NCBI RefSeq assembly: GCF_024502345.1
Contig: NZ_JALDNN010000001.1
Length of the DNA: 64,000 bases
Source: Escherichia coli
Lineage (GTDB): Bacteria; Pseudomonadota; Gammaproteobacteria; Enterobacterales; Enterobacteriaceae
Reading direction: 5' to 3' (one strand)
A model generated the notes under the pieces. That model was not told where the DNA came from and did no database searches. It saw only the letters and a list, made by a program, of their open reading frames with translations. The position numbers and the translations under genes were made by a program. Below are positions 1 to 64,000 of this stretch, one piece after another (within the stretch, counting starts at the first letter, position 1; every line of letters begins with the position of its first letter).

Positions 1-92
1 AGGCCTGATAAGACGCGTCAGCGTCGCATCAGGCAACCGGCTCGGGCGTTAGATGTCGGATGCGGCGTGACCGCCTTATCCGACCTACGGGG
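1..92. repeat. REP/BIME-like palindromic units downstream of eco
   Basis: Two GC-rich imperfect palindromes of the 'gcctgatgcgacgctgacgcgtcttatcaggcct' / 'gccggatgcggcgtg..ccttatccggcctac' type typical of enterobacterial REP elements. Confidence 0.6.
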
Positions 93-111
93 TGACGCAC
101 TTCACAGCAGT

Positions 112-600
112 TTAGCGAACTACCGCGTTGTCAATTTTCTCTTCCGCCTTCCAGACGCGGTACTTCACATCTACATTGTCTGGCGTATACACCACGATCG
201 GCAGCTTGCTGTTGTAACGCAGCATTCCAGCATCGCCCAGATACGCGGTGACAAATTTCTTCTCTTTCTTGCCATCCGGGCAGGCCATCATCGTGGAAAC
301 CGGCGAGCTAACTTTATCAAAGACATAATAATCATAGCCCCAGCCTTCCAGCGTTTTGCTTTCCAGCTTCCCGCCGAGACGATGCAAATTGCAATCGACT
401 TCCAGCGTCTGACCGATTAACAGTTCTACTTTCAGGGTAGATTCATCTTCTTGCGGGGTTAACTGAATCACCTGACGCTTCATGCCTTTTTCAGCTTGTG
501 GATAAGGCGCGATTTTTTCCAGTGGCTGGACGCTCTCTGCCGCCCAGGCGGAAGTGGTGGCGAAAGCGGCAAACAATACTGCAGGTAGAATGGTCTTCAT
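112..600 (-). CDS. eco: ecotin, periplasmic serine protease inhibitor
   Basis: 162 aa ORF with signal peptide [20 protein letters not shown]; sequence recognised as ecotin. Confidence 0.95.
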
Positions 601-877
601 TTTTTGCTTTCCTTCTTCATTTATAGGTTTGCACCGATGATGTCGCTGAAGGTTAACATATTCATCAGATTTATTAATTTGCTTTATGAATAACTTAAAG
701 AATATTCAGACAATTTTACCTGCTCTTTTAGTGTTAAATTCTGATGAGAGAGCAAAACAGCAGAAATATCTCTGGTGAATTAATCGCTATATAAATATAT
801 TTATAACCATTTGAAATGTGAGCAAAAGCCCGTTTTTGCCACGCTTCCCGCCACTCTTTTGATCCTGCTACAGGTTT

Positions 878-893
878 TACCTCGATCGGGGTA
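878..893. promoter_or_regulatory. Candidate NarP/NarL 7-2-7 heptamer pair in napF control region
   Basis: tacctcg-at-cggggta inverted heptamers (TACYYMT type) about 115 bp upstream of napF start; matches recalled architecture of the napF promoter. Confidence 0.5.
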
Positions 894-1006
894 TGCATCT
901 TTGACACATCCTTTAATATCTTAGCGGCTATAAAAATGGCTTATTAATTATGCGGTTTATTTGGTCGCTCTCAATTTTCAGAGCGCGTTAATGATGGAAG
1001 GTCAAT

Positions 1007-1501
1007 GTGAAGATTGATGCATCCCGTCGGGGCATACTCACTGGTCGCTGGCGCAAAGCCAGTAACGGTATCCGTCCGCCCTGGTCCGGTGATGAATCTC
1101 ATTTTCTGACCCATTGCACCCGCTGCGACGCCTGTATTAATGCTTGTGAAAACAACATTCTGCAACGCGGCGCGGGCGGCTATCCGAGCGTTAATTTCAA
1201 AAATAACGAGTGCAGCTTCTGTTACGCCTGCGCGCAGGCTTGCCCCGAATCGCTATTTTCTCCGCGCCACACCAGGGCCTGGGATTTGCAGTTCACCATT
1301 GGGGACGCGTGCCTGGCGTATCAGTCAGTTGAATGCCGCCGCTGTCAGGATAGCTGTGAGCCAATGGCAATTATCTTTCGCCCGACGCTCTCCGGGATCT
1401 ACCAGCCGCAACTTAATAGCCAACTTTGCAACGGATGTGGAGCATGTGCAGCCAGCTGTCCGGTATCAGCCATAACTGCGGAGTATCTCCATGCACACTA
1501 A
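1007..1501 (+). CDS. napF: ferredoxin-type protein NapF (4Fe-4S clusters)
   Basis: 164 aa, multiple CxxCxxCxxxCP motifs; first gene of nap operon. Confidence 0.95.
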   Translation: MKIDASRRGILTGRWRKASNGIRPPWSGDESHFLTHCTRCDACINACENNILQRGAGGYPSVNFKNNECSFCYACAQACPESLFSPRHTRAWDLQFTIGDACLAYQSVECRRCQDSCEPMAIIFRPTLSGIYQPQLNSQLCNGCGACAASCPVSAITAEYLHAH

Positions 1502-1754
1502 CTGGCAAGTTTGCAGCCTGGTCGTGCAGGCCAAAAGCGAACGAATTTCAGACATCAGCACCCAACTGAACGCCTTTCCCGGCTGTGAAGTTGCTGTCAG
1601 CGACGCGCCGAGCGGTCAGTTGATTGTGGTGGTGGAAGCAGAAGACAGCGAAACGCTGATCCAAACCATTGAGTCAGTACGCAACGTAGAGGGCGTGCTG
1701 GCGGTGTCGCTGGTTTATCACCAGCAGGAAGAGCAAGGTGAGGAAACACCATGA
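1491..1754 (+). CDS. napD: NapA chaperone NapD
   Basis: 87 aa ORF overlapping napF stop and napA start; recognised sequence. Confidence 0.9.
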
Positions 1755-4237
1755 AACTCAGTCGTCGTAGCTTTATGAAAGCTAACGCCGTTGCGGCCGC
1801 TGCGGCGGCTGCCGGTCTCAGCGTGCCGGGCGTTGCCCGCGCCGTTGTTGGTCAGCAGGAAGCCATCAAATGGGATAAAGCGCCGTGCCGTTTCTGCGGT
1901 ACTGGTTGCGGCGTTCTGGTCGGAACGCAGCAGGGGCGTGTGGTGGCCTGTCAGGGCGACCCGGACGCACCGGTTAACCGTGGCCTGAACTGCATTAAGG
2001 GCTATTTCCTGCCCAAGATCATGTACGGTAAAGACCGTTTGACGCAGCCGCTGCTGCGTATGAAAAACGGTAAATATGACAAAGAAGGCGAATTTACCCC
2101 AATCACCTGGGATCAGGCCTTCGATGTGATGGAAGAGAAATTCAAAACCGCCCTGAAAGAAAAAGGGCCGGAATCGATCGGTATGTTCGGTTCTGGTCAG
2201 TGGACTATCTGGGAAGGTTATGCCGCGTCCAAGCTGTTTAAAGCGGGCTTCCGTTCGAACAACATCGACCCGAACGCGCGTCACTGTATGGCGTCGGCAG
2301 TAGTTGGCTTTATGCGTACCTTTGGTATGGATGAGCCGATGGGCTGCTATGACGACATCGAGCAGGCTGACGCGTTTGTGCTGTGGGGCGCAAACATGGC
2401 GGAGATGCACCCGATCCTCTGGTCACGCATCACTAACCGTCGTCTCTCTAACCAGGACGTCACCGTGGCGGTGCTTTCAACCTACCAGCATCGTAGCTTC
2501 GAGCTGGCGGATAACGGCATCATCTTTACGCCACAGTCTGACCTGGTGATCCTGAACTACATCGCCAACTATATCATTCAAAACAATGCGATAAATCAGG
2601 ACTTCTTCAGCAAACACGTTAACCTGCGCAAAGGGGCGACGGACATCGGCTACGGTTTACGTCCGACCCATCCGCTGGAAAAAGCAGCGAAGAATCCGGG
2701 TTCTGACGCCTCCGAACCGATGAGCTTTGAAGATTACAAAGCCTTCGTTGCTGAGTATACGCTGGAAAAAACCGCTGAAATGACCGGCGTGCCGAAAGAC
2801 CAGTTAGAACAACTGGCGCAGCTGTATGCCGATCCGAACAAGAAAGTCATATCCTACTGGACGATGGGCTTCAACCAGCATACCCGTGGTGTGTGGGCCA
2901 ACAACCTGGTCTACAACCTGCACCTGCTGACCGGCAAAATTTCCCAGCCGGGTTGCGGTCCGTTCTCCCTGACCGGGCAGCCTTCCGCGTGTGGTACTGC
3001 GCGTGAAGTGGGCACCTTTGCTCACCGTCTGCCTGCGGACATGGTGGTAACTAACGAGAAACATCGTGATATCTGCGAGAAGAAGTGGAATATCCCGAGC
3101 GGCACCATTCCGGCGAAAATCGGTCTGCATGCGGTAGCACAAGACCGTGCGCTGAAAGACGGCAAGCTGAATGTTTACTGGACCATGTGTACCAACAACA
3201 TGCAGGCCGGGCCGAACATCAATGAAGAGCGTATGCCGGGCTGGCGCGATCCGCGCAACTTCATCATCGTCTCCGATCCGTATCCGACAGTCAGTGCGCT
3301 GGCCGCCGACTTGATCCTGCCGACCGCAATGTGGGTAGAGAAAGAGGGCGCTTACGGTAACGCCGAACGCCGTACTCAGTTCTGGCGTCAGCAGGTACAG
3401 GCGCCAGGCGAAGCGAAATCGGATCTCTGGCAGTTAGTCCAGTTCTCCCGCCGCTTCAAAACTGAAGAAGTATGGCCGGAAGAGCTGCTGGCGAAGAAAC
3501 CGGAACTGCGTGGCAAAACGCTGTACGAAGTTCTGTATGCCACCCCCGAAGTGAGCAAATTCCCGGTATCCGAACTGGCGGAAGATCAGCTGAACGATGA
3601 ATCCCGCGAGCTGGGCTTCTATCTGCAAAAAGGGCTGTTCGAAGAGTACGCATGGTTTGGTCGCGGTCACGGTCACGATCTCGCGCCGTTCGATGACTAC
3701 CACAAAGCGCGCGGTCTGCGCTGGCCGGTGGTGAACGGTAAAGAAACGCAGTGGCGTTACAGCGAAGGTAACGACCCGTACGTGAAAGCGGGCGAAGGCT
3801 ATAAGTTCTACGGTAAACCGGATGGTAAAGCGGTGATCTTCGCGCTGCCGTTCGAACCGGCGGCGGAAGCACCGGATGAAGAGTACGACCTGTGGCTCTC
3901 TACCGGACGCGTCCTGGAGCACTGGCACACCGGCAGTATGACTCGCCGTGTGCCGGAACTGCACCGTGCCTTCCCGGAAGCGGTCCTGTTTATTCACCCG
4001 CTGGATGCGAAAGCGCGCGATCTGCGCCGTGGCGACAAAGTGAAAGTGGTTTCTCGCCGTGGCGAAGTGATCTCGATTGTCGAAACGCGCGGTCGTAACC
4101 GTCCGCCGCAGGGCCTGGTGTACATGCCGTTCTTCGACGCCGCACAGCTGGTTAACAAACTAACGCTGGACGCGACCGATCCGCTCTCGAAAGAGACGGA
4201 CTTCAAGAAGTGCGCGGTCAAACTGGAGAAGGTGTAA
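1751..4237 (+). CDS. napA: periplasmic nitrate reductase catalytic subunit NapA (Tat signal, molybdopterin)
   Basis: 828 aa; N-terminal twin-arginine motif SRRSFMKA; CxxCxxxC cluster; recognised. Confidence 0.97.
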
Positions 4238-4243
4238 GCCATT

Positions 4244-4939
4244 ATGTCCCGGTCAGCGAAACCTCAAAATGGTCGCCGCCGCTTTCTGCGCGATGTCGTT
4301 CGCACAGCAGGCGGGCTGGCTGCCGTGGGTGTGGCGCTGGGGTTACAACAGCAAACCGCACGCGCATCTGGCGTGCGGTTGCGCCCGCCCGGAGCCATAA
4401 ACGAGAACGCCTTTGCCAGTGCCTGTGTGCGTTGCGGTCAGTGTGTTCAGGCTTGCCCTTACGACACCTTAAAACTGGCGACGCTGGCCTCTGGCCTGTC
4501 GGCGGGCACGCCATATTTTGTCGCACGGGATATTCCTTGCGAAATGTGTGAGGACATTCCGTGCGCCAAAGTGTGCCCGAGCGGTGCGCTGGATCGTGAG
4601 ATTGAATCGATCGACGACGCGCGGATGGGGCTGGCGGTACTGGTGGACCAGGAAAACTGTCTCAACTTTCAGGGGCTGCGCTGCGATGTTTGTTATCGCG
4701 AATGCCCGAAAATTGATGAGGCCATCACCCTGGAGCTGGAGCGCAACACGCGTACCGGTAAGCACGCCCGCTTTCTGCCGACGGTTCACAGCGACGCCTG
4801 TACCGGTTGCGGTAAGTGCGAAAAAGTATGCGTGCTGGAACAACCGGCAATCAAGGTGTTACCGCTGTCACTGGCGAAAGGGGAGTTAGGTCACCATTAC
4901 CGCTTCGGCTGGCTGGAGGGGAACAATGGCAAATCGTAA
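4244..4939 (+). CDS. napG: ferredoxin-type protein NapG
   Basis: 231 aa, Tat-like signal (RRRFLR), four Cys clusters. Confidence 0.95.
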
Positions 4940-5789
4940 ACGTGACGCCGGGCGCGAGGCGCTGGAGAAAAAAGGCTGGTGGCGCAGTCACCGTTGGCTG
5001 GTGTTACGTCGCCTTTGTCAGTTCTTCGTGCTGGGGATGTTTTTGAGCGGTCCGTGGTTTGGTGTGTGGATCTTGCACGGCAACTACAGCAGTAGCCTGT
5101 TATTCGACACCGTTCCGCTGACCGATCCGCTGATGACGCTGCAAAGTCTTGCCAGTGGTCATCTGCCTGCCACGGTGGCGTTGACCGGTGCGGTGATTAT
5201 CACCGTGCTCTACGCCCTGGCAGGAAAGCGATTATTTTGCAGCTGGGTCTGCCCGCTGAACCCGATTACCGACTTAGCGAACTGGTTACGCAGGCGCTTT
5301 GACCTCAATCAGTCTGCGACGATCCCTCGCCACATTCGCTACGTGCTGTTGGTGGTCATTCTGGTGGGATCTGCCTTAACTGGCACGCTCATCTGGGAAT
5401 GGATCAACCCCGTTTCCCTGATGGGGCGTAGCCTGGTAATGGGCTTCGGCAGCGGCGCGCTGCTTATTCTCGCGCTGTTTTTATTTGATCTACTGGTCGT
5501 TGAACACGGCTGGTGCGGGCACATTTGTCCGGTTGGCGCGCTGTATGGCGTGCTGGGTAGCAAAGGTGTGATTACCGTTGCGGCCAGCGATCGGCAGAAA
5601 TGTAACCGCTGTATGGATTGTTTTCATGTTTGCCCGGAACCGCATGTGCTACGTGCCCCGGTGCTGGATGAACAAAGCCCGGTGCAGGTCACCAGCCGCG
5701 ATTGCATGACGTGCGGTCGCTGCGTGGATGTCTGTTCTGAGGATGTATTTACAATAACTACACGATGGAGTTCGGGAGCGAAATCATGA
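4926..5789 (+). CDS. napH: membrane ferredoxin-type protein NapH
   Basis: 287 aa, TM helices plus C-terminal Cys clusters. Confidence 0.95.
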
Positions 5790-6229
5790 AAAGCCATGAC
5801 CTGAAGAAAGCGCTGTGTCAATGGACGGCGATGCTGGCCCTGGTGGTAAGCGGCGCGGTTTGGGCGGCTAATGGCGTCGATTTTAGCCAGTCGCCGGAAG
5901 TATCCGGGACGCAGGAAGGGGCCATTCGGATGCCAAAAGAGCAGGATCGGATGCCGCTGAACTATGTGAATCAGCCGCCAATGATCCCGCATAGCGTTGA
6001 AGGTTATCAGGTAACGACCAATACCAACCGCTGCTTGCAGTGCCACGGTGTCGAAAGCTATCGCACCACTGGCGCGCCGCGTATCAGTCCTACTCACTTT
6101 ATGGACAGCGACGGCAAAGTGGGCGCGGAAGTGGCTCCGCGTCGTTATTTCTGTCTGCAATGTCACGTACCGCAGGCCGATACCGCGCCAATCGTGGGGA
6201 ATACCTTTACCCCATCAAATACCGAATGA
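5786..6229 (+). CDS. napB: dihaem cytochrome c NapB, with C-terminus altered by a novel joint
   Basis: [13 protein letters not shown]...; two CxxCH haem motifs; the last residues (..TPSNTE) differ from the recalled K-12 C-terminus (..TPSKGYGK). Confidence 0.9.
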   Translation: MKSHDLKKALCQWTAMLALVVSGAVWAANGVDFSQSPEVSGTQEGAIRMPKEQDRMPLNYVNQPPMIPHSVEGYQVTTNTNRCLQCHGVESYRTTGAPRISPTHFMDSDGKVGAEVAPRRYFCLQCHVPQADTAPIVGNTFTPSNTE

Positions 6230-6671
6230 AGTGGACTATCGAAAATTGCAGGAACTGTTCACGCGGATCGCCATCGATAAACATATTCAGCAAAAGCTTG
6301 AACATCCTCACCACCAGCTGGTGGCTACCTACCAGTCATTAAACCGCAAGTATTCAGAATTGCTGGAGGAATACAAAATCCTTCGGCGCTGCTTCTCTGT
6401 TTCCGCTCTTGTTCCTTATACCGACGTATGGACACATAAGCCTGTTCAGTTTTATCCAGGCAAACATCCATGCGAAAAACCTGCCGACATGCTGAAACAG
6501 ATCATTAGCGCCAGCAGCAGACCGGGGGATATCGTTGCCGATTTCTTTATGGGCTCTGGTTCAACTGTGAAAGCTGCAATAGAACTTGGCCGTCGGGCGA
6601 TCGGCGTAGAACTGGAGGCAGACAGGTTTATACAGACCACCGAAGAGGTGGAAAAACTGAAAAAATCATAA
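6220..6671 (+). pseudogene. 5'-truncated N6-adenine/N4-cytosine DNA methyltransferase (C-terminal fragment only)
   Basis: Translation contains HPCEKP then DIVADFFMGSGSTVKAAIELGRRAIGVE (SAM-binding FxGxG block of beta-class MTases); no start codon and no N-terminal DPPY catalytic motif; reading frame begins at the napB joint. Confidence 0.7.
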
Positions 6672-6816
6672 CGATCACCACGCTCCCCCGTTGCTGTGGT
6701 GATCACCATCTTCAGGCACCGGGAATCATCCTTAATTTTTACTTGAACATAAGAGCCCGGTTGCCTGATCCCCTTCAATCACACACAGCGCCATCCGAAC
6801 TATCGGAGGTGAGGCT

Positions 6817-7095
6817 ATGACCAGAATGAGCACCATTTACAGCAGACTTTCATATGGATCAGGAACCACGCTTGCCGGCTGCGGTGTATCAGCGAAGGCA
6901 TATGCCGAAACAGCTAAAACAGCAAAAGAGGTGTCCTGGATGTTGGCCGACAGAATTGCAGGGTTAAGCCTGAGTGACTGGGCAATTATTGTCGGTATCG
7001 CATGCACAGTTATCACCTGTGCAGTGAACTGGTATTACAGGAAAAAGGAAAGGGAGGACCGGCTTAATGGCAATGTCACCAAAGCAGAAGAATAA
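6817..7095 (+). CDS. phage holin
   Basis: 92 aa, hydrophobic helix WAIIVGIACTVITCAVNWYY, charged C-terminus, immediately upstream of endolysin. Confidence 0.7.
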   Translation: MTRMSTIYSRLSYGSGTTLAGCGVSAKAYAETAKTAKEVSWMLADRIAGLSLSDWAIIVGIACTVITCAVNWYYRKKEREDRLNGNVTKAEE

Positions 7096-7615
7096 ACTGA
7101 GCGCAGCGGTCGTTGGGTTAATTCTTGCCGGGGCTTCCGCACCCGTGATTCTCGATCAGTTTCTGGATGAGAAAGAGGGTAACAGCACAACAGCGTACAA
7201 GGACGGCTCTGGTATATGGACCATTTGTCGTGGCGCTACGATGGTTGATGGCAAGCCAGTAGTTCAGGGCATGAAGCTGTCTGCTGAGAAATGTTCCAAG
7301 GTGAACGCCATAGAACGCGACAAGGCGCTGGCGTGGGTCGAGCGAAACATCAAGGTGCCACTGACCGAACCACAGAAAGCCGGGATCGCGTCTTTCTGCC
7401 CATATAACATCGGTCCCGGAAAATGTTTCCCATCTACGTTCTATAAGCGAATAAATGCTGGCGACCGTGAAGGTGCCTGTGAAGCGATCCGCTGGTGGAT
7501 AAAAGACGGTGGTCGCGATTGTCGTCTGACCAAAGGGCAGAAGAACGGTTGCTATGGTCAGGTTGAACGGCGAGACCAGGAAAGCGCGTTGACGTGCTGG
7601 GGGATAGACCAGTGA
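7067..7615 (+). CDS. phage endolysin, lysozyme family with N-terminal signal-anchor (SAR-type)
   Basis: 182 aa; N-terminal hydrophobic [18 protein letters not shown] followed by lysozyme-like body; position between holin and Rz. Confidence 0.8.
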
Positions 7616-8127
7616 GCCTGCGCTATCAGTTCATTGTTATTTTGTTGCTGGTGGCCGTTGCATTCTTCGCGGGTAGTGTATGGAGCAGCCGCGGTTGGGA
7701 AAAGAAGTGGGCCGAGCGTGACAGCGTAGAATCATCGCAAACAGCGAACGCACAGACCGCCGCTCGCATGATTGAACAAGGGCGTATTATTGCCCGTGAT
7801 GAGGCTGTAAAAGATGCACAAGCACAAGCCGCTAAATCCGCTGCCACTGCTGCTGGCCTGTCTGCCACTGTTAACCAGCTGCGTACCGAAGCAACAAAGC
7901 TTGCCACTCGCCTGGACGCCGCAAAGCACACCGCAGATCTTGCCACTGCCGTCAGAAGCAAAACAGCCGGAGCCGACGCCGCAGTGCTCGCCGACATGCT
8001 CGGACGCCTTGCAGAAGAAGCTCGATATTATGCTGAGCGATCTGACGAAAGCTACCGGGCAGGAATGACGTGTGAGCGCATTTACGACTCAGTGAGGCAG
8101 TCAAACAACAACAGGGTTAGAAGATGA
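7594..8127 (+). CDS. i-spanin (Rz-like); true start may be GTG at 7612
   Basis: N-terminal TM ([15 protein letters not shown]), coiled-coil Ala/Gln-rich periplasmic domain; Rz1 nested in +1 frame. Confidence 0.8.
7814..8068 (+). CDS. o-spanin (Rz1-like lipoprotein) nested inside Rz
   Basis: Signal peptide with lipobox LLTSC, proline-rich mature region; entirely embedded in Rz in another frame. Confidence 0.75.
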
Positions 8128-8354
8128 ACGCAGAAAACCTAAGTGAAGCGTATTACCTCAATAACGATATAAAAGAACTACAACTTCAGAAAAGCATACT
8201 GGAAAGTGGTGCCGGACTTGGTGTGACAATCCAGTCTACCTATCAGGATAACGCCTTTCTTGATGCCATACGCCCGCATGCAGTGGCTGAACTTGATCGC
8301 CGTATTGTGGAGAAGAAAAAAAACCTCTCCACTCTGGGTGTTACATTCTCTTAA
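8124..8354 (+). CDS. hypothetical protein, start overlaps Rz stop (ATGA)
   Basis: 76 aa ORF translationally coupled to Rz; no recognisable motif. Confidence 0.45.
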
Positions 8355-8701
8355 ATGAGAACAACAATAAAAGGTTATGTCTGCTTTGCCACATTCTGAG
8401 AGTATGAGTTTTATTTGGTAGTCAATCAGTTACTTTATTGGTTTGCTTTCCGATGGAAGATAGATGTTTCCACAGAAGGGGCAAATTAACGTTATATTGT
8501 TTTTTATTCTCGACAGACTGTGCTTTGACTGGCGGGAGCAATGAGGACAAGTACTTTTCACATGGCGTAAAGTACGCATCTTGATATCTTTGAGTATCGA
8601 CATGTTGATTGTCCTGGTGGGCGGTTAACAACCATACACCACATGTTGGCTAATAGCTTCTTTTATAACCGTTACGATGTAGTCGTTAGCCATAATCAAT
8701 C

Positions 8702-8727
8702 AAGCCTCGCAATAGCGGGGCTTTTTA
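8702..8727 (+). terminator. possible hairpin plus T-run
   Basis: agcctcgc-aata-gcggggct followed by ttttt. Confidence 0.35.
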
Positions 8728-8738
8728 ACAACTGAGGA

Positions 8739-8942
8739 ATGAGCATTACAGTAGTTCTTACAGCTAAGCAGATTGAAGACCTGGCTGCCTTCGCAAAAGA
8801 AGATGGCCAGCCACAATATACCATCACTACCGGAACAATCCCTGAGTTCGAAGCGGATGATGGCGAGGTTATCCCTGAGTACACCGGGCTGATTGCCTAT
8901 TCCGAGTCGCTAGAGCATAGCGTTCTACAGCTCGATAACTAA
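8739..8942 (+). CDS. hypothetical small acidic protein
   Basis: 67 aa, Asp/Glu-rich, SD-like gaggaa upstream; a degenerate copy of its 3' end recurs at 10.8-10.96 kb. Confidence 0.5.
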   Translation: MSITVVLTAKQIEDLAAFAKEDGQPQYTITTGTIPEFEADDGEVIPEYTGLIAYSESLEHSVLQLDN

Positions 8943-8969
8943 CGAATCAACATAACTTTCCATCCGCCA

Positions 8970-9135
8970 TGACACCACAATGCTCGTAGACATGCCAGGA
9001 AGCCTGGCAGAAGAAGCTCGATACCATGCTGAACGCGCTGATGAAAACTACCGAGCAGGAATGACATGTGAGCGGATTTATGAGTCCGTAAAAATACTAA
9101 CAATGAACCGTAGAGGAAAAATAATAGCTCTATAA
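8970..9135 (+). pseudogene. duplicated 3' fragment of the Rz gene
   Basis: 9006-9092 is an imperfect direct repeat of 8011-8097 (gcagaagaagctcgata..gcaggaatgac.tgtgagcg..attta); would encode ..[27 protein letters not shown].. Confidence 0.7.
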
Positions 9136-9514
9136 ATTAAGATGTTGACGGTTTTCGTGGATAAATTTGTGAATTTTTACTATGAAGGAAATACGACTCT
9201 TCCTTGAGTCAAAATCCCTGACAACTTAGGGTGATAGATAAAGGTCTTACGCAGCATGACATAATTTTCGATTTAAGCTATTTAAATTAATTTTTAAGAT
9301 CAAAACCCACTGAGATTTACTTACAAAACTAAACCTTGCTATGTCTGGTTAATCATGCGTTAATGAATGTCTGGTTTGTAACGAATTTATCTGAAGCAGT
9401 CGCTGTAATAATTTTATTCCTTGTTCCTGTTGAGATTTCCTTGTTAGCTTTTCTCTCTGATAAATTTTTTTCGGACCATTCTGCCCAAGGGCTTACTCAA
9501 TAAAGGTAATGTTT

Positions 9515-9727
9515 ATGTCTAATAAAATGACTGGTTTAGTTAAATGGTTTAATCCTGAAAAAGGTTTTGGTTTTATCACTCCAAAAGATGGTAGTAAAGA
9601 TGTGTTTGTTCACTTCTCTGCTATCCAGAGTAATGATTTCAAGACGTTGAATGAGAATCAGGAAGTTGAATTTAGTGTTGAACAGGGACCTAAAGGCCCC
9701 ACGGCAGTTAATGTCGTGGCTGTATAA
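9515..9727 (+). CDS. cold-shock protein (CspA family), prophage-borne
   Basis: 70 aa [23 protein letters not shown]...; long AT-rich 5' leader typical of csp genes. Confidence 0.9.
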
Positions 9728-9931
9728 GGTAACTGTTATTACTAATAATATTCACTTCAGATGTCCGTGTTGCCACGGATCTCAGTACCGAACGTCAAAC
9801 TTTGATGTTACTGAAAAAAATCCTTTCGGAGCAAAATGTATTTTTTGCAAATCAACAATGATTACATTTGATAATATTGCACTGTACATTCGTTCTGGTC
9901 AGTCTTCGTTAGAATTCAGAAAATAAATTTC

Positions 9932-9955
9932 AGGCTCCTTATGGAGCCTTTTTTG
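9932..9955 (+). terminator. rho-independent terminator
   Basis: aggctcc-ttat-ggagcct followed by tttttt. Confidence 0.7.
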
Positions 9956-9999
9956 TATGCTGAACCGACAATCTCTGTAAGAGACATCACGGTAAAATT

Positions 10000-10230
10000 A
10001 TGAAAAAAGTCATCGTTTTTTTTAATGCAGAACCAGCAGTTGTTGTAACCGTAATGAAAGGTATTACTACGATAATGCGTGAGTTTCCCAATGGGGAAAA
10101 AGCACACCTACCCGTGATGTCAGCGGGATTTCCATCTCTGACAGGAGACCATAAAATAGTTTATGTAGCCTCTGATCGTGATGTCAGTTCAGAAGAGATC
10201 CTCGAGGCAGCCTCGAAGCTTTTGAAATGA
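10000..10230 (+). CDS. hypothetical protein
   Basis: 76 aa ORF; weak RBS; no recognisable motif. Confidence 0.35.
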   Translation: MKKVIVFFNAEPAVVVTVMKGITTIMREFPNGEKAHLPVMSAGFPSLTGDHKIVYVASDRDVSSEEILEAASKLLK

Positions 10231-10434
10231 GATCTGGTTGTTTCGTGACCGACCCGGATTTTAGTACAGTGGTTTGTGTGGTCGCGAGCTCTTTTGCATG
10301 AAGATTGTACTGCAAACTATTGATAATTGAGTCTTTCTATTCTATCTTTTAAACATATCAGCGCTTATACAAGTGCTCTACGGGGAATGTAACATGCCTG
10401 GCGTTGATACGTTAGAGATCAAGAGAGGTAAACA

Positions 10435-10608
10435 ATGAACGTCGAAGATTTAAAAAGAAAAACTGAAGCGGATATTTCTGAATTCATCACAAAAAAAATT
10501 ATTGAACTCAAAAAAAAGACAGGAAAAGAAGTTTCCGATATCCAGTTTAATGCTCGTGAAAAAATGACTGGGCTTGAAAGCTATGATATTAAAATCACAT
10601 TAATCTAA
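10435..10608 (+). CDS. GnsA/GnsB-family small protein
   Basis: 57 aa MNVEDLKRKTEADISEFITKKIIELKKKTGKEVSDIQFNAREKMTGLESYDIKITLI; strong similarity to recalled GnsA/GnsB; below the 60-aa cutoff of the ORF track. Confidence 0.8.
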   Translation: MNVEDLKRKTEADISEFITKKIIELKKKTGKEVSDIQFNAREKMTGLESYDIKITLI

Positions 10609-10632
10609 TTGTTATAAGACTCAGTTCGAGTG

Positions 10633-10667
10633 AAAAAGCATTATCTTGAAAGGTAATGCTTTTTTAT
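10633..10667 (+). terminator. rho-independent terminator after gns-like gene
   Basis: aaagcatta-tcttgaaagg-taatgcttt followed by tttatttc. Confidence 0.7.
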
Positions 10668-10760
10668 TTCTGTCATAAAATTTAGAACGTTGTCAAAGCC
10701 TTCACTTCTAACCACAGATTTTCTGCTTACCTTTTAACGGGTCCTCCTTGACGATTCTGA

Positions 10761-10964
10761 CCATCGAGGGGCAGCAGCGGCGCGGGATTTGGAGCATTTT
10801 TGATTCTTCACGCAACCATTTCAGCATTTGATGCTGATGACGGAACACTATCCCCGAATACACTGGGTTTGTTGCATTCTCTGATTCAAAAGAACACGGT
10901 GTGCTTCAACTTGGCTGAGCAGGCATTACAGCAGACATTCACTGAGTGCCTGCGACAAAGTTAA
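10761..10964 (+). pseudogene. start-less 3' remnant related to the 8739-8942 gene
   Basis: Frame encodes ..FDADDGTLSPNTLGLL.. resembling ..FEADDGEVIPEYTGLI.. of the 8739 ORF; no in-frame start codon after the upstream stop. Confidence 0.45.
10921..10958 (+). repeat. ~35-bp boundary repeat, copy 1
   Basis: cattacagcagacattcactgagtgcctgcgacaa; near-identical copy at 11311-11343. Confidence 0.6.
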
Positions 10965-11049
10965 ATGGCATCAAGCATGCGATGATGATTGATTAATAAT
11001 TGAGCTATGCATGGTATAATAAGCCCCATTCATTGAAAGGTTAACCACC

Positions 11050-11214
11050 ATGTCATTTTTCGATTATGCAATGCAGCGTGTTGGGCTTGCAGCCAATACG
11101 ACTGTCATGTGCCCGATATGCGGACATAAATCCACACACTCGACCACGAAAGTACGCCAACAACAGGCGTTACTTTGCCCTAAATGTAAATCGCTGTTTG
11201 TCATTCACAGATAA
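11050..11214 (+). CDS. small zinc-ribbon protein (CxxC...CxxC)
   Basis: 54 aa MSFFDYAMQRVGLAANTTVMCPICGH...LCPKCKSLFVIHR; upstream -10 tataat at ~11015; two terminators downstream. Confidence 0.6.
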   Translation: MSFFDYAMQRVGLAANTTVMCPICGHKSTHSTTKVRQQQALLCPKCKSLFVIHR

Positions 11215-11232
11215 CATGCGACCTGCTGAATA

Positions 11233-11257
11233 TAACCGCCTACGGGCGGTTTTTTAT
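11233..11257 (+). terminator. rho-independent terminator
   Basis: accgcctacgggcggt followed by tttttt. Confidence 0.75.
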
Positions 11258-11268
11258 TGCCATCACAA

Positions 11269-11293
11269 AGGCCACTTTCGAGTGGCTTTTTTA
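11269..11293 (+). terminator. second rho-independent terminator
   Basis: gccactttcgagtggc followed by ttttttaa. Confidence 0.65.
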
Positions 11294-11310
11294 ATGGTCA
11301 TCACGACGGG

Positions 11311-11343
11311 TATTACAGCAGGAATTACTGAGTGCCTGCGATA
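11311..11343 (+). repeat. ~35-bp boundary repeat, copy 2
   Basis: tattacagcaggaattactgagtgcctgcgataat; matches 10921-10958. Confidence 0.6.
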
Positions 11344-11370
11344 ATGCTCAATATTTTTATCGGAGTGAAT

Positions 11371-11559
11371 ATGCCACCGCGCACACCGAAGGCCGGCCTG
11401 AAAGGGGCGATACAAAAAAGGGAAAAAATGAAAAGACATAAGCGAAATAAAAAAGCCACCACATCTGCAAATGTGATGGCTGGCATTCGGATTAATTCAG
11501 GTTGGCTGAATAAGTTAGCCGCAGATATTACTAAAATAATTAATGAAGCATGTCCCTAA
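11371..11559 (+). CDS. hypothetical small basic protein
   Basis: 62 aa from ATG with ggag SD; Lys/Arg-rich; no known motif. Confidence 0.3.
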   Translation: MPPRTPKAGLKGAIQKREKMKRHKRNKKATTSANVMAGIRINSGWLNKLAADITKIINEACP

Positions 11560-11956
11560 TCTCATCTGAGATATCTCTTGGCCCTGCAGGCTGAGGCGCA
11601 ACCAACCGGGTCGGAAGTCTCTCGAAGAAACCACCACCACCATGATGATGAAAACCCCGGTTATTTTTATAACTATTGAAGTTACTGTCGGTAGTGAGAA
11701 GGATGTTGCACTGGTGCGAGCAGTCAACAACAACGACATCACCTGCATTCAGGTGCATTCGTTTGTGAAGAAATTGCATAAGTCTCCTTATCAAGAGGCA
11801 ATCAGCACTCCTCTCAAGGCTGGTACGCCAACGTCCCACCGCTGACGGGCTGAGCCATTACCTTACCCAGACTCAACGATAAGTAACATCCTGATATTCA
11901 GACAGTAACTGTAATCGATAATGCTGAAGAATAGGCAGTAAATACAGGTGACTGAT

Positions 11957-12595
11957 ATGGCAACACTGAAGGATTTATCAAACCAGTTAAAGCAACTGCA
12001 AAAGCAAATCCCGTTTGCCACAGCTCAGGCGATGACAAAAGTTGTACGCCAGATTGAGTTGGCTCAGAAGACGGCATTCGAACGACATCTGGAGAGCCCC
12101 ACGCCGTTTACCGTTAAATCAGTTGGTTCGGTGGCGGCAAGAAAGAACAATCTGACCGCAAAGGTTTTTGTCCGTGATACCGCTGCTGGTTATCTGGAAC
12201 CATTCGAGTTTGGCGGAGAGCACAAGCTCAATAGCCAGGCTCTATTAAATCCCAAGAACGTTAAGCTAAACAAATACGGCAACATGCCGCGTAATAAGCT
12301 CTCACAGCTTAAAGCAAAGGAAAATGTATTCGTAGGTGAGGTTGATGGCGTTAACGCTGTCTGGCAGCGTAAGAAGCCGATGAAAGCTAAGAAGCGACGG
12401 GCCAAACGTTCCGCTAACGGGACGCGAAGACCGAAACGCAAACAGCGTTCTCCAAAGCTTTTGATCCGGTTTGGTGATGCGCTACCTGTGACTCCAGTGC
12501 TGGGGTATATGGATAGGGCCCGTACCATGGCGAACGCACTGCTACCGTCTGCTTTAAATCAGGCGATAGCAGAAGCCATCAGGACGGCAAAATAA
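11957..12595 (+). CDS. hypothetical phage protein with highly basic segment
   Basis: 213 aa (alternative GTG start at 11948); SD aggtga; region RKKPMKAKKRRAKRSANGTRRPKRKQRSPK suggests nucleic-acid binding. Confidence 0.6.
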   Translation: MATLKDLSNQLKQLQKQIPFATAQAMTKVVRQIELAQKTAFERHLESPTPFTVKSVGSVAARKNNLTAKVFVRDTAAGYLEPFEFGGEHKLNSQALLNPKNVKLNKYGNMPRNKLSQLKAKENVFVGEVDGVNAVWQRKKPMKAKKRRAKRSANGTRRPKRKQRSPKLLIRFGDALPVTPVLGYMDRARTMANALLPSALNQAIAEAIRTAK

Positions 12596-12605
12596 AAGCA
12601 GTAAC

Positions 12606-13109
12606 TTATAAGTTAATTTCGCAAGCTTTTATGAAGCTGTTTACTGCAGTTGTCGATCCAGAAACATTGGCTGACATGGAATGCTGGTTTCCGCCATCCT
12701 TTGTTTGCACACCAACTAACACTTTGGATTTCGCCCCCTGAAGCTGCTTAAGCACTGTTTTCAGTTGGTCCGTGTCATCCGATTGAATCTGGAGGCTCTG
12801 AACATTACGTCTTGAAAGGGTAGCATCGAGCTTCACTGCGGTATTCCCGTCGACCTTCATTATCAGGTCCATTGGTACCTCTGATAGTGATTCGGTGCTT
12901 TTATCCATTTCAACGTATGCCGCCGATAGCTTTTCTTTAGTGCAGTCAAACACAATGGCGCCATTGTCGGATGAAACCTCGCCAAGCATCATTGCTTTCT
13001 TACCACCAGAGAAAAGGTCATCTTCAGTATTAGTTACCCACTGGGCATGAGCAATTGGTGATGCCAGCACTGCGGCTACGAAAGTTATTTTGATTATATT
13101 GTTACCCAT
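12606..13109 (-). CDS. secreted/periplasmic protein of unknown function (opposite-strand cargo gene)
   Basis: 168 aa; strong SD aaggagaatgta; signal peptide MGNNIIKITFVAAVLASPIAHA|QW; convergent with and 10 bp from the preceding gene. Confidence 0.6.
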   Translation of the reverse strand: MGNNIIKITFVAAVLASPIAHAQWVTNTEDDLFSGGKKAMMLGEVSSDNGAIVFDCTKEKLSAAYVEMDKSTESLSEVPMDLIMKVDGNTAVKLDATLSRRNVQSLQIQSDDTDQLKTVLKQLQGAKSKVLVGVQTKDGGNQHSMSANVSGSTTAVNSFIKACEINL

Positions 13110-13252
13110 TACATTCTCCTTGTATTGAATAGGAATAATCATAGTCGGAGCGAATGGTCGAAGCCATTAAAAAAATGGGTCCTTCCTGAGACTTTTGTAA
13201 GGCACGGGCATTGCGCGCCGCGGTGTTTTCCTAGCTACAACTTTCAGATTTG

Positions 13253-13402
13253 TGTCCCATGTCCCACCTCTGGCGATCATTACGGACACCTCGCCAGCTC
13301 TGGCTATTCCAGTTTATTCCAGTGGGACATTCTGGTGGGACATGGCAAAAATGTCCCAGGCGAATGTCCCACCCCAGAAAATGTCCCAGGTGATGTCCCA
13401 TG
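13253..13402. repeat. Cluster of eight TGTCCCA/TGGGACA heptamer repeats immediately upstream of terminase small subunit
   Basis: Copies at 13253, 13260, 13323(rc), 13336(rc), 13352, 13365, 13382, 13394; the last overlaps the terS ATG. Confidence 0.7.
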
Positions 13403-13969
13403 ACCACGATGAACCAGAGTCAGTACGCACAACATTCAGGTGTGGATCGCAAAACAATTGGTCGGTGGATTAAAGCCGGGCGCTTCATTGTGATGGACGG
13501 AGACCTGATTGACGTAGAGGCCAGCGATGCGGCATTGAAGAAAAACCGCGATGGCAAAGACCCGCGCGCCTCGAACGCGAAGAAAAAGAAAACTCCCGTC
13601 GTTAGCGATAACGATGATGACGGTGATGAAATCAATAAAACTGTCCGCCAGATAATGCTCACTGAAGGGGCAGATCTTTCGAGAGAGGAAGCGGGACGTA
13701 TCCGCGAGAATTACATGGCCCTGCAGGCAAAGCTGCAGTATGAAAAAGACAGCGGCCAGCTTATTGAGCTGACAGCAGCCGAGGAGGTTTTATTCAACGC
13801 CTTTCGCCAACAGCGTGATGCCTGGCTTAACTGGCCGTCCAGGGTGGCGCCGCTAATGGCTGCTGATCTGGATGTACCGGCGGACAGGATGACAGAGGTG
13901 CTGATTGAACATGTCCACAAACACATCTCAGTCCTCGGAGAGCCAGAGTTTAACCCGGCAGAAGATTGA
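13400..13969 (+). CDS. terminase small subunit (Nu1-like, N-terminal HTH)
   Basis: 189 aa; N-terminal ..VDRKTIGRWIKAGRF.. winged-helix pattern as in lambda Nu1; followed by large terminase. Confidence 0.7.
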   Translation: MTTMNQSQYAQHSGVDRKTIGRWIKAGRFIVMDGDLIDVEASDAALKKNRDGKDPRASNAKKKKTPVVSDNDDDGDEINKTVRQIMLTEGADLSREEAGRIRENYMALQAKLQYEKDSGQLIELTAAEEVLFNAFRQQRDAWLNWPSRVAPLMAADLDVPADRMTEVLIEHVHKHISVLGEPEFNPAED

Positions 13970-16034
13970 GCGTCTTGAATTAAGCGTCCGCAAAGGCTGG
14001 ACACCCCCGCCGCGTATCAGTGTGCCGCAGTGGGCAGATGACTATCGTAAGCTGGCAAAAGAGGCTGGGAGCACTTCGGGAAACTGGGAAACATCGACGG
14101 TAGAAATTGCCCGCGGACCGATGCTTGCCGCGACGGAGTCCGGGGTTCATATCATCACTGTAATGTGCTGTACCCAGTTGATGAAGACAGCACTGCTGGA
14201 AAACCTTTTTGGCTATTTTGCCCACCTCGATCCTTGTCCGATACTGCTGCTGCAGCCGAAAGAAGAAGCCGCTGAACAGTTTTCGAAAGAGCGTATTAGC
14301 CCGCTGGTAAGGGTGACGCCGGTACTGCGTAAAATCATCGGTGATTCGAAACAGAAAAGCTCGAAAGAAACCATTCTTTACAAGGCATTCACTGGCGGAT
14401 TTCTGGCGCTGGCGGGTGCTGGTAGCCCTGATAACCTTGCGCGTCGTCCGATTCGTGTCCTGCTGGCGGATGAAGTGGACAAGTACCCGATAACCCGCGA
14501 AGGCGATCCAATTGCGCTGGCCGAAGAGCGTACAGCGACATTTGGCCTGACCTGGCTGTCTGTACGCGCCTGTTCGCCGACGGTGGAGGATGAGAGCCGC
14601 ATTGCTGACAGCTACGCCGACTCCGATCAGCGCCGGGCATCTGTGGTTTGCCCGCACTGTGGCCACCGCCAGTTCCCCGACTTTTTCAAACACGTTCAGT
14701 GGCCGAAAGAGGGAGATAAACACCTGACTAAATCGGCGATGCTCTATTGCGAATGCTGTGGTAGTGGCTGGTCCGAAGGACAGCGCCTCAGAGCTCTGCA
14801 CACTATTCGATGGCATCAGACGCGCCCATTTGAGTGCTGCGGGGAGCGGCACTCACCGCTGATGGATTATGACCTTGCCTGGCGGGCGGCAGACGAGGGC
14901 AGCGTTGAAAAGGTCTGGCAATGGTCAGAGTCGGAACGGCATGCGGTCTATCGCGCAATCTGCCCCTCCTGTGGAAAGGAGGCAGTCGATAACCACCACG
15001 CGGGGTACCAGGCATCCAAGCTTTTCAGCCCCTGGCAAAAAGATAAGCCGTCGGATATTGCGAAAAAATATATCGATGCGAAGGGCGATCCGGATAAGGA
15101 ACAGGCGTGGTGGAATACCCAGATGGGGCTTCCGCACCGACCTAATCATGGGAAACAGCTCCCTGTTGATGTTCTGCTGGCGCGCCGGGAAATATTTCCG
15201 GCCGTCGTTCCGGACGGGGTGGCATTGTTAACAGCTGGAGTTGATACCCAGGACGATCGCTTCGAAATTACGATCACCGGCTGGGGGAGAGATGAAGAAT
15301 CGTGGTCGGTCGCGCATGACGTTATTTATGGTGACCTTGAGACGGAAGAACCCTGGAAGCGACTGGATGCATACCTGAAACAGATCTGGCGACGTGGTGA
15401 CGGGCGCGGCCTGAATATCATGGCAACGTGCATGGACTCCGGTGGCCACCATACGCAGAAGGTATACGAATTCGCCAAAGAGCGTCTTGGCCGTCGTGTC
15501 TGGGCAATTAAGGGGGAGTCTGCACAGGGAGGTAAACGCAATCCTGTCTGGCCGACCAAACGACCATCATCGAAAAGCAAAGCCAGTTTCCGCCCTGTCA
15601 TTCTGGGGGTTAACTCAGCGAAAGACGTGATACGCGGTCGCCTGCATCTTGAGCCACCCAAACCTGGCGCCGCCGCTGCGGGTTATATGCATTTTCCTGA
15701 CGATCGCGATCTCGGGTACTTCAATCAGCTGCTGGCGGAGCGACTGGTTTACAAAGTCATTTCCGGGCAGCGGTACAGTATCTGGGAAGCAATACCAGGA
15801 CGAGCTAACGAAGCGCTTGACTGCCTCGTTTACAGCTATGCCGCGCTGTGCGGTCTCAAACATATGGGGTTAAAACTCAACGTCCGGGCCGCCAACCTCG
15901 AAGCCGATCCGGATAAGTTCCTGCCAGCGCCAGTTGGACAGGAAGAAAAAATCAATTACGAGCTGCCGGGTGCGGTTATTGAAGAACCAGCGCCGGTCAA
16001 ACGTAAGCGAATATCGCAACTCCTGCCGAAATAA
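13905..16034 (+). CDS. terminase large subunit (lambda gpA-like)
   Basis: 709 aa, position and size; overlaps terS 3' end as in lambda Nu1/A. Confidence 0.8.
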   Translation: MNMSTNTSQSSESQSLTRQKIERLELSVRKGWTPPPRISVPQWADDYRKLAKEAGSTSGNWETSTVEIARGPMLAATESGVHIITVMCCTQLMKTALLENLFGYFAHLDPCPILLLQPKEEAAEQFSKERISPLVRVTPVLRKIIGDSKQKSSKETILYKAFTGGFLALAGAGSPDNLARRPIRVLLADEVDKYPITREGDPIALAEERTATFGLTWLSVRACSPTVEDESRIADSYADSDQRRASVVCPHCGHRQFPDFFKHVQWPKEGDKHLTKSAMLYCECCGSGWSEGQRLRALHTIRWHQTRPFECCGERHSPLMDYDLAWRAADEGSVEKVWQWSESERHAVYRAICPSCGKEAVDNHHAGYQASKLFSPWQKDKPSDIAKKYIDAKGDPDKEQAWWNTQMGLPHRPNHGKQLPVDVLLARREIFPAVVPDGVALLTAGVDTQDDRFEITITGWGRDEESWSVAHDVIYGDLETEEPWKRLDAYLKQIWRRGDGRGLNIMATCMDSGGHHTQKVYEFAKERLGRRVWAIKGESAQGGKRNPVWPTKRPSSKSKASFRPVILGVNSAKDVIRGRLHLEPPKPGAAAAGYMHFPDDRDLGYFNQLLAERLVYKVISGQRYSIWEAIPGRANEALDCLVYSYAALCGLKHMGLKLNVRAANLEADPDKFLPAPVGQEEKINYELPGAVIEEPAPVKRKRISQLLPK

Positions 16035-16042
16035 GGAAAATC

Positions 16043-16306
16043 ATGTTCAACCGGAACACCAGCCTGCTTGCCGGCGCAATGACTGACGATCAGCTCAGGG
16101 ATGCGCTTGCGAAAGCTCAGCAGGCGTACATTGATTTAGCAACCGGGAGCCACGGTGTTTCGTTTTCCTATACGCAGGGAGACGGGACGCGATCAGTGTC
16201 CTATCAGCAAAGCACCCTGGCTGATCTGCTGGCCCTGATTCAACTTCTGCAGGCGCAACTGGGGATTATCTCTCGTCCCCGGAAACCAGCGAGGTTTAGA
16301 TTCTGA
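16043..16306 (+). CDS. head-tail joining protein (gpW-like)
   Basis: 87 aa, position between terminase and portal, C-terminal ..RPRKPARFRF. Confidence 0.6.
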   Translation: MFNRNTSLLAGAMTDDQLRDALAKAQQAYIDLATGSHGVSFSYTQGDGTRSVSYQQSTLADLLALIQLLQAQLGIISRPRKPARFRF

Positions 16307-17943
16307 TGAATAAAGTACAGATACTGGGCTCTGATGGGCAGCCGTTGCGACAGCAGCGTCCCTCTATGCTGGTGGGGGGGAGCCGCGTACCTTATGACGC
16401 AGCTGACTCTTTCAGCGATCAACTGGCGAACTGGCAACCCGCGCTGTGGTCCCCGGACAATGAAATTAACATTTACCGGGATCGCATCGTGTCCCGCGCA
16501 CGCGATCTGGTCCGTAATGACGGCTGGGCAAACGGTGCGGTCACACGTCTGCTGGATAATGCGGTTGGTGCCAACTTCCGCCCCATCATGAAACCCGATT
16601 ACCGTGTTCTCAGAATGATCACCGGAAACAAGGCGTTTGATGCGTCCTGGGCGGAAGAGTACGGAAAAGCACTGGACGGGCACTGGCGGACCTGGAGTAA
16701 CGATCCTGGCCGGTATTGTGATGTTGAACGAAAACTCACCGTGTCGCAGATGTTACGCCTGGGATTTCGTCACAAGCTTATTGACGGGGATGCTCTGGCC
16801 ATTCTCCAGTACAGAACTGACAGGCTTGGTCCCGGAAGAGGGCGTTACGCCACCACGGTACAGATTGTCGATCCTGACCGCCTCAGTAATCCTCAGCAGA
16901 ATTTCGATATGCCAAATGTCCGTGGTGGCGTTGAAATTGATGCGGACGGTGCGCCGGTTGCTTACCACATCAGGGAGGCCCATATCGGTGACTGGTGGAG
17001 CGGGGCTAAAACCATGACGTGGCAGCGTATCCCGCGTGAAACTGACTGGGGCCGCCCGCATGTGGTTCACGATTTTGATCATGAGCGTGGCGCGCAGCAC
17101 CGTGGTAACGGCATCCTGACTCCGGTTATTCAGCGTCTGAAAATGCTGGTGAAGTATGACCAGAGTGAGCTTGAGGCAGCAATTCTTAATGCCATATTTG
17201 CCGCTTACATTGAGTCACCCTATGACCCTGCGATGGTTCAGTCTGCCCTGGGCGAGACCTATGACGAGTCGGAGTTAGGCACTTATCAGGACGGGCGTGT
17301 TGAGTTCCATAACGATCGGCGTCTGACACTTCAGAATGGTGCCCGAATGCCCATTCTTTATCCTGGTGAGAAAATCACGACGGTTAACGCGGCGCGGCCC
17401 TACAGCAATTTTGAAGTCTTCGAATCTGCTGTTCTCCGTAATTTTTCTTCAGGAACAGGGTTGTCCCCACAGCAGGTCACCCAGGACTGGTCTGACGTTA
17501 ACTACAGTTCTGCACGCTCCTCGTTGCTGGAGGCATGGAAAACACTGACTCGCCGCCGGGACGATTTTTCTACCGGCTTCGCTCAGCCCATTCTCACCGC
17601 CTTTGTTGAAGAAGTTCACGACAATGAGGATTTACCCCTGCCCGCAGGCGCACCTGATTTTGTTGACGCCAGAGCCGCGTATTCTCGCGCGCGCTGGATG
17701 GGGCCAGGGCGCGGCTGGGTGGATCCGGTTGCAGAGAAAAAAGGCGCCATTCTTGGTCTGGATGCCGGACTTTCCACCCTCGAGATTGAGGTGGGTGAAA
17801 ACGTCGGTGAAGACTGGGAAGAAGTGCTTGATCAGCGCCAGAGAGAAATTGAGTCATGTCTTAAACGCGGATTACCGCTTCCGAGCTGGGCACAGGCTGA
17901 CCAGTTTGCGAGCCAGACCATTACCGATCCGGAGGAAAAGTGA
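16306..17943 (+). CDS. portal protein (lambda gpB-like)
   Basis: 545 aa, gene order. Confidence 0.8.
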   Translation: MNKVQILGSDGQPLRQQRPSMLVGGSRVPYDAADSFSDQLANWQPALWSPDNEINIYRDRIVSRARDLVRNDGWANGAVTRLLDNAVGANFRPIMKPDYRVLRMITGNKAFDASWAEEYGKALDGHWRTWSNDPGRYCDVERKLTVSQMLRLGFRHKLIDGDALAILQYRTDRLGPGRGRYATTVQIVDPDRLSNPQQNFDMPNVRGGVEIDADGAPVAYHIREAHIGDWWSGAKTMTWQRIPRETDWGRPHVVHDFDHERGAQHRGNGILTPVIQRLKMLVKYDQSELEAAILNAIFAAYIESPYDPAMVQSALGETYDESELGTYQDGRVEFHNDRRLTLQNGARMPILYPGEKITTVNAARPYSNFEVFESAVLRNFSSGTGLSPQQVTQDWSDVNYSSARSSLLEAWKTLTRRRDDFSTGFAQPILTAFVEEVHDNEDLPLPAGAPDFVDARAAYSRARWMGPGRGWVDPVAEKKGAILGLDAGLSTLEIEVGENVGEDWEEVLDQRQREIESCLKRGLPLPSWAQADQFASQTITDPEEK

Positions 17944-18806
17944 ATCTACCCCATCTGGCCCAGCGATTATTTAACACCCCGCTGGCGCTGCACCCGAGTA
18001 AAGCCGAAGTCATCATGGCATCCGTAATGGACCGATTTGGTATCAGTAAAATCGAATCTTCTCTTGCCATGGAGGATGACTGGTACGGATATGACGATAA
18101 CCGGGGACGTGAATCCCGTAGTGATCCGGGTTATGACAATGTGCTGGGTGTCGCCGTCATCCCGATATGCGGAACGCTGGTGCAAAAACTGGGCAGTCTG
18201 CGTCCGTACAGTGGAATGACAGGGTATGACGGCATTCGTCAGGCGTTTCTTACTGCGATGGAAGATCCCGACATTTCGGGCATTTGCCTGGATATCGACT
18301 CACCCGGCGGCGAGGTCGCTGGATGCTTCGATCTGGTTGATGTCATTTACGGCTCCCGGGGGAAAAAGCCTATCCATGCCATTCTGACGGAAAGCGCTTA
18401 TTCCGCTGCGTATGCCATTGCCAGTGCAGCGGACCGGATTTCTGTTCCGCGCACCGGCGGAGTGGGTTCTGTGGGTGTGATCACCATGCACCTTGACTGG
18501 ACGCAGCGGATTAAAGATGACGGTCTTAAAGTTACGATCATCACCTATGGATCCCGCAAGGCTGAAGGTTCGCCGCTGAGAGAGTTGTCAGATGAAGCTC
18601 TGGCCGCCATCCAGCAGGACATTAACACCATGGGCGAATTGTTTGTGAACACTGTTGCCAGAAACCGGGGGATTAGCGCAAAGGTTATAAAAAGTACCCA
18701 GGCCGCCTGTTTTATGGCTGCTGATGGCGTTGAAATTGGACTGGCTGATGAGGTGTGTCCTCCTGACGCTGCGTTCAAAAACTTACTTGAAAAAACAGGA
18801 GCCTGA
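17940..18806 (+). CDS. head maturation protease (S49/ClpP-like)
   Basis: 288 aa, gene order after portal. Confidence 0.7.
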   Translation: MNLPHLAQRLFNTPLALHPSKAEVIMASVMDRFGISKIESSLAMEDDWYGYDDNRGRESRSDPGYDNVLGVAVIPICGTLVQKLGSLRPYSGMTGYDGIRQAFLTAMEDPDISGICLDIDSPGGEVAGCFDLVDVIYGSRGKKPIHAILTESAYSAAYAIASAADRISVPRTGGVGSVGVITMHLDWTQRIKDDGLKVTIITYGSRKAEGSPLRELSDEALAAIQQDINTMGELFVNTVARNRGISAKVIKSTQAACFMAADGVEIGLADEVCPPDAAFKNLLEKTGA

Positions 18807-18807
18807 A

Positions 18808-19398
18808 ATGGCAAAGAAAAAGACGTTTAGTTTTGCTCACCTCATTGGTCTTGGCCCTTCCGCTTCTGAGGAAGAAGAGGATAAAAAAGCCAAAAAAGCG
18901 AAAGCCCGTCGCGCGGAAGAGGACGAGCGCGAAGATGATGCCGATGATGATGAGCGCGACGACGACGCGGAAGAAGACGAACGCGACGATGATGCTGAAG
19001 ATGACGGCGATGATCCGGATGCGTCAGAAGATGATGATTCTGAAGACGACGGCGACGACGATCGCAAAGAGAGTAAGGCGGTAAAAAATGCACGCGCTGC
19101 TGAGCGTAAACGCTGCGCCCGTATTTTCGGCAGTAAGCATGCAGCTGCGAATCCTTCACTGGCCGCGTCACTGGCTTTCAATACCGGGATGAGTTCTGCG
19201 GCAGCAATTAATGTCCTAGCCTCTTCGGCTCCGGCCGCAGCCGCATCTCAGCCATCCCGTAAACGCTCTCTCGATCAGCGTATGCAGGAAAGCCACCAGG
19301 TCCGGCTTAATCCGGATAGCGGACAGAAAGAGACCGGAAAGTCTGCGCTGGTAAGTAAAATGACCGGCCTCTACAACTCCACAAGAGGAGAGAAATAA
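18808..19398 (+). CDS. putative scaffolding protein with long acidic low-complexity tract
   Basis: 196 aa; SD aggagc; ~70-residue run of D/E (DDADDDERDDDAEEDERDDDAEDDGDD...). Confidence 0.6.
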   Translation: MAKKKTFSFAHLIGLGPSASEEEEDKKAKKAKARRAEEDEREDDADDDERDDDAEEDERDDDAEDDGDDPDASEDDDSEDDGDDDRKESKAVKNARAAERKRCARIFGSKHAAANPSLAASLAFNTGMSSAAAINVLASSAPAAAASQPSRKRSLDQRMQESHQVRLNPDSGQKETGKSALVSKMTGLYNSTRGEK

Positions 19399-19802
19399 TG
19401 GATCAGTTTGGTCAGAATGCGTTTGCGCCTGGCATGAAGAGCGCGCTGTTTGTTCCGGATCAGCTTGTCGCTGGCACGCTCCAGCTGGTGACTGACACCG
19501 GGATCATTACGGGCGGTGCCTTTAAGCGTGGTACTGTCCTGGGCCTGGTGGCTGCCAGCGGGAAATACACGCAATGTGTGAAAACGGCTGAAGATGGCAG
19601 TCAGTTACCCGTTGCTATTCTGGTTGATGATGTTGATGCATCGTCTTCCGATCAGAACGGCGGCCTGTATCTGATGGGGGAATTCAACCAGCACCGAATT
19701 ATTTTTGATAACTCCTGGACGACCGCTGACCTGAAAAAAGCGCTCCGACCGCTGGCTATCTTCCTGAAAGACAGTGACCAGGCACCTGTAACCACCTCCT
19801 GA
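19398..19802 (+). CDS. head decoration protein (gpD-like)
   Basis: 134 aa, gene order immediately before major capsid. Confidence 0.7.
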   Translation: MDQFGQNAFAPGMKSALFVPDQLVAGTLQLVTDTGIITGGAFKRGTVLGLVAASGKYTQCVKTAEDGSQLPVAILVDDVDASSSDQNGGLYLMGEFNQHRIIFDNSWTTADLKKALRPLAIFLKDSDQAPVTTS

Positions 19803-19899
19803 TTTCCCCCACGGCTCTCCTGACGAATGCTTTAACCGGCAGGGGCTGGCTCGTTTAAATTTTTTGCCAGCTGCGGCTGGCACTATCAAGAGACTGAAT

Positions 19900-20949
19900 A
19901 TGGAAAATATTTTTGATACCAGCGTGCTGGTGCAGGTTGTTCCTAACCTGAAAACCAGTCAGAACTGGCTGCTCGATCGCTTCTTCCCGAATGTCGTGAC
20001 TTACGAGACTGAAGAAGTGGCGATTGATGTTGATGTCGGCCTGCGTCGTATGGCGCCGTTCGTCTCCCCGCTGGTGGAAGGTAAGCTGGTCGAATCCCGT
20101 AAATACCAGACCAATACCTTCAAACCGGCATACATCAAAGATAAGCGCGCGCCGGACCTGCGCAAACCTATCCGCCGCCAGATTGGTGAGCGTATTGGCG
20201 GGGAATATACCGCTGCCGAGCGCGAAATGCTGAACCTTCAGTTTGAAATGACTGACCAGATTGACATGATCAACCGTCGTCTGGAATGGATGGCGGCGAG
20301 TGCGCTGGTGTCTGGGACCGTAACCGTCGCCGGGGAGGGCTATGAAACTAAGGTGGTGGATTTCGGGCGTGCTTCGGATCTGACCATCACTCTTAGCGGC
20401 TCGGATAAATGGCCACTGACCGTTGCAGCTGGCGCTACCAATACCCAGCCATCAGATGACATTGAAATCTGGCAGACTACTTTCCTGAAAGAGTCCGGCT
20501 CTGTCGCCACGGATCTGGTCTTTACGAATAAGTCATGGCGTGCATTCCGACTGGATACCACCATCAAGGATAACGCCATTACATTCCCGGCGCTGAGCCC
20601 GTTTGGTAACCAGATTAACGCCGGCCCACAGGTAATGAAGGGCGCAATTTATAAAGGGCGCTGGGGTAACTTTGACCTCTGGTTATATAACGACTGGTTT
20701 ATTGACCCGCTGGACAACGTCGAGAAGCCTATGATCCCCGATGGCGCTGTCATTATGAGTGGTGCCGATCTGATGGGTACCCGCGCCTTTGGCGTTATCC
20801 TGGACCCGGCTTTCAACTACGGTCCGCTGGCTTATGCGCCAAAATCCTGGGTGAAAGAAGATCCAGCCCAGCGTCTTATCCTGATGCAATCCTCCCCGCT
20901 GGTAATTCCGAGCCGGGTAAATGCATCCCTCTGCGCAACGGTGGTCTGA
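19900..20949 (+). CDS. major capsid protein (lambda gpE-like)
   Basis: 349 aa from MENIFDTSVLVQVVPNL; gene order. Confidence 0.8.
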   Translation: MENIFDTSVLVQVVPNLKTSQNWLLDRFFPNVVTYETEEVAIDVDVGLRRMAPFVSPLVEGKLVESRKYQTNTFKPAYIKDKRAPDLRKPIRRQIGERIGGEYTAAEREMLNLQFEMTDQIDMINRRLEWMAASALVSGTVTVAGEGYETKVVDFGRASDLTITLSGSDKWPLTVAAGATNTQPSDDIEIWQTTFLKESGSVATDLVFTNKSWRAFRLDTTIKDNAITFPALSPFGNQINAGPQVMKGAIYKGRWGNFDLWLYNDWFIDPLDNVEKPMIPDGAVIMSGADLMGTRAFGVILDPAFNYGPLAYAPKSWVKEDPAQRLILMQSSPLVIPSRVNASLCATVV

Positions 20950-20950
20950 T

Positions 20951-21331
20951 ATGGCAAAACAACCTAATACCGGGCTGGCTGATGATCTGAATGCAGAAGG
21001 ATCTGCCAAAGACGGCCTGAGCGTTGACAACCTGAATGCTGGCGATAACACCCAGGAAAAACAGCCTTTGAGCAAAACAGATGATGCCGAATTGTCTGTT
21101 GATGACGATGGTGGTGACGAAAAATCCGGAGACACTGAATCGCAGGAGTATGTGGTGTTGAAAGGGAATTGCATTCGTCATGACGGGGAGATGTACCGCG
21201 AAAATATGCGCATCCCTGTAACCGGCAAAGATGCTGAGCGTCTTCTGCAGTCCGGCGTTATTGCTGATGTTGATGTGCTTCGTAAGCGAGTTCTTGCTTC
21301 TCAGCCATCAGTTTCAGTTACGACAGGGTAA
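20951..21331 (+). CDS. hypothetical head-module protein
   Basis: 126 aa, acidic N-terminal half. Confidence 0.5.
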   Translation: MAKQPNTGLADDLNAEGSAKDGLSVDNLNAGDNTQEKQPLSKTDDAELSVDDDGGDEKSGDTESQEYVVLKGNCIRHDGEMYRENMRIPVTGKDAERLLQSGVIADVDVLRKRVLASQPSVSVTTG

Positions 21332-21335
21332 TGAC

Positions 21336-21695
21336 ATGGGCGTGGACTGGGATTCTCATCTTCTGAGTCCGCTGCATGATGTCTTTGGCGATGAGCACGA
21401 GTACCGTCCACGTAACGGTACTCCTTTTACAATTAACGGGATTTTTGACCGTGGTTATGCGCAGGTTGCTGAAAACCTTGATGGCGATTCAGAAATTAAC
21501 ACCTCCAGCCCGATGTTGGGTGTGCGCGATGCTGAATTTCGCAAGCTGGGTAAATCGCAACCTGCTGTATCTGACCGGGTATTTATAAAGACGGTCGGTG
21601 GTCACATCATCAATCAGTTATTTGTTGTGTCAAACGTCGAACCCGACAGTCATGGCGGATCTCGTCTTGTCCTCAATGTGGTAAAACCGCGATGA
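21336..21695 (+). CDS. putative head completion/head-tail connector protein
   Basis: 119 aa, position after capsid. Confidence 0.45.
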   Translation: MGVDWDSHLLSPLHDVFGDEHEYRPRNGTPFTINGIFDRGYAQVAENLDGDSEINTSSPMLGVRDAEFRKLGKSQPAVSDRVFIKTVGGHIINQLFVVSNVEPDSHGGSRLVLNVVKPR

Positions 21696-22237
21696 ATTCA
21701 GCAGCGATACGGCAAATGGTTGTCACTGCACTAACCGGGACAACCAGCGCGGGCGACCGCGTATTCTCTCCACGCGACTGGTCAACTTCACCAGATATGT
21801 ATCCTGTGTTGTTGGTTCAGACGCCTTTTGAACAGAAAAAATCACAGGGGCGTAATACCCCTGCTTTTACCACCCTCACCACTGTCAGGATCACTGGGCG
21901 CGTTCAGGAGTATGACGGCGATACAGTGGATGATGGAGCCATGCGGGCAGAGCTGGCGCTTGAAAGCCTTCGCGAGCAGGTGGAGCGCGCGGTGATCAAC
22001 AGCTACGAACTGACGCGGAATATTCAGAAATACGCGGAAGTTCGTTCAACCATCAATGTTGATTCAGAAGGAGAGGCCCATATGGGGCAGCTTCTTTTCG
22101 AGATCGATATAGAGCATTACCAGGGGCCGGAAGATTTTTATCCTGTCCAGTCGGTTCCCCTTGAGGGCATGGATATTGCGGTCGACATGCCAGACGGCAC
22201 AGTTAAACCGGGTATCAGCCTCAATCTTCAGGAGTAA
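21692..22237 (+). CDS. putative tail completion/terminator protein (Mu-like)
   Basis: 181 aa, directly upstream of sheath. Confidence 0.5.
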   Translation: MNSAAIRQMVVTALTGTTSAGDRVFSPRDWSTSPDMYPVLLVQTPFEQKKSQGRNTPAFTTLTTVRITGRVQEYDGDTVDDGAMRAELALESLREQVERAVINSYELTRNIQKYAEVRSTINVDSEGEAHMGQLLFEIDIEHYQGPEDFYPVQSVPLEGMDIAVDMPDGTVKPGISLNLQE

Positions 22238-22240
22238 TCC

Positions 22241-22438
22241 ATGTTTGTTAAGCCGAACAACGGGCTCAGCGTTCGCTGCCCCGTCAAGGGCATCCCATTG
22301 CCTAAAGAGGGTGCTGAAGTACCTGACAATATTTTCTGGCGTCGCCGTCTGAGCGATGGGGACGTGATCCTCTCTAAAAAGGATGAGGGCGCGCCAGAGA
22401 AACAATCATTACCTAAAAAAGCGGGAGAAAATGAATGA
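22241..22438 (+). CDS. small hypothetical tail-module protein
   Basis: 65 aa, overlaps sheath start. Confidence 0.45.
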   Translation: MFVKPNNGLSVRCPVKGIPLPKEGAEVPDNIFWRRRLSDGDVILSKKDEGAPEKQSLPKKAGENE

Positions 22439-23937
22439 CCGTACCTTTCGCTCGTGTTCCCGATAACCTGCGGGTAGGGCTTTTCTTCGTTGAGTTTGAT
22501 AACTCAATGGCGAATAACGCCACTGCCACGCAGCGCACCCTGCTTATCGGTGGGATGCTCAGTACCGGCTCAACCCTCCCTGGTATTCCGCAGCGAGTTT
22601 CCTCTTCGGATACCGTCGGTGAGCTGACAGGAAAAGGGGGAATTCTGCAGGCCATGATGGCGGCGTATCAGAAAAATGATACCGCAGCCGAAGTCTGGAT
22701 CCTGCCGCTGGAGGAAGACTCCGATTCCATGGTGGCTGCAACCGGCACCATTAGAGTGAGCAGCGCACCGACGGAAACCGGAGTGATCTCCCTTTATATT
22801 GCTGGTGAGCGCATTCAGTTGACCGTTGTAGCAACAGATACGGTGGCAGCGATCGCCACCTCTCTGGCCGCGGCGATTAACGCAAAAACCACGCTACCTG
22901 TAACCGCCAGTGCGACTACGGATACCGTAACCCTGACCGCGAAGAATCTTGGTGCTACGGGTAATGGGATCGACATTCGCCTGAACTTCCTCGGCTTACC
23001 TGGAGGCGAGTCCACACCTGCAGGCCTGGAACTGACGATTACTGCTATGTCTAACGGAGTCGGGGCTCCGGATATTACCGGCGAGCTGGCAAACCTGCAG
23101 GATCGGACATTCGATTTCATCATCAACCCTTACGACGATACAACCTCGTTGAATGTGATGAAGGAGTTCCTGTCAGACACTGGCGGTCGCTGGGCATGGG
23201 ACAAGCAGCTTTATGGCCATTCCTTTGGTACAACCACCGGGACTTACGCCCAGCTCGGTACCAAAGGTGAGCTGCGCAATAACCAGCATGAGACCCTGCT
23301 GGGCGTAAATAAATCGCCGTCCCCTTCCTGGGCATGGTCTGCAGCTTACACCGGCGCAGCTGCGGTGAGTCTGCGTAATGACCCCGGCCGCCCGCTACAG
23401 TCGCTCGCTGTTCAGGGGGTGCTTGCGCCAGAACTGCAGGATCGCTTTGAGCTGACCGAGCGTAACAATCTGCTGTACAGCGGCATTTCGACATTTACGG
23501 TCGATGACGATGGCACGGTGCGCATTGAAAACCTGATCACCACCTACCAGAAAAACAGCTATGGCGATGCAGATGACAGTTATCTGGAAGTGGAGACGCT
23601 GTTCAGCCTGATGTTTGTGACCCGCTACCTGCGCACAGCGGTGACCAGCAAGTTTGGCCGTATGAAGCTTGCTGCGGATGGAACCCGATTTGCACCTGGC
23701 GCGGCGATCGTCACGCCAAACATTATCAAGGCCGATCAGATTGCCGAGTACCAGACTCTGGTATGGAACGGTTATGCGCAGGATGCGGAGGCATTCGCAA
23801 AAAATATCATCGTCGAGCAGAACGCCAAAAATCCGAACCGCGTCGATGTGCTGTGGCCGGGAACCCTCATGAACCAGTTGCGCATTTTCGCGCTGCTCAA
23901 TCAGTTCCGCACTCGGGCTGAATCAACAGGAGCTTAA
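22435..23937 (+). CDS. contractile tail sheath protein (Mu gpL-like)
   Basis: 500 aa, followed by tube gene. Confidence 0.8.
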   Translation: MTVPFARVPDNLRVGLFFVEFDNSMANNATATQRTLLIGGMLSTGSTLPGIPQRVSSSDTVGELTGKGGILQAMMAAYQKNDTAAEVWILPLEEDSDSMVAATGTIRVSSAPTETGVISLYIAGERIQLTVVATDTVAAIATSLAAAINAKTTLPVTASATTDTVTLTAKNLGATGNGIDIRLNFLGLPGGESTPAGLELTITAMSNGVGAPDITGELANLQDRTFDFIINPYDDTTSLNVMKEFLSDTGGRWAWDKQLYGHSFGTTTGTYAQLGTKGELRNNQHETLLGVNKSPSPSWAWSAAYTGAAAVSLRNDPGRPLQSLAVQGVLAPELQDRFELTERNNLLYSGISTFTVDDDGTVRIENLITTYQKNSYGDADDSYLEVETLFSLMFVTRYLRTAVTSKFGRMKLAADGTRFAPGAAIVTPNIIKADQIAEYQTLVWNGYAQDAEAFAKNIIVEQNAKNPNRVDVLWPGTLMNQLRIFALLNQFRTRAESTGA

Positions 23938-23940
23938 ACG

Positions 23941-24312
23941 ATGGCAGGTGATACTACTAACCGCCTGGCGGGAACCGCCTATGTCACTGTTAACGGTGTG
24001 ACGGTAATGGTGGAGGGCTCGTTTAAATACCAGGCTGCCACCGTAAACCGTACCACCCTGACAGGGATGGATGGTGTGCACGGATATAAGGAAAAACCTG
24101 TGGCGCCATACATTTCTGCCCGACTGCGTGACAGTGGCGGAACGAATGTGCAGGGCTTTAACCAGCAGACGAACGTCAACGTGATCGCCGAGCTGGCTAA
24201 CGGGAAAACTATCATTGGCCGTTCACTCTGGACGGTCAACGTCCAGGAAGTGGAAAGCGAAGATGCAGTATTTGATGTTCGCTGGGAAGGCCGCGACGTA
24301 ACGGAGAACTAA
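23941..24312 (+). CDS. tail tube protein (Mu gpM-like)
   Basis: 123 aa, position. Confidence 0.75.
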   Translation: MAGDTTNRLAGTAYVTVNGVTVMVEGSFKYQAATVNRTTLTGMDGVHGYKEKPVAPYISARLRDSGGTNVQGFNQQTNVNVIAELANGKTIIGRSLWTVNVQEVESEDAVFDVRWEGRDVTEN

Positions 24313-24313
24313 G

Positions 24314-24592
24314 ATGGCTGAGATTGAACGCGTTAAAACCATTCCATTAACCGTAGCGCTGGATGATGCTGCGGAGAAGACCACTTATACGCAGCTGGAG
24401 CTGAAAGCACCCACGCTAAGCCAGGCTGAGCAGTTTTACGAGAAACAGGCTGCGTCAACGTCGCTCGCGGCGATGCGCCTGCTTATTGCGCTGGTTTCCG
24501 GTACGCGTGAAAGCGTACTGCAGCCGATGGATTTTCTCGACTTCCGTAAGTGTGAGGAGTATCTGCTCAGTTTTTTGACCTGGAAGCCCTGA
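24314..24592 (+). CDS. tail assembly chaperone (short form)
   Basis: 92 aa, immediately upstream of tape measure; contains slippery heptamer near 3' end. Confidence 0.7.
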   Translation: MAEIERVKTIPLTVALDDAAEKTTYTQLELKAPTLSQAEQFYEKQAASTSLAAMRLLIALVSGTRESVLQPMDFLDFRKCEEYLLSFLTWKP

Positions 24593-24741
24593 CAACCTGG
24601 CAGGAAATGGCCGCTGACGTCACCTTCTATTTCCGCTGGTCTGAGGACAGGGCGTGGGGAATGACCCGCGCCCGGCTGAAATGGTGGGTGGCGCAGGCAT
24701 CCCGGATAAACAAGCTTAGGAAACCTGAAGACGATGAGTAA
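24314..24741 (+). CDS. tail assembly chaperone, -1 frameshifted long form
   Basis: Zero-frame ORF to 24577 joined to -1 frame extension ..TWQEMAADVTFYFRWSEDRAWGMTRARLKWWVAQASRINKLRKPEDDE. Confidence 0.55.
24571..24577 (+). promoter_or_regulatory. Programmed -1 ribosomal frameshift slippery site T TTT TTG
   Basis: ttttttg with TTT TTG in the zero frame; the -1 frame stays open to 24741, overlapping the tape-measure start. Confidence 0.65.
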
Positions 24742-26662
24742 TTCTTTTGATTTTGAGCTGGTGGCCAGCGACCAGGTTAGCGAGGCTATAGACCGCATTA
24801 ATGAGGCTGTCCGTGACCTGGAGCCGAAGCTAGATAAAACTAAAGAAGGGCTCAAGTTAGGCGGTCAGGAAACAGCCGACGGACTGAGCGGTTTTATTTC
24901 TCGCCTCGAGAATATGTCGAAGAGCGCGCGGGATAACGTGCAGTTTATTGGCGACATGGTTCCCCCACTGAAAATGGTGGGGGAGCTCACGGGGAAGATG
25001 GGGGCGCTGGGGTTAGCCGGTGCTGCCGGCTACGGACTGAAACAGGTCGCTTATGGATTTCGGGAGGCATCCCGTCAGGCCTATAATCTTGATGTCTCGG
25101 CAAAAAATGCGGGAATGCGCGTTGACGATTTTACCCGACTTTCCGGGGCAATGCGTATTCTTGGGGCAGACAGCGAGAGCGCTAATGCATCAATAGAAGG
25201 TATTTTCAAAGCATTCAATGAGGCTGCCAGTGGTAAAAACGAGGGGGTTATGGCAGCGATGGCGCAAATTGGTGCTCAAATCCAAAAAAACAGCGATGGT
25301 TCAGTAAATACCCTTAAAACACTGGAGTCTATCGCAAAAATTTTTCCAACCTTGCGACCTGAACAGCAGAAGTCCGCCGCTGATGCACTTGGGCTGACGC
25401 CCGAATTGCTGGCGCTAATGCGTGACGGTGAGCGCATGAAAAAGCTGCTGGCGAAATCGGATGAATTTGGTCTGACTGTGGATCCGGCACTAAATCAGCA
25501 ATTGAGTGAAGTGAACGGCACTATGAATGAGCTCAGCGCATCCTGGGATGGTCTGTGGCAACGTTCAAAAAACAAGGCACTTAAGACCATTCTTTCGGAT
25601 GGTTCAGTCAAAGACGGCCTTGAAGGTGTTACCGATCTGTTCACTAATGGTGATTTTACTGGGCTGTCTCATGCTCTCGGTTTTATCAACAGCAATGATG
25701 CTGAGAAACTACGGCGCATTCAGAACGATAAGGAACTTTATAACAGCTTACCCCGCAGTGAACGTGGGCAGGTTGACGCGGGTTTCATGACTGATGCTGT
25801 AAGAAAGCGGTACGATGCGAATTACCGCGCGACCGATTCTGCGATTCAATTGCAGAATGACTTATCCGCTATCAGCCAGCCACAATCCAACGTTGCACGC
25901 GGCAATGTTCCTTACGGGGAAACAAGGAATAACGCAATTGGCTTCAGAAATAATAATCCCGGTAATTTGAGGGCTGCAGCAAACGCAACGGGTAAAAATG
26001 GCGGATTTTCTACCTTTGCGAATGATGCCGACGGAAGAGCTGCAATGGCGAGACAGCTGATGTTGTATGGTGACAGGGGGAATAATACTCTGGATGGGAT
26101 TATTCATACCTATGCTCCGCAATCAGAGAATAATACTCGTGCATATATTGATTCCGTATCAAAAAGTACTGGGTTTGGAGCGCAGCAGCGTATTAATCTC
26201 CACGATCCTGATGTGTTAAAAACACTGATGGCAGCAATGATTAAACATGAAAGCGGAGCACAGCCGTATACCGAAAATGAACTGAGCGATTCTGTCCGGA
26301 CGGCCATCATTGACGATCGGTGGAAGGGTTTACGTAGCCCGGAAGTTCTGGCTCAACAGCGATATGATATTATCTCAGGTTCGCAAACTGGAAATCGTGA
26401 CTCCAGCACTCTTAGTAACCCGAGTGATGAAACTGATATTCTCTCAGGCTCGCAGAACAGAAATCGGGAATCCATCATTCTGAGTGATACGGGTAAGAAA
26501 AGTGATGAAAGTGTACTCGGCGACAATCTGGCTAAGTCTCTTAAAGAGGCAATGTCAGAACAACCACTTAAGCTCGAAATCACAATGGTTAATGATAAGG
26601 GTGAGCGAAAAACCTATAATGCGGAAAATAATGGCAGAATAACAACGGCCATGAATTACTGA
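24734..26662 (+). CDS. tail tape measure protein
   Basis: 642 aa, helical-rich, position after chaperone pair; C-terminal imperfect tandem repeat (ISGSQTGNRDSS / LSGSQNRNRESI). Confidence 0.8.
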   Translation: MSNSFDFELVASDQVSEAIDRINEAVRDLEPKLDKTKEGLKLGGQETADGLSGFISRLENMSKSARDNVQFIGDMVPPLKMVGELTGKMGALGLAGAAGYGLKQVAYGFREASRQAYNLDVSAKNAGMRVDDFTRLSGAMRILGADSESANASIEGIFKAFNEAASGKNEGVMAAMAQIGAQIQKNSDGSVNTLKTLESIAKIFPTLRPEQQKSAADALGLTPELLALMRDGERMKKLLAKSDEFGLTVDPALNQQLSEVNGTMNELSASWDGLWQRSKNKALKTILSDGSVKDGLEGVTDLFTNGDFTGLSHALGFINSNDAEKLRRIQNDKELYNSLPRSERGQVDAGFMTDAVRKRYDANYRATDSAIQLQNDLSAISQPQSNVARGNVPYGETRNNAIGFRNNNPGNLRAAANATGKNGGFSTFANDADGRAAMARQLMLYGDRGNNTLDGIIHTYAPQSENNTRAYIDSVSKSTGFGAQQRINLHDPDVLKTLMAAMIKHESGAQPYTENELSDSVRTAIIDDRWKGLRSPEVLAQQRYDIISGSQTGNRDSSTLSNPSDETDILSGSQNRNRESIILSDTGKKSDESVLGDNLAKSLKEAMSEQPLKLEITMVNDKGERKTYNAENNGRITTAMNY

Positions 26663-26693
26663 TCACTGTCGTCATTTCGTTAAGGAAGAAGTT

Positions 26694-26942
26694 ATGAATG
26701 AAAAAGTTTTTGGAGCAAAAGCCATTTAGACTCCAAAGGTTTTTGCGCTTGTTTACCTGGTAATTGGCATTTTCCTCGTTTTTTCTGTTGTCTCAATGAA
26801 TTTCACGGCGATTACGATATCGGTGGTAAGTGCATTGCTTTTACGTGTGCTTTATGAGTTCCTAATGAACTCATTCAAGGCGACTGAGCATCTTTACAGG
26901 ATCGCCGAATCTCTTGACCGTAATGGATCCAGCGATAAATAG
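26694..26942 (+). pseudogene. small membrane protein ORF interrupted by an in-frame amber (TAG) codon at 26727-26729
   Basis: SD aaggaag then ATG; 11 codons, TAG, then the same frame stays open for 70 codons encoding a hydrophobic helix (VFALVYLVIGIFLVFSVVS...); internal ATG at 26796 has no SD. Confidence 0.5.
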
Positions 26943-26965
26943 ATAAGTCATTTCAGTGCATATGT

Positions 26966-26993
26966 AAACCGCCGACATGGCGGTTTTTTTATT
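26966..26993 (+). terminator. rho-independent terminator
   Basis: aaccgccgacatggcggtt followed by ttttttt. Confidence 0.8.
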
Positions 26994-27002
26994 TCCGGAG
27001 GC

Positions 27003-28409
27003 GTGATGCCGTCAATTATCCAGGACGCAATAACTTCTCTTTTGGGGGGAGATACCAGCGATGACTGGCAGGGGCAGTTACGGCCCAGCTCATTCAGAGG
27101 TGTGCCATTTGCAATTGTTGCTGAGGAAGGGAGCCACGGCCGACGCCAGGCGGTACATGAATATCCCTACCGTGATACAGCCTGGATAGAGGATATCGGG
27201 CGGGCAACACGGCGATTTGTTATTCGCGGTTTCTTGATCCAGAACAGCCAGGTTTACGGCGGCGGCGATGCTATCACGCAGCGCCAGTCACTGATTGAAG
27301 CCTGTGAACAAAAAGGTAGCGGTACGCTTGTCCATCCGACACTGGGCGAATTAACGGTTTCCATCCCTGAGAATGGTTTGCGTATTTCCGGTTCGATGGA
27401 GAACGGGCGAGTATTTGAATTTACCCTGATGGCAATTGAATCAGGGCTTAAAGTGTTTGCTGTCACGGGCAGTACCGTTGCAGGCGCCACGGTGAAAACC
27501 AACTATCTGAAACTGGTCAGCACTGCTGTGCTGAGCACGATTGCCAGAGTTAAGAGTGAAATCCGCGGTGTCACACAGGCTATAAACACCATCAGAGGCA
27601 CGGTCACGTTCTGGACTAACATGGTTGACAGCACCATCAGTCAGGTCACGAATCTCAGCAATGTCCTGAACTCCACGTTCGGGAATACCCGGTACGGACG
27701 TTACAGTAAAGGCTCTGTGGGCGGTAGTTCCTCTGCTGTTGCTGGCAAATCGTCAGTTGCTGATGTGGATGATGAGAGAGCACTGGCTGACAAGGTAACA
27801 GCCCAGTCGGTAATGGACCGGAAAAATGTTACCGACAGGTCGAGCCAGCTTAGCAGCTCCAACACACCTGATGAGTTTGTCCAGGGCGTCGCCGACGTGG
27901 TAAACGCAATTCTTAACAGCGCCGGCAGCGTTAATGACCGAATCACAGCGCTGGAAAAACTGGCTAATTCAATCAGCACGGAGTACCAGCAGTCCGACAG
28001 CAGCAAAGCGATTTCGGCGACCATGAACACGCTGATTGTTGTGCTATGTACTGGTGCCATGACCAGTGCCGCTGCGGACTCCAGACCAGCCAGTACAGAC
28101 GAGGCAGAAGAGTTAACTCAACGAGTTTCTGTGCAACTTGATACGGCGCTGGTTCTGGCTGGAGACCGCGCGGACGATGATATGTATAACGCGCTTCTCG
28201 CCGTCAGATCGGCATTCCTTTCTACGATGAGTGAGCGTGCTTCTGGTCTGAGCGAGCTTCTGCAGGTTACTACCGCTCAGCCGCTTCCGGCGCTGACGCT
28301 GGCAAACCGATTATACCAGGATGCCACCCGTGCAGATGAACTGGTACAGGAAGCGCGCGTACCGCATCCGGCGTTTATGCCGACAACCATGAAGGTACTG
28401 AGGCAATGA
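27003..28409 (+). CDS. Mu gpN-like DNA circulation protein
   Basis: 468 aa; N-terminal ..SSFRGVPFAIV.. region; gene order. Confidence 0.7.
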   Translation: MMPSIIQDAITSLLGGDTSDDWQGQLRPSSFRGVPFAIVAEEGSHGRRQAVHEYPYRDTAWIEDIGRATRRFVIRGFLIQNSQVYGGGDAITQRQSLIEACEQKGSGTLVHPTLGELTVSIPENGLRISGSMENGRVFEFTLMAIESGLKVFAVTGSTVAGATVKTNYLKLVSTAVLSTIARVKSEIRGVTQAINTIRGTVTFWTNMVDSTISQVTNLSNVLNSTFGNTRYGRYSKGSVGGSSSAVAGKSSVADVDDERALADKVTAQSVMDRKNVTDRSSQLSSSNTPDEFVQGVADVVNAILNSAGSVNDRITALEKLANSISTEYQQSDSSKAISATMNTLIVVLCTGAMTSAAADSRPASTDEAEELTQRVSVQLDTALVLAGDRADDDMYNALLAVRSAFLSTMSERASGLSELLQVTTAQPLPALTLANRLYQDATRADELVQEARVPHPAFMPTTMKVLRQ

Positions 28410-29491
28410 ATGCAGACAGCGATCTGGATGTTGTTTCTTTGACGGTCGACGGCAAAATCATCGAGGGGTGGGATTCTGTCCGGGTAACGCGGGGTATTGA
28501 GCGTTTTCCCTCTGATTTCGATCTTGGGCTAATGGATTACTTCCCTGGCAACGAAGATCGTCAACTCGTTGAAGAGGGAATGTCTTGTGAAGTTCGTATC
28601 GGAGATGATCTGACACTGACGGGATATGTTGATGACTGGGAACCCGCACTATCGCGCTCCCGCCATGAGGTCCGCGCCACGGGCAGGAGCAGATGTCAGG
28701 ACCTGGTGGATTGCTCAGCCGAGTGGCCTAACAACGTCATCAATGCCAGTAATGCGCTTGAAATTGCTTCTCGCCTGGCATCCTACTACGGCATCACCGT
28801 AACCACGGATGTTGATGAACTTGTGAAGGTACCCCAGTTCACTCTGAACTGGGGTGAGTCTCCGCAAGAAGTCATCGATCGGGTGGCCAGATGGTCTGCT
28901 CTGCTTTACTACGATCAGCCCGATGGAAACCTGTTACTGACCCGGGTGGGAACACGTCGTGCGGCAAGTGGGATAGCCGAAGGGGTAAATGTCGAGCAGG
29001 CATACTACCGCAAATCGATGGCTGACAGGTTTTCAGATTATGTCGGTGTATCAATGAGCGTTTCTCCAATTGCAGGGTATTCGCCTGATACGGCCTATGA
29101 CGCTGTGACTCTGGCAACGGCGAGAGATCCGGAGGCCGCCCGCATGCGGTACCGAAAACATATATCGATTGTGGAAAGTACCCTGATGGCTACTCAACAG
29201 GCACAAAGTGCGATCGACTGGGAAATGAACCGGCGGTACGGACGTTCAAAACAGCTCTCGGTAACCATCGATTCCTGGCGGGATAAAGACGGGAAACTGT
29301 GGGAACCAAACACATTGATCCCCGTTGATCTTCCCACCTTACGGTTGCCGAAGACTGAATTGCTACTGGCAGAAGTCACCTATATGCGCGATGACTACGG
29401 CACCCATGCACGCATGACGCTGATGCCGCCTGAAGCATTCTCCGTTCAGCCATATGCCTTCTACCAGAACCTGGCGGGATTCAATACATGA
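28406..29491 (+). CDS. Mu gpP-like tail/baseplate protein
   Basis: 361 aa; gene order. Confidence 0.7.
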   Translation: MNADSDLDVVSLTVDGKIIEGWDSVRVTRGIERFPSDFDLGLMDYFPGNEDRQLVEEGMSCEVRIGDDLTLTGYVDDWEPALSRSRHEVRATGRSRCQDLVDCSAEWPNNVINASNALEIASRLASYYGITVTTDVDELVKVPQFTLNWGESPQEVIDRVARWSALLYYDQPDGNLLLTRVGTRRAASGIAEGVNVEQAYYRKSMADRFSDYVGVSMSVSPIAGYSPDTAYDAVTLATARDPEAARMRYRKHISIVESTLMATQQAQSAIDWEMNRRYGRSKQLSVTIDSWRDKDGKLWEPNTLIPVDLPTLRLPKTELLLAEVTYMRDDYGTHARMTLMPPEAFSVQPYAFYQNLAGFNT

Positions 29492-30072
29492 AGCAACTAT
29501 TTAAACATGCAGCGACCAGGATCGCCGGCATGCTGGGGATTGGCCGGATCACGGCTATGAAAGATGGTGGGGTGGTGCAGTCTATCCAGTACCAGACTCC
29601 GCTGGAGGTGGCCAGCGCTCCGCGGATGGCAGAATTTGGCTTTTCATCCGGCCTGCCGTCAGGGACTGACGTGGTTCTGGCTTTTATTGGCGGTGATCGT
29701 TCCAGCGCGGTGGTAATTGCGTCCAACCATCAGGGGTTCCGTCATACAGGCCTGAAAGCGGGCGAAACGGTCATGTATAACCAGTGGGGCCTTAATATTC
29801 TCCTGACGGAGAAGGGGATCTTCCTGGATGCAAAGGGCCAGAATGTTGAGGTCAATAACGCCACTAACGTGACCATCAATGCCAGCCAGGGGATCCTTGC
29901 AAATACCCCGATCCTGAGGTGCACGGGTGACATTGTTGATAACTGTGAAACCAATACCCGAACACTGAAAGAGCTGCGGGATGCACATAATGACCATGAT
30001 CATGTGGTTAAAAATGCCCAGAGTGGCAATGACAATATCCGCAGCCAAAAAACAGAGGATCAGGTGACATGA
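29488..30072 (+). CDS. baseplate assembly/spike protein (gpV-like)
   Basis: 194 aa; gene order. Confidence 0.65.
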   Translation: MKQLFKHAATRIAGMLGIGRITAMKDGGVVQSIQYQTPLEVASAPRMAEFGFSSGLPSGTDVVLAFIGGDRSSAVVIASNHQGFRHTGLKAGETVMYNQWGLNILLTEKGIFLDAKGQNVEVNNATNVTINASQGILANTPILRCTGDIVDNCETNTRTLKELRDAHNDHDHVVKNAQSGNDNIRSQKTEDQVT

Positions 30073-30506
30073 GTGACATCGCTTCATTCTGGAATGTGGA
30101 TGAGATGTTTGCTGACTGGCAGAAAGGGCTGGGTGAACTCACCACGGGGAACGATTTACAGACTGCAATACTGGACAGCCTGTTTACCGACAGGCTGGCG
30201 CGCGCTGACGATGATTATGAGGATAGCGATCGCCGCGGCTGGTGGGGGGATTCCGGGGAGGAATCCCAACTGGGATCCCGGCTGTGGCTGCTACGGCGGA
30301 AAAAACTGACCCCGGATGTAGCAAAAAAAGCGGAGGAATACTCGAGTGAAGCGCTCAACTGGTTAAAGGTTGATGGCGTTGTCAGCGAGGTTATTCCTGT
30401 TGCAAGGATCGTCCTGCCTGACCGGCTCAATCTCATTATCCGCTATCAGGCACCGGGGAAGGACTGGCAGGAATTCAGGTTTTACTGGATATGGGAGCAA
30501 CGTTAA
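30069..30506 (+). CDS. baseplate protein (Mu gp46 / gpW-like)
   Basis: 145 aa; gene order. Confidence 0.65.
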   Translation: MSDIASFWNVDEMFADWQKGLGELTTGNDLQTAILDSLFTDRLARADDDYEDSDRRGWWGDSGEESQLGSRLWLLRRKKLTPDVAKKAEEYSSEALNWLKVDGVVSEVIPVARIVLPDRLNLIIRYQAPGKDWQEFRFYWIWEQR

Positions 30507-30507
30507 T

Positions 30508-31650
30508 ATGCCGTTTAAACGACCGACGCTGAGCGAACTCCGCGACGGAAACCGGAAATTTATGCAGGCGGAGCTTGAGGATGTTGGTGCGCTCCTGCGC
30601 TTCGCGAACCTGAAGGTACTGGCTGACATGGATGCGGGGATGGGGCATCTGCATTACGCCTACCTTGACTATATTGCCCTGCAGACAAACCCGTTTACCT
30701 CTACCGATGAGTATCTCGCCGGGTGGATGGCCCTTAAGCAGGTATTCAGAAAACCAGCTGCAGCGGCGAAGTCGCCTGCGGTACAGGCTAGTGGCAGTGT
30801 TGACTGTATTATCCCTGTTGGCTCGATCATTAACCGCGGGGACGGATACCAGTACCGGACGGATGCAGATCTTAAAATTCAGGCAGATGGATTTGGTATC
30901 GTCGCGGTGACGGCCATACTGCCGGATATTACCAGTGATGTAACGGGTGGAGGCGCGCGCGGTAACGCTGATGCCGGGACCATAATGACCCTGGACGCGA
31001 ATATTGCTGGCGTGGATCCACAGGTAACGTTACTGTCCGCTGCGACCGGCGGAGCCGATATTGAAACGGAAGAGGATTTTCGCAGTCGTGGCTTGCTGGC
31101 ATGGCAGAATCCGCCTCAGGGTGGAAGCGACGCCGATTATAAAAAATGGGCGCTTGAGGTTTCGGGCGTCACCCGCGCGTGGGTAAAGCGGCGTCTGAAC
31201 GGGGCCGGGACCGTTGGCGTGTATATCATGTGTGATCGGAATGACAATGGTGGGTTTCCGGTCGGTACCGACGGAATATCCCAACTTGAGGACTGGGGGG
31301 CTGTTAAAGCCACCGGAGACCAGCTCGCTGTCGCCGACCACATCTATCCGCAGCAGACAGACACTGCCATTGTTTTCGTATGTTCCCCGATCAAGAAAGT
31401 CATCAATATTGAAATCTCTGGGATCAAAAATGCCGACAGCACCACAGTTCAGGGGATAAAAGACGCGCTGACGGCGCTGTTTTTTGATGAAGCTAACCCT
31501 GATGGTTCCGGGAAAGTTTACCTCTCTGATATTAACGGGAGTATCGGCGGTGTTAGCGGCACGACGGGCTATATTCTTAACTCTCCGACGGCCAATATCA
31601 CCTTTGCTGTTGGCGAAATTCCGGTGCTTGGCGGGGTGAATTTTGTATGA
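30508..31650 (+). CDS. baseplate J-like protein (Mu gp47-like)
   Basis: 380 aa; gene order. Confidence 0.7.
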   Translation: MPFKRPTLSELRDGNRKFMQAELEDVGALLRFANLKVLADMDAGMGHLHYAYLDYIALQTNPFTSTDEYLAGWMALKQVFRKPAAAAKSPAVQASGSVDCIIPVGSIINRGDGYQYRTDADLKIQADGFGIVAVTAILPDITSDVTGGGARGNADAGTIMTLDANIAGVDPQVTLLSAATGGADIETEEDFRSRGLLAWQNPPQGGSDADYKKWALEVSGVTRAWVKRRLNGAGTVGVYIMCDRNDNGGFPVGTDGISQLEDWGAVKATGDQLAVADHIYPQQTDTAIVFVCSPIKKVINIEISGIKNADSTTVQGIKDALTALFFDEANPDGSGKVYLSDINGSIGGVSGTTGYILNSPTANITFAVGEIPVLGGVNFV

Positions 31651-32240
31651 GCCTCTTTTCAAAAAATGATTATGCCGGTGCGCTTGGTGCGCTGCTACCG
31701 ACGGGCAGGGCGTGGCCCCGGTCGCAAAGAACGGTACAGGCTGCGGTATTACGGGCACTGGGCAGCGCGTTTCAGCGTTCTGACAACGATGCGCAAAGCC
31801 TGATTACTGGTGCTTTTCCCCCTACAGCGACGGTAATGTTGTCAGAATGGGAAAGCTCTCTGGGGTTACCAGATGATTGTGCGATTGGTGAATCCGGTGG
31901 CGTCAGCGATCGCCAGCGCGCCGTGGTGGCAAAGTTAATCAGCACCGGCGGCCTGAACCGCGATTATTACATCCGGGTGGCTGCAGCTCTTGGTTATACC
32001 ATCACTATCACACAGTTCCGGCCCGCTATGAGTGGCATGTCAGTATGCGGTGATGCGCTTAACGGTGACGAGTGGCCATTTACCTGGCGGATAAATGCGC
32101 CACAAACAACGATCAAGTATTCGCTTGCTGGCGCGTCCTACTGCGGAGATCCGCTCGCATCGTGGGGCAATAAACAACTGGAGTGTTCAATCAACAAAAT
32201 TGCCCCATCCCATCTGAACATCATTTTCAATTATTCATAA
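31647..32240 (+). CDS. tail protein of the YmfQ / Mu gp48 family
   Basis: 197 aa, position before tail fibre; resembles e14 YmfQ by recall. Confidence 0.65.
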   Translation: MSLFSKNDYAGALGALLPTGRAWPRSQRTVQAAVLRALGSAFQRSDNDAQSLITGAFPPTATVMLSEWESSLGLPDDCAIGESGGVSDRQRAVVAKLISTGGLNRDYYIRVAAALGYTITITQFRPAMSGMSVCGDALNGDEWPFTWRINAPQTTIKYSLAGASYCGDPLASWGNKQLECSINKIAPSHLNIIFNYS

Positions 32241-32291
32241 CTGATATTTCCCCCTCTGATTTTATCGCTTAACACTAAGTGAGGATTAACT

Positions 32292-32924
32292 ATGCTCCGA
32301 ATCGGGCAAGTCGAAGCCACTGCAACGCAGGATGGCAAATATACTGATGGAAGTGTTGCTGGTGGTATTGCCGCAACGAGGCTGCGGGCAGCAGCGTTTA
32401 ATGCCATGCAGGAAGAGTTAGCGCATATCGTAGAGTCAGCAGGATTGGCGCTCGACATTAACGATATGACTCAGGTTTTAAAAGCCATTCAAAAACTCAC
32501 ACTGAGCCGTGCAAACCCATTTGCCGATATCAAATCAGATGGTGCAGCGGCGATTTCTACGGCTCTCACAAACCTTGGATTGGGCGAAGCGGCGAAATGT
32601 AACGTTGGAACTAGTGCTAACCAGATCCCCGATATGTCGTTTTTCACATATTCAAACGGTGTTTATAGATTCCCCAATGGGCTGATTCTGCAAATATTTA
32701 ACAGGGTAACATCAACTACAGATACAACTACAGCATTTACTTTCCCTACGGTTTTTCCTGATTCATGCCACGGCATTTTTTCGACATATAACTCGGGGAC
32801 AGCAGGTAACTACTACACGTTCAATAATGTGACTCCTGCGGGTGCAAATATGCAGGCGTTTCTCGGGTCGCCCACACCTACCAAGGGCGGCAGTACTGCA
32901 ACAATAGTTGCGTTCGGGAGGTAA
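32292..32924 (+). CDS. side tail fibre protein (e14 StfP-like)
   Basis: 210 aa, Gly/Thr/Ser-rich C-terminus, followed by tail fibre assembly gene. Confidence 0.7.
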   Translation: MLRIGQVEATATQDGKYTDGSVAGGIAATRLRAAAFNAMQEELAHIVESAGLALDINDMTQVLKAIQKLTLSRANPFADIKSDGAAAISTALTNLGLGEAAKCNVGTSANQIPDMSFFTYSNGVYRFPNGLILQIFNRVTSTTDTTTAFTFPTVFPDSCHGIFSTYNSGTAGNYYTFNNVTPAGANMQAFLGSPTPTKGGSTATIVAFGR

Positions 32925-32926
32925 TA

Positions 32927-33352
32927 ATGCAATACGCCTATAGCCAGTCGCAGAATCTGTTTTATGTGCGTGAGTGGGAGCGTGACTACGGGGATTCATG
33001 GCCTCAAGATTGCCTTGATGTATCCGACGAGCAATTCAGAGAGTTCAGTGTTGAGCAAGCACCTGGAAAGGTTCGCTCACCAGGTATTGATGGTCTTCCA
33101 TGCTGGATTGACGTGCCACCGCCAACGCAAGACGAATTAATCGCTATAGCTGCTGCAGAAAAACAGCGACTGATTGCTGCTGCTAACGAATTTATGAATG
33201 GGAAGCAATGGCCCGGTAAGGCGGCAATTGGTCGGCTGAAAGGCGATGAGTTGTCGCAGTACAACTTGTGGCTGGATTATCTCGACGCCCTAGAAGCGGT
33301 CGACACCTCCAGCGCACCAGATATCAACTGGCCTATTCAGCCGGAAGTGTAG
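32927..33352 (+). CDS. tail fibre assembly protein (TfaP-like)
   Basis: 141 aa; strong SD gggagg; position. Confidence 0.7.
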   Translation: MQYAYSQSQNLFYVREWERDYGDSWPQDCLDVSDEQFREFSVEQAPGKVRSPGIDGLPCWIDVPPPTQDELIAIAAAEKQRLIAAANEFMNGKQWPGKAAIGRLKGDELSQYNLWLDYLDALEAVDTSSAPDINWPIQPEV

Positions 33353-33492
33353 GCCATTCCGGGTCTGCTGTATCAACGTGCATCAGCAGCACCCGGTATT
33401 TCTTTCACTCGCTTAGAGCGGTGGTTTCTTCCTCCGTCGCAATACCTGCATCAACAGCATCCTGACGCCGGTCAATCTCTGAGTCTGCCTGC

Positions 33493-33518
33493 GCTCGTAA
33501 ACCAACCTTTTTTATAAC
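33493..33518. promoter_or_regulatory. Candidate invertase crossover site (gix/hix-like)
   Basis: gctcgtaaacc-aa-ccttttttataa resembles the 26-bp gix (ttcctgtaaacc-ga-ggttttggataa) and hix sites; ~60 bp upstream of pin, as in Mu gixR/gin. Confidence 0.4.
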
Positions 33519-33576
33519 CATCAAAAATCTGGTGATGCTTCGCCGTTTCTCCTGTTTTCATAACAGGAGAAATCCC

Positions 33577-34131
33577 ATGATTTACGGTTATGCCCGAGTA
33601 TCAACAAACCACCAGGACACTGAATTGCAACTAACGGCGCTCAAGTCAGCGGGTTGTGAGAAAATTTTTGAAGAGCATGCCAGCGGGAGGAAATCGAATC
33701 GGCCGGTTCTAAAACGGCTCATCGCCACTATGCAGCCGGGGGATGAACTGGTGGTATGGAAACTAGATCGCCTCGGGCGAAGCATGCGAAATTTAGTGCT
33801 GCTGGTCGACGAACTCCGACAGCGGGGCATTCACTTTAAGAGCCTCACGGACAGCATTGATACATCAAGTCCAATGGGGCGTTTTATATTTCACATCATG
33901 TCAGCGCTGGCGGAAATGGAAAGAGAGTTAATCGTCGAACGCACCCGGGCTGGATTAGCGGCTGCGCGGGAAAAAGGGAGAATAGGTGGCAGACGTCCAA
34001 AATTAACTCCCGAGCAATGGGCACAGGCTGGGAGATTAATATTAAACGGCGTGGATAGAAAACAAGTGGCAATAATTTATGATGTCGCTGTATGCACGCT
34101 TTATAAAAAATTTCCGGTGGGGCAGGCTTAA
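33577..34131 (+). CDS. pin: serine-recombinase DNA invertase (Pin/Gin/Hin family)
   Basis: 184 aa MIYGYARVSTNHQD... with catalytic Ser near N-terminus and C-terminal HTH. Confidence 0.9.
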   Translation: MIYGYARVSTNHQDTELQLTALKSAGCEKIFEEHASGRKSNRPVLKRLIATMQPGDELVVWKLDRLGRSMRNLVLLVDELRQRGIHFKSLTDSIDTSSPMGRFIFHIMSALAEMERELIVERTRAGLAAAREKGRIGGRRPKLTPEQWAQAGRLILNGVDRKQVAIIYDVAVCTLYKKFPVGQA

Positions 34132-34132
34132 A

Positions 34133-34167
34133 TGATAAAAGGGCAGCTGCTAGATAGGCTGCCCGTC
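34133..34167 (-). terminator. hairpin downstream of the dinI-like gene
   Basis: gggcagc-tgctagatagg-ctgccc with A-run on the plus strand (T-run on minus). Confidence 0.5.
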
Positions 34168-34173
34168 AAAGTA

Positions 34174-34437
34174 TTATCCATTTTGCCGGACAGTTGGAAA
34201 TTCAGACGTCAGCCACATGTCAGATTCATCAAACATTTCCTCCAGCATACGGTTCAGCTTTTCCCGATCACTTTTGCTGGCATCACTATTTAAGCCGTTC
34301 GCCTGCATCGGCTTTACCTTCACTTCGGCATCAGGAAAAATCTGGTGCACCCGCTTCGTTAGTTCAGCCAGGATGATCTCTCTGGCCCCTTGGAGTCCTT
34401 CAACATTTCGCTTGTCATAAACCAGTTCAACAAACAT
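34174..34437 (-). CDS. DinI-family protein
   Basis: 87 aa MFVELVYDK...AELTKRVHQIFPDAEVKVKP...ESDMWLTSE; SD gagagga; LexA box upstream. Confidence 0.8.
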   Translation of the reverse strand: MFVELVYDKRNVEGLQGAREIILAELTKRVHQIFPDAEVKVKPMQANGLNSDASKSDREKLNRMLEEMFDESDMWLTSEFPTVRQNG

Positions 34438-34493
34438 ACCGATCCTCTCATAAGTGAAAATTGCCTGTGCTTGATCTGTTTTTATAAAAATAC

Positions 34494-34513
34494 TACTGTA
34501 TATGCATACAGTC
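34494..34513. promoter_or_regulatory. LexA (SOS) box between divergent genes
   Basis: tactgtatatgcatacagtc fits CTGT-N8-ACAG; 57 bp upstream of dinI-like start and 24 bp upstream of the 34537 ORF. Confidence 0.8.
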
Positions 34514-34536
34514 AATAAGCGAGTGAGGGTGCGTTC

Positions 34537-34776
34537 ATGCCTCGTCAACCGGATATTCGTGCTGCTTTTATTGCGGCCATACAGCAAAACCCGAAGGGCT
34601 ATCTCTGCCTGCATACAGACAGATTCATCGCTGAACTGCAGGAGAGGCGCTGGCACTTCAGCCAGGCGGATGCAAATTCATGGATCGAACGATACCAGCC
34701 AGACTTCGCCGATAAGACGACAAACGGAAGTGAGAACCGATACTGGATCCTGCGTAACATGGGGAGGGTTTTCTAA
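34537..34776 (+). CDS. hypothetical protein, first gene of SOS-box-associated pair
   Basis: 79 aa; SD gagggtg; stop overlaps next start (TAATG). Confidence 0.65.
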   Translation: MPRQPDIRAAFIAAIQQNPKGYLCLHTDRFIAELQERRWHFSQADANSWIERYQPDFADKTTNGSENRYWILRNMGRVF

Positions 34777-35096
34777 TGGGGTTTCCATCGCCAGCCATGG
34801 ATTACCAGGAGCAGCGCATGACAATAGATGTTATCTGTGGTGTAGATAACAACTGCCGGGTTATTGAAACTTCATGCGGCTGGGCCGTTATAAACGTCAG
34901 TCTTAAGCCAGAAGGAGGGGATACGTTGCTGGTTAGCATGGACGGGAGAAACCAGTTCGTGAAGCTAATGGGCCACGCGCTGATCACTCAAGATGGTGAA
35001 GCGATAGAAGGGGAAGCTTTGAATGACGTAACGGTACACGGCGTTCTAACACATACACTTAACCAAGTTAAGGACGATAAATCGCCTGTAATGTAG
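34776..35096 (+). CDS. hypothetical protein, second gene of pair
   Basis: 106 aa; translationally coupled; followed by bidirectional terminator. Confidence 0.6.
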   Translation: MGFPSPAMDYQEQRMTIDVICGVDNNCRVIETSCGWAVINVSLKPEGGDTLLVSMDGRNQFVKLMGHALITQDGEAIEGEALNDVTVHGVLTHTLNQVKDDKSPVM

Positions 35097-35164
35097 CGTG
35101 TAAATGTCGGGGGTTATTCCCCCATTTTTCCCCAATGATTCCCCGTACAAATTTCAAACATAAA

Positions 35165-35190
35165 AAAACCAGCCGTAAGAGGCTGGTTTT
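35165..35190. terminator. bidirectional rho-independent terminator (proL and the 34776 gene)
   Basis: aaaaaaa-ccagcc-gtaaga-ggctgg-tttt. Confidence 0.8.
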
Positions 35191-35201
35191 CAATGTGTTT
35201 T

Positions 35202-35278
35202 TGGTCGGCACGAGAGGATTTGAACCTCCGACCCCCGACACCCCATGACGGTGCGCTACCAGGCTGCGCTACGTGCCG
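35202..35278 (-). tRNA. proL: tRNA-Pro
   Basis: 77 nt; reverse complement reads CGGCACGTAGCGCAGCCTGGTAGCGCACCGTCATGGGGTGTCGGGGGTCGGAGGTTCAAATCCTCTCGTGCCGACCA. Confidence 0.95.
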
Positions 35279-35352
35279 ACTCGTGGCTGCTAATACTACC
35301 GTTTTCCACACCGATTGCAAGTAAGATATTTCGCTAACTGATTTATAATTAA

Positions 35353-37113
35353 TCAGTTAGCGATAAAACGCTTCTCGTCTGTCAGTACTTGCAATAACAA
35401 ACTTAACTGTGGTTTTTCATCTTTCACTCTTTCACCACGTAAGTTGTAAGTGCGGTATTTACCGTTATTGTTCAGCACCAGCGTCTTTTTCGGAGTGGTA
35501 ATTGCCAGCGTATCGTTATCCGCTGCGGTAACCCAGTAATGACGGCGTTGAGGGTTGAACAAATCCTGACCTTGCGAATATTCGCTGGCAGGTGTGCTGA
35601 CATGTAGCAGGCGTTGCATCAGCGTCGTCATCAGATCGGTATGATCAGTCAGAGCATTAATACGCTGCGCCGGCGTGCCTGGCCAGTGAATCACTAATGG
35701 CACCTGCAGATGACCGTGGGACCAGTCAAAGGTTTCTTCCTCTTCGCTCAGTGGAATACCCCGAGCGGCAGTGATAATCACCACCGTATTGTCCAGTTTG
35801 CCAGAATCACGCAGTGCATTGAGCACACGGTTGATCTGGTCATCGACATTGCCTGCCGCCCGGCTATATTTCCGTGCAAATGCCTGCTGATTGCTGTCGT
35901 CAATGTTAGTACCATTGAAAGAGACCCACGAGAACCAGCGGTTATCTTCTTGTGCGTAGCGTCCCAGCCAGTTGATCCACTGCGTGGCGGTCTGCTCGTC
36001 GGATTGGGTGCGTACGCTCGGCATCGAGAAATCTGACAACAATGCCTGGCGATACAGCGGGCTGGTAAAGCCATCTGATGAGAATAACCCCAGCTGATAG
36101 CCTTGCTGATTAAGCGCAGTAATTAATGCCGCAGGCGTACGGGTCGACAGAATGCCGTCCATATAGCTCGGCGAGATGCCATAGAACAGGCCAAAGATGC
36201 CGTTGTCTGTAGTGTTGCCGGAGCTCATATGGCGCGTGAACGAAATATTTTGCTCAGCAAAACCTGCCAGCGCAGGCATCTGCTTCTCGAAGCGTGAGTA
36301 GTTCAGGCCATCGACAGTAATCAACAGCACATTCTGCCCGGTGCCCATATCGCGATAGCGCAGTTCGCTTAACGGATACTGAACGGAAACGGCGTCTGGA
36401 TTACCTTGCTCAATAAGACGGCGTTGATACTCCTGCGCATCAAGCAGGCCATGCTTCTCAAGAAAACGTCGCGCCGTCATCGGGTACGAAAGCGGCAGGT
36501 TAGCGCGCTGCATGGTGATAGGGCGATAGAAGTTGGCATCGGCCCAGATATACACCACATGCGAGGCGATAAAGGCGATAAATAAGAATGCGGCCAGCGG
36601 GCGCGCGAAGCGTCGACGACGCGTCAGGCTGCGCAGCTTTTGCCAGCTCCACGTCGCAAACACCAGTTCAAGCAATAAAATAACCGGCACGCTGATGAAC
36701 ATCAGCTGCCAGTCGCGCGCCATCTCATTTTCGTCTGGGTTGATAACCAGTTGCCAGACGATGGGATTAAGATGGAGATGGAAACGAGTAAAGACTTCGC
36801 TATCGATCAGTAATAGCGTCATTCCCGCCGTTGCCAGAATGACGGACAAAAACCTCATCAGCCTCTGGGAGCCGACGATAAAGGTCAGCGGGAAGAGGAT
36901 CAGCAAGTAGGTGGCGAACACCAGGAAGCTGAAATGGCCGATAATGCTTACGTAGGAATAAATGCGACCAGCAAGCGTGGTCGGCCAGTCGGCGATAAAC
37001 AGGTAACGGCTGCCAATGACGAGCGAAAGCAGAATATTGAACAGTGCAAACCAGTGCCCCCAACTGACCATCTGGGAGACTTTTTCACGGTAGCGCTGAC
37101 GATGAGTTACCAT
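35353..37113 (-). CDS. yejM: inner-membrane cardiolipin transport / LPS regulator protein YejM (PbgA)
   Basis: 586 aa, N-terminal TM helices plus sulfatase-like periplasmic domain; recognised. Confidence 0.95.
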   Translation of the reverse strand: MVTHRQRYREKVSQMVSWGHWFALFNILLSLVIGSRYLFIADWPTTLAGRIYSYVSIIGHFSFLVFATYLLILFPLTFIVGSQRLMRFLSVILATAGMTLLLIDSEVFTRFHLHLNPIVWQLVINPDENEMARDWQLMFISVPVILLLELVFATWSWQKLRSLTRRRRFARPLAAFLFIAFIASHVVYIWADANFYRPITMQRANLPLSYPMTARRFLEKHGLLDAQEYQRRLIEQGNPDAVSVQYPLSELRYRDMGTGQNVLLITVDGLNYSRFEKQMPALAGFAEQNISFTRHMSSGNTTDNGIFGLFYGISPSYMDGILSTRTPAALITALNQQGYQLGLFSSDGFTSPLYRQALLSDFSMPSVRTQSDEQTATQWINWLGRYAQEDNRWFSWVSFNGTNIDDSNQQAFARKYSRAAGNVDDQINRVLNALRDSGKLDNTVVIITAARGIPLSEEEETFDWSHGHLQVPLVIHWPGTPAQRINALTDHTDLMTTLMQRLLHVSTPASEYSQGQDLFNPQRRHYWVTAADNDTLAITTPKKTLVLNNNGKYRTYNLRGERVKDEKPQLSLLLQVLTDEKRFIAN

Positions 37114-37132
37114 AACCTGTTATCTGTTTCCC

Positions 37133-37360
37133 TTAGTGCGCTTTGTCTTCGTTGATAGAGGACTGTAATGCGCGGGCAAAAGAGTTGGCAATTGCCTGGC
37201 GTTGGGCCGGGGCAATGCTGGTGTTGATAAGGTTAGTGACCATGTTGCCTAACACCATCAGGGAAAGGTCGGTCGGAGCCTTATGTTTTTCCAGTACGTT
37301 GAGCAGCTCTGCGAGCAATTGTTCAACCTGTTCATCACTGTAGCGGGAAATTTGTGGCAT
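37133..37360 (-). CDS. yejL: UPF0352 protein YejL
   Basis: 75 aa [27 protein letters not shown]... Confidence 0.9.
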
Positions 37361-37541
37361 AAATCGAAATCAGTTAGTTGATGAAAGGGCAACATATTAC
37401 CGTAGCAACGGTTTTTTTTCTGCTTTTTTATGCGTTAAATCATTCTCGTTACGCTGCCTTCTGTAAAATGACCGCCATCTTTTATTGCGTCGCTTAACCG
37501 GCGGTGGTTGAATACCGCCCGGTCTTAAAGGAGAGTTTATC

Positions 37542-38549
37542 ATGAGTCTGGATATCAACCAGATTGCTCTGCACCAGCTTATCAAGCGTAATGAGCAGAA
37601 CCTTGAGCTGGTGTTGCGCGATTCATTGCTGGAACCGACAGAAACCGTCGTTGAGATGGTGGCAGAACTGCATCGGGTCTATAGCACCAAAAATAAAGCT
37701 TACGGCTTGTTTAGCGAAGAGAGTGAACTGGCGCAGACGCTGCGCTTACAGCGTCAGGGCGAAGAGGACTTTCTGGCATTTAGCCGCGCGGCAACCGGTC
37801 GCCTGCGTGACGAATTAGCGAAATATCCTTTTGCTGACGGTGGATTCGTGCTGTTTTGTCACTACCGTTATCTGGCGGTGGAGTATTTGCTGGTGGCAGT
37901 TCTGAGCAACCTGAGCAGTATGCGCGTTAACGAAAATCTCGACATCAACCCAACCCATTATCTTGATATCAATCATGCGGATATTGTTGCGCGTATCGAT
38001 TTAACCGAATGGGAAACCAATCCAGAGTCCACCCGCTATCTCACTTTCCTGAAAGGGCGAGTAGGGCGCAAAGTGGCGGATTTCTTTATGGATTTCCTCG
38101 GGGCCAGCGAAGGTTTAAACGCGAAAGCGCAAAACCGTGGGCTGTTGCAAGCGGTTGATGATTTCACTGCCGAAGCACAACTGGATAAAGCAGAGCGACA
38201 GAACGTGCGCCAGCAGGTTTATAGCTACTGTAATGGGCAGCTGCAGGCAGGCGAAGAGATCGAACTGGAGTCGCTGTCGAAAGAGCTGGCAGGCGTCAGC
38301 GAAGTGAGCTTCACGGAGTTTGCGGCTGAAAAAGGCTACGAACTGGAAGAGAGCTTCCCGACAGACCGTAGCACACTGCGTCAGTTGACGAAGTTTGCCG
38401 GTAGCGGCGGTGGCTTGACTATTAACTTTGATGCGATGCTGTTAGGTGAACGCATCTTCTGGGATCCAGCAACCGATACCTTGACCATTAAAGGCACGCC
38501 GCCGAATTTGCGCGACCAATTGCAGCGCCGGACGTCTGGCGGCAATTAA
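37542..38549 (+). CDS. yejK: nucleoid-associated protein YejK (NdpA)
   Basis: 335 aa [19 protein letters not shown]... Confidence 0.95.
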
Positions 38550-38568
38550 TCGGTTTTGTGTTCTGAAT

Positions 38569-38599
38569 GCCAGATGCGGCGTGAACGCCTTATCTGGCC
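38569..38599. repeat. REP element
   Basis: gccagatgcggcgtgaacgccttatctggcc. Confidence 0.6.
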
Positions 38600-38642
38600 T
38601 GCAAAAAATAGCAATACCGTAATCAGCATAATCTGCAGATAC

Positions 38643-38670
38643 AAAAAACCCCGCCGGAGCGGGGTTTTTT
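38643..38670. terminator. bidirectional rho-independent terminator between yejK and rplY
   Basis: aaaaaa-ccccgccggagcgggg-tttttt. Confidence 0.85.
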
Positions 38671-38686
38671 ACAACTTATTCAGCAA

Positions 38687-39079
<393 letters not shown>

Positions 39080-39095
39080 TCAATCAAAACTACCA

Positions 39096-40856
39096 TTAAC
39101 CGCGTAATTCGTGCGCCCGACGAAAACGACCTTCGTAATCGAACACTTTTTCACGCACTTGCCAGTACTGACCTTTCATGCGGGCGACGACAAAATCCGG
39201 ATGTCGCAGTAAGGCTTGCTGGGCGAGGATATCGGCGGCGGTGATCCAGCGCAGAGGGATGCCCGGTGTGCGCGTATGCGGGCGGATAAAAAGCTGCTCG
39301 AAGGCAGTTCGCTGGGCGGGCGTTTGCAGACGGAAACGCTCACTCACATCCGCGCCGTCTTCATCGTAATAGGTGATTTTCAACCATTCGCCTTTCTCGT
39401 CGTGCCCATGCTGCAAAGACATGCCGCTACAGCGTAATACCAGCGCGTCTTTCAGTCGTAGCGCCGCTTTTAACATATCGTCAGGATCAACCAGTACCGT
39501 GTCACATTCGCGGCAGCGGCGAGCGGCAATATCATTTTCTGCGTTACATTGCGGGCAATTTTTAAAACGGAAACGGAAGTCACACTGTTCGCGATGACCG
39601 TCGTCATCTTCAAACCATCCCTGGCAGCGGCGACCAAAGTGTTCAATCAATGTTCCGTCAGCGGTCGTTTTCCCCCAAAAGGTGTTAGCAAAGCCGCAGG
39701 CAGGGCAGAAAACCTGTACCGGAACGTTGTCACTTTTGCCTTTCGGTGTACCAACTTCCGGCGCGTAGAGGTCGTGAGGATTACCCGCATAATCAAGAAT
39801 TAAGCAATCAGTCTTGCCAGGAGCGAGACGCAGACCGCGCCCGACAATCTGTTGGTAAAGACTCACTGATTCGGTAGGGCGCAGAATGGCGATAAGATCG
39901 ACGTGCGGGGCGTCAAATCCGGTGGTCAGTACCGCGACGTTGACCAGATAGCGAAAACGCTGGGCTTTAAAATTTTCAATTAACACATCGCGCTCAGCGC
40001 CGGGGGTGTCGCCAGTAATCAGTGCAGCATCTTCGGCGGGTAGTAATCCCACAATCTCTTTTGCGTGTTCAACGGTGGCGGCGAAAATCATCACCCCTTT
40101 GCGCGTTGCAGCAAACTCCATAATCTGGCTGATGATGTGCGGGGTAATACGTTGTTGTTTTTTTAGCTCGCGGTTGAGATCGGCTTCGCTGAACAGCCCA
40201 TTACTCTGTGCCTGCAAGCGGCTGAAATCGTATTGCACTACTGGCATATCCAGTCGTTCTGGCGGCGTCAGATAGCCGTGTTTAATCATATAACGCAGCG
40301 GCAGTTCATAAATGCAGTCACGGAAAAGGGCTTTCTCATCGCCGCGTACCATGCCGTGATAATGGAACTGGTAGATCCAGCCTTTGCCCAGTCGAAAAGG
40401 CGTGGCAGTCAGCCCCAGCAGGCGTAAGTGGGGATTCACTTTTGTCAGGTGAGTGAGGATTTGCTGATACTGGCTCTCTTCATCGTCACCAATACGGTGA
40501 CATTCATCGACAATCAACAGCGAAAATTCACCCTGAAAGGCATCAAGATTACGGGCGACCGACTGCACGCTGCCAAATACCACTTTACCGTGGCTCTCTT
40601 TGCGCTTTAGCCCGGCGGCAAAAATATCGGCTTCCAGCCCCAGCGCCTGATACTTTGCATGGTTTTGCGCCACCAGTTCTTTAACGTGTGCCAGCACCAG
40701 TACGCGACCACGAGCCAGCCGTGCCAGTTCCGCTATCACCAGGCTTTTACCTGCGCCGGTGGGCAGCACGATAACGGCAGGGGTTTTATGACGACGAAAA
40801 TGGTTGAGCGTGGCATCCACGGCTTCTTGCTGATATGGGCGAAGTGTAAAAATCAT
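39096..40856 (-). CDS. radD: ATP-dependent DNA repair helicase RadD (YejH)
   Basis: 586 aa, helicase motifs (GAGKS, DECH), C-terminal zinc-finger cysteines. Confidence 0.95.
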
Positions 40857-41005
40857 GGTCTCGCGTAGGTAGATTATTCTGCTAATAGTATGCCACGGAT
40901 CTTTTTCCCTTGAGGGATGTTATTAGACCGCTATACTGGGCAGACAACAGTTCAGATTTTCGGGTCATTACCCGACCTCCGTTTTTTACAGGCAAAATCA
41001 CACAC

Positions 41006-41701
41006 ATGCGACTTGATAAATTTATCGCACAGCAACTCGGTGTTAGCCGTGCTATTGCCGGGCGTGAAATCCGCGGCAATCGTGTCACCGTTGATGGCGA
41101 AATCGTCCGCAATGCAGCGTTCAAACTGCTCCCTGAACACGATGTTGCTTATGATGGCAATCCGCTGGTGCAGCAACACGGCCCACGTTATTTCATGCTC
41201 AACAAGCCCCAGGGCTATGTTTGCTCAACTGATGACCCGGATCACCCAACGGTGCTCTATTTTCTGGATGAACCTGTGGCGTGGAAACTGCACGCGGCGG
41301 GGCGGTTGGATATTGATACCACCGGTCTGGTGCTGATGACTGACGACGGTCAGTGGTCGCATCGCATTACTTCTCCGCGTCATCATTGCGAGAAGACCTA
41401 TCTGGTGACGCTGGAATCACCCGTAGCTGACGATACGGCAGAGCAATTTGCCAAAGGCGTACAGCTGCATAACGAAAAAGATCTCACTAAGCCAGCGGTG
41501 CTGGAAGTGATTACCCCTACGCAGGTCCGTCTGACCATCAGCGAAGGGCGTTATCATCAGGTGAAACGCATGTTCGCCGCTGTGGGTAACCATGTGGTTG
41601 AGCTGCATCGTGAACGTATTGGCGGTATTACGCTGGATGCTGATTTAGCCCCCGGTGAATATCGTCCGTTAACTGAAGAAGAAATTGCCAGCGTCGTCTA
41701 A
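41006..41701 (+). CDS. rsuA: 16S rRNA pseudouridine(516) synthase
   Basis: 231 aa [16 protein letters not shown]..., S4 domain plus pseudouridine synthase. Confidence 0.95.
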
Positions 41702-41728
41702 CTTTTCCATGACTTTCAGGAGCCCGTT

Positions 41729-42919
41729 GTGACCACCCGACAGCATTCGTCGTTTGCTATTGTTTTTATCCTTGGCCTGCTGGCCATGTTGATGCCGCTG
41801 TCGATTGATATGTATCTGCCCGCGCTACCGGTAATTTCAGCGCAGTTTGGCGTACCTGCGGGCAGTACGCAGATGACCCTCAGTACTTATATTCTGGGCT
41901 TTGCGTTGGGGCAGTTAATCTACGGGCCGATGGCAGACAGCTTTGGGCGTAAGCCGGTGGTTCTTGGCGGTACGCTGGTGTTTGCCGCCGCCGCGGTGGC
42001 GTGTGCGTTGGCACAAACCATCGATCAGCTGATTGTGATGCGTTTCTTCCACGGGCTGGCGGCGGCTGCGGCCAGCGTGGTTATCAACGCTTTGATGCGT
42101 GATATCTACCCGAAAGAAGAGTTCTCGCGGATGATGTCGTTTGTCATGCTGGTGACGACCATTGCACCGCTGATGGCACCGATAGTTGGCGGCTGGGTGC
42201 TGGTGTGGCTGAGCTGGCATTACATCTTCTGGATCCTCGCCGTGGCGGCGATTCTGGCTTCGGCAATGATCTTCTTTCTGATCAAAGAAACCTTACCACC
42301 GGAGCGTCGCCAGCCTTTTCACATTCGTACCACTATTGGTAACTTTGCGGCGCTGTTCCGTCATAAGCGTGTCCTGAGTTATATGCTTGCCAGTGGTTTC
42401 AGCTTTGCCGGGATGTTCTCGTTCTTAAGCGCCGGACCGTTTGTCTACATTGAAATTAACCACGTCGCGCCGGAAAACTTTGGTTATTACTTTGCACTAA
42501 ACATTGTTTTCCTGTTCGTGATGACCATTTTTAACAGCCGCTTCGTCCGCCGTATTGGCGCGTTAAATATGTTCCGCTCGGGGTTGTGGATACAGTTTAT
42601 TATGGCGGCGTGGATGGTCATCAGTGCGCTGCTGGGGCTGGGATTCTGGTCGCTGGTGGTTGGCGTTGCGGCGTTTGTGGGCTGCGTGTCGATGGTGTCA
42701 TCCAATGCGATGGCGGTCATTCTTGATGAGTTTCCCCATATGGCGGGAACGGCATCTTCGCTGGCAGGAACCTTCCGTTTTGGCATAGGGGCAATTGTTG
42801 GCGCATTGCTTTCTCTTGCGACCTTTAACTCTGCATGGCCGATGATTTGGTCAATTGCATTCTGCGCAAGCAGCTCCATTCTCTTCTGTCTGTACGCCAG
42901 TCGACCGAAAAAACGGTGA
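41729..42919 (+). CDS. bcr: MFS efflux transporter (bicyclomycin resistance protein)
   Basis: 396 aa, 12-TM MFS profile. Confidence 0.95.
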
Positions 42920-43251
42920 TCTATTGCACAACGAGGAAGCTAAAAGGCTTTCTTTGTTGATGCATGTCAACCACAAATCTATCATTCCCCCGATATATGT
43001 TTATTTTATGTAAAATCAATTTATGTAAAAAGTCACATCATTGTAGTTAAAAAGGTTGAGTTAGATCGCAGAAACGGGTACATATAGCCCCGCAAACGTG
43101 ACCACGCCCGCAGATATTACTTAAATCAGAGCCATAGAGGCCACGCAGGCGAGGCATCAATCTTTACGATCTGTATAAAGACGGATTGTTGATGATGTGT
43201 TAAAATTGATGTAAACAAATTGTGAAGTGAATGTGCTTCCGGGGAAAATAA

Positions 43252-43596
43252 GTGACTTCATTACAACTCTCAATCGTCCATCGACTGCCGCAGAACTATC
43301 GCTGGTCTGCTGGTTTCGCAGGTTCGAAGGTTGAACCGATTCCGCAAAATGGACCGTGCGGTGACAACAGCCTGGTGGCGCTTAAATTGCTTAGCCCGGA
43401 TGGTGATAATGCATGGTCGGTGATGTATAAACTAAGCCAGGCGTTAAGCGACATCGAAGTTCCATGTTCGGTGCTGGAGTGTGAAGGTGAGCCGTGCCTG
43501 TTTGTAAATCGCCAGGACGAGTTTGCTGCAACATGCCGATTGAAAAATTTTGGTGTGGCAATTGCCGAACCCTTTTCAAACTACAATCCTTTTTAA
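43252..43596 (+). CDS. yejG: uncharacterised protein YejG
   Basis: 114 aa; conserved position between bcr and yejF. Confidence 0.85.
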
Positions 43597-43599
43597 GCG

Positions 43600-45189
43600 T
43601 CAGCTCAACGCCAGTAGCTGACGCGTATACTCCTGCTGCGGTGTGGCAAACACGCGCGCGCACGGTCCTTGTTCCACTACTTCCCCTTGTCGCAGTACGA
43701 TAACCTGATGACATAACGCGCGGACAACGTGCAAATCGTGGCTGATAAACAAATAGGCCAGTTGATGCTTTTGTTGCAATGATTTCAATAGCGTCAATAT
43801 TTGCGCCTGTACCGTTTTGTCGAGTGATGATGTCGGTTCATCAAGTATGATCAGCGAGGGCTTAAGAATTAATGCCCTGGCAATCGCAATACGTTGTCGC
43901 TGACCACCAGAGAACTCCGCCGGATAACGGTGGCGTGTTTCAGGATCTAATCCCACTTCATGCATCACGGCTATCACTTGTTGTTCGCGTTGTGCGGCAG
44001 AAAGCGTCGGCTGGTGAACCCGTAAGCCTTCCTCAATAATCTGCAAAACGTTGAGTCGTGGGTTGAGCGAGGAGTTTGGATCCTGAAATACCACCTGAAT
44101 GCGATGACGAATAGGTAACAGCTGGCGGCGATTTAAATTTTGCAGTGGCTGACCGTCAAAGATGATGCTGCCCTGAGAATTAATCAGTCGCAGCAGCGCC
44201 AGTCCCGTCGTACTTTTCCCGGAACCGGACTCGCCCACTAAACCCAGTGTTTCACCCGCTCGTAGCGTAAAACTGATGTTTTTCACCACCACATTATGAT
44301 CCACAATGCGCTTCAAAATCCCTTTGCGAATGGGGAAGGCAACCTGAAGCTGTTCAACATCCAGCAACGTTGAGGCAGGTTCTGGCAACGGCACTGGATC
44401 GCCTGACGATTCACTGTTGAGTAGCTTTTGTGTGTAAGGATGAGTGGGTGAGGCAAATAGCGTAGCGGCGTAATTTTGCTCGACACAGCGACCGTTTTGC
44501 ATTACCGCCACGCGGTGGGCCAGTTTTCTGACAATGCTGAGGTTATGAGTAATAAACAGCATGCCCATATTCAGCTCGCCTTGCAGTTCGCGCAACAGCT
44601 GTAAAATCTGCGCCTGGACAGAGACGTCCAGTGCGGTGGTCGGTTCATCGGCAATTAATAATTCCGGTCGCGTTAACAGCGCCATCGCAATCATCACCCG
44701 CTGGCGTTCGCCGCCGGAGAGCTGATGCGGATAATCTGTCAGCCGTTTTGCCGCCTGGCGGATACCAACGCGATCAAGGCAGTTAAGAATTTCGCCACGA
44801 GCCGCTTCCCGACGCATCCCGCGGTGGAGTGAAAGCACTTCATAAAGCTGTTTTTCCAGGGTATGCAATGGATTTAACGACACCATCGGCTCCTGAAAAA
44901 TCATGGCGATCTTATTACCACGTACGCCGCGCAACGTTTGATCGCTGGCATGAAGCAGCGATTCGCCATGAAAACGAATATCGCCGGAGAGATATTCAAC
45001 CGGCGGGGAAGGGAGCAGGCGTAAAATTGACAGCGCGGTAACGCTTTTGCCTGAACCAGACTCACCCACCAGCGCCAGCGTTTCGCCAGCCTCAATCTGT
45101 AGTGAAACATCATTTACTACTGTACGTACGGTTTGCTGATGGCGAAAACCCACCGACAAATCTTCAATCGCTAACAGAGTTTGCGTCAT
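43600..45189 (-). CDS. yejF: microcin C/peptide ABC transporter ATP-binding protein (duplicated ATPase)
   Basis: 529 aa from [11 protein letters not shown]; two Walker A motifs (GESGSGKS). Confidence 0.95.
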
Positions 45190-45190
45190 G

Positions 45191-46216
45191 CTACACCGCC
45201 TTATTAGGATCAAATGCGTCGCGGACGGCTTCACCAATAAAGATCAGCAAAGACAATAATATCGCCACCGACAAGAAGGCGGTGATCCCAAGCCACGGGG
45301 CCTGAAGGTTATTTTTCCCTTGTAACAGCAGTTCACCGAGTGACGGTGAACCGAGCGGCAGACCGAAGCCGAGGAAATCGAGTGAGGTCAGGGTGGTGAT
45401 CGAACTACATAAAATAAACGGTAAAAAGGTGAGGGTCGCGACCATGGCATTAGGCAACATATGACGCAGGATGATACTGCGATCGCTGACGCCAAGCGCC
45501 TGCGCCGCACGAATGTAGTCGAAATTACGGGTACGTAAAAACTCCGCCCGCACCACGCCGACCAGACTCATCCAGCCAAACAAGACAGTAATTGCCAGCA
45601 GCCACCAGAAGTTAGGCTGTACGACGCTGGAAAGTAAAATAATCAAAAACAGCGTCGGCATCCCCGACCATACTTCAATAAAGCGTTGTCCCCAGAGATC
45701 GACTTTACCGCCGTAATAGCCTTGTAGCGCCCCCGCCAGCACGCCCATCACGCTGGAACAGAGAGTCAGCATCAGGCCAAACAGAACCGAGATCCGCGTG
45801 CCATAGAGAATACGTGCCAGCACATCGCCGCCGTTGGCATCCGTTCCCAGCCAGTTTTGCCGGGAGGGTGGAGAAGGGAAGGGCTTATCGGTAGCAAAGT
45901 TGATACTGGTAGCACCAAAGCGAATCGGTGCCCACAGTACCCAGCCGTTATTTTCCAGCCGTTGTTTCAGCCACGGGTCCTGATAATCAGCCTGACTTGC
46001 CAGAGGGCCGCCAAAATCGCTTTCACTGTAATTTTTCAACAACGGAAAATACCAACTGCCGTCATAACGCACCAGCAACGGTTTATCGTTGGCGATAAGT
46101 TCAGAACACAAACTCAAACCAAACAAAACGAGGAAAATCCATAACGACCAGTAGCCGCGACGGTTATGGCGAAAACGCGCCCAACGGGCCTGATTGACGG
46201 GGCTGAGTCGCGACAT
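45191..46216 (-). CDS. yejE: peptide ABC transporter permease
   Basis: 341 aa, TM permease. Confidence 0.95.
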   Translation of the reverse strand: MSRLSPVNQARWARFRHNRRGYWSLWIFLVLFGLSLCSELIANDKPLLVRYDGSWYFPLLKNYSESDFGGPLASQADYQDPWLKQRLENNGWVLWAPIRFGATSINFATDKPFPSPPSRQNWLGTDANGGDVLARILYGTRISVLFGLMLTLCSSVMGVLAGALQGYYGGKVDLWGQRFIEVWSGMPTLFLIILLSSVVQPNFWWLLAITVLFGWMSLVGVVRAEFLRTRNFDYIRAAQALGVSDRSIILRHMLPNAMVATLTFLPFILCSSITTLTSLDFLGFGLPLGSPSLGELLLQGKNNLQAPWLGITAFLSVAILLSLLIFIGEAVRDAFDPNKAV

Positions 46217-47310
46217 TAACGTCCCTCAAAATCTATACGCGGATCGACCAGCGTATAGCTGATATCACTGACAATATTCAGCAGCAGGCCAATCAGGGTG
46301 AAAATATACAAGGTACCAAACATTACAGGATAATCGCGCGAGACGGTCGCTTCGTAGCCCAGTAAGCCAAGACCATTGAGTGAAAACATCACCTCAATCA
46401 GCAGCGAGCCGGTAAAAAACATGCTGATAAACGTCGCCGGAAAACCGGCAATCACCAGCAGCATGGCGTTGCGGAACACATGTTTCCAGAGAATATTTTT
46501 TTCACTTACCCCTTTCGCACGCGCGGTCACCACGTATTGCTTGCGTACTTCATCAAGGAATGAGTTTTTTGTCAGCATAGTCAGCGCCGCAAAGCCACCA
46601 ATCACCGTCGCCAGCACCGGCAGCGTGATATGCCACAGATAATCGGTGATTTTCTGATACCACGGCAGCGAATCAAAGTTAGCGGAAACCAGGCCGCGTA
46701 GAGGGAACAGGTCGAAATAGCTGCCGCCTGCGAAGAAGACAATCAGCAGGATGGCAAACAAAAAGGCCGGAATGGCGTAGCCGATGATGATAAATGCGCT
46801 ACTCCAGACGTCAAAGCGGCTCCCATTATAAACAGCTTTGCGAATGCCTAACGGAATCGACACCAGATAGATAATCAGCGTGCTCCATAATCCGAGGGTG
46901 ATGGAAACCGGCAGACTGTCTTTAATCAGCGTCAGCACCGAGGCGCTGCGAAACAGGCTATCGCCAAAATCAAAGCGGATGTAGTCCCAGAGCATTTTGA
47001 AGTAACGTTCGTGGATCGGCTTATCGAAACCGTAGCGATGAGTGATCTCGGCGATCACTTCTGGATCTAATCCGCGTCCGCCACGGTAATTACTGTCGCT
47101 GATATTGCCGACACCCGTTTGCGCATGGCTGGCACGAACACCTTCACCGCCTGCGCCGGGTAATACTCCGGCATTACCAAACTCAATGGCGGCGATGGCC
47201 TGGTCGATCGGACCGCCAGGCGCAATTTGCACGATGAAAAAGTTGATAGTGATAATCGCCCATAACGTTGGGATCACCAGCAACAGACGGCGAATCAGAT
47301 AAGCGCCCAT
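46216..47310 (-). CDS. yejB: peptide ABC transporter permease
   Basis: 364 aa, TM permease. Confidence 0.95.
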
Positions 47311-49125
47311 CTACTCTCCCTGTTGCCTGGCTGACGGCAGTTTGGCCGCTTTATTAACGTCATACCACCAGGTATCGATACCCAGGCTGTAAACAGGGCG
47401 TACAGCGGGTTGGGAGAATTTATCCCACCAGGCGAGACGGTCTTCCGCCATGTACCACATTGGCAGCATGTAATAATTCCACGTTAATACGCGATCCAGT
47501 GCTCGCCCTAACGGCAGTAATTTTTCTTTATTTCCCTGCGCGGCAATAATTTGGTTGATCAGCGAGTCGATAACCGGGCTTTGCACGCCGGGGGCATTAT
47601 AAGTGGAATTGATATATTCCGATGACCAGGAAATCTGTAAATCGGAACTGGGCCACGGCATCGCCCGCCATACGCGCGGCATCATGTCATAGTCGCGACT
47701 GCGCATGCGGTTGGTGATTTGCGAGTTATCCACCTTGCGAATGTCCATGTTGATACCCAGCCGTTGCAGGCTGTGCTGGAACGGCAATACCCACTGACTA
47801 TTGCTGCTTGCAGGAAGCAATAATTCAAAGCTGAGTGGCTGACCCGTTGTGGCATTAACGCGTTGCTGACCCTTCAGCACCCAGCCCGCTTCGTTGAGAA
47901 GTTTGTCGGCTTTTAACAGGTTGTCACGATCGTAGCCATCGCCTTTAGATACCGGCGGCTGGTAGATTTGTGTGAAGACTTCTGACGGTAGATCTTTTTT
48001 CATTGGTGCCAGAAGCACCAGCTCCGCGGCGTCGGGGTAATTTCTGGCCGCGTATTCGGTATTCTGAAAATAACTGTTCGTGCGACTCCAGGCATTGTAA
48101 AACAACGCCTTGTTCATCCATTCAAAGTCAAAGGCGAGGGTGATTGCTTCGCGGACCCGGCGATCGCTGAATACCGGACGTTGGATATTAAACGCCAGCC
48201 AGCGCGTATCCTGGGCTGATTCGTTCTTTTGCTCATCTTTGATGATGTATTTTTTATCGAAATTTTTACCGGTATAACGCGTGGCCCAGTTTTTAGCGTC
48301 GTTTTCCATACGCAAATCAAAGGCACCTGCTTTAAACGCTTCAAAGGCGACATTATCATCGAGGTAATAATCGTAGCGAATGGTGTCGAAATTCCAGCGT
48401 CCACGGTTTACCGGTAAGTTTGCTGCCCAGTAATCTTTCACGCGGGAATAGACAATATTTTGCCCCATTTTCCAGGACGTAATTCGGTACGGACCACTGG
48501 CAAGCGGAGGCGTGGCGAGTGGATCGCTAAGTTTGTGATCCTTCCAGTACTTTTCTGGAAATACCGGCAGCGAAAACAGACTCAACATATCTTCTTTGCC
48601 GGGTTTAGCTAACTCAATGCGCACGGTTAACGGCGCAATGGCTTTGACGGTGGTGCCTTTGTAGACCAGACGAAATTGCGGCACGCCTTCGGTCATAAAT
48701 TTTTGAAAAGTAAACTCTACATCGCGGGCAGTAATGGGCGAACCATCATGAAAACGGGCGCGCGGATTAATAGCTACCTCCACCCAGGAATAATCGTCAG
48801 CATAGCGTGCACTTTCAGCAATCAGCGGGTAATAACTGCCTGGTTCGTCATCGGAAGTCGTAAATAGCGTGTCGTACAGCTGCTCGGTGCGTGCGCCCGG
48901 GTTGCCGCGCAGTGCATAGCGGTTGAAATTATCGAAGGTGCCGAGGGCTGACAACGTTATCTGCCCACCTTTTGGCGCGGCGGGGTTCACATAATCAAAA
49001 TGGTTGAAATTAAACGCGTACCGGGGTTCGCCCAGCACGGCAAAGGCATAGCTTTCCTTGATAGCCTGCGCCTGCGCACCAAAGGTGAACAGAGCGATAA
49101 ACAGCAGCAGTATGCGCACAATCAT
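47311..49125 (-). CDS. yejA: peptide ABC transporter periplasmic substrate-binding protein
   Basis: 604 aa with signal peptide. Confidence 0.95.
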   Translation of the reverse strand: MIVRILLLFIALFTFGAQAQAIKESYAFAVLGEPRYAFNFNHFDYVNPAAPKGGQITLSALGTFDNFNRYALRGNPGARTEQLYDTLFTTSDDEPGSYYPLIAESARYADDYSWVEVAINPRARFHDGSPITARDVEFTFQKFMTEGVPQFRLVYKGTTVKAIAPLTVRIELAKPGKEDMLSLFSLPVFPEKYWKDHKLSDPLATPPLASGPYRITSWKMGQNIVYSRVKDYWAANLPVNRGRWNFDTIRYDYYLDDNVAFEAFKAGAFDLRMENDAKNWATRYTGKNFDKKYIIKDEQKNESAQDTRWLAFNIQRPVFSDRRVREAITLAFDFEWMNKALFYNAWSRTNSYFQNTEYAARNYPDAAELVLLAPMKKDLPSEVFTQIYQPPVSKGDGYDRDNLLKADKLLNEAGWVLKGQQRVNATTGQPLSFELLLPASSNSQWVLPFQHSLQRLGINMDIRKVDNSQITNRMRSRDYDMMPRVWRAMPWPSSDLQISWSSEYINSTYNAPGVQSPVIDSLINQIIAAQGNKEKLLPLGRALDRVLTWNYYMLPMWYMAEDRLAWWDKFSQPAVRPVYSLGIDTWWYDVNKAAKLPSARQQGE

Positions 49126-49206
49126 CTGCAACGGATTTCCTTTTACTCATCATTAGCCGCAATCCGGCATGCTTTCACTATGAATAATAAGGGACGTAAG
49201 CACACC

Positions 49207-50763
49207 TTACCACTGCGGCGTATACGGTTTCTTCAGCCAGCGGACAAAATCGTCCAGCGGTAACGGGCGACTAATCCAGTAGCCTTGCATGAAATTAACG
49301 CCGCGTTCGCTTAGCCATCGCGCCTGTTCCGGCGTTTCGACCCCTTCAGCAACCGTCAGCATATTGAGGCGTTTCGCCAGCGTCAGCACCGCGTCAAGTA
49401 CGGGTGAAGTGATCGTTTCCGTACCGATGGCGTTGATAAATCCACGGTCAATTTTCAGATAATCGAGCGTAAAACGCTCAAGATAGATAAGCGCGCTGTG
49501 CCCGGTGCCGAAGTCATCAATAGCAATTTCTATGCCGACCGAGTGCAGCCAGGCGAAGAGTTGTGTGGCTTCTTGCTCTTTCAGCATATCGCGCTCGGTA
49601 ATTTCCAGCACAATCTGGAAATGGTGTGCGGGCAGGGAAGTGAGCAGTTTCTGGATATCTGCTTTAAAGCTTTCGCTGTGCAGATGGTCCGGCGCAATGT
49701 TAATACCAAATTTGACGCCTACCGGCAGCACTTTTTCTAATTCTGCGGCATCGCGGGCAATTAACTCAAACAGGTGCTGAGTCAGCGGCACAATCATCTT
49801 TTGAGATTCGGCAAAGTTAATGAAGGCATCCGGGGGAATTTCTCCCGCGACAGGATGCCGCCAGCGTAGCAGTACTTCCAGGCCCGTTACTCGCAAAGCT
49901 TGTGTATCCACCACCGGTTGATACGCCACGTAAAATTGTTCGCGCTTGATGGCGGTCATGATTTCTCTGCCGGGGCGCATACGTACGCTCATCAGGTAAT
50001 AGCAGAGCAGGCCAACGACAGTTCCACTCATGCCGCCCAGTAAAAATGCGTACCACACATCGTTCCATGTCCAGTCATCTGCATAAAGCCGAACGGTCAG
50101 AGGAATGCCCGCAATTTTAGTTTCACGGACTGGCATGTCGGTTAATTCATTAACGTTCATCAAACGTGAAGAAAAGGTAGATAGCGCAGTATTACCAATA
50201 ATGAGGGCGACGCCATCGTAATCTTCCTGCCTTGAACTATAAAAGAGAGAAGGCGTCAGGTTGAGATTCAGAGCGGCAAAGACGCCGCTATTTTTCAGCA
50301 AAGGGTTGCGATACCAGATGACGATTGCGGGTTTGTTCGGCACCATCGGCGTGCCGGGTAAGATCGCCATATCGACGTTTTTATTAATGTCGAGCGCCGG
50401 AATCAATTCATTGAGTGGAATGTCCATCTCACCGGTCGCAGATGAACAGAATGTTTTTTTATCTTTCACCAGCACAAACGTACGGACATTCATGCTAAAC
50501 GCCGCGCGGGCGGTCAGTTCGGGGTTAGCCTGCTGGCAGGTATCTAAGGTCAGCGGCTGGAGCCGGTCAGTAGTGGATTTCAGGTCGGCAAAATAGGTAT
50601 CGAGATACTTTTGTACGTCGGTAATCAGTGTGTCGTATTTGACTTCGTGCTTATGCCAGGCCACTAAAAACTGAAGGCAACTCACCAGTATCGCAATCAT
50701 TACGCCTGCAACAATGCAGGTAAGCAGGAGCTTACGTCCAGAATTGGGAGCGCGTATGAACAT
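49207..50763 (-). CDS. pdeN: c-di-GMP phosphodiesterase with EAL domain (Rtn/PdeN)
   Basis: 518 aa; two TM helices flanking a periplasmic domain, C-terminal EAL domain. Confidence 0.9.
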   Translation of the reverse strand: MFIRAPNSGRKLLLTCIVAGVMIAILVSCLQFLVAWHKHEVKYDTLITDVQKYLDTYFADLKSTTDRLQPLTLDTCQQANPELTARAAFSMNVRTFVLVKDKKTFCSSATGEMDIPLNELIPALDINKNVDMAILPGTPMVPNKPAIVIWYRNPLLKNSGVFAALNLNLTPSLFYSSRQEDYDGVALIIGNTALSTFSSRLMNVNELTDMPVRETKIAGIPLTVRLYADDWTWNDVWYAFLLGGMSGTVVGLLCYYLMSVRMRPGREIMTAIKREQFYVAYQPVVDTQALRVTGLEVLLRWRHPVAGEIPPDAFINFAESQKMIVPLTQHLFELIARDAAELEKVLPVGVKFGINIAPDHLHSESFKADIQKLLTSLPAHHFQIVLEITERDMLKEQEATQLFAWLHSVGIEIAIDDFGTGHSALIYLERFTLDYLKIDRGFINAIGTETITSPVLDAVLTLAKRLNMLTVAEGVETPEQARWLSERGVNFMQGYWISRPLPLDDFVRWLKKPYTPQW

Positions 50764-50943
50764 GATTCCGTTAATTTCCTGAAATTACGACAACATTTAA
50801 AAGATAACAATGACCGGACTATAGCCTGGATCAAGACGCGGAAACATCATTTTCTCTGATGAATGAAAACAAAAAAGCACTGCCTAAGCAGTGCTTTCAG
50901 TTAACTCGTCAGGATAGCCAAGGGATTGCATCCAAACGGTTTA

Positions 50944-51510
50944 TTAGCTGCGGCTGAGAACCCGGCGTGCTTCGTTGTAACGCTTCTTCCAGTACGGTTC
51001 ATTCATGCTGGAAATAATAACACCACTGCTGGTGGAAGCATGGACAAACTGATTGTTGCCGATATAAATACCGACATGGCGTCCCGTTGAACCGGCACGG
51101 AACAGAACTAAATCACCCGTACGCAAATTACTGCGGGAAACAGATTTACCCATTTCCTGCTGTTCGTAAGTCGAACGCGGAAGTTCTAAGCCAAATTGCT
51201 CACGGAATGTACGCTGTACAAAACCAGAACAATCGATACCTTTTTTAGTGCTGCCGCCCAGACGATAACGTACGCCTTTCCAGTCAGCATACTGATCCAT
51301 AATTCGCGATTTTACGTCGACATTACGAACCAGGTTTTCAAATTCATCCTGAGAAGCTTGCAGTGATGATGTTTCACTACCCACTGCACGTGTCTCAGGA
51401 TGCATATTCTTTGCGGTGTTATTTGCACTACATGCAGAAAGCAGAACCGCTACTGCAATCGCGGGGATCCCGCGCAAGATATATCTCAAAATCGGTTGAG
51501 ATTTGACCAT
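50944..51510 (-). CDS. mepS: murein DD-endopeptidase MepS (Spr), NlpC/P60 lipoprotein
   Basis: 188 aa; lipobox LSAC; NlpC/P60 Cys-His residues. Confidence 0.95.
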
Positions 51511-51921
51511 GTTGTTTGTTTTCCCTTGAAGTCCTTAACGACAAATATCGTTATAAAAAAATGCCAAGCGACACGAGACTAATTACCTGGGCATGTTGAA
51601 ACAATTCCTTAAGGCCAAATCTGTGGACTAACGCACAAAATTATATGCTGTGAGGATAATCTACCGCCGAGGCAAAACGAGTTCGAGATTACCCGATTGG
51701 TGCGGTCTTGGCGAGCGGTTTTACATGATTTTTTATAAGAAAAAGTGATACAGAAAGTTAATAAGCGGGATTGGTCAATTAAAGTACGATTGAGTGAAAC
51801 GCATGCAATCCATTCATTTACTTAGAGAATGATTTTTGCTTTCGATGGATGAAAGCACGGTGCGCATCATCAGGATTATCCTCACTATAAAAATAAACCT
51901 GATGATGTTAATTACTGTGAG

Positions 51922-52635
51922 TTATTTGTTTTGGAAATGTTTGTTTTTTCCCGGTAGTGATTTGTCAAAAAAAGTGATTAATCGATCACTTAATGGCGTC
52001 AGCAACACCCAGGGCAAACCGATCAATATCACGGTCATCGAACCGACAATGATGTCAGTAAACCAGTGTGCGCCAATCATTACTCTGGGAAACGCAAAAA
52101 CCACAAAAATAATAAGGGCGATAAGACCTGCAACTTTGCCGAAATAACGCCACATGAATGCCGAAAAAATAAGCAGCATCATGCCGTGATCGCCGGGAAA
52201 GCTATCTCGTGAGGCATCTTTCGTGGGAACAGAGAGCAGTTCGCTGACGCGGTTAATATCGGTAAAAGTCAATGTTGGGCTGGCCCGTTTTACAGGAATT
52301 AATGCCTGACCCAGCTGGTTTAATACCACTGCAGTTAATAGCATGACCAGACCAATAATCACGATACGTCGTCTGCCAGGGGCGTTTTCTTTCAGCCAGA
52401 AACTCAGCATCAACATACCCATCGCCAGCAGTGAACAACCGTCGAAGGCGCGATTGTTGGTCAATGCAACCAGCCACAAAAAGGCCTTACTTTCGACCAG
52501 TTTCTGATTAAAGAAATAAAAAATATCCGCATCAATCGGCAACCAGAATCCATGATTAACGGGAATATACCAGGAAAGAAACAGCGCGAGGCCGACAATA
52601 TTCAACAACACTATTTGCGGCAAATTTTTAATCAT
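51922..52635 (-). CDS. lpxT: lipid A 1-diphosphate synthase (undecaprenyl-PP phosphotransferase)
   Basis: 237 aa from MIKNLPQIVLLN; PAP2 family membrane protein. Confidence 0.9.
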   Translation of the reverse strand: MIKNLPQIVLLNIVGLALFLSWYIPVNHGFWLPIDADIFYFFNQKLVESKAFLWLVALTNNRAFDGCSLLAMGMLMLSFWLKENAPGRRRIVIIGLVMLLTAVVLNQLGQALIPVKRASPTLTFTDINRVSELLSVPTKDASRDSFPGDHGMMLLIFSAFMWRYFGKVAGLIALIIFVVFAFPRVMIGAHWFTDIIVGSMTVILIGLPWVLLTPLSDRLITFFDKSLPGKNKHFQNK

Positions 52636-52673
52636 ATTTTCTCTAATTATCTTACTGAAAAACGCAGGCAACC

Positions 52674-53660
52674 TTACGCGGTAGTCGCTAAACGAAGCTT
52701 CAACAGCGCGCTCTGCAAGGCATTCCAGTCAGCTTCGCTGCTGGAAATCAGCTCAATACGACTGTCCGGTGGCGCAACGTTTTGCGTTTCAATGTGCAGG
52801 TCATCGCCCTGACGGTTGATTCGCACCAGCCCTTCGGGAATACGCAGCACGCCTTTGACGCGTTCCACCGGTGCAAGTCGCGCCCATTCCAGAATGCCAA
52901 TGGTGTCGAATACCGTATCAGCGTCGAATATCCAGCCGCAGGCCTGATGTCCTTGTCCACTGTTCAGACTGCGACGCCAGCGTTGATGCTCTGGCAGGCT
53001 TAACGCTGCTAACCCTTTTTTCACGACATGCTGATGAGAATGCGCGGCGCTGGCGGGCAACTCGGCTAAATTGCGACGCGGCAAATCCAGAAGATGACCG
53101 TCAACTTTCCCATGCTCACTGTGAATTAATTGCCGATCGCCACCATTTTGCTGCCACCAGCGCTGTAGCGCTTGCTCGCTTTCAGGTGTCGCACGGTCGG
53201 ATTTATTGGCGACAATGATGTCTGCGGCAGCCAGCTGGTCACGGAAGTTTTCATTGCTGGCGCTTTTTTCGTCCAGCAGCAGGCGTGGATCGAGAATGCA
53301 CAACGTGGCGCGTAGATCTATCCACGGTTCATAGACTGGTGCGGTTAAGAGATCGAGGATCTGTTTCGGATGGCCCAGCCCGGTCGGCTCTATCAACAAG
53401 CGGTCTGGTTTTCCCTGACGCAGTAAGGTATTCAACCCTACCTGCATGGGTAAACCATTAACGCAGCACATGCAGCCGCCGGGGATCTCTTTCAGCAGTG
53501 CGCCGCTATCGGCGAGCAAAGCACCATCAATTCCGACTTCCCCAAATTCATTAACCAGTACCGCCCATTTTTCGTTGGGATCTTTATGGGCTAACAGATG
53601 AAGAATCGACGTGGTTTTCCCGCTGCCGAGAAAACCGGTGATGAGGTTGGTCCTGGTCAC
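52674..53660 (-). CDS. yeiR: zinc-binding GTPase of the CobW/COG0523 family
   Basis: 328 aa; GFLGSGKTT P-loop; CxCC motif. Confidence 0.9.
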   Translation of the reverse strand: MTRTNLITGFLGSGKTTSILHLLAHKDPNEKWAVLVNEFGEVGIDGALLADSGALLKEIPGGCMCCVNGLPMQVGLNTLLRQGKPDRLLIEPTGLGHPKQILDLLTAPVYEPWIDLRATLCILDPRLLLDEKSASNENFRDQLAAADIIVANKSDRATPESEQALQRWWQQNGGDRQLIHSEHGKVDGHLLDLPRRNLAELPASAAHSHQHVVKKGLAALSLPEHQRWRRSLNSGQGHQACGWIFDADTVFDTIGILEWARLAPVERVKGVLRIPEGLVRINRQGDDLHIETQNVAPPDSRIELISSSEADWNALQSALLKLRLATTA

Positions 53661-53777
53661 AACGGCTCCGCAATACTCTGGTAAGTTAACTGAGCGTTAA
53701 TCCTGGCTAAAAACGGCAGAAAAGAGAAGGGGAGAGCGGACTAAGGCGAGCTTCATCCGCTTTAACCGCAGAAATCG

Positions 53778-55244
53778 TTAAATTTTGAGGGTGTTTAATA
53801 GCGCCTGATGCGCGCCGAATTGTGCGATTTGTTGCCAGGCTTGTTCGATGGCCTGCACAAAATGCGGGTTATCTGGCAGATCATCACCGAAAACTTCACG
53901 CAGGGAAAGCAGGGCGGTGACGCGTTGTTCACTGCTGCTGCCCGCAACAAGTTCGCGAATTTTATCGCTAAGCGGATCGCGAACATCAATGGCATTTCCG
54001 GCATCATCAACGCCGCTGACGTAACGCATCCAGCCTGCAACGCCTAATGCCAGCAACGACCAGTCCGTTTCGCGCCCCAGATGTATGCGAATACCTGCCA
54101 GCATGCGTTGCGGTAATTTCTGGCTGCCATCCATCGCGATTTGCCAGGTCTTATGTTTCAGCGCCGGATTAGCAAAACGTGCAATTAACTTATCCGCATA
54201 TTGTGTTAAATCGACATCTTTAATCCGCAGTGTCGGCGCTTGCTCATCCAGCATTAATGTTCTGTCGGCATGGCGAAATGCGCGATCCTGCATGCAATCA
54301 CTGATATGGGCGAATCCTGAGAGGTAACCCAGATAAGCGAGAAAAGAGTGGCTGCCATTAAGCATCCGCAGTTTCATCTCTTCCCATGGCAGGACATCAT
54401 TCACCATTTGTACACCTGCGACTTCCCAGGCAGGACGCCCAGCGACGAAGTTATCTTCCACTACCCACTGGATAAACGGTTCGCAGCTAATCGCGCAGGG
54501 ATCATTCACCCCCAGATGCTGGCTGATTTCCGCCAGTGATTCGTCGGTTGCAGCCGGAACAATGCGGTCGACCATGGTTCCCGGAAAACTGACGTGTTCT
54601 TTTATCCACCCGGCGAGTTCTGGCGAACGTTTTTCTGCCATTCCCAGCACCGCGTTTTTCACCACATGGCCATTGTCGGGAATATTGTCGCAGGAGAGCA
54701 CGGTAAACGGTGTAAGGCCGCGCTCACGGCGGCGTTTCAGTGCTTCGACGAGAATACCCGGTGCGGAGTGAGGTTCTTCAGGGGTTTGTAGATCGTGAAT
54801 AATCCGCGGATTGCTGGTGTCGAGTGCACCGGTGGCCGGGTCAATACAATAGCCTTTTTCGGTAATCGTCAGGGAAACAATTGCCACCTGTGGCTCGCAA
54901 AATTTCTCAATAATTGCCGCTAAGGAATCCAGTTTTGCATTCAGGCATTCGTGAACGGCACCGACAATTATCGCCTGATTGCCGTCCGCCCCTTTCTCCA
55001 GCACGGTGTATAAATGGTTCTGTGCGCGGAGCTGGCTCATCAGTTGATCACCGCTGAACAAGCTGATTTCACAGATCCCCCAGTCACCGCCCTGGGCATT
55101 CAGCACACGATCGGTCAGTAACGCCTGATGTGCGCGGTGAAAGGCTCCAAAGCCAAAATGAACGATACGTGATTGCAACTGCTGGCGATCGTAGCGTGGA
55201 GCGTGTACATGATGCGGGAGCGTAACGGAGGCGATTGTATTCAT
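53778..55244 (-). CDS. yeiQ: mannitol dehydrogenase-family oxidoreductase
   Basis: 488 aa from MNTIASV; N-terminal Rossmann GFGAFHRAHQA. Confidence 0.9.
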   Translation of the reverse strand: MNTIASVTLPHHVHAPRYDRQQLQSRIVHFGFGAFHRAHQALLTDRVLNAQGGDWGICEISLFSGDQLMSQLRAQNHLYTVLEKGADGNQAIIVGAVHECLNAKLDSLAAIIEKFCEPQVAIVSLTITEKGYCIDPATGALDTSNPRIIHDLQTPEEPHSAPGILVEALKRRRERGLTPFTVLSCDNIPDNGHVVKNAVLGMAEKRSPELAGWIKEHVSFPGTMVDRIVPAATDESLAEISQHLGVNDPCAISCEPFIQWVVEDNFVAGRPAWEVAGVQMVNDVLPWEEMKLRMLNGSHSFLAYLGYLSGFAHISDCMQDRAFRHADRTLMLDEQAPTLRIKDVDLTQYADKLIARFANPALKHKTWQIAMDGSQKLPQRMLAGIRIHLGRETDWSLLALGVAGWMRYVSGVDDAGNAIDVRDPLSDKIRELVAGSSSEQRVTALLSLREVFGDDLPDNPHFVQAIEQAWQQIAQFGAHQALLNTLKI

Positions 55245-55466
55245 AGGAGTCACGTCTTAGTAACGATTAATTAACAATAACAGTGTAAAGTTATATGACA
55301 GCAATTGAAATTGGTCTGGATTGTTAATGCGATGAAGTGTGAGGGCGATCAATCAACGAGTGAATATTGCGGGCGTAAGGTGTTCAGGAAGCGCAAAATA
55401 GAAGATTGGTATAATAAATTAAAAAAGGGACAGCCTGAGCTATCCCTTTTCTGCATGCGGCTGAAG

Positions 55467-56039
55467 TTAGTCAGCACGCCCCATATAACGGCGTTCTTCG
55501 ATATGGATACGAATTTTTTCGCCCGGGCTTAAGTATTCTGGTACCTGAATCACCAGACCAGTGCTCAATGTCGCCGGTTTGTTACGGGCGCTGGCAGATG
55601 CCCCTTTGATGCCTGGTGCGGTTTCAACGATTTCCAGATCAACGGTCTGCGGCAGCTCAAGCGCCAGCAGTTGACCGTCCCAGGTCAGCACCTGCATGTC
55701 CGGCATGCCGCCCTCTGGCATAAACAGCAACTCTTCTTCAATCTGATCTTTGGTGAAGGTATACGGGGTATAGTCTTCTTTATCCATAAAGACATATTCG
55801 TTGCCATCGACATAGGAGAAGTCAACGTAACGGCGGGTCAGCGTCACGGTGTCAACGATATCATCTCCTTTGAAACGCTCTTCTACTTTCAGCCCGGTAC
55901 GGACATCAGAAAAACGCATTTTGTACAGCGTAGCGGCACCGCGGGCAGTGGGCGACTGAATATCAATGTCCTTAACCAGCAGCAGTTTGCCGTTGTAATT
56001 CAGTACCATACCTTTTTTAATTTCGTTCGCTCTTGGCAT
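55467..56039 (-). CDS. yeiP: elongation factor P-like protein
   Basis: 190 aa [22 protein letters not shown]... Confidence 0.95.
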
Positions 56040-56193
56040 CGAAAAATTCCTGTAGTCGAAAATGTCAAAAATATCGCGACAAAGTACTCGCGACGGGCCT
56101 TTCGGGCAAGTGGTATTCGCACTTTTGCTGGTGCAAAAAAGGTGGTACTGTGCGCGCTCATCAATCCGGTGGTTAACCTTAAGAGAACAACGT

Positions 56194-56448
56194 ATGGAAT
56201 GCCGTCCGGGTTGCGGGGCGTGTTGCACTGCCCCTTCAATTTCCAGCCCTATTCCCGGTATGCCAGATGGCAAGCCCGCCAATACGCCCTGCATTCAGCT
56301 TGATGAACAGCAACGCTGTAAAATTTTCACCTCGCCACTGCGGCCGAAAGTCTGTGCAGGCTTACAAGCCAGCGCTGAAATGTGCGGTAACTCGCGTCAG
56401 CAGGCAATGACCTGGCTTATCGATCTGGAAATGCTGACTGCGCCTTAA
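56194..56448 (+). CDS. yeiW: UPF0153 cysteine-cluster protein YeiW
   Basis: 84 aa [18 protein letters not shown]... Confidence 0.85.
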
Positions 56449-57626
56449 ACATCTTTAATCCGCAGTAAGCAAAACAGAGTGGCGATAATCATCACCATCG
56501 CAAACCAGAACACAGCGTGATAATTCCAGATCTCGGCGACGATGCCCGCCACAGATCCTGCGATGATCCAGCCCACGCGCGACGTGTTGGTATAGAGCGT
56601 GGTGGCTGAACCTGCCTGACCGGGCATCAAATCCTGAAAATAGAGCATCCCGATGCCGCCCAGAATGCCAATAAAAATAGCATTTAGCAGCTGCAAGCCC
56701 AACAGAATGGCAGGTGAATGCGCCATCAGCATTCCTGCGTAAAAACAGACGCCACCCACGGCGGCAACGCGCATTAAGAAGCGCTTACCCAGACGTTTGG
56801 CAAAATATCCGGCAATCAACATGGTCGGGATTTCCAGCCCGGCGGCGGTCCCCATCATCACACCGGCCAGTTTCTCGGGAAGATGCAGTTCGTTGATAAT
56901 AAATAGCGGCATGTTGATGATGTACAGGCTGTTCGAGCCCCACATCAATGTACAAATGACAAACAGCAGCAGCGTATCGCGACGGTTACGGCGCGGCGCT
57001 TCAACCGTGCCGGTCGCCAGCGGAAGCTCTTTTTGCATCGACGGTAAAAACAGCCACACCATCACGCCGCAAACAATAAATGCTACCGCTGCGCTCAGAT
57101 ACATTACCGTAAAGCTGAAACCCATCGCTAAGGCATAAGCCAGCGGTGGGCCAATGACCCATGCCAGTGAAACCTGAGCGCGTAAAAAAGAGCTGAACAT
57201 CACCGCCTCACGTCCGGTTTTGTCGGCATGTTCACGGGCAAGGGCAAACATTTGCGGGTTAGCGGTCGAGCCAAAGCTGCTAAGAAAGACGCCAACGAAT
57301 AGCAAAACAAAGTAGTTGCGATTCCAGGCAAAAAGGGTGCAGGCCAGCACGCCTAACAGGCAGCAAAAGACAATCAGCGATTTGCGATCGCCGCGCTTAT
57401 CAGAGCGCCCGGCGAGAAACTGACTCACCAGAATCCCAATGACAGCGCTGCCGGTAAAGAAGAATCCCACCATCGCCGGACGGGCATGTACTTCATCGGT
57501 AAGAAAAATACTGAGTATCGGGGTTTGCAGAGCGCCCGCAATACCGGTGAGAAAGGCAACGATTAAAAACGCCGTCGAGGTCAGGTCAAACGATTTCGCG
57601 CTGGAGACTGCGGGGGAGTTATGCAT
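56445..57626 (-). CDS. setB: sugar efflux MFS transporter SetB
   Basis: 393 aa, 12-TM MFS. Confidence 0.95.
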
Positions 57627-57891
57627 GCTGGTCGATCACTGGAAGAGGAAGACGCGGAGTTTACGCTGCTTGTCAGAAAATAAACAGACAGCGAAATCAA
57701 AAGCGCCACGAATAATCAAAATGCCATTTCACTGTTGCTGATTGGCTGCTGACGCTGCTGAAATGAAATTGCTGATAACGGATTTTCCCATCAGCAATTC
57801 GGAAAAATGACAAAAAATTGTGCAGCACATCAAACTTTTGCTCATAACTTTACGGCTTTCCTTGCGTGCTGAAACAGAAGTATTATGCTTT

Positions 57892-57907
57892 CTTGAAACG
57901 TTTCAGC
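57892..57907. promoter_or_regulatory. Cra (FruR) operator 1 of the fruBKA promoter
   Basis: cttgaaacgtttcagc palindrome matching the Cra consensus. Confidence 0.75.
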
Positions 57908-57958
57908 GCGATCTTGTCTTTAACCCTAAGCCAGGTTGGCGCTTTTTTTCTCATAGAA

Positions 57959-57979
57959 GCTGAATCGTTTCAATTCAGC
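57959..57979. promoter_or_regulatory. Cra (FruR) operator 2
   Basis: gctgaatcgtttcaattcagc just upstream of fruB SD. Confidence 0.7.
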
Positions 57980-57993
57980 AAGAGAGGAGAACT

Positions 57994-59124
57994 ATGTTCC
58001 AGTTATCCGTACAGGACATCCATCCGGGCGAAAAGGCCGGAGACAAAGAAGAGGCGATTCGCCAGGTCGCTGCGGCGCTGGTGCAGGCCGGTAATGTAGC
58101 AGAAGGCTACGTCAATGGCATGCTGGCGCGCGAACAGCAAACCTCAACGTTCCTCGGCAATGGTATTGCTATTCCACACGGCACTACCGACACCCGCGAT
58201 CAGGTGCTGAAAACCGGCGTTCAGGTATTTCAGTTCCCGGAAGGCGTCACTTGGGGTGACGGTCAGGTAGCGTACGTAGCGATCGGTATTGCTGCCAGCT
58301 CGGATGAGCATCTGGGCCTGCTACGCCAGCTGACCCACGTACTGAGCGATGATTCCGTTGCTGAACAACTGAAGTCAGCAACAACAGCAGAAGAACTTCG
58401 CGCATTGCTGATGGGCGAAAAGCAGAGTGAGCAGCTGAAGCTCGACAACGAAATGCTGACGCTGGATATCGTCGCCAGCGATCTGCTGACTCTTCAGGCG
58501 CTGAACGCTGCGCGTCTGAAAGAAGCGGGGGCAGTTGACGCCACTTTCGTCACCAAAGCCATCAATGAACAACCGCTGAACCTCGGACAGGGCATCTGGC
58601 TGAGCGATAGCGCCGAAGGCAATTTGCGTAGCGCGATTGCTGTAAGCCGTGCGGCAAATGCTTTTGATGTGGACGGCGAAACGGCAGCCATGCTGGTGAG
58701 TGTGGCGATGAATGACGATCAGCCCATTGCGGTTCTTAAGCGTCTCGCTGATTTGTTGCTCGACAATAAAGCTGACCGCTTGCTGAAAGCGGATGCGGCA
58801 ACGTTGCTGGCGCTGCTGACCAGCGATGATGCGCCGACCGACGACGTGTTAAGCGCGGAGTTTGTGGTGCGCAATGAACACGGCCTGCATGCTCGTCCAG
58901 GTACCATGCTGGTCAACACCATTAAACAATTTAACAGTGATATTACCGTGACAAACCTTGATGGCACCGGCAAACCGGCAAACGGACGTAGTCTGATGAA
59001 AGTTGTGGCACTTGGCGTTAAGAAAGGTCATCGCCTACGCTTTACCGCCCAGGGTGCAGATGCTGAACAGGCGCTGAAAGCAATCGGCGACGCTATCGCT
59101 GCTGGTCTTGGGGAGGGCGCATAA
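57994..59124 (+). CDS. fruB: fructose PTS diphosphoryl transfer protein (EIIA-M-HPr fusion)
   Basis: 376 aa. Confidence 0.95.
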
Positions 59125-60062
59125 TGAGCAGACGTGTTGCTACTATCACCCTTAATCCGGCTTATGACCTTGTTGGTTTCTGCCCGGAAATTGAACGCGG
59201 CGAAGTGAACCTGGTGAAAACCACCGGTCTGCATGCGGCGGGTAAAGGCATCAACGTGGCCAAAGTATTAAAAGACCTGGGAATTGATGTCACCGTTGGC
59301 GGCTTCCTCGGTAAAGACAATCAGGATGGTTTTCAGCAACTGTTCAGCGAGCTGGGCATTGCCAACCGTTTCCAGGTTGTACAGGGGCGCACCCGAATTA
59401 ACGTTAAGCTGACGGAAAAAGACGGCGAAGTGACCGACTTCAACTTCTCGGGTTTTGAAGTCACTCCCGCCGACTGGGAACGCTTTGTGACTGATTCTCT
59501 GAGCTGGCTCGGTCAGTTCGATATGGTCTGTGTCAGCGGAAGCTTACCGTCAGGCGTCAGCCCGGAAGCGTTCACCGACTGGATGACTCGCCTGCGTAGT
59601 CAGTGCCCTTGCATTATCTTTGATAGTAGCCGTGAAGCGTTAGTAGCAGGTTTGAAAGCGGCACCGTGGCTGGTGAAACCTAATCGCCGCGAGCTGGAAA
59701 TCTGGGCAGGCCGTAAACTGCCTGAAATGAAAGATGTGATTGAAGCTGCGCATGCGCTGCGTGAACAAGGTATTGCGCATGTCGTTATTTCACTGGGTGC
59801 CGAAGGCGCGCTTTGGGTTAATGCCTCCGGCGAATGGATCGCCAAACCACCGTCAGTCGATGTCGTAAGCACCGTTGGCGCAGGGGATTCTATGGTTGGT
59901 GGCCTGATTTATGGCTTGCTAATGCGTGAATCCAGTGAACACACACTGCGTCTGGCGACTGCTGTTGCAGCCCTGGCGGTAAGTCAAAGCAATGTGGGTA
60001 TTACCGATCGTCCGCAGTTGGCCGCAATGATGGCGCGCGTCGACTTACAACCTTTTAACTGA
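59124..60062 (+). CDS. fruK: 1-phosphofructokinase
   Basis: 312 aa, PfkB family. Confidence 0.95.
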   Translation: MSRRVATITLNPAYDLVGFCPEIERGEVNLVKTTGLHAAGKGINVAKVLKDLGIDVTVGGFLGKDNQDGFQQLFSELGIANRFQVVQGRTRINVKLTEKDGEVTDFNFSGFEVTPADWERFVTDSLSWLGQFDMVCVSGSLPSGVSPEAFTDWMTRLRSQCPCIIFDSSREALVAGLKAAPWLVKPNRRELEIWAGRKLPEMKDVIEAAHALREQGIAHVVISLGAEGALWVNASGEWIAKPPSVDVVSTVGAGDSMVGGLIYGLLMRESSEHTLRLATAVAALAVSQSNVGITDRPQLAAMMARVDLQPFN

Positions 60063-60078
60063 CAGCAGGAGAGGCATA

Positions 60079-61770
60079 ATGAAAACGCTGCTGATTATTG
60101 ACGCTAATCTCGGTCAGGCACGCGCCTATATGGCGAAGACCCTGCTGGGCGCGGCGGCGCGAAAAGCAAAACTGGAAATCATCGACAATCCGAACGACGC
60201 AGAAATGGCGATTGTTCTCGGTGATTCCATCCCGAACGACAGCGCGCTGAACGGTAAAAATATCTGGCTGGGCGATATTTCCCGGGCAGTTGCGCACCCT
60301 GAGCTGTTCCTGAGTGAAGCCAAAGGCCATGCGAAACCTTACACTGCGCCGGTCGCTGCGACAGCACCGGTTGCCGCCAGCGGTCCGAAACGCGTAGTTG
60401 CGGTGACTGCTTGCCCGACTGGCGTAGCACACACCTTTATGGCGGCTGAAGCCATTGAAACCGAAGCGAAAAAACGTGGCTGGTGGGTGAAAGTTGAAAC
60501 CCGTGGTTCTGTTGGTGCGGGTAATGCAATCACTCCCGAAGAAGTAGCCGCAGCGGATCTGGTGATTGTGGCGGCAGATATCGAAGTGGATCTGGCGAAA
60601 TTTGCTGGTAAACCGATGTATCGTACCTCTACCGGTCTGGCGCTGAAGAAAACCGCGCAGGAACTGGATAAAGCGGTTGCTGAAGCAACGCCGTATGAAC
60701 CGGCGGGCAAAGCTCAAACGGCGACCTCTGAAGGTAAGAAAGAGAGTGCAGGCGCATACCGTCACTTGCTGACGGGCGTCTCTTACATGCTGCCGATGGT
60801 CGTTGCAGGTGGTCTGTGTATCGCGCTTTCTTTTGCTTTTGGTATCGAAGCGTTTAAAGAGCCGGGTACGTTGGCAGCGGCGCTGATGCAGATTGGTGGT
60901 GGTTCAGCCTTTGCGCTGATGGTGCCGGTACTGGCAGGTTACATTGCCTTCTCCATTGCCGATCGTCCGGGCCTCACGCCGGGTCTGATTGGCGGTATGC
61001 TGGCGGTCAGCACCGGTTCTGGCTTTATTGGCGGTATTATTGCGGGCTTCCTGGCTGGTTACATTGCGAAGTTAATTAGTACGCAACTGAAACTGCCACA
61101 GAGTATGGAGGCGCTGAAACCAATCCTGATCATTCCGCTAATTTCCAGTCTGGTGGTCGGTCTGGCGATGATCTACCTGATCGGTAAACCAGTTGCTGGC
61201 ATTCTCGAAGGGTTGACTCACTGGCTGCAGACCATGGGGACTGCGAATGCGGTTCTGCTGGGGGCGATCCTCGGTGGCATGATGTGTACTGACATGGGCG
61301 GTCCGGTAAATAAAGCAGCGTACGCATTCGGTGTGGGTCTGCTGAGTACTCAAACCTATGGCCCGATGGCGGCGATTATGGCGGCAGGTATGGTGCCACC
61401 GCTGGCAATGGGCCTGGCAACAATGGTGGCGCGTCGCAAATTCGACAAAGCGCAGCAGGAAGGTGGCAAAGCCGCTCTGGTACTGGGACTGTGCTTTATT
61501 TCGGAAGGTGCAATTCCGTTTGCTGCTCGTGATCCGATGCGTGTGCTGCCGTGCTGTATCGTGGGTGGGGCGCTGACTGGCGCAATCTCAATGGCGATTG
61601 GTGCGAAACTGATGGCACCGCACGGTGGTCTGTTTGTTCTGCTGATCCCTGGCGCTATTACGCCGGTACTGGGTTACCTGGTAGCAATTATTGCCGGTAC
61701 GCTGGTGGCGGGTTTGGCCTATGCCTTCCTGAAACGTCCGGAAGTGGACGCAGTAGCGAAAGCCGCGTAA
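60079..61770 (+). CDS. fruA: fructose PTS EIIB'BC component
   Basis: 563 aa. Confidence 0.95.
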   Translation: MKTLLIIDANLGQARAYMAKTLLGAAARKAKLEIIDNPNDAEMAIVLGDSIPNDSALNGKNIWLGDISRAVAHPELFLSEAKGHAKPYTAPVAATAPVAASGPKRVVAVTACPTGVAHTFMAAEAIETEAKKRGWWVKVETRGSVGAGNAITPEEVAAADLVIVAADIEVDLAKFAGKPMYRTSTGLALKKTAQELDKAVAEATPYEPAGKAQTATSEGKKESAGAYRHLLTGVSYMLPMVVAGGLCIALSFAFGIEAFKEPGTLAAALMQIGGGSAFALMVPVLAGYIAFSIADRPGLTPGLIGGMLAVSTGSGFIGGIIAGFLAGYIAKLISTQLKLPQSMEALKPILIIPLISSLVVGLAMIYLIGKPVAGILEGLTHWLQTMGTANAVLLGAILGGMMCTDMGGPVNKAAYAFGVGLLSTQTYGPMAAIMAAGMVPPLAMGLATMVARRKFDKAQQEGGKAALVLGLCFISEGAIPFAARDPMRVLPCCIVGGALTGAISMAIGAKLMAPHGGLFVLLIPGAITPVLGYLVAIIAGTLVAGLAYAFLKRPEVDAVAKAA

Positions 61771-61783
61771 TAAAAGGTGTGTT

Positions 61784-61812
61784 ACAGGGCAGAAATTTAC
61801 TGCCCTGTATCA
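61784..61812 (+). terminator. hairpin terminator after fruA
   Basis: acagggca-gaaatttac-tgccctgt. Confidence 0.5.
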
Positions 61813-62092
61813 TTGGATGAGCGCAAAGAGAATGACCGGTTTGTGAATGTAATTTTATGAATTTAAATGGTTTTATCTTTCAGTAGAAACCTGAAACGTT
61901 CATCAAATACTAAGGTTATTTCCTCAAGGGCAGATTCTTTTCTGCCCTTTTTTAGTGTTCATGTTCTGTGCATCCCGTCACAAATTCCTCGCTTTTGTAA
62001 TTCAGGCATTTAATCGCATTTTGTGAGCCTGCTCAAATCTGCCCATTTTGCCTCTCTGGCGGTAATTTACTTTACGTAAAACATGCATACTA

Positions 62093-62126
62093 TGAGCACA
62101 TGTTTAAATATGAACACATGTTTAAA
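62093..62126. repeat. Tandem 16-bp direct repeat upstream of psuK (possible operator)
   Basis: tgagcacatgtttaaa-ta-tgaacacatgtttaaa; each unit has a palindromic ACATGT core. Confidence 0.5.
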
Positions 62127-62193
62127 CCGTCTTTGCAGTATCTATATTCTTGTGGATTGACAGGGTTGGTAATTTTTTACCAGAGGACGTGCT

Positions 62194-63135
62194 ATGCGCG
62201 AAAAGGATTATGTCGTAATTATAGGTTCGGCGAATATTGATGTCGCCGGATATTCACATGAATCATTAAATTATGCGGATTCAAATCCAGGTAAAATAAA
62301 ATTTACGCCTGGTGGGGTAGGGCGAAATATTGCACAAAACCTGGCGTTGCTGGGTAACAAAGCCTGGCTACTGAGCGCAGTAGGCAGTGATTTTTATGGT
62401 CAATCGCTGCTAACGCAAACCAATCAATCTGGCGTTTATGTCGATAAATGCCTGATTGTGCCGGGAGAAAATACGTCGAGCTATTTATCATTACTCAATA
62501 ATACCGGTGAAATGCTGGTTGCTATAAATGACATGAATATTAGCAACGCTATTACAGCTGAATATCTCGCACAGCACCGTGAATTTATTCAGAGGGCAAA
62601 GGTCATTGTCGCGGACTGTAATATCAGTGAAGAGGCACTGGCATGGATTCTGGATAATGCTGCCAACGTACCCGTATTTGTCGATCCGGTTTCAGCGTGG
62701 AAATGTGTCAAAGTGCGCGACCGTCTAAATCAGATCCACACTCTCAAGCCAAACCGCCTTGAAGCGGAAACCCTGAGTGGGATTGCGCTGTCAGGGCGTG
62801 AAGATGTGGCAAAAGTTGCTGCCTGGTTCCATCAACATGGCCTGAACCGACTGGTATTGAGCATGGGCGGCGATGGCGTTTATTACAGTGATATCAGCGG
62901 TGAAAGTGGCTGGTCTGCCCCGATCAAAACCAATGTTATTAATGTTACCGGAGCGGGCGATGCCATGATGGCGGGACTTGCTTCGTGTTGGGTAGACGGA
63001 ATGCCGTTTGCCGAATCTGTTCGTTTCGCACAGGGATGTTCGTCAATGGCGCTCTCCTGTGAATACACCAATAACCCCGATTTATCGATTGCCAACGTTA
63101 TATCGTTAGTGGAGAACGCAGAATGTCTGAATTAA
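62194..63135 (+). CDS. psuK: pseudouridine kinase
   Basis: 313 aa, PfkB-family carbohydrate kinase. Confidence 0.9.
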   Translation: MREKDYVVIIGSANIDVAGYSHESLNYADSNPGKIKFTPGGVGRNIAQNLALLGNKAWLLSAVGSDFYGQSLLTQTNQSGVYVDKCLIVPGENTSSYLSLLNNTGEMLVAINDMNISNAITAEYLAQHREFIQRAKVIVADCNISEEALAWILDNAANVPVFVDPVSAWKCVKVRDRLNQIHTLKPNRLEAETLSGIALSGREDVAKVAAWFHQHGLNRLVLSMGGDGVYYSDISGESGWSAPIKTNVINVTGAGDAMMAGLASCWVDGMPFAESVRFAQGCSSMALSCEYTNNPDLSIANVISLVENAECLN

Positions 63136-64000
63136 AAATTTCCCCTGAATTATTACAAATTTCCCCGGAAGTGCAGGACGCTTTAAAAAACAAAAAACCG
63201 GTTGTGGCGCTGGAATCGACCATTATTTCTCACGGGATGCCGTTCCCACAAAATGCCCAGACCGCAATTGAAGTAGAAGAAACTATTCGTAAACAGGGCG
63301 CAGTACCTGCCACTATCGCAATTATTGGCGGCGTGATGAAAGTGGGTTTAAGCAAAGAAGAAATTGAATTACTGGGTCGTGAAGGGCATAACGTGACCAA
63401 AGTTAGTCGTCGCGATTTACCTTTTGTTGTTGCCGCCGGAAAAAATGGCGCAACCACTGTGGCTTCAACGATGATTATTGCGGCGCTTGCCGGAATTAAA
63501 GTATTTGCCACCGGGGGAATTGGTGGTGTGCATCGCGGGGCGGAACATACCTTCGATATTTCTGCCGATTTGCAAGAACTGGCAAATACTAATGTCACCG
63601 TTGTTTGTGCCGGGGCGAAATCTATTCTCGATTTAGGATTAACCACTGAGTATTTAGAAACCTTCGGTGTGCCGTTAATTGGCTATCAGACTAAAGCGCT
63701 GCCTGCGTTTTTCTGCCGTACCAGCTCGTTTGACGTCAGCATTCGTCTCGACAGCGCCAGTGAAATTGCCCGTGCAATGGCGGTGAAATGGCAAAGCGGG
63801 CTGAACGGTGGCCTCGTGGTAGCGAACCCGATCCCGGAACAGTTTGCGATGCCGGAGGAATCTATCAATGCAGCCATAGATCAAGCCGTCGCCGAAGCCG
63901 AAGAGCAGGGCGTTATTGGTAAAGAAAGTACACCGTTCCTGCTGGCGCGCGTTGCTGAGCTGACCGGCGGTGACAGCCTGAAATCCAATATCCAGCTGGT
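63123..64000 (+). CDS. psuG: pseudouridine-5'-phosphate glycosidase (partial, runs off window end)
   Basis: [40 protein letters not shown]...; overlaps psuK stop. Confidence 0.9.
   Translation, partial: [292 protein letters not shown]

What the first reader, a model, noticed from the sequence alone, without database searches (positions are those of the whole stretch)
11940..13250. Convergent pair of unknown function: basic 213-aa protein and secreted 168-aa protein
A plus-strand 213-aa protein with a very basic tract (RKKPMKAKKRRAKRSANGTRRPKRKQRSPK) converges, 10 bp apart, on a minus-strand gene with a strong SD and a clear cleavable signal peptide (..ASPIAHA|QW). An opposite-strand secreted protein embedded in a late operon is the classic arrangement of lysogenic-conversion or superinfection-exclusion cargo. 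Neither product matched a family I could recognise by eye. Of everything in this window, this pair is a leading candidate for an uncharacterised phage-encoded function.
Basis: partly seen in the sequence, partly recalled or inferred. Interest (0 to 1): 0.55.

Follow-up and report, generated by a model that had tools for sequence, protein, structure and literature searches.

The report
Tail-completion gene plus secreted prophage cargo gene
The two convergent genes are not a functional pair: the basic protein is an ordinary phage tail-completion protein encoded in an unusual place next to the DNA packaging site, and the secreted protein is an independently mobile prophage cargo gene whose product has the fold of the invasion protein IalB and still has no known function.

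Summary
A plus-strand gene (11957-12595, 212 aa, pI 11) and a minus-strand gene (12606-13109, 167 aa) converge 10 bp apart. The second has an AAGGAG ribosome site and an AHA|QW signal peptide. They lie between the lysis genes and cos/terminase of a prophage with a lambda-like head and a Mu-like tail.

- It is absent from the syntenic phages phiNP and BZS1.
- It is present at the ends or module junctions of Mu-like, P2-like and HNH-type prophages.
- Nearly all of these prophages have contractile tails.

Its function remains unknown. I propose, with low confidence, an envelope-level role such as superinfection exclusion. Interest is moderate.

The parts
11957..12595 (+). Gene A: 212-aa tail completion protein of the HK97 gp10 / lambda gpZ class (phrog_1924). 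It is the last plus-strand gene before cos.
12368..12457 (+). Polybasic loop of gene A (residues 138-167; 17 K/R of 30). It is a lineage-specific insertion between a beta-hairpin and the last strand and C-terminal helix.
   Evidence: Absent from the Cronus-like, Ralstonia and Yersinia phage homologues. Low pLDDT of about 54. Composition.
12606..13109 (-). Gene B: 167-aa secreted (periplasmic) protein with an IalB-like fold (phrog_19473, no Pfam family). It is a moron-type cargo gene.
13044..13109 (-). Signal peptide of gene B (residues 1-22), with predicted cleavage AHA|QW.
   Evidence: Sequence. pLDDT below 50 for residues 1-20. The AxA|xW pattern is kept in all homologues examined.
13116..13121 (-). 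Shine-Dalgarno AAGGAG of gene B, 6 nt before the ATG.
   Evidence: Sequence. Conserved as AAGGAG or AAGGGG in homologous loci.
13138..13143 (-). Conserved TATGAT, a possible -10 element of gene B's own promoter. This is an inference.
   Evidence: Kept at the same distance from the ATG in window-type and HNH-type phages while the flanks vary. No acceptable -35 was found, and the consensus scan found no promoter.
13169..13186 (+). Conserved box AAAAAAATGGGTCCTTCC immediately left of cosN. It is part of the right virion end and possibly cosQ-like.
   Evidence: Aligned with the right end of BZS1 and with the TCP-terS spacer of phiNP.
13208..13219 (+). cosN cohesive-end sequence GCATTGCGCGCC. Gene B's start codon is therefore about 98 bp (13110-13207) from the right end of packaged DNA.
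   Evidence: Identical to the experimentally determined 12-nt 5' overhang of Serratia phage BZS1 (PMC7556043; record feature; alignment).
13253..13400 (.). Array of eight TGTCCCA heptamers in both orientations. It is the probable terminase small-subunit binding region (cosB-like).
   Evidence: 8 of the window's 9 copies lie here. Repeat structure. BZS1 and phiNP carry GGTAACA repeats at the same place.
13400..13969 (+). Terminase small subunit, the first gene to the right of cos. Context only.
   Evidence: phrog_57 4.6e-36.

Best explanation
The two genes are neighbours by history, not partners.

Gene A encodes the phage's tail completion protein (TCP), the class that includes lambda gpZ, HK97 gp10, SPP1 gp16.1 and 80alpha gp51. 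By analogy with the solved 80alpha/SaPI1 neck, one or a few copies would sit in the neck lumen. [quoted passage not shown] The 30-residue polybasic loop is a lineage-specific insertion that I infer adds DNA contacts. In this phage lineage the TCP gene has moved out of the tail cluster. It is the last gene of the late transcript before cos, so it is read from the late promoter together with the lysis genes.

Gene B is a separate, horizontally mobile cargo gene. It is inserted between the TCP stop codon and the cos region and points inward from the genome end. Its product is exported by the Sec pathway, cleaved after AHA, and folds in the periplasm into an IalB-like beta-rich domain. Two invariant cysteines probably lock this domain with a disulfide. 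The gene is antisense to the late transcript and carries a conserved -10-like box, so it is most likely expressed from the prophage rather than during lytic growth.

My best guess for its role, with about 25% confidence, rests on two observations. The family is found almost only in prophages with contractile tails, and it occupies known moron hot spots. I therefore suggest it acts at the cell envelope to the benefit of the lysogen, for example by interfering with entry of superinfecting contractile-tailed phages.

What is shown: folds, family membership, export signal, mobility and gene positions. What is inferred: location in the virion, the role of the basic loop, the timing of expression and the function of B.
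For: Gene A:
- phrog_1924 'minor tail protein', E 3.8e-62 over the full length.
- The AF2 model (pLDDT 77.6) has a long N-terminal helix, beta elements and a long C-terminal helix.
- Source names for close homologues include 'minor tail protein Z' and 'HK97 gp10 family'.
- Profile-profile alignment to the gpZ family is end-to-end collinear (E 7.7e-4, probability 25%).
- The canonical gpZ slot in the tail cluster is empty here and in RcCronus.
- The mechanism of the TCP class is taken from the 80alpha neck structure paper (10.1101/2024.12.10.627806).

Gene B:
- AF2 pLDDT 85.9, pTM 0.78.
- Foldseek hits to IalB-annotated proteins (E 3e-11, TM 0.79).
- W25, C57 and C164 are invariant across 39 diverse members.
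- The signal peptide is kept in every homologue examined.
- The gene is absent from the same slot in phiNP, and two small plus-strand ORFs occupy that slot in BZS1.
- It is present after com/mom at the end of Mu-like prophages that have four different host flanks.
- It is present in Mu-like and P2-like tail modules.
- It is present between the lysis genes and HNH-TerS-TerL, beside a remnant of the TCP gene.
- A conserved TATGAT lies upstream.
- GC content is 43-45%, against 52-60% in the head genes.
Against: Gene A:
- No Pfam family matches, including HK97-gp10_like and Minor_tail_Z.
- No match by sequence to any PDB chain.
- The sequence link to gpZ is weak.
- The AF2 model is of only moderate confidence (pTM 0.56), and only about half of the protein superposes on the 109-residue 80alpha TCP.
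- Gel-band mass spectrometry of BZS1 virions found 13 proteins but not the homologue p72 (PMC7556043). A one-copy protein is easily missed this way, however.
- The gene is linked to the terminase genes rather than to the tail genes, across both siphoviruses and myoviruses.

Gene B:
- No member of the family has a known function, and IalB itself has no known molecular mechanism.
- No match to PADLOC defence models.
- No sigma-70 promoter passes the consensus scan, and there is no terminator between the genes.
- Several distant homologues lie on the same strand inside tail operons. They would be expressed late, which fits a prophage-expressed exclusion factor less well.
- The link with contractile tails was not tested against a base rate.
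Confidence: 0.7

Rival explanations
1. Gene A is not a virion protein. It is a DNA-binding accessory factor for cos recognition or packaging, a cofactor of the lambda-type terminase, in the way that HNH proteins sit next to cos in HK97-like phages.
For: Its homologues are always the last gene before cos/TerS in phages with lambda-type TerL, gpW and portal, whatever the tail type. It has pI 11 and a polybasic loop. It was not detected in BZS1 virions. No Pfam tail family matches.
Against: The only significant structural match is a tail completion protein. The basic loop is missing from many family members, so it cannot define the family's function. There is no nuclease or HNH motif and no cysteine in the sequence. 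The canonical TCP slot is empty, so the phage would otherwise lack a TCP.
Confidence: 0.1
2. Gene B is a host-interaction or fitness factor for the lysogen, comparable to lambda Bor or to Bartonella IalB. It would alter the envelope to improve survival in an animal host or under stress, and it would not be directed against other phages.
For: It has the IalB-like fold. IalB promotes erythrocyte invasion, and an IalB-domain protein is an essential periplasmic growth-zone factor in S. meliloti. It occupies the same genome position and orientation as lambda bor (my own knowledge of the lambda map). The hosts are enteric bacteria.
Against: It does not match the IalB Pfam model. Members also occur in metagenome-derived and alpha-proteobacterial prophages. 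The tight association with contractile-tailed phages is not explained by a host-virulence role.
Confidence: 0.25
3. Gene B acts for the phage during lytic growth, for example as a periplasmic lysis or release accessory, or as a factor that stops progeny virions from ejecting into debris of the lysed cell.
For: Several distant homologues lie on the same strand inside tail operons next to the tape-measure or DNA-circularisation genes, and they keep the signal peptide. In the window the gene lies just after the lysis region.
Against: In the window-type, HNH-type and Mu-end contexts the gene is a separate unit. In the window it is antisense to the late transcript, so late transcription should interfere with it. 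Functional relatives such as phiNP and BZS1 do without it.
Confidence: 0.15

Closest known systems
Tail completion proteins: 80alpha gp51 (PDB 9mu2 chain P), lambda gpZ, HK97 gp10, SPP1 gp16.1
   Different: No Pfam HK97-gp10_like or Minor_tail_Z match. It is about twice the size of gp51. It carries a 30-residue polybasic insertion found only in the enterobacterial branch. The gene lies at the right genome end next to cos and not between the head-closure and tail-terminator genes.
IalB, invasion-associated locus B protein (Pfam PF06776, COG5342; PDB 3DTD)
   Different: 15% sequence identity. Not recognised by the Pfam model in any of 39 family members. The family is carried by prophages of gamma- and other Proteobacteria, not as a chromosomal gene of Hyphomicrobiales. 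Its conserved motif is the mature N-terminus xW-T-x-x-(E/D)-D-D-(L/I)-F-x-G-G-K plus a Cys57-Cys164 pair.
Lambda bor and other morons in the lysis-to-cos interval; the P2 Z/fun slot between the tail-fibre and sheath genes (own knowledge)
   Same: Gene B is a small gene for an exported envelope protein, on the opposite strand to the late transcript, close to the right genome end. It is optional among related phages and is found at module junctions.
   Different: No sequence or family relationship to Bor or Lom. It is a soluble periplasmic protein and not a lipoprotein or outer-membrane barrel. No clear promoter-terminator pair flanks it.
T4 Sp (spackle), a periplasmic superinfection-exclusion protein. 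This is a functional analogy only, from my own knowledge.
   Same: Both are small phage-encoded proteins exported to the periplasm by a phage with a contractile tail.
   Different: There is no homology: spackle is all-helical and gene B is beta-rich. Nothing was tested here. The analogy is a hypothesis.

Membership tests
Tail completion protein (HK97 gp10 / lambda gpZ / SPP1 gp16.1 / 80alpha gp51) | Characteristic fold: long bent N-terminal helix, beta-hairpin with extended loop, long C-terminal helix. | tested here: met
Tail completion protein (HK97 gp10 / lambda gpZ / SPP1 gp16.1 / 80alpha gp51) | Match to the sequence models PF04883 (HK97-gp10_like) or PF06763 (Minor_tail_Z). | tested here: not met
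   No Pfam hit even at E <= 10. hmmsearch against PDB sequences found nothing.
Tail completion protein (HK97 gp10 / lambda gpZ / SPP1 gp16.1 / 80alpha gp51) | Detectable profile-profile homology to lambda gpZ. | tested here: inconclusive
   hhalign of A3 against a 20-sequence gpZ alignment gives a collinear alignment of 162 columns, E 7.7e-4 but probability only 25%. Against the single gpZ sequence the probability is 6%.
Tail completion protein (HK97 gp10 / lambda gpZ / SPP1 gp16.1 / 80alpha gp51) | Gene located between the head-closure (FII-like) and tail-terminator genes. | tested here: not met
   The gene lies at the right genome end before cos. That slot holds no TCP-like gene here or in RcCronus, which fits relocation.
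Tail completion protein (HK97 gp10 / lambda gpZ / SPP1 gp16.1 / 80alpha gp51) | Present in the virion neck, contacting the DNA end and the tape-measure protein; needed for efficient head-tail joining and infectivity. | not testable with these tools
   The only indirect datum is that BZS1 virion gel-band MS did not list the homologue p72.
IalB family (PF06776 / COG5342) | IalB fold as in PDB 3DTD. | tested here: met
IalB family (PF06776 / COG5342) | Match to the Pfam IalB model. | tested here: not met
   No hit for the window protein or for any of 39 diverse family members.
IalB family (PF06776 / COG5342) | N-terminal signal peptide and a small single-domain mature protein. | tested here: met
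   AHA|QW leader and 145-aa mature protein. Conserved across the family.
Phage moron / lysogenic-conversion cargo | Present or absent between otherwise syntenic phages, and found in unrelated phage backbones. | tested here: met
   Absent in phiNP and BZS1. Present in Mu-like, P2-like and HNH-type prophages.
Phage moron / lysogenic-conversion cargo | Own promoter and terminator. | tested here: inconclusive
   Conserved TATGAT upstream. No -35, no promoter by consensus scan, and no terminator in the 10-bp gap.
Phage moron / lysogenic-conversion cargo | Expressed from the repressed prophage and confers a phenotype on the lysogen. | not testable with these tools
   Needs RNA-seq or 5'-RACE and phenotypic assays.
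Bor / Lom cargo families | Sequence membership (Pfam Bor or Ail_Lom). | tested here: not met
   No Pfam, NCBIfam or PADLOC match.

The most novel reading that the evidence does not exclude
The gene B family (about 340 clusters at 50% identity, no Pfam entry, IalB-like fold, always with a signal peptide) could be a previously unrecognised class of periplasmic anti-entry (superinfection exclusion) factor. It would be carried specifically by contractile-tailed prophages and would act on the tail tip, tape-measure protein or DNA-circularisation machinery of incoming myoviruses or tailocins after they puncture the outer membrane.
Probability: 0.2. Interest if true: 0.65.

Novelty: new member of a known kind. 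Interest (0 to 1): 0.38.

Why it matters
For annotation: a large family now labelled 'hypothetical protein' in RefSeq (996 clusters at 90% identity) can be called a tail completion protein. Its fixed position next to cos shows that an essential neck component can be encoded outside the tail cluster. This matters when structural modules are delimited or engineered.

For biology: gene B defines an uncharacterised family of exported proteins that travels between contractile-tailed prophages of many Proteobacteria and shares a fold with IalB, whose molecular function is itself unknown. A phenotype for the phage-borne version would be cheap to test by plasmid expression and a phage panel. It could show what the IalB fold does, or it could add a new envelope-level exclusion mechanism. 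If no phenotype is found, the locus is an ordinary moron.

Tried and rejected
- Pfam, NCBIfam and PADLOC scans gave nothing significant for either protein. The weak hits (DUF7767, SigF, Type I specificity subunit) were rejected as noise.
- Megablast of the locus against the phage collection found nothing. tblastn of gene B against 50,697 phage records also found nothing.
- Sequence searches of PDB with family profiles gave no hit for A and only noise for B.
- hhalign of the gene A family against single-sequence gpZ was not significant. Against the 181-aa neck-region protein there was no similarity, so that protein is not a second TCP.
- I tested whether gene B evolves under diversifying selection, as an arms-race factor might. 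Synonymous sites are saturated and dN is far below dS, so there is only purifying selection and deep divergence. The apparent 'fast' divergence reflects a recombination boundary at cos: head genes have dS of about 0.1 against L038, while A and B are saturated. The idea was dropped.
- The diverse alignment A4 was too divergent for the search for related loci, so A1 was used instead.
- The consensus promoter scan found no sigma-70 promoter in 11400-13600.
- A lipoprotein reading was rejected because there is no Cys at the cleavage site.
- An HNH-type cos endonuclease role for gene A was rejected because the protein has no Cys and no HNH motif.
- Literature searches found nothing linking IalB-fold proteins with prophages.

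Full report
**Setting.** The window carries a prophage that is 99% identical over this locus to one in E. coli ET846. Related copies occur in 56 of 5,426 complete E. coli genomes. It has lambdoid early genes and a lysis cassette (endolysin 7067-7615, Rz 7594-8127). A low-GC accessory stretch follows, then the pair in question. After the pair come cos, TerS (13400-13969), a lambda-type TerL, gpW, portal, protease, decoration protein and capsid protein. A Mu-like contractile tail (sheath 22435-23937, tube 23941-24312) completes the structural genes.

**Observation.**
- Gene A is 11957-12595 (+), 212 aa, pI 11.0. Its tract RKKPMKAKKRRAKRSANGTRRPKRKQRSPK has 17 K/R in 30 residues.
- Gene B is 12606-13109 (-), 167 aa. 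AAGGAG lies 6 nt before the ATG, and the leader is MGNNIIKITFVAAVLASPIAHA|QW.
- The stop codons are 10 bp apart.
- RefSeq annotates the same two CDSs as hypothetical proteins.

**Gene A is a tail completion protein.** Pfam and NCBIfam find nothing. PHROGs assigns it full-length to phrog_1924, 'minor tail protein' (E 3.8e-62). Among 996 homologous clusters, a few sources name it 'minor tail protein Z' or 'HK97 gp10 family'.

A profile-profile comparison with a 20-sequence lambda gpZ alignment is collinear from end to end. Statistically it is weak (E 7.7e-4, probability 25%). I therefore place the protein in the TCP fold class and not in the gpZ Pfam family.

The 80alpha paper describes the mechanism of the class (10.1101/2024.12.10.627806). 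A TCP monomer inside the neck caps the DNA end with a positive surface. It also pairs its hairpin with the tape-measure N-termini. Loss of gpZ or gp16.1 lowers infectivity 100- to 500-fold.

The polybasic tract is an insertion found only in the enterobacterial branch and partly in phiAP1. It is absent from the Cronus-like, Ralstonia and Yersinia phage homologues, and it is poorly ordered in the model. That it adds DNA contacts is my inference.

**An unusual, conserved gene position.** In every phage record that has a homologue, the gene is the last one before the genome end or TerS. This holds for:
- Citrobacter phiNP, Serratia BZS1 and Acetobacter phiAP1;
- Rhodobacter RcCronus, RcSaxon and RcRhea, and Dinoroseobacter R4C;
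- the Yersinia vB_YpM phages.

These include both siphoviruses and myoviruses. Where the flanking genes are visible, they share a lambda-type packaging and head module. The canonical gpZ slot, between the FII-like head-closure gene (21231-21695) and the next neck gene, holds no TCP-like gene here or in RcCronus. This fits relocation of the only TCP gene.

Two points count against the assignment. BZS1 virion gel-band mass spectrometry did not list the homologue p72 (PMC7556043). The linkage to terminase also leaves room for a packaging-cofactor reading, which I rate at about 10%.

**Where cos is.** BZS1's experimentally determined 12-nt overhang, GCATTGCGCGCC, is identical to window 13208-13219. 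The BZS1 right end aligns with 13169-13207. Gene B's start codon is therefore about 98 bp (13110-13207) from the right end of packaged DNA. Eight of the window's nine TGTCCCA heptamers lie in 13253-13400, just before TerS. BZS1 and phiNP carry GGTAACA repeats at the same place. These are probably terminase-binding sites of differing specificity.

**Gene B is mobile cargo with an IalB-like fold.** It matches phrog_19473 (function unknown, 3.9e-99). It has no Pfam, NCBIfam or PADLOC match and no tblastn match in 50,697 phage records.

An exhaustive profile search finds 337 representative clusters. Nearly all are single-domain proteins of about 165 aa, and a few are tandem repeats. None of 39 diverse members hits any Pfam family. 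W25, C57 and C164 are invariant, and the mature N-terminus xWxTxx(E/D)DD(L/I)FxGGK is the most conserved segment. Every homologue examined keeps an AxA|xW signal peptide.

**Evidence that B is cargo and not A's partner.**
- In phiNP the TCP stop is followed directly by the cos box and terS. In BZS1 two small plus-strand ORFs fill the gap.
- A 63%-identical homologue sits after com/mom at the very end of Mu-like prophages inserted at four different chromosomal sites.
- More distant homologues lie in Mu-like or P2-like tail modules. They sit next to the tape-measure or DNA-circularisation genes, between the fibre and sheath genes, or after gpD.
- In an HNH-TerS-TerL phage type, B lies between the lysis genes and HNH, beside only the last 30-48 codons of a TCP gene. 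This is a footprint of transfer from the window-type arrangement.
- Within the window-type lineage, A and B do travel together as a right-end module. Against locus L038 the head genes have dS of about 0.1, while A and B are saturated. This places a recombination boundary at cos. Both genes are under purifying selection.

**Expression of B.** The consensus scan finds no promoter and no terminator in the 10-bp gap. A TATGAT about 28 nt upstream of the ATG is conserved across phage types while its flanks vary. The gene is antisense to the late transcript, which must cross it to reach the terminase genes. Expression from the prophage is the most likely reading, but it is inferred and not shown.

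**Function of B.** Twelve of fourteen distinct genomic contexts have contractile-tail genes within 10 kb. The other two are short contigs where this cannot be judged. I did not control this against the base rate of myovirus prophages.

Together with the periplasmic location and the moron positions, this suggests an envelope-level role linked to contractile-tail infection, such as exclusion of superinfecting phages. I hold this at about 25%. A Bor- or IalB-like host-fitness role is also about 25%. A lytic-phase role is about 15%. No literature links this fold to prophages.

**Verdict.** One gene is an ordinary structural protein in an unusual place. The other is a genuine but still unexplained cargo gene from an undescribed family. 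Interest is moderate.

Noticed in passing
window 13208-13219 and 13169-13186: The cohesive-end sequence GCATTGCGCGCC is identical to the experimentally mapped 12-nt overhang of Serratia phage BZS1. A conserved box, AAAAAAATGGGTCCTTCC, lies just to its left and may be a cosQ-like element. An HNH-TerS-TerL phage type (L043) carries a near-identical cos sequence (one mismatch in the 12 nt).
   Followed up: partly
window 13253-13400: Eight of the window's nine TGTCCCA heptamers cluster here in both orientations, directly upstream of TerS. BZS1 and phiNP have GGTAACA repeats at the equivalent place. This suggests exchanged terminase small-subunit specificities around an identical cosN.
   Followed up: partly
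window 8128-11950: The lysis-to-cos interval is a low-GC (33-45%) accessory stretch. It contains a second, partial Rz-like fragment (8980-9135), a cold-shock protein gene (9509-9727), several small ORFs in PHROG families of unknown function (10000-10230, 10435-10608) and a truncated DUF1883 gene on the minus strand (about 11582-11758).
   Followed up: partly
window 20921-22237: The neck region between the capsid and sheath genes has an FII-like head-closure gene (21231-21695) flanked by two proteins in PHROG families of unknown function (136 aa and 181 aa). No TCP-like gene is present. The 181-aa protein may be the tail terminator, but this was not tested.
   Followed up: partly
L043-L047 and L059 (about 10540-10650 in L043): A 30-48 codon remnant of the TCP gene's 3' end lies next to the gene B homologue in a different phage type. 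This is a recombination scar showing that gene B was acquired from a window-type right end.
   Followed up: yes
L022 177-2138; P0283, P0295: Some members of the gene B family are tandem fusions of two or three IalB-like domains (653, 474 and 331 aa). One lies on a short contig next to a DivIC-like gene, so it may be chromosomal and not phage-borne.
   Followed up: no
L010-L013: The same Mu-like prophage, ending in com, mom and the gene B homologue, is inserted at four different chromosomal sites in E. coli (near pta-ackA, otsBA-flhDC, nrdAB and inside another lambdoid prophage). This is as expected for a transposable phage.
   Followed up: no

Follow-up and report, generated by a model that had tools for sequence, protein, structure and literature searches.

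The 64,000-nt stretch of Escherichia coli DNA analysed here (the window) carries a prophage in which a cluster of short repeats stands directly upstream of a small terminase gene, raising the question of which protein reads these repeats and to what end. A cos phage selects the DNA it packages through recognition of cosB by the small terminase (TerS), a step that thereby governs specificity, transduction and hijacking by satellites. To our knowledge, this recognition is understood in detail for only a few lambda-like phages, namely lambda, 21, N15 and phi80. The way in which small terminases recognise DNA remains a matter of debate (PMC11331095).

Eight exact TGTCCCA heptamers lie within 148 bp (13253–13400), in both orientations and immediately upstream of terS, as a first-pass annotation of the sequence had described. 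Two abut on the + strand (13253 and 13260), two are on the − strand (13323 and 13336; top strand TGGGACA) and four are again on the + strand (13352, 13365, 13382 and 13394). The final copy (13394–13400) indeed overlaps the terS start codon, its last A being the A of the ATG (13400). Each of the four downstream copies had also been said to be followed by G or C. With their flank they read AATGTCCCAG, AATGTCCCAC, AATGTCCCAG and GATGTCCCAT; the description fits the first three but not the last, after which neither base follows.

About seven TGTCCCA copies are expected by chance per 64-kb window and only one more is present (23197, − strand), so that the total is unremarkable and the clustering is what stands out. 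The Poisson probability of at least eight copies in 148 bp is ~9e-19, and the array outranks every other 7-mer cluster in the window for density (the runner-up, an unrelated 7-mer with five copies, is a codon repeat), in keeping with the earlier claim of a density far above chance. We do not read the scarcity of TGTCCCA in the rest of the window (1 versus ~7) as avoidance, because one-mismatch variants of the heptamer likewise fall far below the expectation from shuffles (100 versus 164); the shuffle model overestimates.

To the left of the array, the sequence resembles a lambda cos site. A cosQ-like heptamer, GGGTCCT (13177–13183, + strand), is identical to lambda cosQ and stands 31 nt to the left of the predicted nick in the top strand (13208), against 30 nt in lambda (cosQ at lambda 48473–48479), which is the placement of a lambda-type cosQ (a 7-bp GGGTCCT ~30 bp upstream of that nick). 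The alignable stretch of all relatives starts exactly at cosQ. A cosN-like nicking region follows (13204–13225), assigned from identity to the end of Serratia phage vB_SspM_BZS1 (BZS1) and from flanks (ACG on the left, CGCGG(T)GTTTTC on the right) that align with lambda cosN. The predicted 12-nt 5' cohesive end, GCATTGCGCGCC, lies at 13208–13219, in a register uncertain by 1 nt (13207–13218 if the lambda alignment is used). It is identical to the BZS1 cohesive end, annotated as cosL and given as 12 nt from PhageTerm plus PCR (BZS1 paper). It is also unique in the window and ~99% conserved across all classes of relatives described below. Lambda likewise has a 12-nt 5' overhang; GCATTGCGCGCC agrees with it at 5 of 12 bases when placed as in BZS1 and at 3 of 12 when placed by the lambda alignment, and so does not belong to the 'lambda-like cohesive end' group defined in PMC4669245. 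The heptamers sit 46–193 bp to the right of the predicted end.

The adjoining genes encode a candidate lambda-type terminase. TerS (13400–13969, + strand; 189 aa) belongs to phrog_57, the family of lambda Nu1, and both proteins match phrog_57 over their full length. A small terminase of the gpNu1 family would have an N-terminal winged helix-turn-helix (wHTH), a coiled-coil or self-association region and a C-terminal segment that binds TerL. In the window TerS, the N-terminal ~50 aa are predicted to form a wHTH with the recognition helix RKTIGRWIKA (residues 17–26); the linker after it is variable, whereas the C-terminal ~65 aa are almost unchanged in E. coli-type TerS of both heptamer classes. 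BLASTP aligned TerS to lambda Nu1 only marginally, over 31 aa at the HTH (E=0.04). A Pfam scan of TerS gave no Phage_Nu1 match and only insignificant HTH matches, an NCBIfam scan gave nothing above cut-offs (a weak HTH_BldC match), and a PDB sequence search gave no match to Nu1; repeated matches to RecA fusion constructs in the latter were discarded as spurious. The AF2 model of full-length TerS was poor (pLDDT 60), so the N-terminal 59 aa were remodelled alone, yielding a MerR-like wHTH (pLDDT 83). Foldseek with this model retrieved the gpNu1 DNA-binding domain (1j9i; TMq 0.72, probability 0.99, E=0.11) and 7lwr, at TM 0.66–0.72 and E-values of ~0.1 that are non-significant; the fold is common to MerR, BldC and Xis regulators. 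TerL (13905–16034, + strand; in identical prophages, RefSeq places the start at the equivalent of 13911) is a gpA-type large terminase/endonuclease of phrog_15, with 29% identity to lambda gpA over ~650 aa (E=2e-60). TerS and TerL thus appear to be remote homologues of Nu1 and gpA, with weak sequence support in the case of Nu1. Cleavage of cosN by TerL is predicted from its gpA homology together with the BZS1-identical 12 nt.

Genes for a gpW-like protein and a portal follow terL, and the RefSeq annotation of an identical prophage shows a lambda-like head module (gpW, portal, S49 protease, decoration protein). The tail module is Mu-like and contractile, unlike that of lambda. This setting bears on a rival reading, akin to the 'pac-like' option of the first-pass annotation, in which TerS recognises the repeats to start headful (pac-type) packaging outside any cos. 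Pac phages typically carry repeated TerS-binding motifs close to or within terS, and some repeats do lie inside terS in BZS1 and in Citrobacter phage phiNP; yet TerL is of the gpA type, cosQ and cosN homologues are present, the related BZS1 has defined 12-nt cohesive ends and the head module is that of a lambda-like phage. We regard headful initiation here as very unlikely.

Between cosN and terS, the heptamers follow the complex cosB architecture (R3, I1, R2, R1) described in PMC4669245, in which a direct R3 near +50 is followed by an inverted R2 and a direct R1. In both lambda and the window, the order of sites is direct, inverted, direct and then the start of terS or Nu1. The segment from cosN to the first repeat (13226–13252), at the lambda I2 position as described in PMC4669245, is partly conserved (GTTTTCCTAGCTACAA). 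The R3-equivalent, TGTCCCATGTCCCA (13253–13266, + strand), consists of two abutting direct heptamers at +46 and +53 relative to the predicted left end (lambda core, +53, direct), kept in 57/58 and 52/58 of the TGTCCCA-bearing relatives (class A, below). A G+C-rich variable spacer of low conservation (13267–13304) then occupies the lambda I1 position. Lambda has an IHF site there. Scanning 13200–13410 for the IHF consensus WATCAANNNNTTR at ≤1 mismatch found none, although the same scan recovers lambda I1, and no match was found in the cosB of class A or class B. The place between the R3- and R2-equivalents is therefore without an I1-like consensus, a feature that is not strictly defining, since IHF sites are degenerate. 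N15, a further case in point, also lacks I1 (PMC4669245).

Abutting the inverted heptamers is a conserved direct repeat, TATTCCAGTTTATTCCAG (13305–13322, + strand; two TATTCC 10 bp apart), with column conservation of ~70–99% among the 58 class-A sequences, unlike the neighbouring spacer. The R2-equivalent (13323–13342, − strand) is a pair of inverted heptamers 13 bp apart at +116 and +129 (lambda core, +114, inverted), kept in 46/58 and 51/58 class-A sequences; together with 13351–13372 it forms a 22-nt inverted repeat that is 86% complementary. The R1-equivalent, AAAATGTCCCAGGCGAATGTCCCA (13352–13371, + strand), has two direct heptamers 13 bp apart at +145 and +158 (lambda core, +155, direct), kept in 57/58 and 55/58. 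A second R1-like unit, AAAATGTCCCAGGTGATGTCCCA (13382–13400, + strand; heptamers 12 bp apart, at +175 and +187), is a copy of the R1-equivalent unit offset by 30 bp; it spans the likely Shine-Dalgarno sequence AGGTGA (13388–13393), and its last base is the A that opens the terS ATG. The start codon lies ~192 bp from the end in both phages (window ATG, +193; lambda Nu1 ATG, +191). The recognition sequences themselves are unrelated (TGTCCCA versus the lambda CGTTTCC core), and each 'R' is here a heptamer pair, with an extra fourth pair, giving eight heptamers against three 16-bp R sites in lambda. An Rfam scan returned one chance miRNA match and no RNA family.

We conclude that the array is very probably the cosB subsite of a lambda-type cos (cosQ 13177–13183, cosN ~13204–13225, cosB 13253–13400), its heptamers being the predicted contact sites of the phage's own TerS. 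The first-pass annotation had listed small-terminase recognition among its options, and this one gains from cosQ and cosN upstream, the lambda-like geometry, the Nu1 and gpA homologues and the perfect association of motif and helix described below. Each TGTCCCA would be contacted by the N-terminal wHTH of TerS, and TerS bound to the abutting +46/+53 pair would position the gpA-type TerL to nick cosN, leaving the 12-nt 5' end GCATTGCGCGCC. Against this picture, two independent wHTH domains would not fit on one helix face at the 7-bp spacing of the first pair. The R2- and R1-equivalent pairs, partly a 22-nt palindrome, may stabilise the terminase–DNA complex after cleavage and supply packaging specificity. 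What we observe directly is the sequence anatomy, the homology of cosQ, cosN, TerS and TerL to lambda and BZS1, and the co-variation of repeat and TerS helix; from these we infer heptamer binding by TerS, its stoichiometry, the nick positions in this prophage and separate roles for the four pairs.

Homologous phages lacking the array but keeping the same packaging genes had been named in the first-pass annotation as evidence that would speak against a packaging role. We compared 81 distinct sequences (TerS N-terminus plus upstream region) from relatives of this prophage, whose family occurs in ~1% of complete E. coli genomes. In class A (58/81), TerS has the helix DRKT[IV]GRW and each sequence carries 5–9 TGTCCCA and zero GGTAACA. 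In class B (23/81), the helix is SRKTVTxW, with 3–8 GGTAACA each and zero TGTCCCA. Helix class and heptamer class agreed without exception across all 81, and the GGTAACA arrays occupy the positions of the class-A arrays, while cosQ, cosN, the TerS C-terminus and TerL are unchanged between the classes. Where TGTCCCA is missing from a relative, TerS thus has another DNA-binding domain and a different heptamer fills the corresponding positions, a joint swap that supports the cosB reading rather than refuting it. A natural mosaic suggests that TerS tolerates exchange of its N-terminus at about residue 60–95. The helix/heptamer co-variation also tells against replication-origin iterons, a candidate we rejected. 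Such iterons would be expected within or beside an initiator gene, close to an A+T-rich unwinding region, but here the array abuts terS, its repeat tracks the TerS helix, and the O/P-like replication genes lie ~13 kb upstream in an identical prophage.

Because the array adjoins the TerS N-terminus, linkage alone gives some association, and the match of repeat to helix could partly reflect adjacent segments moving together in mosaics; against this caveat, BZS1, phiNP and the islands described below are independent lineages. The extreme form of the argument, that the repeats are non-functional duplication debris co-inherited with the 5' end of terS, could also appeal to the decay of some copies in certain prophages, to TGGGGCA or TGCCCCA for instance. 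Heptamer columns are, however, far more conserved than the spacers between them, at 97% versus 70% in class A (p=9e-14) and 96% versus 75% in class B; four motifs occur in the same positions and orientations, three of them flanking a recognisably related cosB scaffold; and BZS1 and phiNP hold the motif within coding sequence as fixed GGT-AAC codons. We give the debris explanation very little credence.

The remaining suggestion was a late-gene operator. The array had been placed between a divergent cargo promoter and the packaging genes; the divergent 'cargo' gene is present (12606–13142, − strand), but a consensus scan of 12400–13600 detected neither a sigma-70-like promoter nor a terminator. 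The heptamers could nonetheless be the operator of the late/packaging operon or of the cargo gene, bound by TerS as an autoregulator or by another phage regulator: the last unit spans the terS Shine-Dalgarno sequence and start codon, and the TerS N-terminus has the fold of MerR, BldC and Xis regulators, with its weak HTH_BldC match. Apart from the missing promoter and terminator, a Q antiterminator of the lambda kind and a lysis cassette lie upstream in the prophage, and on the lambda model late transcription would be expected to run through cos, needing no local promoter. The array also persists in relatives with or without the cargo gene. An operator, moreover, leaves unexplained the fixed distance from cosN, the first site being found at +46 to +48 whatever the lineage or motif class; such constancy is consistent with lambda, in which the cosN-to-R3 distance is critical (PMC4669245). 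We therefore consider an operator in place of cosB unlikely; a secondary autoregulatory role of TerS on top of cosB may exist.

Beyond prophages, megablast of 13100–14000 against a phage collection found nothing, and sensitive blastn against it found only a 76-bp cosQ–cosN match in phiNP and no close isolated relative. BZS1 and phiNP are the closest isolated phages. They have in common with the window prophage the cosQ–cosN block (the 12-nt end being identical in BZS1) and a p72-like gene upstream of cos (11948–12595 in the window), and combine a class-B TerS helix with GGTAACA repeats from +48. Their TerS is ~28–31% identical to that of the window overall (~33% over the matched N-terminal part) and differs in its C-terminus. 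BZS1 sites lie at 48, 55 and 67, with an inverted copy at 218 and others inside terS, resembling the 'simple' cosB of N15, with R3 at bp 48–59 and an inverted rR2 ~200 bp away inside gene 1 (terS) (PMC4669245). Both phages have 4–6 in-gene copies, encoding Gly-Asn repeats, whereas all sites of the window prophage are upstream of terS. In class A, class B and BZS1 alike, the last heptamer touches or just precedes the start codon.

Two satellite-like islands adjacent to hpt extend the pattern. They have the cosQ–cosN block of the prophage but different arrays, each adjoining its own TerS-like DNA-binding protein of ~195 aa: TTCACAC with the helix SRRSFYNW in one, and TTGACAC with SRQALYNW in the other, the two heptamers differing by a single base. 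The island protein is 51% identical to the TerS N-terminus of this phage family. The islands have no capsid or terL genes, encoding just this protein with its TerS-like DNA-binding domain, and are sometimes co-resident with a TGTCCCA prophage. In these respects they are like EcCICFT073-type PICIs with Rpp, which have phage-like cosQ/cosN, a different cosB and a small protein resembling the TerS DNA-binding domain (PMC6739421). They are unlike them in the protein, since no solved structure, that of Rpp (6hlk) included, could be matched in sequence to the ~195-aa proteins, whose resemblance is to the TerS N-terminus of the phage family.

The array may accordingly be one allele of a modular system, a cosQ–cosN–TerL chassis (GCATTGCGCGCC) combined with at least four interchangeable heptamer/helix pairs, with the islands as satellites, a proposal that we judge evenly balanced. 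On sequence comparison, the four pairs may be TGTCCCA/DRKTIGRW, GGTAACA/SRKTVTxW, TTCACAC/SRRSFYNW and TTGACAC/SRQALYNW. If so, the islands would be phage satellites that redirect the terminase of the phage family to their own cosB, by a logic like that of Rpp. Lambda and phage 21 offer a precedent, having cosQ, cosN and the TerL-interaction parts in common but different TerS recognition helices and cosB repeats (PMC4669245); classes A and B, and the TTCACAC/TTGACAC island pair, resemble these specificities, here on comparative evidence alone.

In the searched literature we found no description of TGTCCCA as a recognition sequence in a lambda-style cos, a kind of site that is itself already known, nor of a modular heptamer/helix system, nor any report of virions of this prophage. 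Searches with the repeat and cohesive-end strings led only to the BZS1 paper, where the end appears but the repeats do not; the phiNP paper says nothing of cos or terminase and does not describe the repeats. This lineage offers a natural experiment, with short exact heptamers repeated in a fixed arrangement and two or more specificities, probably four, on an otherwise constant cosQ/cosN/TerL background. In one specificity pair, a single-base difference goes with a few helix residues, making a recognition code directly testable. The comparison also indicates candidate satellites of this prophage family. The annotation of TerS and cos in RefSeq can be improved: TerS is labelled 'hypothetical protein' there and the cos site is unannotated.

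An exact search of the 64 kb window located all eight TGTCCCA heptamers that the first-pass annotation had described, in both orientations, ahead of the terminase small-subunit gene terS. Two abutting direct copies (13253 and 13260, + strand) are followed by two inverted copies (13323 and 13336, − strand) and four further direct copies (13352, 13365, 13382 and 13394, + strand), with the terS ATG (13400) starting on the final A of the last copy. Spacing is 7 bp in the first pair and 12–13 bp in the other pairs. The four downstream heptamers consist of a unit, AAAATGTCCCAGGYGA(A)TGTCCCA, present twice at an offset of 30 bp, and the inverted pair together with the first direct pair after it makes up a 22-nt inverted repeat (86% complementary). 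Outside the array a single copy occurs, at 23197; because the window total of 9 is at chance level (7.1 ± 2.6), the signal lies in clustering alone. The array is indeed denser than chance, as had been claimed: the Poisson probability of at least eight copies within 148 bp is ~9e-19, and no other 7-mer of the window clusters as tightly. One-mismatch variants numbered 100 across the whole window, well below the 164 ± 13 of dinucleotide shuffles, so the shuffle null is too high for a motif with a G/C run, and little weight should be given to the seeming scarcity of exact copies beyond the array. No RNA family matched the array region.

The prophage combines lambdoid early genes, a Q antiterminator and a lysis module with a head module in lambda order (small terminase, gpA-type large terminase, gpW, portal, S49 protease, decoration protein and major capsid protein) and a Mu-like, contractile tail module. 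The 901 bp around the array were present in 59 of 5,426 complete E. coli genomes, and no close DNA-level relative was found among deposited phages. The RefSeq label of TerS is ‘hypothetical protein’. TerS shares with lambda Nu1 a full-length match to phrog_57, and TerL and lambda gpA have 29% identity across ~650 residues (E = 2e-60). The sole tRNA gene in the window, tRNA-Pro(GGG) (35202–35278, − strand), lies just outside the prophage on its tail-fibre side and is a candidate for its attachment site. The window lacks the tRNA-Ile, -Asn and -Thr genes that occur in the early or late regions of near-identical prophages elsewhere.

Aligning the joined lambda ends with window positions 13150–13420 revealed an identical cosQ heptamer (GGGTCCT, 13177–13183), together with a matching cosN nick context (ACG and G on either side of the nick) and cosN right flank (CGCGG(T)GTTTTC). 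Among isolated phages, the nearest relatives are Serratia phage vB_SspM_BZS1 (BZS1) and Citrobacter phage phiNP. The BZS1 record begins with an annotated cosL, GCATTGCGCGCC, and for this phage a 12-nt 5' overhang was deduced by running PhageTerm on virion reads and by a PCR check against the prophage junction (PMC7556043). By identity to BZS1 cosL, the predicted 12-nt cohesive end of our prophage lies at 13208–13219, and the combination of GCATTGCGCGCC with cosQ was found once in the window. This end matches lambda at 3–5 of 12 positions and is thus not ‘lambda-like’ in the sense of the cohesive-end group defined in PMC4669245, even though cosQ is identical. A headful pac site, one of the possibilities initially raised, is contradicted by the gpA-type TerL, by the presence of cosQ and cosN and by the fixed ends of BZS1. 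In a divergent relative (L146, IMGVR_UViG_2846530093_000007), which keeps only five TGTCCCA copies, the cosN region ~150–190 bp upstream of terS reads ATGGGACATTGTGCGCCCC where others read ACGGGCATTGCGCGCCGC, and on this reading its cohesive end probably differs.

Counted from the predicted left end (13208), the array has the layout of the ‘complex cosB’ described by Feiss and colleagues, which has three R sequences, R2 facing the other way from R3 and R1, and a critical distance between cosN and R3 (PMC4669245). The R3-equivalent direct pair lies at +46 and +53 (lambda CGTTTCC core at +53; phage N15 R3 at bp 48–59, PMC4669245), the inverted R2 equivalents at +116 and +129 (lambda core at +114), the direct R1 equivalents at +145, +158, +175 and +187 (lambda core at +155) and the terS ATG at +193 (lambda Nu1 ATG at +191). 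The best-supported reading, and in our view a very probable one, is that the array is the cosB of the prophage. Lambda-type cosB is textbook as a kind of element; this lineage, its heptamer recognition sequences and their alternative specificities were not found in the searchable literature.

The initial suggestion of cosB-like sites is supported by cosQ/cosN, by geometry and by co-variation with TerS (below); its other alternative, a late-gene operator, is not supported. An operator serving late genes or the ‘cargo’ gene at 12606–13142 is unlikely, since a consensus scan of 12400–13600 found no promoter or terminator, including the divergent cargo promoter that had been proposed; the array is found with or without the cargo gene, and an operator would leave the constant distance from cosN unexplained. 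The heptamers may also be autoregulatory as a secondary role. The cargo gene itself (phrog_19473, − strand, encoding a ~170-aa protein) is inserted between cosQ and a conserved phrog_1924 ‘minor-tail-like’ gene (11948–12595, + strand), a homologue of BZS1 p72. Among relatives it is present in some, absent in others and swapped for a different gene in one (L002). Its breakpoint falls just upstream of cosQ, so that the gene behaves like a moron, and it is placed like lambda bor. Alignability of all relatives begins exactly at cosQ, regardless of the upstream DNA.

The TGTCCCA array was kept in diverged E. coli prophages (82–84% identity). Relatives lacking TGTCCCA had a different TerS N-terminus and carried GGTAACA/TGTTACC at the same positions and orientations (two abutting direct, two inverted and three to four direct, the last adjoining the ATG), downstream of the same cosQ-cosN block. 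Between these two classes (A, TGTCCCA; B, GGTAACA), the C-terminal ~65 residues of TerS are near-identical, whereas the N-terminal ~125, including the helix-turn-helix, are divergent. Scanning viral contigs for the cosN pattern and the TerS C-terminus added ~130 loci, and de-duplication gave 81 distinct sequences (TerS N-terminus plus 260 bp upstream). All 58 with the helix DRKT[IV]GRW had 5–9 TGTCCCA and zero GGTAACA; all 23 with SRKTVTxW had 3–8 GGTAACA and zero TGTCCCA. Column conservation was higher in heptamers than in spacers in both class A (97% versus 70%, p = 9e-14) and class B (96% versus 75%, p = 1e-10), and each heptamer copy was kept in 46–57 of the 58 class-A sequences. In more distant class-A relatives (MTQIEYAKHAGVDRKTIGRW...) the spacings and the number of inverted copies (one to three) vary; motif and order of orientations are unchanged, and the first pair stays at +47/+54. 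One mosaic terS (L048, IMGVR_UViG_3300030512_000021) joins a class-A N-terminus (residues 1 to ~95) to a class-B-type middle, NYLALLTKLEFQQKDGQLIEM, and carries the TGTCCCA array; as read from its sequence, this mosaic shows that recombination can move the DNA-binding domain and putative cosB together as a module.

Between the R3 and R2 equivalents no IHF consensus was found. Two TATTCC copies spaced by 10 bp make up a direct repeat, TATTCCAGTTTATTCCAG (13305–13322), which adjoins the inverted heptamers where a bending element might be expected; it is kept across class-A relatives, the neighbouring spacer is not, and its role may be to bend the DNA or to bind another factor. In class B, ATATTCC is found at a comparable position. 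Class-B arrays (L006 1669–1690 and other loci) also have conserved extra half-sites, GTTACGTTTTGTTACG, directly right of the abutting GGTAACA pair; the half-site GTTAC is the complement of GTAAC, and class A has no conserved counterpart.

AlphaFold2 modelling of the isolated TerS domain gave a confident fold for the first 50 residues (pLDDT 83), a strand-helix-turn-helix-wing-helix with helix 2 at residues 17–26. Foldseek against the PDB matched the gpNu1 DNA-binding domain (1j9i, TMq 0.72, probability 0.99) and 7lwr (TMq 0.66), an entry titled for the assembly of viral DNA-packaging motors; other best matches were mycobacteriophage Xis, BldC, RacA and MerR-family proteins. E-values of ~0.1 for so small a domain make the fold match supportive, not decisive. 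The classes differ at TerS residues 16, 20–22 and 24–27, in or beside helix 2, and by a marginal alignment these appear to include the counterparts of Nu1 residues 20 and 24, the lambda versus 21 specificity positions (PMC4669245). The anatomy, the co-variation and the homology to BZS1 and lambda are shown here; TerS binding and its stoichiometry, where this prophage is nicked and what each pair does are inferred as follows: TerS winged helix-turn-helix domains would bind the heptamers, and the first abutting pair would anchor TerL at a set distance from cosN, where it would make staggered nicks yielding 5' ends GCATTGCGCGCC; the inverted and direct pairs would build a stable post-cleavage complex and give specificity.

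The more unusual leads are satellite-like islands and in-gene repeats. A weak match to the cosQ-cosN block alone led to a ~17 kb island between hpt and gcd in E. coli VG1046-3E9 (L150/L151), seen end to end, which encodes an integrase, an antirepressor, an Icd-like protein, a toprim primase and SSB and, over its whole length, no capsid or terL genes. Downstream of the shared block (L150 7001–7863) it carries TTCACAC(TT) repeats, the first at +47, followed by a gene for a 194-aa protein. Over its first ~65 residues (helix SRRSFYNW) this protein shares 51% identity with the N-terminus of the window TerS, and beyond them it is unrelated. A related island in 1368KP (L152 8627–9528), EC09 and 2022CK-00450 has TTGACAC(TT) repeats from +47 and encodes a ~195-aa protein whose N-terminus is a TerS-like DNA-binding domain (helix SRQALYNW) and whose C-terminus is unrelated; the L152 flank examined likewise had no capsid or terL genes. 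The TGTCCCA prophage is co-resident in three of the four island hosts (1368KP, EC09 and 2022CK-00450). Four motif/helix pairs thus occur on one cosQ-cosN background with the first site always at +46 to +48, a pattern hard to explain except by protein–DNA recognition; the phylogenetic footprint at the heptamers and the four motifs in the same layout contradict the view that the repeats are duplication debris. The island arrangement resembles PICI/Rpp hijacking, where phage-like cosQ/cosN on an island is combined with a cosB of the island's own and a protein whose DNA-binding domain is TerS-like (PMC6739421). The island protein had no Pfam family and no sequence match to solved structures, Rpp included. 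The islands are probably satellites that redirect the terminase of this phage family by an Rpp-like logic.

BZS1 and phiNP encode TerS proteins ~28–31% identical overall to that of the window, with a different C-terminus. The helix is of class B in both, and GGTAACA occurs at +48/+55/+67, the only three copies upstream of terS. The BZS1 paper gives the cohesive end, states that TerS has no homologues and does not mention repeats (PMC7556043). Inside terS are 4–6 further GGTAACA, spaced 12–15 bp in BZS1 (L067 218–303) and 12–27 bp in phiNP (L066 1375–1432), and BZS1 has one inverted copy in addition. Read as GGT-AAC, they encode Gly-Asn repeats in the TerS linker (GNKQGNKTGNRSSGNKSGNK), and the putative cosB sites of these phages would double as coding sequence. 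These in-gene repeats recall rR2 of phage N15.

Follow-up and report, generated by a model that had tools for sequence, protein, structure and literature searches.

Why does a protein encoded in the head gene module of an Escherichia coli prophage carry, in its middle, a segment made up mostly of aspartate and glutamate, and what might such a segment do? The question was raised by the window analysed here, a stretch of 64,000 nucleotides from E. coli contig NZ_JALDNN010000001.1, for which a first-pass annotation, drawn up from the letters alone, had described a long acidic low-complexity tract of about 70 residues in a putative scaffolding protein. The tract is indeed present. The peptide quoted at the time, DDADDDERDDDAEEDERDDDAEDDGDDPDASEDDDSEDDGDDD, corresponds to residues 43–85 of a 196-aa open reading frame on the plus strand (ATG at 18808, stop codon at 19396–19398; Table 1), and the hyper-acidic core, spanning 52 residues (aa 37–88), contains 38 D/E, 4 R and 1 K, for a net charge of −33. 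The length of about 70 residues does not hold for this core and is reached only when the mixed-charge preface EEEEDKKAKKAKARRA (aa 21–36), which lies directly ahead of it, is counted in (aa 21–90, nt 18868–19077). When all stop-free segments of 52 aa were scored in the six frames of the 64-kb window, the tract reached 38 D/E and the next locus 16, against a background of 4.4 on average (SD 3.0); its acidity is thus far beyond chance, and it is the most acidic stretch of the window by a wide margin.

The underlying DNA is rich in repetitive GAN codons, with GAT (15), GAC (11), GAA (8) and GAG (4) accounting for 38 of the 52, and the coding strand of the tract is 69% purine. TRF resolves an imperfect tandem repeat with a unit of nine codons and 76% matches, and a separate repeat search recovered seven in-register copies across the tract, the best pair being 87% identical and 54 nt apart. 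Two further open reading frames at this place, a Ser-rich one on the opposite strand (18837–19181) and one in the +2 frame (18833–19084), are shadows of the GAN repeat.

Repetitive DNA of this kind might have been collapsed or expanded during sequencing or assembly, the scenario that the first-pass annotation itself had named as fatal to its claim. There are signs of such trouble among the relatives, where a metagenome scaffold (L007) has a run of Ns exactly at the tract and the shortest tract variant comes from a contig at 0.5x coverage. For the window, however, assembly error is excluded because finished E. coli chromosomes carry the identical region: the gene was found in complete E. coli genomes, and in 14 independently finished ones, those at 100% identity among the matches listed, the tract has the same length and sequence, so that we regard the chance of an artefact as negligible. 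The gene measures 591 nt in all 30 copies from complete E. coli genomes that are at least 98.6% identical to it, and the tract is thus stable on short time scales; the prophage itself is present in 57–58 of 5,426 complete genomes.

Table 1. Coordinates of the acidic protein gene, its parts and its neighbours in the window
Feature	Position (nt)	Strand	Evidence
Portal protein, lambda family	16306..17943	+	PF05136, E 6.6e-100; phrog_21
S49 (SppA/ClpP-fold) head maturation protease, 288 aa	17940..18806	+	PF01343, E 1.6e-27; phrog_53 positions 6-290 of 583
Shine-Dalgarno sequence AGGAG, 6 nt ahead of ATG 18808	18797..18801	+	Read from the sequence
Gene of the 196-aa acidic protein, putative Nu3-like scaffold	18808..19398	+	RefSeq 'hypothetical protein', WP_001472856.1; phrog_6382
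N-terminal block, aa 1-36, net +5	18808..18915	+	Motif conservation, charge
Acidic tract, aa 37-88	18916..19071	+	Composition, charge, pLDDT, run-length test
27-bp tandem repeat, 3.4 copies; substrate for in-frame deletion/duplication	18916..19006	+	TRF, repeat search, deletion junctions in relatives
Basic helical C-domain, aa 89-196, net +12, pI 11	19072..19395	+	AF2, hhalign, BLASTP, charge
Head decoration protein, lambda D family	19398..19802	+	PF02924, E 3.2e-20
Major capsid protein, lambda E family, RefSeq start	19900..20949	+	PF03864, E 2.4e-60; RefSeq annotation

The prophage in the window combines a lambda-type head module with a contractile tail that shows Mu-like features (genes of the DUF2635/Mup38 and sheath/Mup39 types). 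The local order is TerL, W, portal, S49 protease, acidic ORF, decoration protein D and capsid protein E. This synteny is common to the phages phiNP and BZS1, and relatives of the acidic protein that are only 33–43% identical to it (L005 and L006) have exactly the same neighbours. The protease shares 36% identity with residues 7–283 of lambda gpC and ends where gpC runs on into Nu3; to judge from this alignment, it corresponds to the protease domain of gpC only, without the Nu3 part. Its stop codon (TGA, 18804–18806) precedes the start of the acidic ORF by a single base (TGAaATG), and the ATG of the decoration gene in turn overlaps the stop codon of the acidic ORF (TAATG).

Relative to the protease, the acidic ORF lies in the +1 frame, which is open for 39 codons upstream, and we considered that the true product might be a protease–scaffold fusion that recreates the lambda C/Nu3 arrangement, arising through a +1 frameshift or through slippage of transcription at the A6 run GAAAAAAC (18789–18796). 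A database protein of 306 aa (P0002) is exactly such a fusion, but it is one sequence, from a 1.2-kb read-assembly contig, and its simplest reading is a homopolymer indel. The frame upstream is shut four codons (phiNP) and one codon (BZS1) ahead of the ATG, and both phages lack the A-run, whereas the AGGAG, together with its spacing, is kept in both, pointing to an independent start at the ATG. As the two phages share neither the open frame nor the A-run, we rejected this candidate, which we rate as most improbable.

What, then, is the product of the acidic ORF? Searches of Pfam and NCBIfam returned no family for it, and matches to Pfam Nop14 and CDC45 (below the gathering scores) and to Toc34 in the PDB were set aside as compositional, each reflecting an acidic tract in the other protein. 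Over its full length, the protein matches phrog_6382, a family of unknown function (E = 3.5e-77), and, at lower significance, positions 298–463 of the 583 in phrog_53 (E = 1.4e-6), colinear with the match of the protease to positions 6–290 of the same family. Among 86 diverse relatives, all match phrog_6382, 82 match phrog_17040 and 34 match phrog_53, the latter two families both being annotated as 'head maturation protease'. A direct BLASTP comparison with lambda Nu3 gave a weak but colinear alignment (30% identity over 69 aa, E = 0.061). Profile comparisons with hhalign pointed the same way: the profile of the 86 relatives aligned with residues 346–422 of lambda gpC (E = 1.1e-5, 82% probability), the profile of the C-domain without the acidic tract did so as well (E = 4.8e-5, 68% probability), and the C-domain aligned with a profile of the Nu3 family (E = 2e-5, 77% probability) that was shallow at eight sequences, a search with the lambda Nu3 C-terminus having returned mostly fragments. 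These probabilities of 68–82% fall short of the 90–95% usually taken as the level of confidence in HH comparisons. The C-domain and gpC have in common the pattern AE(R/N)xR..I(F/L)......(A/G)R...A..LA.T.GM(S/T)...A..(I/V)L....P....LD(Q/R)(R/L)M. Structure searches gave no match to any known scaffolding protein, and a search of the literature for scaffolds with acidic tracts brought up no work on the phrog_6382 family itself. Because of the position of the gene, the remote similarity of the C-domain to Nu3 and the gene order kept in distant relatives, the acidic ORF is likely, though unproven, to be a stand-alone equivalent of the lambda Nu3 scaffold. The 'putative scaffolding protein' of the first-pass annotation thus finds support in where the gene lies and in distant homology rather than in experiments.

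Within the protein, charge is strongly segregated into three blocks, of +5 (aa 1–36), −33 (aa 37–88) and +12 (aa 89–196), and the pI of the whole is 4.67, compared with 4.53 for lambda Nu3. The N-terminal block opens with the motif F-x-F-A-H-L-(I/L/M)-G (aa 7–14, nt 18826–18849), in which no change is seen at F9, H11 or G14 across 52 homologs, and conservation reaches 90% or more at F9, H11, L12 and G14 among the 86 diverse representatives; the motif is followed by EEEED and then by the basic patch KKAKKAKARRA. The AlphaFold2 (AF2) model assigns a confident three-helix core to aa 90–140 of the C-domain, with pLDDT of 90–97, and further helices to aa 155–165 and 178–193. Over most of aa 14–84, by contrast, pLDDT is below 50, so that, on the disorder check proposed by the first-pass annotation, the acidic tract is predicted to be disordered.

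The family to which this protein belongs is large, comprising 836 clusters at 50% identity (E ≤ 1e-3) and 345 IMG/VR contigs, with prophages in Escherichia, Klebsiella, Enterobacter, Citrobacter, Raoultella, Pectobacterium, Serratia and Edwardsiella. Among 50,697 phage genomes, tblastn found the gene only in the cultured phages phiNP of Citrobacter and BZS1 of Serratia; a tblastn search of the same genomes with the C-domain alone (E 0.05) added nothing to these two, and megablast of the region against them gave no match. We aligned 86 representatives, 30–61% identical, that had been collected with a query containing the tract and are therefore biased towards acid-bearing matches. In this set, the segment aligned to aa 17–94, that is, the tract with its basic preface, is 63–112 aa long and 35–60% D/E, its net charge lies between −11 and −33 in every one of the 86, and it contains a median of two hydrophobic residues; the median charge of the C-domain is +8. 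A second homolog search, with the C-domain as query, recovered close relatives only. IMG/VR was also scanned by the C-domain pattern alone, and 80 loci were kept; in this unbiased sample, which spans 57–100% identity and thus reaches down only to 57%, an acidic tract is present in all 80 loci (49 distinct sequences). As the first-pass annotation had anticipated for a comparison among related prophages, the length of the tract varies, from 36 to 64 aa in the 75 complete genes of this sample, with a median of 52 and most values at 48–55. The repeat units differ by lineage, with EDDERDDDA, EEEEEEETA, EDPENDPDA and DDDKDPDAE among those observed. Since acidity is kept while the sequence drifts, the comparison argues for selection on composition rather than on sequence.

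The expectation that the tract would be prone to slippage and length variation is likewise supported, with tracts of 16–64 aa in relatives overall. C-domains that are 100% identical are paired with tracts of 16, 34, 37, 44 and 52 residues, and comparison at the DNA level uncovered in-frame deletions of 45, 54 and 108 nt with direct repeats at their ends and identical flanks, although the 108-nt variant comes from the contig at 0.5x coverage and may be an artefact. The changes in length are recent and repeat-mediated. Two homologs of 104 aa that looked like truncated, frameshifted alleles were discarded as such: in one, the truncation is a gap of Ns in the scaffold, and the other is an intact gene. 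The latter had been shortened by a spurious antisense gene call. The tract, in practice, breaks metagenome scaffolds and misleads gene callers. A test for cleavage-like motifs in the 86 members returned 43 occurrences of DPDA against 7.6 expected, yet in only 23 of the 86, and [DE]A[DE] was not enriched.

A further property of the tract is that its acidic residues are regularly punctuated. The longest unbroken D/E run is 4, compared with a mean of 9.3 in shuffled versions, none of 1,000 shuffles being so low, and in the family D/E runs are shorter than expected in 55 of 73 tracts (Wilcoxon p ~1e-5), a statistic that is only indicative, the sequences being related and internally repetitive. [quoted passage not shown] Both the punctuation and the lead of 36 residues ahead of the tract may help to keep it translatable.

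The reading we favour, with a probability of roughly 0.55, is that a stand-alone counterpart of the Nu3 scaffold, in a prophage with a lambda-type head, has in the tract its central linker, disordered and polyanionic. The basic helical C-domain would presumably bind the capsid protein, the portal or other copies of the scaffold, and the procapsid would be filled by hundreds of copies of the protein. Their unfolded acidic linkers, repelling one another, would keep the protein soluble and extended, and might at the same time shield the basic C-domain from nucleic acid. Upon DNA packaging or cutting by the S49 protease, charge repulsion and lack of structure would then help the scaffold or its fragments to leave the head. 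We infer this electrostatic mode of exit by analogy with the scaffold of P22, the acidic and disordered terminus of which has been suggested to act in this way.

Several other readings have to be set against this one. The tract could be a tolerated, slippage-driven expansion, in which the linker needs only flexibility and length, and its acidity, rather than being selected, follows from a GAN-rich repeat that chanced to expand. The wide range of lengths (16–64 aa), the deletions of 15–36 residues in otherwise identical genes, the want of conservation in the sequence of the tract and the fact that the linker of lambda Nu3 is not strongly acidic are all in keeping with this idea. However, unrelated repeat units in separate lineages have all remained acidic and nearly free of hydrophobic residues, with a net charge of −11 or lower in 86 of 86; the 80 relatives selected by their C-domain have an acidic tract without exception; and for a neutral repeat the length is fairly tight around its median of 52. 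On balance, expansion by slippage alone seems unlikely. We give even less credit, without dismissing the idea, to a protein acting as a 'blocky' polyampholyte, composed of a basic patch, a regularly punctuated polyanion and a basic helical domain, in which the tract would attach to the inside of the capsid or to basic domains on adjacent copies and so drive condensation of the core by charge, the incoming DNA would compete for the basic surfaces, and the D/E punctuation would have been selected for translatability in E. coli. Were this distinctly unlikely reading true, the tract would be a built-in surrogate of DNA, the displacement of which triggers release of the scaffold.

Two more proposals depart further from the notion of a linker. 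The tract might throttle, through IRD that depends on Mg2+ or on YbiT/bL31, the synthesis of the scaffold and of the decoration gene coupled to it; IRD on poly-D/E is established in E. coli (PMC11162784; bioRxiv 10.1101/2021.02.02.429294), and the overlap between the acidic ORF and the start of the decoration gene would provide the coupling. But the tract begins at residue 37, where IRD sequences would be mostly cryptic, its short D/E runs, in a segment that is 73% D/E, look like avoidance rather than use of IRD, and a scaffold is required in high copy number, making regulation of this kind very unlikely. Still harder to credit is that the protein or acidic peptides derived from it stay in the head and are injected with the DNA, to serve as a DNA-mimic decoy for DNA-binding defences of the host or as an internal counter-ion, a role close to the DNA-mimic or charge-balancing segment floated in the first-pass annotation. 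The extreme charge density of the tract would suit such a function. Unlike folded DNA mimics of the Ocr/ArdA type, however, the tract is predicted to be disordered, searches of BFVD and the PDB found no fold match to structured DNA mimics, and both synteny and homology indicate a role in assembly. In addition, mass spectrometry of BZS1 virions detected the decoration protein p07 and the capsid protein p08 and not the homolog p06 (PMC7556043). This absence would also suit a scaffold, but it carries little weight, as the portal escaped detection too.

If the tract is indeed the linker of a Nu3-like scaffold, a probable function can be proposed for a widespread family that is annotated as 'hypothetical protein'. 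The family would also provide a natural series of scaffolds in which the length of the acidic linker and the type of repeat vary while charge is kept, and phiNP and BZS1 are cultured phages in which the effects of scaffold charge and disorder on assembly and exit could be studied.

Among known systems, lambda offers a close parallel. The head module is the same (portal B, S49 protease C, decoration D and capsid E), Nu3 occupies the same place ahead of D, and the C-terminal part of Nu3 (gpC residues 346–422) is what aligns with the helical C-domain of the phrog_6382 family; the conserved N-terminal FAHL(L/I)G motif of the family, on the other hand, has no alignment to lambda. Nu3 is nested in-frame in the protease gene, where it is made by internal initiation and shares its C-terminus with the protease, whereas the putative scaffold described here has a gene to itself, which lies in the +1 frame and is served by a separate ribosome-binding site. 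The two linkers differ as well: that of lambda is rich in Ser, Thr, Ala and Gln and mildly acidic, whereas here the charge is packed into a 52-aa tract between strongly basic blocks, and because the lambda linker is only mildly acidic, scaffolds in general can evidently function without a hyper-acidic tract. Lambda Nu3 itself is an established scaffold; its binding partners are B, C and E, of which C also degrades it (PMC3224144).

The core proteins gp22, gp67 and gp68 of T4, degraded by gp21, resemble the present case in forming an internal core that is cut by a protease, although the proteins and the protease family are unrelated. The peptides derived from the T4 core are acidic, and some of the acidic internal peptides stay in the head. 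Cutting of the core proteins to small peptides, which exit, frees room for the DNA (PMC9958956).

For the charge pattern, the nearest likeness is with the scaffolding protein gp8 of P22, which also joins an acidic disordered segment to a basic helical C-terminal domain, the disorder being predicted here and, for the acidic N-terminus of gp8 in procapsids, observed by NMR (bioRxiv 10.1101/539965). Acidity and disorder of gp8 have been linked to its exit during DNA packaging (bioRxiv 10.1101/539965). The acidic part of the P22 protein consists of its first 40 residues and is much milder than the tract described here, and we detected no sequence or fold similarity to gp8, including its coat-binding helix-turn-helix. 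The P22 scaffold, moreover, leaves the head intact and is recycled, with no protease involved, whereas the prophage in the window encodes a head protease, so that degradation would be expected. Taken together, the protein is best seen as a scaffold of the Nu3 type in which an acidic, disordered segment like that of P22 has been carried to an extreme, an incremental variation on known scaffolds that involves no new principle.

The acidic tract of the putative scaffold gene (18808-19398) damages the public record of its relatives, through N gaps, spurious antisense calls and shortened genes. In the relative on one metagenome scaffold (L007:1340-1830), a run of Ns falls exactly within the acidic tract, and in a Klebsiella assembly (L008:1220-1830) the Ser-rich antisense shadow ORF is annotated as a gene, with the true gene shortened to 104 aa. 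Several database 'hypothetical proteins' of 104 aa resemble similarly truncated products, and for one of these both inspected contigs (n = 2) show such artefacts. The database also holds a single protein of 306 aa (P0002), encoded on a 1.2-kb read-assembly contig, in which the C-terminus of the protease is joined to the acidic protein. This fusion matches the expected product of a one-base deletion at the A6 run in the 3' end of the protease gene. Given that the cultured phages phiNP (Citrobacter) and BZS1 (Serratia), which encode homologs of the acidic protein, preserve neither this run nor the open frame upstream, the fusion probably reflects a homopolymer error.

Coordinates of the features (window positions unless prefixed L001, the prophage copy in NZ_AP021894.1)
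Feature	Position	Strand	Remarks
A6 run, GAAAAAAC	18789-18796		3' end of protease gene
Ser-rich antisense shadow ORF of the acidic tract	18837-19181	-	
DPDA in the tract	19014-19025		
ORF directly 3' of the major capsid gene	20951-21331	+	126 aa from RefSeq start, pI 4.4
tRNA-Pro (GGG)	35202-35278	-	just past tail-fibre region
'SDH family Clp fold serine proteinase'	L001:10438-11337		RefSeq annotation; not mapped in the window

The protease stop and the putative scaffold start abut (TGAaATG, 18804-18810), and the scaffold stop overlaps the start of the decoration gene (TAATG, 19396-19400), with a purine-rich, Shine-Dalgarno-like stretch upstream of both starts, suggesting that the three genes are translationally coupled. 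The head module encodes a second acidic protein, the product of the ORF following the major capsid gene, with an acidic N-terminal half (16 D/E in a 52-residue stretch, the second-highest D/E richness in the window). It belongs to PHROG 24496, annotated as 'unknown function', and had no match in Pfam or NCBIfam. Outside the head module, the prophage has a second Clp-fold protease, known from the RefSeq annotation of the NZ_AP021894.1 copy, where its gene is flanked by that of antiterminator Q on one side and by the holin genes on the other.

The tRNA-Pro gene, the only tRNA found by ARAGORN in the whole window, is a possible attachment site for the prophage. The NZ_AP021894.1 copy, identical over the 1.9-kb protease-to-decoration region, instead adjoins yciI/tonB, and its early region includes a RefSeq-annotated 'tRNA-Ile' of 92 nt (L001:6044-6135). 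Considering this annotation against the single tRNA of the window, the two copies may differ outside the head module.

Across the 86 diverse family representatives of alignment A2, the motif D-P-D-A recurs in the acidic linkers of distant relatives, where it often forms the core of the repeat unit; PDA was observed 43 times, versus 7.6 expected from shuffles, in the linkers of 23 of the 86 members. D-P-D-A might represent a short functional motif, a cleavage site or merely a favoured repeat seed. In the Serratia/BZS1 branch (L003:3710-4306 and several IMG/VR relatives), the basic patch KEKGKKAKSRRAEE occurs twice and an acidic block follows each copy, indicating that the whole basic plus acidic charge module is duplicated, rather than the acidic repeat alone.

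What the first reader, a model, noticed from the sequence alone, without database searches (positions are those of the whole stretch)
24560..24745. Programmed -1 frameshift site in the tail assembly chaperone gene
The heptamer T TTT TTG sits at 24571-24577 near the 3' end of the 92-aa chaperone ORF, and the -1 frame stays open for ~55 further codons to 24741, overlapping the tape-measure start. This is the conserved chaperone short/long arrangement of tailed phages, and it argues the tail module is still under selection.
Basis: partly seen in the sequence, partly recalled or inferred. Interest (0 to 1): 0.35.

Follow-up and report, generated by a model that had tools for sequence, protein, structure and literature searches.

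The report
P2-type tail chaperone frameshift site
An E. coli prophage makes a short and a long version of its tail-assembly chaperone by letting some ribosomes slip back one base at TTTTTTG, the trick already proven in phage P2, so this is a real but ordinary feature that annotation pipelines miss.

Summary
T TTT TTG (24571-24577) lies in register in the 92-aa ORF 24314-24592, which matches Pfam PF10109 (the P2 E / Mu gp41 chaperone family). The -1 frame runs 54 more sense codons to TAA 24739-24741 and overlaps the tape-measure ATG (24734) by 8 nt.

The predicted products are 92 and 142 aa; P2 E and E+E' are 91 and 142 aa, with the same heptamer and the same ATGAGTAA junction.

Comparative evidence is decisive:
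- All 106 related loci (60 unique sequences, two clades about 50% identical) keep TTTTTTG or TTTTTTA in register and an open -1 frame.
- dN/dS in the -1 frame is 0.03-0.27, against at least 1 in the other two frames.
- Synonymous sites are frozen at the heptamer.
- The internal ATG 24607 is not conserved, so this is not a separate gene.
- A profile of the extension retrieves P2 E'-family (PF06528) ORFs, and eight distant relatives all show the same layout.

No downstream RNA structure was found. A conserved GAGG 13 nt upstream may be a stimulator.

This is a new, unannotated member of a well-known kind. One caveat: this prophage copy is truncated on its left side, so present-day selection on it is not shown.

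The parts
24314..24592 (+). Short tail assembly chaperone ORF (92 aa, 0 frame), the counterpart of P2 gpE
   Evidence: Pfam PF10109 Phage_TAC_7 at E=2.4e-8, 34.3 bits against a cut-off of 25; phrog_166 at 1e-26. RefSeq calls it 'phage tail assembly protein'. GGAG at 24303-24306 lies 7 nt before the ATG.
24571..24577 (+). Slippery heptamer T TTT TTG (X XXY YYZ), in register with the 0 frame
   Evidence: It is invariant in the 46 unique gene sequences of the window's clade and is TTTTTTG or TTTTTTA in the 20 unique sequences of the BZS1 clade. Codons F87 TTT, L88 TTG and T89 ACC are three of only five DNA-invariant codons among 51 codons with an invariant, degenerate amino acid. The preceding codon varies (AGT, GGT, TCT) but always ends in T.
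24577..24741 (+). The -1 frame extension (54 codons plus TAA), the counterpart of P2 E'. The long form is join(24314..24577, 24577..24741) = 142 aa
   Evidence: dN/dS is 0.03-0.27 in this frame and at least 1 in the other two. The third codon position is the most variable: 38 of 46 columns, against 21 and 17. phrog_10636 at 1.7e-23. hhalign to P2 E' gives E=2.7e-4. 21 of 53 profile hits are PF06528.
24554..24559 (+). Shine-Dalgarno-like GAGGAG (core GAGG 24554-24557) 13 nt upstream of the heptamer; a candidate stimulator, not tested
   Evidence: Codon E81 GAG is DNA-invariant in both clades although GAA would be synonymous. GAGG or GGAGG lies 7-10 nt upstream of the heptamer in 3 of 8 distant relatives.
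24734..26662 (+). Tape measure protein gene. Its ATG overlaps the extension's stop (ATGAGTAA), as P2 T overlaps E'
   Evidence: phrog_2276 at 2.9e-152. The junction sequence is the same as in P2.
23941..24312 (+). Tail tube gene immediately upstream
   Evidence: PF10618 at 1.8e-35.
22435..23937 (+). Tail sheath gene
   Evidence: PF04984 and PF17482; phrog_165 at 4.8e-187.

Best explanation
This is a programmed -1 ribosomal frameshift of the P2 E/E+E' type.

Most ribosomes translate the chaperone ORF 24314-24592 to its TGA and make the 92-aa short form. A minority slip back one base on U UUU UUG, with tRNA-Phe on UUU in the P site and tRNA-Leu on UUG in the A site. They re-pair on UUU UUU, continue from GAC at 24577 and end at TAA 24741. 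This gives a 142-aa long form with the same N-terminus and an E'-like C-terminal domain.

Shown here: the site, the frames, their conservation, coding selection on the -1 frame, and homology of both halves to P2 E and E'.

Inferred from lambda G/GT and P2: the two forms are made in a fixed ratio, coat the tape-measure protein and recruit tube subunits, and are both needed for tail assembly but absent from virions.

No downstream RNA structure seems to be involved. A conserved upstream GAGG may add stimulation through pairing with 16S rRNA.
For: - Sequence anatomy.
- The short ORF is PF10109. The flanking genes are tube and tape measure.
- P2 carries the annotated -1 frameshift with the same layout: E 91 aa, E+E' 142 aa, GGTTTTTTG, and ATGAGTAA overlapping the start of gene T. 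PMC3091744 reports TTTTTTG as the P2 shift site.
- 84 sequences of the window's clade (83 fetched loci plus the window; 47 unique) and 22 BZS1-clade loci (20 unique) all keep the heptamer in register, a -1 extension of 49 or 40 codons past the stop, and a closed +1 frame.
- A 14-nt block, GTTTTTTGACCTGG, is invariant amid variable synonymous sites. Only 5 of 51 invariant-residue codons are frozen at DNA level, and 3 of them are the heptamer and the next codon.
- In some loci a TAG sits immediately before TTT TTT in the -1 frame. This limits the shift to the seven codons between the heptamer and the 0-frame stop.
- dN/dS is 0.03-0.27 in the -1 frame only.
- The extension profile finds 55 representatives, nearly all short ORFs. 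21 of the 53 scanned match PF06528 Phage_P2_GpE.
- Eight distant representatives all show tube, PF10109 ORF, a -1 ORF and a long gene, with TTTTTTG (5), TTTTTTA, TTTTTTC or GGGTTTC in the overlap.
Against: - No product was observed; everything here is computational.
- U UUU UUA, the nearest heptamer tested in E. coli, was much less shift-prone there than A AAA AAG (PMC5009743). No stimulatory structure was found: the 83 nt downstream fold with z=-0.7, covariation in the alignment is weak, and Rfam gives no hit.
- The window's extension does not itself reach Pfam PF06528. Its link to P2 E' rests on hhalign at E=2.7e-4 with only 42% probability and on transitive profile hits.
- This prophage copy is truncated, so the genes may not be expressed in this host.
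Confidence: 0.9

Rival explanations
1. The slip happens during transcription, not translation. RNA polymerase adds an extra U at the T6 run, and a subset of mRNAs then encodes the 142-aa protein by ordinary translation.
For: The site is a homopolymer run, and conservation of the run and of the -1 frame fits this reading equally well. One database ORF (P0001, Raoultella) reads straight through at the run, which shows that one-base length changes at the run are at least recorded, probably as sequencing errors.
Against: The bacterial transcriptional slippage described in PMC5009743 is on runs of 9 A or T; this run has 6. The register of the run is strictly conserved as X XXY YYZ, and the final base is G or A (a Leu codon) in nearly all relatives. 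Ribosomal tandem slippage needs these features; polymerase slippage does not. The GenBank record of P2 annotates the homologous shift as a -1 translational frameshift.
Confidence: 0.04
2. The -1 frame ORF is an independent small gene (44 aa, ATG 24607 to 24741, as in phrog_10636) with its own translation start. No recoding is involved.
For: An ATG at 24607 is preceded by AGGA. Gene callers often call this ORF as a separate small protein.
Against: The ATG is present in only 15 of 44 unique sequences of the window's clade and in 0 of 16 in the BZS1 clade. No start codon is conserved across both clades. Residues upstream of it (L90, L93, W96, Q97) are invariant. The frame is never interrupted between the heptamer and that ATG in any of the 60 unique sequences. 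Many distant homologues' called ORFs begin with ..FF.., which is the T run read in the -1 frame.
Confidence: 0.02
3. The site is a relic. The sequence is intact, but in this truncated prophage the tail operon is silent, so no frameshifting takes place in this host.
For: Homology to a complete relative begins at window 6216, inside a DNA methylase gene and directly after napB. No integrase, repressor or antiterminator is present in the window.
Against: This concerns expression of this copy, not the nature of the site. All structural ORFs from terminase to tail fibre are intact. No terminator-like or promoter-like site interrupts the chaperone-to-tape-measure junction.
Confidence: 0.3

Closest known systems
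Phage P2 gpE / gpE+E' (-1 frameshift at TTTTTTG; Christie et al. 2002 and Xu, Hendrix & Duda 2004, as cited in PMC3091744)
   Same: - Both N-termini match the same Pfam family, PF10109.
- The heptamer is the same and has the same G before it in many relatives (GGTTTTTTG).
- The shift is -1 in both.
- Product sizes are 92/142 aa here and 91/142 aa in P2.
- The extension's stop overlaps the tape-measure ATG as ATGAGTAA in both.
- No downstream RNA structure is found in either.
- The gene order is sheath, tube, chaperone, tape measure.
   Different: - Sequence similarity is remote. BLASTP aligns only 34 residues of the extension at 29% identity, and hhalign gives E=2.7e-4.
- The window's extension does not reach PF06528 on its own.
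- The surrounding tail module is Mu-like and the head genes are lambda-like, not P2-like.
Phage Mu gp41 / Mu_56 (-2 frameshift, annotated as verified)
   Same: The neighbouring genes are Mu homologues: DUF2635 (Mup38), sheath L, tube M (PF10618), DNA circularisation protein N (PF07157) and baseplate protein P (PF21683). The name of Pfam family PF10109 covers proteins 'E, or 41 or 14'.
   Different: Mu shifts by -2, into the +1 frame, from a 144-aa chaperone. Here the +1 frame closes after 8 codons and the shift is -1 from a 92-aa chaperone. hhalign finds no similarity to a hand-joined Mu fusion protein; the exact junction was not checked against the record's join.
Phage lambda gpG / gpGT (-1 at G GGA AAG)
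   Same: The position between the major tail gene and the tape-measure gene is the same, as are the short and long forms with a shared N-terminus. The presumed role is also the same: the G part binds the tape measure, the T part recruits tail tube subunits, and both are absent from virions (PMC5009743).
   Different: The heptamer and the tRNAs involved differ. No sequence similarity to lambda was found or tested here; only fold-level resemblance to the HK97 chaperone was seen. Lambda has a non-contractile tail.
E. coli dnaX -1 frameshift cassette
   Same: Both are tandem-slippage heptamers. Here an upstream Shine-Dalgarno-like element (GAGG, 13 nt before the site) is conserved at synonymous positions.
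   Different: There is no downstream stem-loop here, the heptamer differs, and the role of the GAGG is untested.

Membership tests
Tailed-phage chaperone frameshift (G/GT arrangement; Xu, Hendrix & Duda 2004) | Two overlapping ORFs lie between the major tail (tube) gene and the tape-measure gene | tested here: met
   Tube 23941-24312, 0-frame ORF 24314-24592, -1 ORF to 24741, tape measure from 24734.
Tailed-phage chaperone frameshift (G/GT arrangement; Xu, Hendrix & Duda 2004) | A slippery sequence lies in register inside the overlap of the two frames | tested here: met
   T TTT TTG at 24571-24577. The overlap window is 24557-24592.
Tailed-phage chaperone frameshift (G/GT arrangement; Xu, Hendrix & Duda 2004) | The site and the second frame are conserved in homologues despite sequence divergence | tested here: met
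   60 unique sequences in two clades plus 8 distant relatives. dN/dS is 0.03-0.27 in the -1 frame.
Tailed-phage chaperone frameshift (G/GT arrangement; Xu, Hendrix & Duda 2004) | Both products are made in a set ratio, are required for tail assembly and are absent from virions | not testable with these tools
   This needs protein detection and genetics.
P2 E/E+E' family | The N-terminal domain belongs to Pfam PF10109 (Phage_TAC_7) | tested here: met
   E=2.4e-8, 34.3 bits against a gathering score of 25. P2 E+E' scores 1.4e-12.
P2 E/E+E' family | The C-terminal extension belongs to Pfam PF06528 (Phage_P2_GpE) | tested here: inconclusive
   There is no direct hit even at E<=10. However, hhalign to P2 E' gives E=2.7e-4 and is collinear, and 21 of the 53 representatives found with the extension profile and scanned match PF06528.
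P2 E/E+E' family | A -1 shift at TTTTTTG, with the extension ending on the tape-measure start | tested here: met
   The heptamer and the ATGAGTAA junction are identical to P2.
Mu gp41 -2 frameshift | The extension is encoded in the +1 (-2) frame | tested here: not met
   The +1 frame is open for only 8 codons past the stop. The conserved coding frame is -1.
dnaX-type stimulated -1 frameshift | An upstream Shine-Dalgarno-like element and a downstream stem-loop flank the heptamer | tested here: inconclusive
   GAGG is present 13 nt upstream and frozen at synonymous sites. The downstream fold is not significant (z=-0.7) and no conserved helix lies near the site.

The most novel reading that the evidence does not exclude
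The chaperone frameshift of this E/E' family may not be a bare heptamer. It may be boosted by a conserved upstream Shine-Dalgarno-like GAGG or GAGGAG that pairs with 16S rRNA 7-13 nt before the slip site, as in dnaX. That would explain why a heptamer that is weak in E. coli, with no downstream structure, still gives a useful ratio of products. The supporting evidence is that the Glu codon GAG is frozen in both clades, although GAA is synonymous (and, from general knowledge, the commoner Glu codon in E. coli). GAGG or GGAGG also recurs 7-10 nt upstream in 3 of 8 distant relatives.
Probability: 0.25. Interest if true: 0.3.

Novelty: new member of a known kind. Interest (0 to 1): 0.15.

Why it matters
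The main value is for annotation. In RefSeq E. coli genomes, in Citrobacter phage phiNP and in Serratia phage BZS1, the 141 nt between the chaperone and tape-measure genes are left empty. In other collections the stretch is called as an orphan ORF of 35-80 aa. The long chaperone form, which is essential in P2, is therefore missing from the protein sets of this whole prophage lineage. That lineage is present in 36 of 5426 complete E. coli genomes.

The finding also shows that a tail module of Mu type can use the P2-type -1 site rather than Mu's own -2 shift. No new biology is implied.

Tried and rejected
- Downstream stimulatory RNA. The 83 nt after the site fold no better than shuffles (z=-0.7). 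RNAalifold on 13 diverse sequences gives only a weak covariation term and pairs the U run itself. Rfam finds nothing. A local hairpin at 24649-24672 has two compensatory sequences but starts about 70 nt downstream, too far to act on a ribosome at the slip site.
- Independent initiation at ATG 24607: rejected because the start codon is not conserved.
- A +1 or -2 shift as in Mu: rejected because the +1 frame is closed.
- Chance estimate from the window alone. In-register heptamers are common (104), and the top-scoring 'extensions' are artefacts of spurious ORFs that overlap real genes. Single-sequence statistics are therefore uninformative.
- Sequence search of solved structures: only a spurious PSRP-3 hit at E=0.084. 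NCBIfam gave no family.
- tblastn of the fused protein against 50,697 phage records finds only phiNP and BZS1.
- The paper of Christie et al. 2002 could not be read because it is not held.
- P0001, a 134-aa 'fused' Raoultella ORF, is probably a homopolymer or assembly error, not a natural in-frame fusion.
Full report
**1. The observation**

- The 92-aa ORF 24314-24592 has codons AGT (24569), TTT (24572) and TTG (24575). T TTT TTG at 24571-24577 is therefore an in-register X XXY YYZ heptamer.
- The -1 frame carries stops up to 24556. It is then open to TAA 24739-24741.
- A -1 slip at the heptamer gives a 142-aa protein: residues 1-88 from the 0 frame and 54 from the -1 frame.
- The 642-aa tape-measure ORF starts at ATG 24734, inside the last codons of the extension.
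- The +1 frame closes 8 codons beyond the 0-frame stop.
- A heptamer by itself means little. The window holds 104 in-register heptamers in ORFs of at least 80 aa, and long '-1 extensions' arise wherever a spurious ORF overlaps a real gene. The case rests on context and comparison.

**2. Context**

- Upstream lie the tail sheath (22435-23937; PF04984, phrog_165) and the tail tube (23941-24312; PF10618).
- Downstream lie the tape measure (phrog_2276, E=2.9e-152), a DNA-circularisation protein like Mu gp43 (PF07157) and a Mu gpP-like baseplate hub.
- The 92-aa ORF matches Pfam PF10109, 'Phage tail assembly chaperone proteins, E, or 41 or 14', at E=2.4e-8 and above the gathering score.
- The -1 part matches a 44-residue PHROG of unknown function, phrog_10636, at 1.7e-23.
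- No promoter-like or terminator-like site interrupts the junction.
- The element is an E. coli prophage with lambda-like head genes, a Mu-like contractile tail and a Gin-like invertase.
- The 1-kb region around the site is present in 36 of 5426 complete E. coli genomes, and 28 of them are at least 99% identical.
- RefSeq, the record of Citrobacter phage phiNP and the record of Serratia phage BZS1 all annotate only the short chaperone. They leave the stretch up to the tape-measure gene (about 120-140 nt) empty.
- The BZS1 paper does not mention a tail frameshift.
- Among 120 database relatives, none is an annotated long form. The only 'fused' ORF, P0001, looks like a homopolymer or assembly error.

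**3. Conservation**

- *Window clade.* 80 viral contigs plus three records (83 loci; 47 unique sequences with the window) have chaperones 77-100% identical to the window's. All carry TTTTTTG in register, a -1 extension of 49 codons past the stop and a closed +1 frame.
- *BZS1 clade.* A second clade around BZS1 has chaperones about 50% identical to the window's (22 loci, 20 unique sequences). It carries TTTTTTG or TTTTTTA and an extension of 40 codons that ends in TAATG on the tape-measure start.
- *Frozen nucleotides.* GTTTTTTGACCTGG is invariant, while nearby synonymous sites vary freely: CGT/CGC/CGA, AAG/AAA, TGT/TGC, CTG/TTA/TTG.
- *Synonymous-site test.* Of 51 codons whose amino acid is invariant and degenerate, only five never change at DNA level. 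These are K8, E81 (GAG), F87 (TTT), L88 (TTG) and T89 (ACC).
- *First base of the heptamer.* The codon before the heptamer changes its amino acid (AGT Ser, GGT Gly, TCT Ser) but always ends in T, which preserves the first X of the heptamer.
- *Limits on the shift site.* In some loci a TAG sits directly before TTT TTT in the -1 frame. The shift can then occur only within the seven codons from the heptamer to the 0-frame stop.

**4. The -1 frame codes for protein**

- Between the 0-frame stop and the tape-measure ATG, variable columns fall 21, 17 and 38 (of 46 each) on codon positions 1, 2 and 3 of the -1 frame.
- Nei-Gojobori dN/dS against eight diverged relatives is 0.03-0.27 in the -1 frame and at least 1.06 in the other two frames.
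- The internal ATG at 24607 is present in 15 of 44 unique sequences of the window's clade and in none of 16 in the BZS1 clade. No start codon is shared by both clades.
- Residues upstream of that ATG (L90, L93, W96, Q97) are invariant.
- The stretch is therefore a C-terminal extension reached from the chaperone frame, not a gene of its own.

**5. Relation to known systems**

- *P2.* In P2, E is 91 aa and E+E' is 142 aa. The annotated -1 shift is at GGTTTTTTG, and E' ends ...AATGAGTAA on the start of gene T. PMC3091744 reports TTTTTTG as the P2 site and no downstream hairpin. Here the numbers are 92 and 142 aa, the heptamer is the same and the ATGAGTAA junction is the same.
- *N-termini.* P2 E+E' and the window protein both match PF10109.
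- *Extension.* It aligns collinearly with P2 E': residues 97-132 against 101-136, with BLASTP E=0.001 and hhalign E=2.7e-4. It does not reach PF06528 directly.
- *Profile search.* A profile of twelve extension peptides, searched against 1.84 billion representative proteins, finds 55 proteins at E<=0.001. Nearly all are ORFs of 35-80 aa. Of the 53 scanned, 21 match PF06528. Many begin ..FF.., which is the T run read in the -1 frame.
- *Distant relatives in context.* Eight such representatives were examined on their contigs. All lie in the -1 frame over the end of a PF10109 ORF and directly upstream of a long gene, and a tube or sheath gene precedes the chaperone ORF in four of them. The heptamers in the overlap are TTTTTTG (5), TTTTTTA, TTTTTTC and GGGTTTC.
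- *Mu.* Phage Mu, whose tail genes are the closest named relatives of the neighbouring genes, uses a -2 shift, annotated as verified, from a 144-aa chaperone. That arrangement is excluded here.

**6. Mechanism**

- The best-supported mechanism is tandem -1 slippage of tRNA-Phe and tRNA-Leu on U UUU UUG, which gives ...LLSFL-DLEALTT... .
- By analogy with lambda G/GT, the shared N-terminal part binds the tape measure and the extension recruits tube subunits. Both forms then leave the finished tail (PMC5009743). These steps are inferred, not shown here.
- No downstream structure is present.
- A Shine-Dalgarno-like GAGG at 24554-24557, 13 nt upstream, is frozen at a synonymous site in both clades. 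It recurs 7-10 nt upstream in 3 of 8 distant relatives. It is a candidate stimulator of the dnaX kind, but it is also part of a conserved Cys-Glu-Glu motif.
- Transcriptional slippage is unlikely on a run of six T, and the strict codon register argues against it. It cannot be excluded without cDNA data.

**7. Caveat on 'still under selection'**

- Purifying selection is shown for the lineage as a whole.
- The window's copy, however, is truncated. Similarity to a complete relative starts at 6216, inside a DNA methylase gene and right after napB (5765-6229).
- Judged from the standard K-12 gene order (recalled, not checked here), napC, the ccm operon and narP, which should follow napB, are missing.
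- The right end abuts a DinI-like gene and tRNA-Pro (35202-35278), followed by yejM.
- No integrase, repressor or late activator is in the window.
- An intact frameshift site in this copy may therefore reflect recent acquisition rather than current use.

**8. Verdict**

This is a real, conserved programmed -1 frameshift site of the P2 E/E+E' type, unannotated in this prophage lineage. It is a new member of a well-known kind and of low surprise.

Noticed in passing
window 6216-6671 and 5765-6229: The prophage copy is cut off on the left. Similarity to the complete ECCWS199 prophage begins at 6216, inside a DNA methyltransferase gene of which only the C-terminal part remains. This is directly after an intact napB. 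Judged from the standard K-12 gene order (recalled, not checked here), napC, the ccm operon and narP should follow napB and are absent. No integrase, repressor or antiterminator is in the window.
   Followed up: partly
window 8100-11900: This is a low-GC stretch (36-45% GC) between the lysis genes and the terminase region. It has no ORF of 100 aa or more, but many small ORFs, including a CspA-like cold-shock protein (9509-9727). Window 7000-11590 has no close (megablast) match in any of 5426 complete E. coli genomes.
   Followed up: partly
window 26663-27002: A 340-nt gap separates the tape-measure and DNA-circularisation genes; in the ECCWS199 relative the gap is only 69 nt. It holds a 48-aa ORF with a hydrophobic N-terminus (26796-26942), a promoter-like site (26592-26620) and a terminator-like hairpin (26966-26986). 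This may be a moron insertion.
   Followed up: no
window 24734-26662 (residues ~393-541): The tape measure protein contains an internal region that matches PHROG families labelled endolysin and 'tail injection transglycosylase' (phrog_873 at 2.1e-39, phrog_7182 at 8.6e-15).
   Followed up: no
window 24649-24672: A local hairpin, GGGCGTGGGG / CCCGCGCCC, lies inside the extension's coding sequence. Two sequences show a compensatory G-C to A-U change. It starts about 70 nt downstream of the slip site and is broken in phiNP.
   Followed up: partly
window 33532-34131, 32292-33352, 34174-34656: A Gin/Hin-type serine invertase (PF00239 plus HTH_7) lies next to the tail-fibre and fibre-assembly genes. 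The window has only one set of fibre-tip genes, whereas ECCWS199 has two opposed sets. A DinI-like gene on the minus strand follows directly, although in the complete relative DinI lies in the early region.
   Followed up: no
window 35202-35278 (minus strand): A tRNA-Pro (GGG) gene lies at the right edge of the prophage and is followed by yejM, yejK and rplY. It is a likely integration site. The ECCWS199 relative instead sits next to yciI and tonB.
   Followed up: no
P0001 (Raoultella ornithinolytica, 134 aa): This database ORF reads straight from the chaperone frame into the -1 frame at the T run (..LLGFFELEAL..) and drifts out of frame again near its end. It is probably a homopolymer or assembly error, not a natural fusion.
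   Followed up: partly
window 18883-18898: Two A AAA AAG heptamers, 9 nt apart, lie in register in an 83-aa ORF whose -1 frame is the 224-aa ORF 18724-19398 in the head-gene region. The 83-aa ORF is most likely spurious and overlaps the real gene.
   Followed up: no
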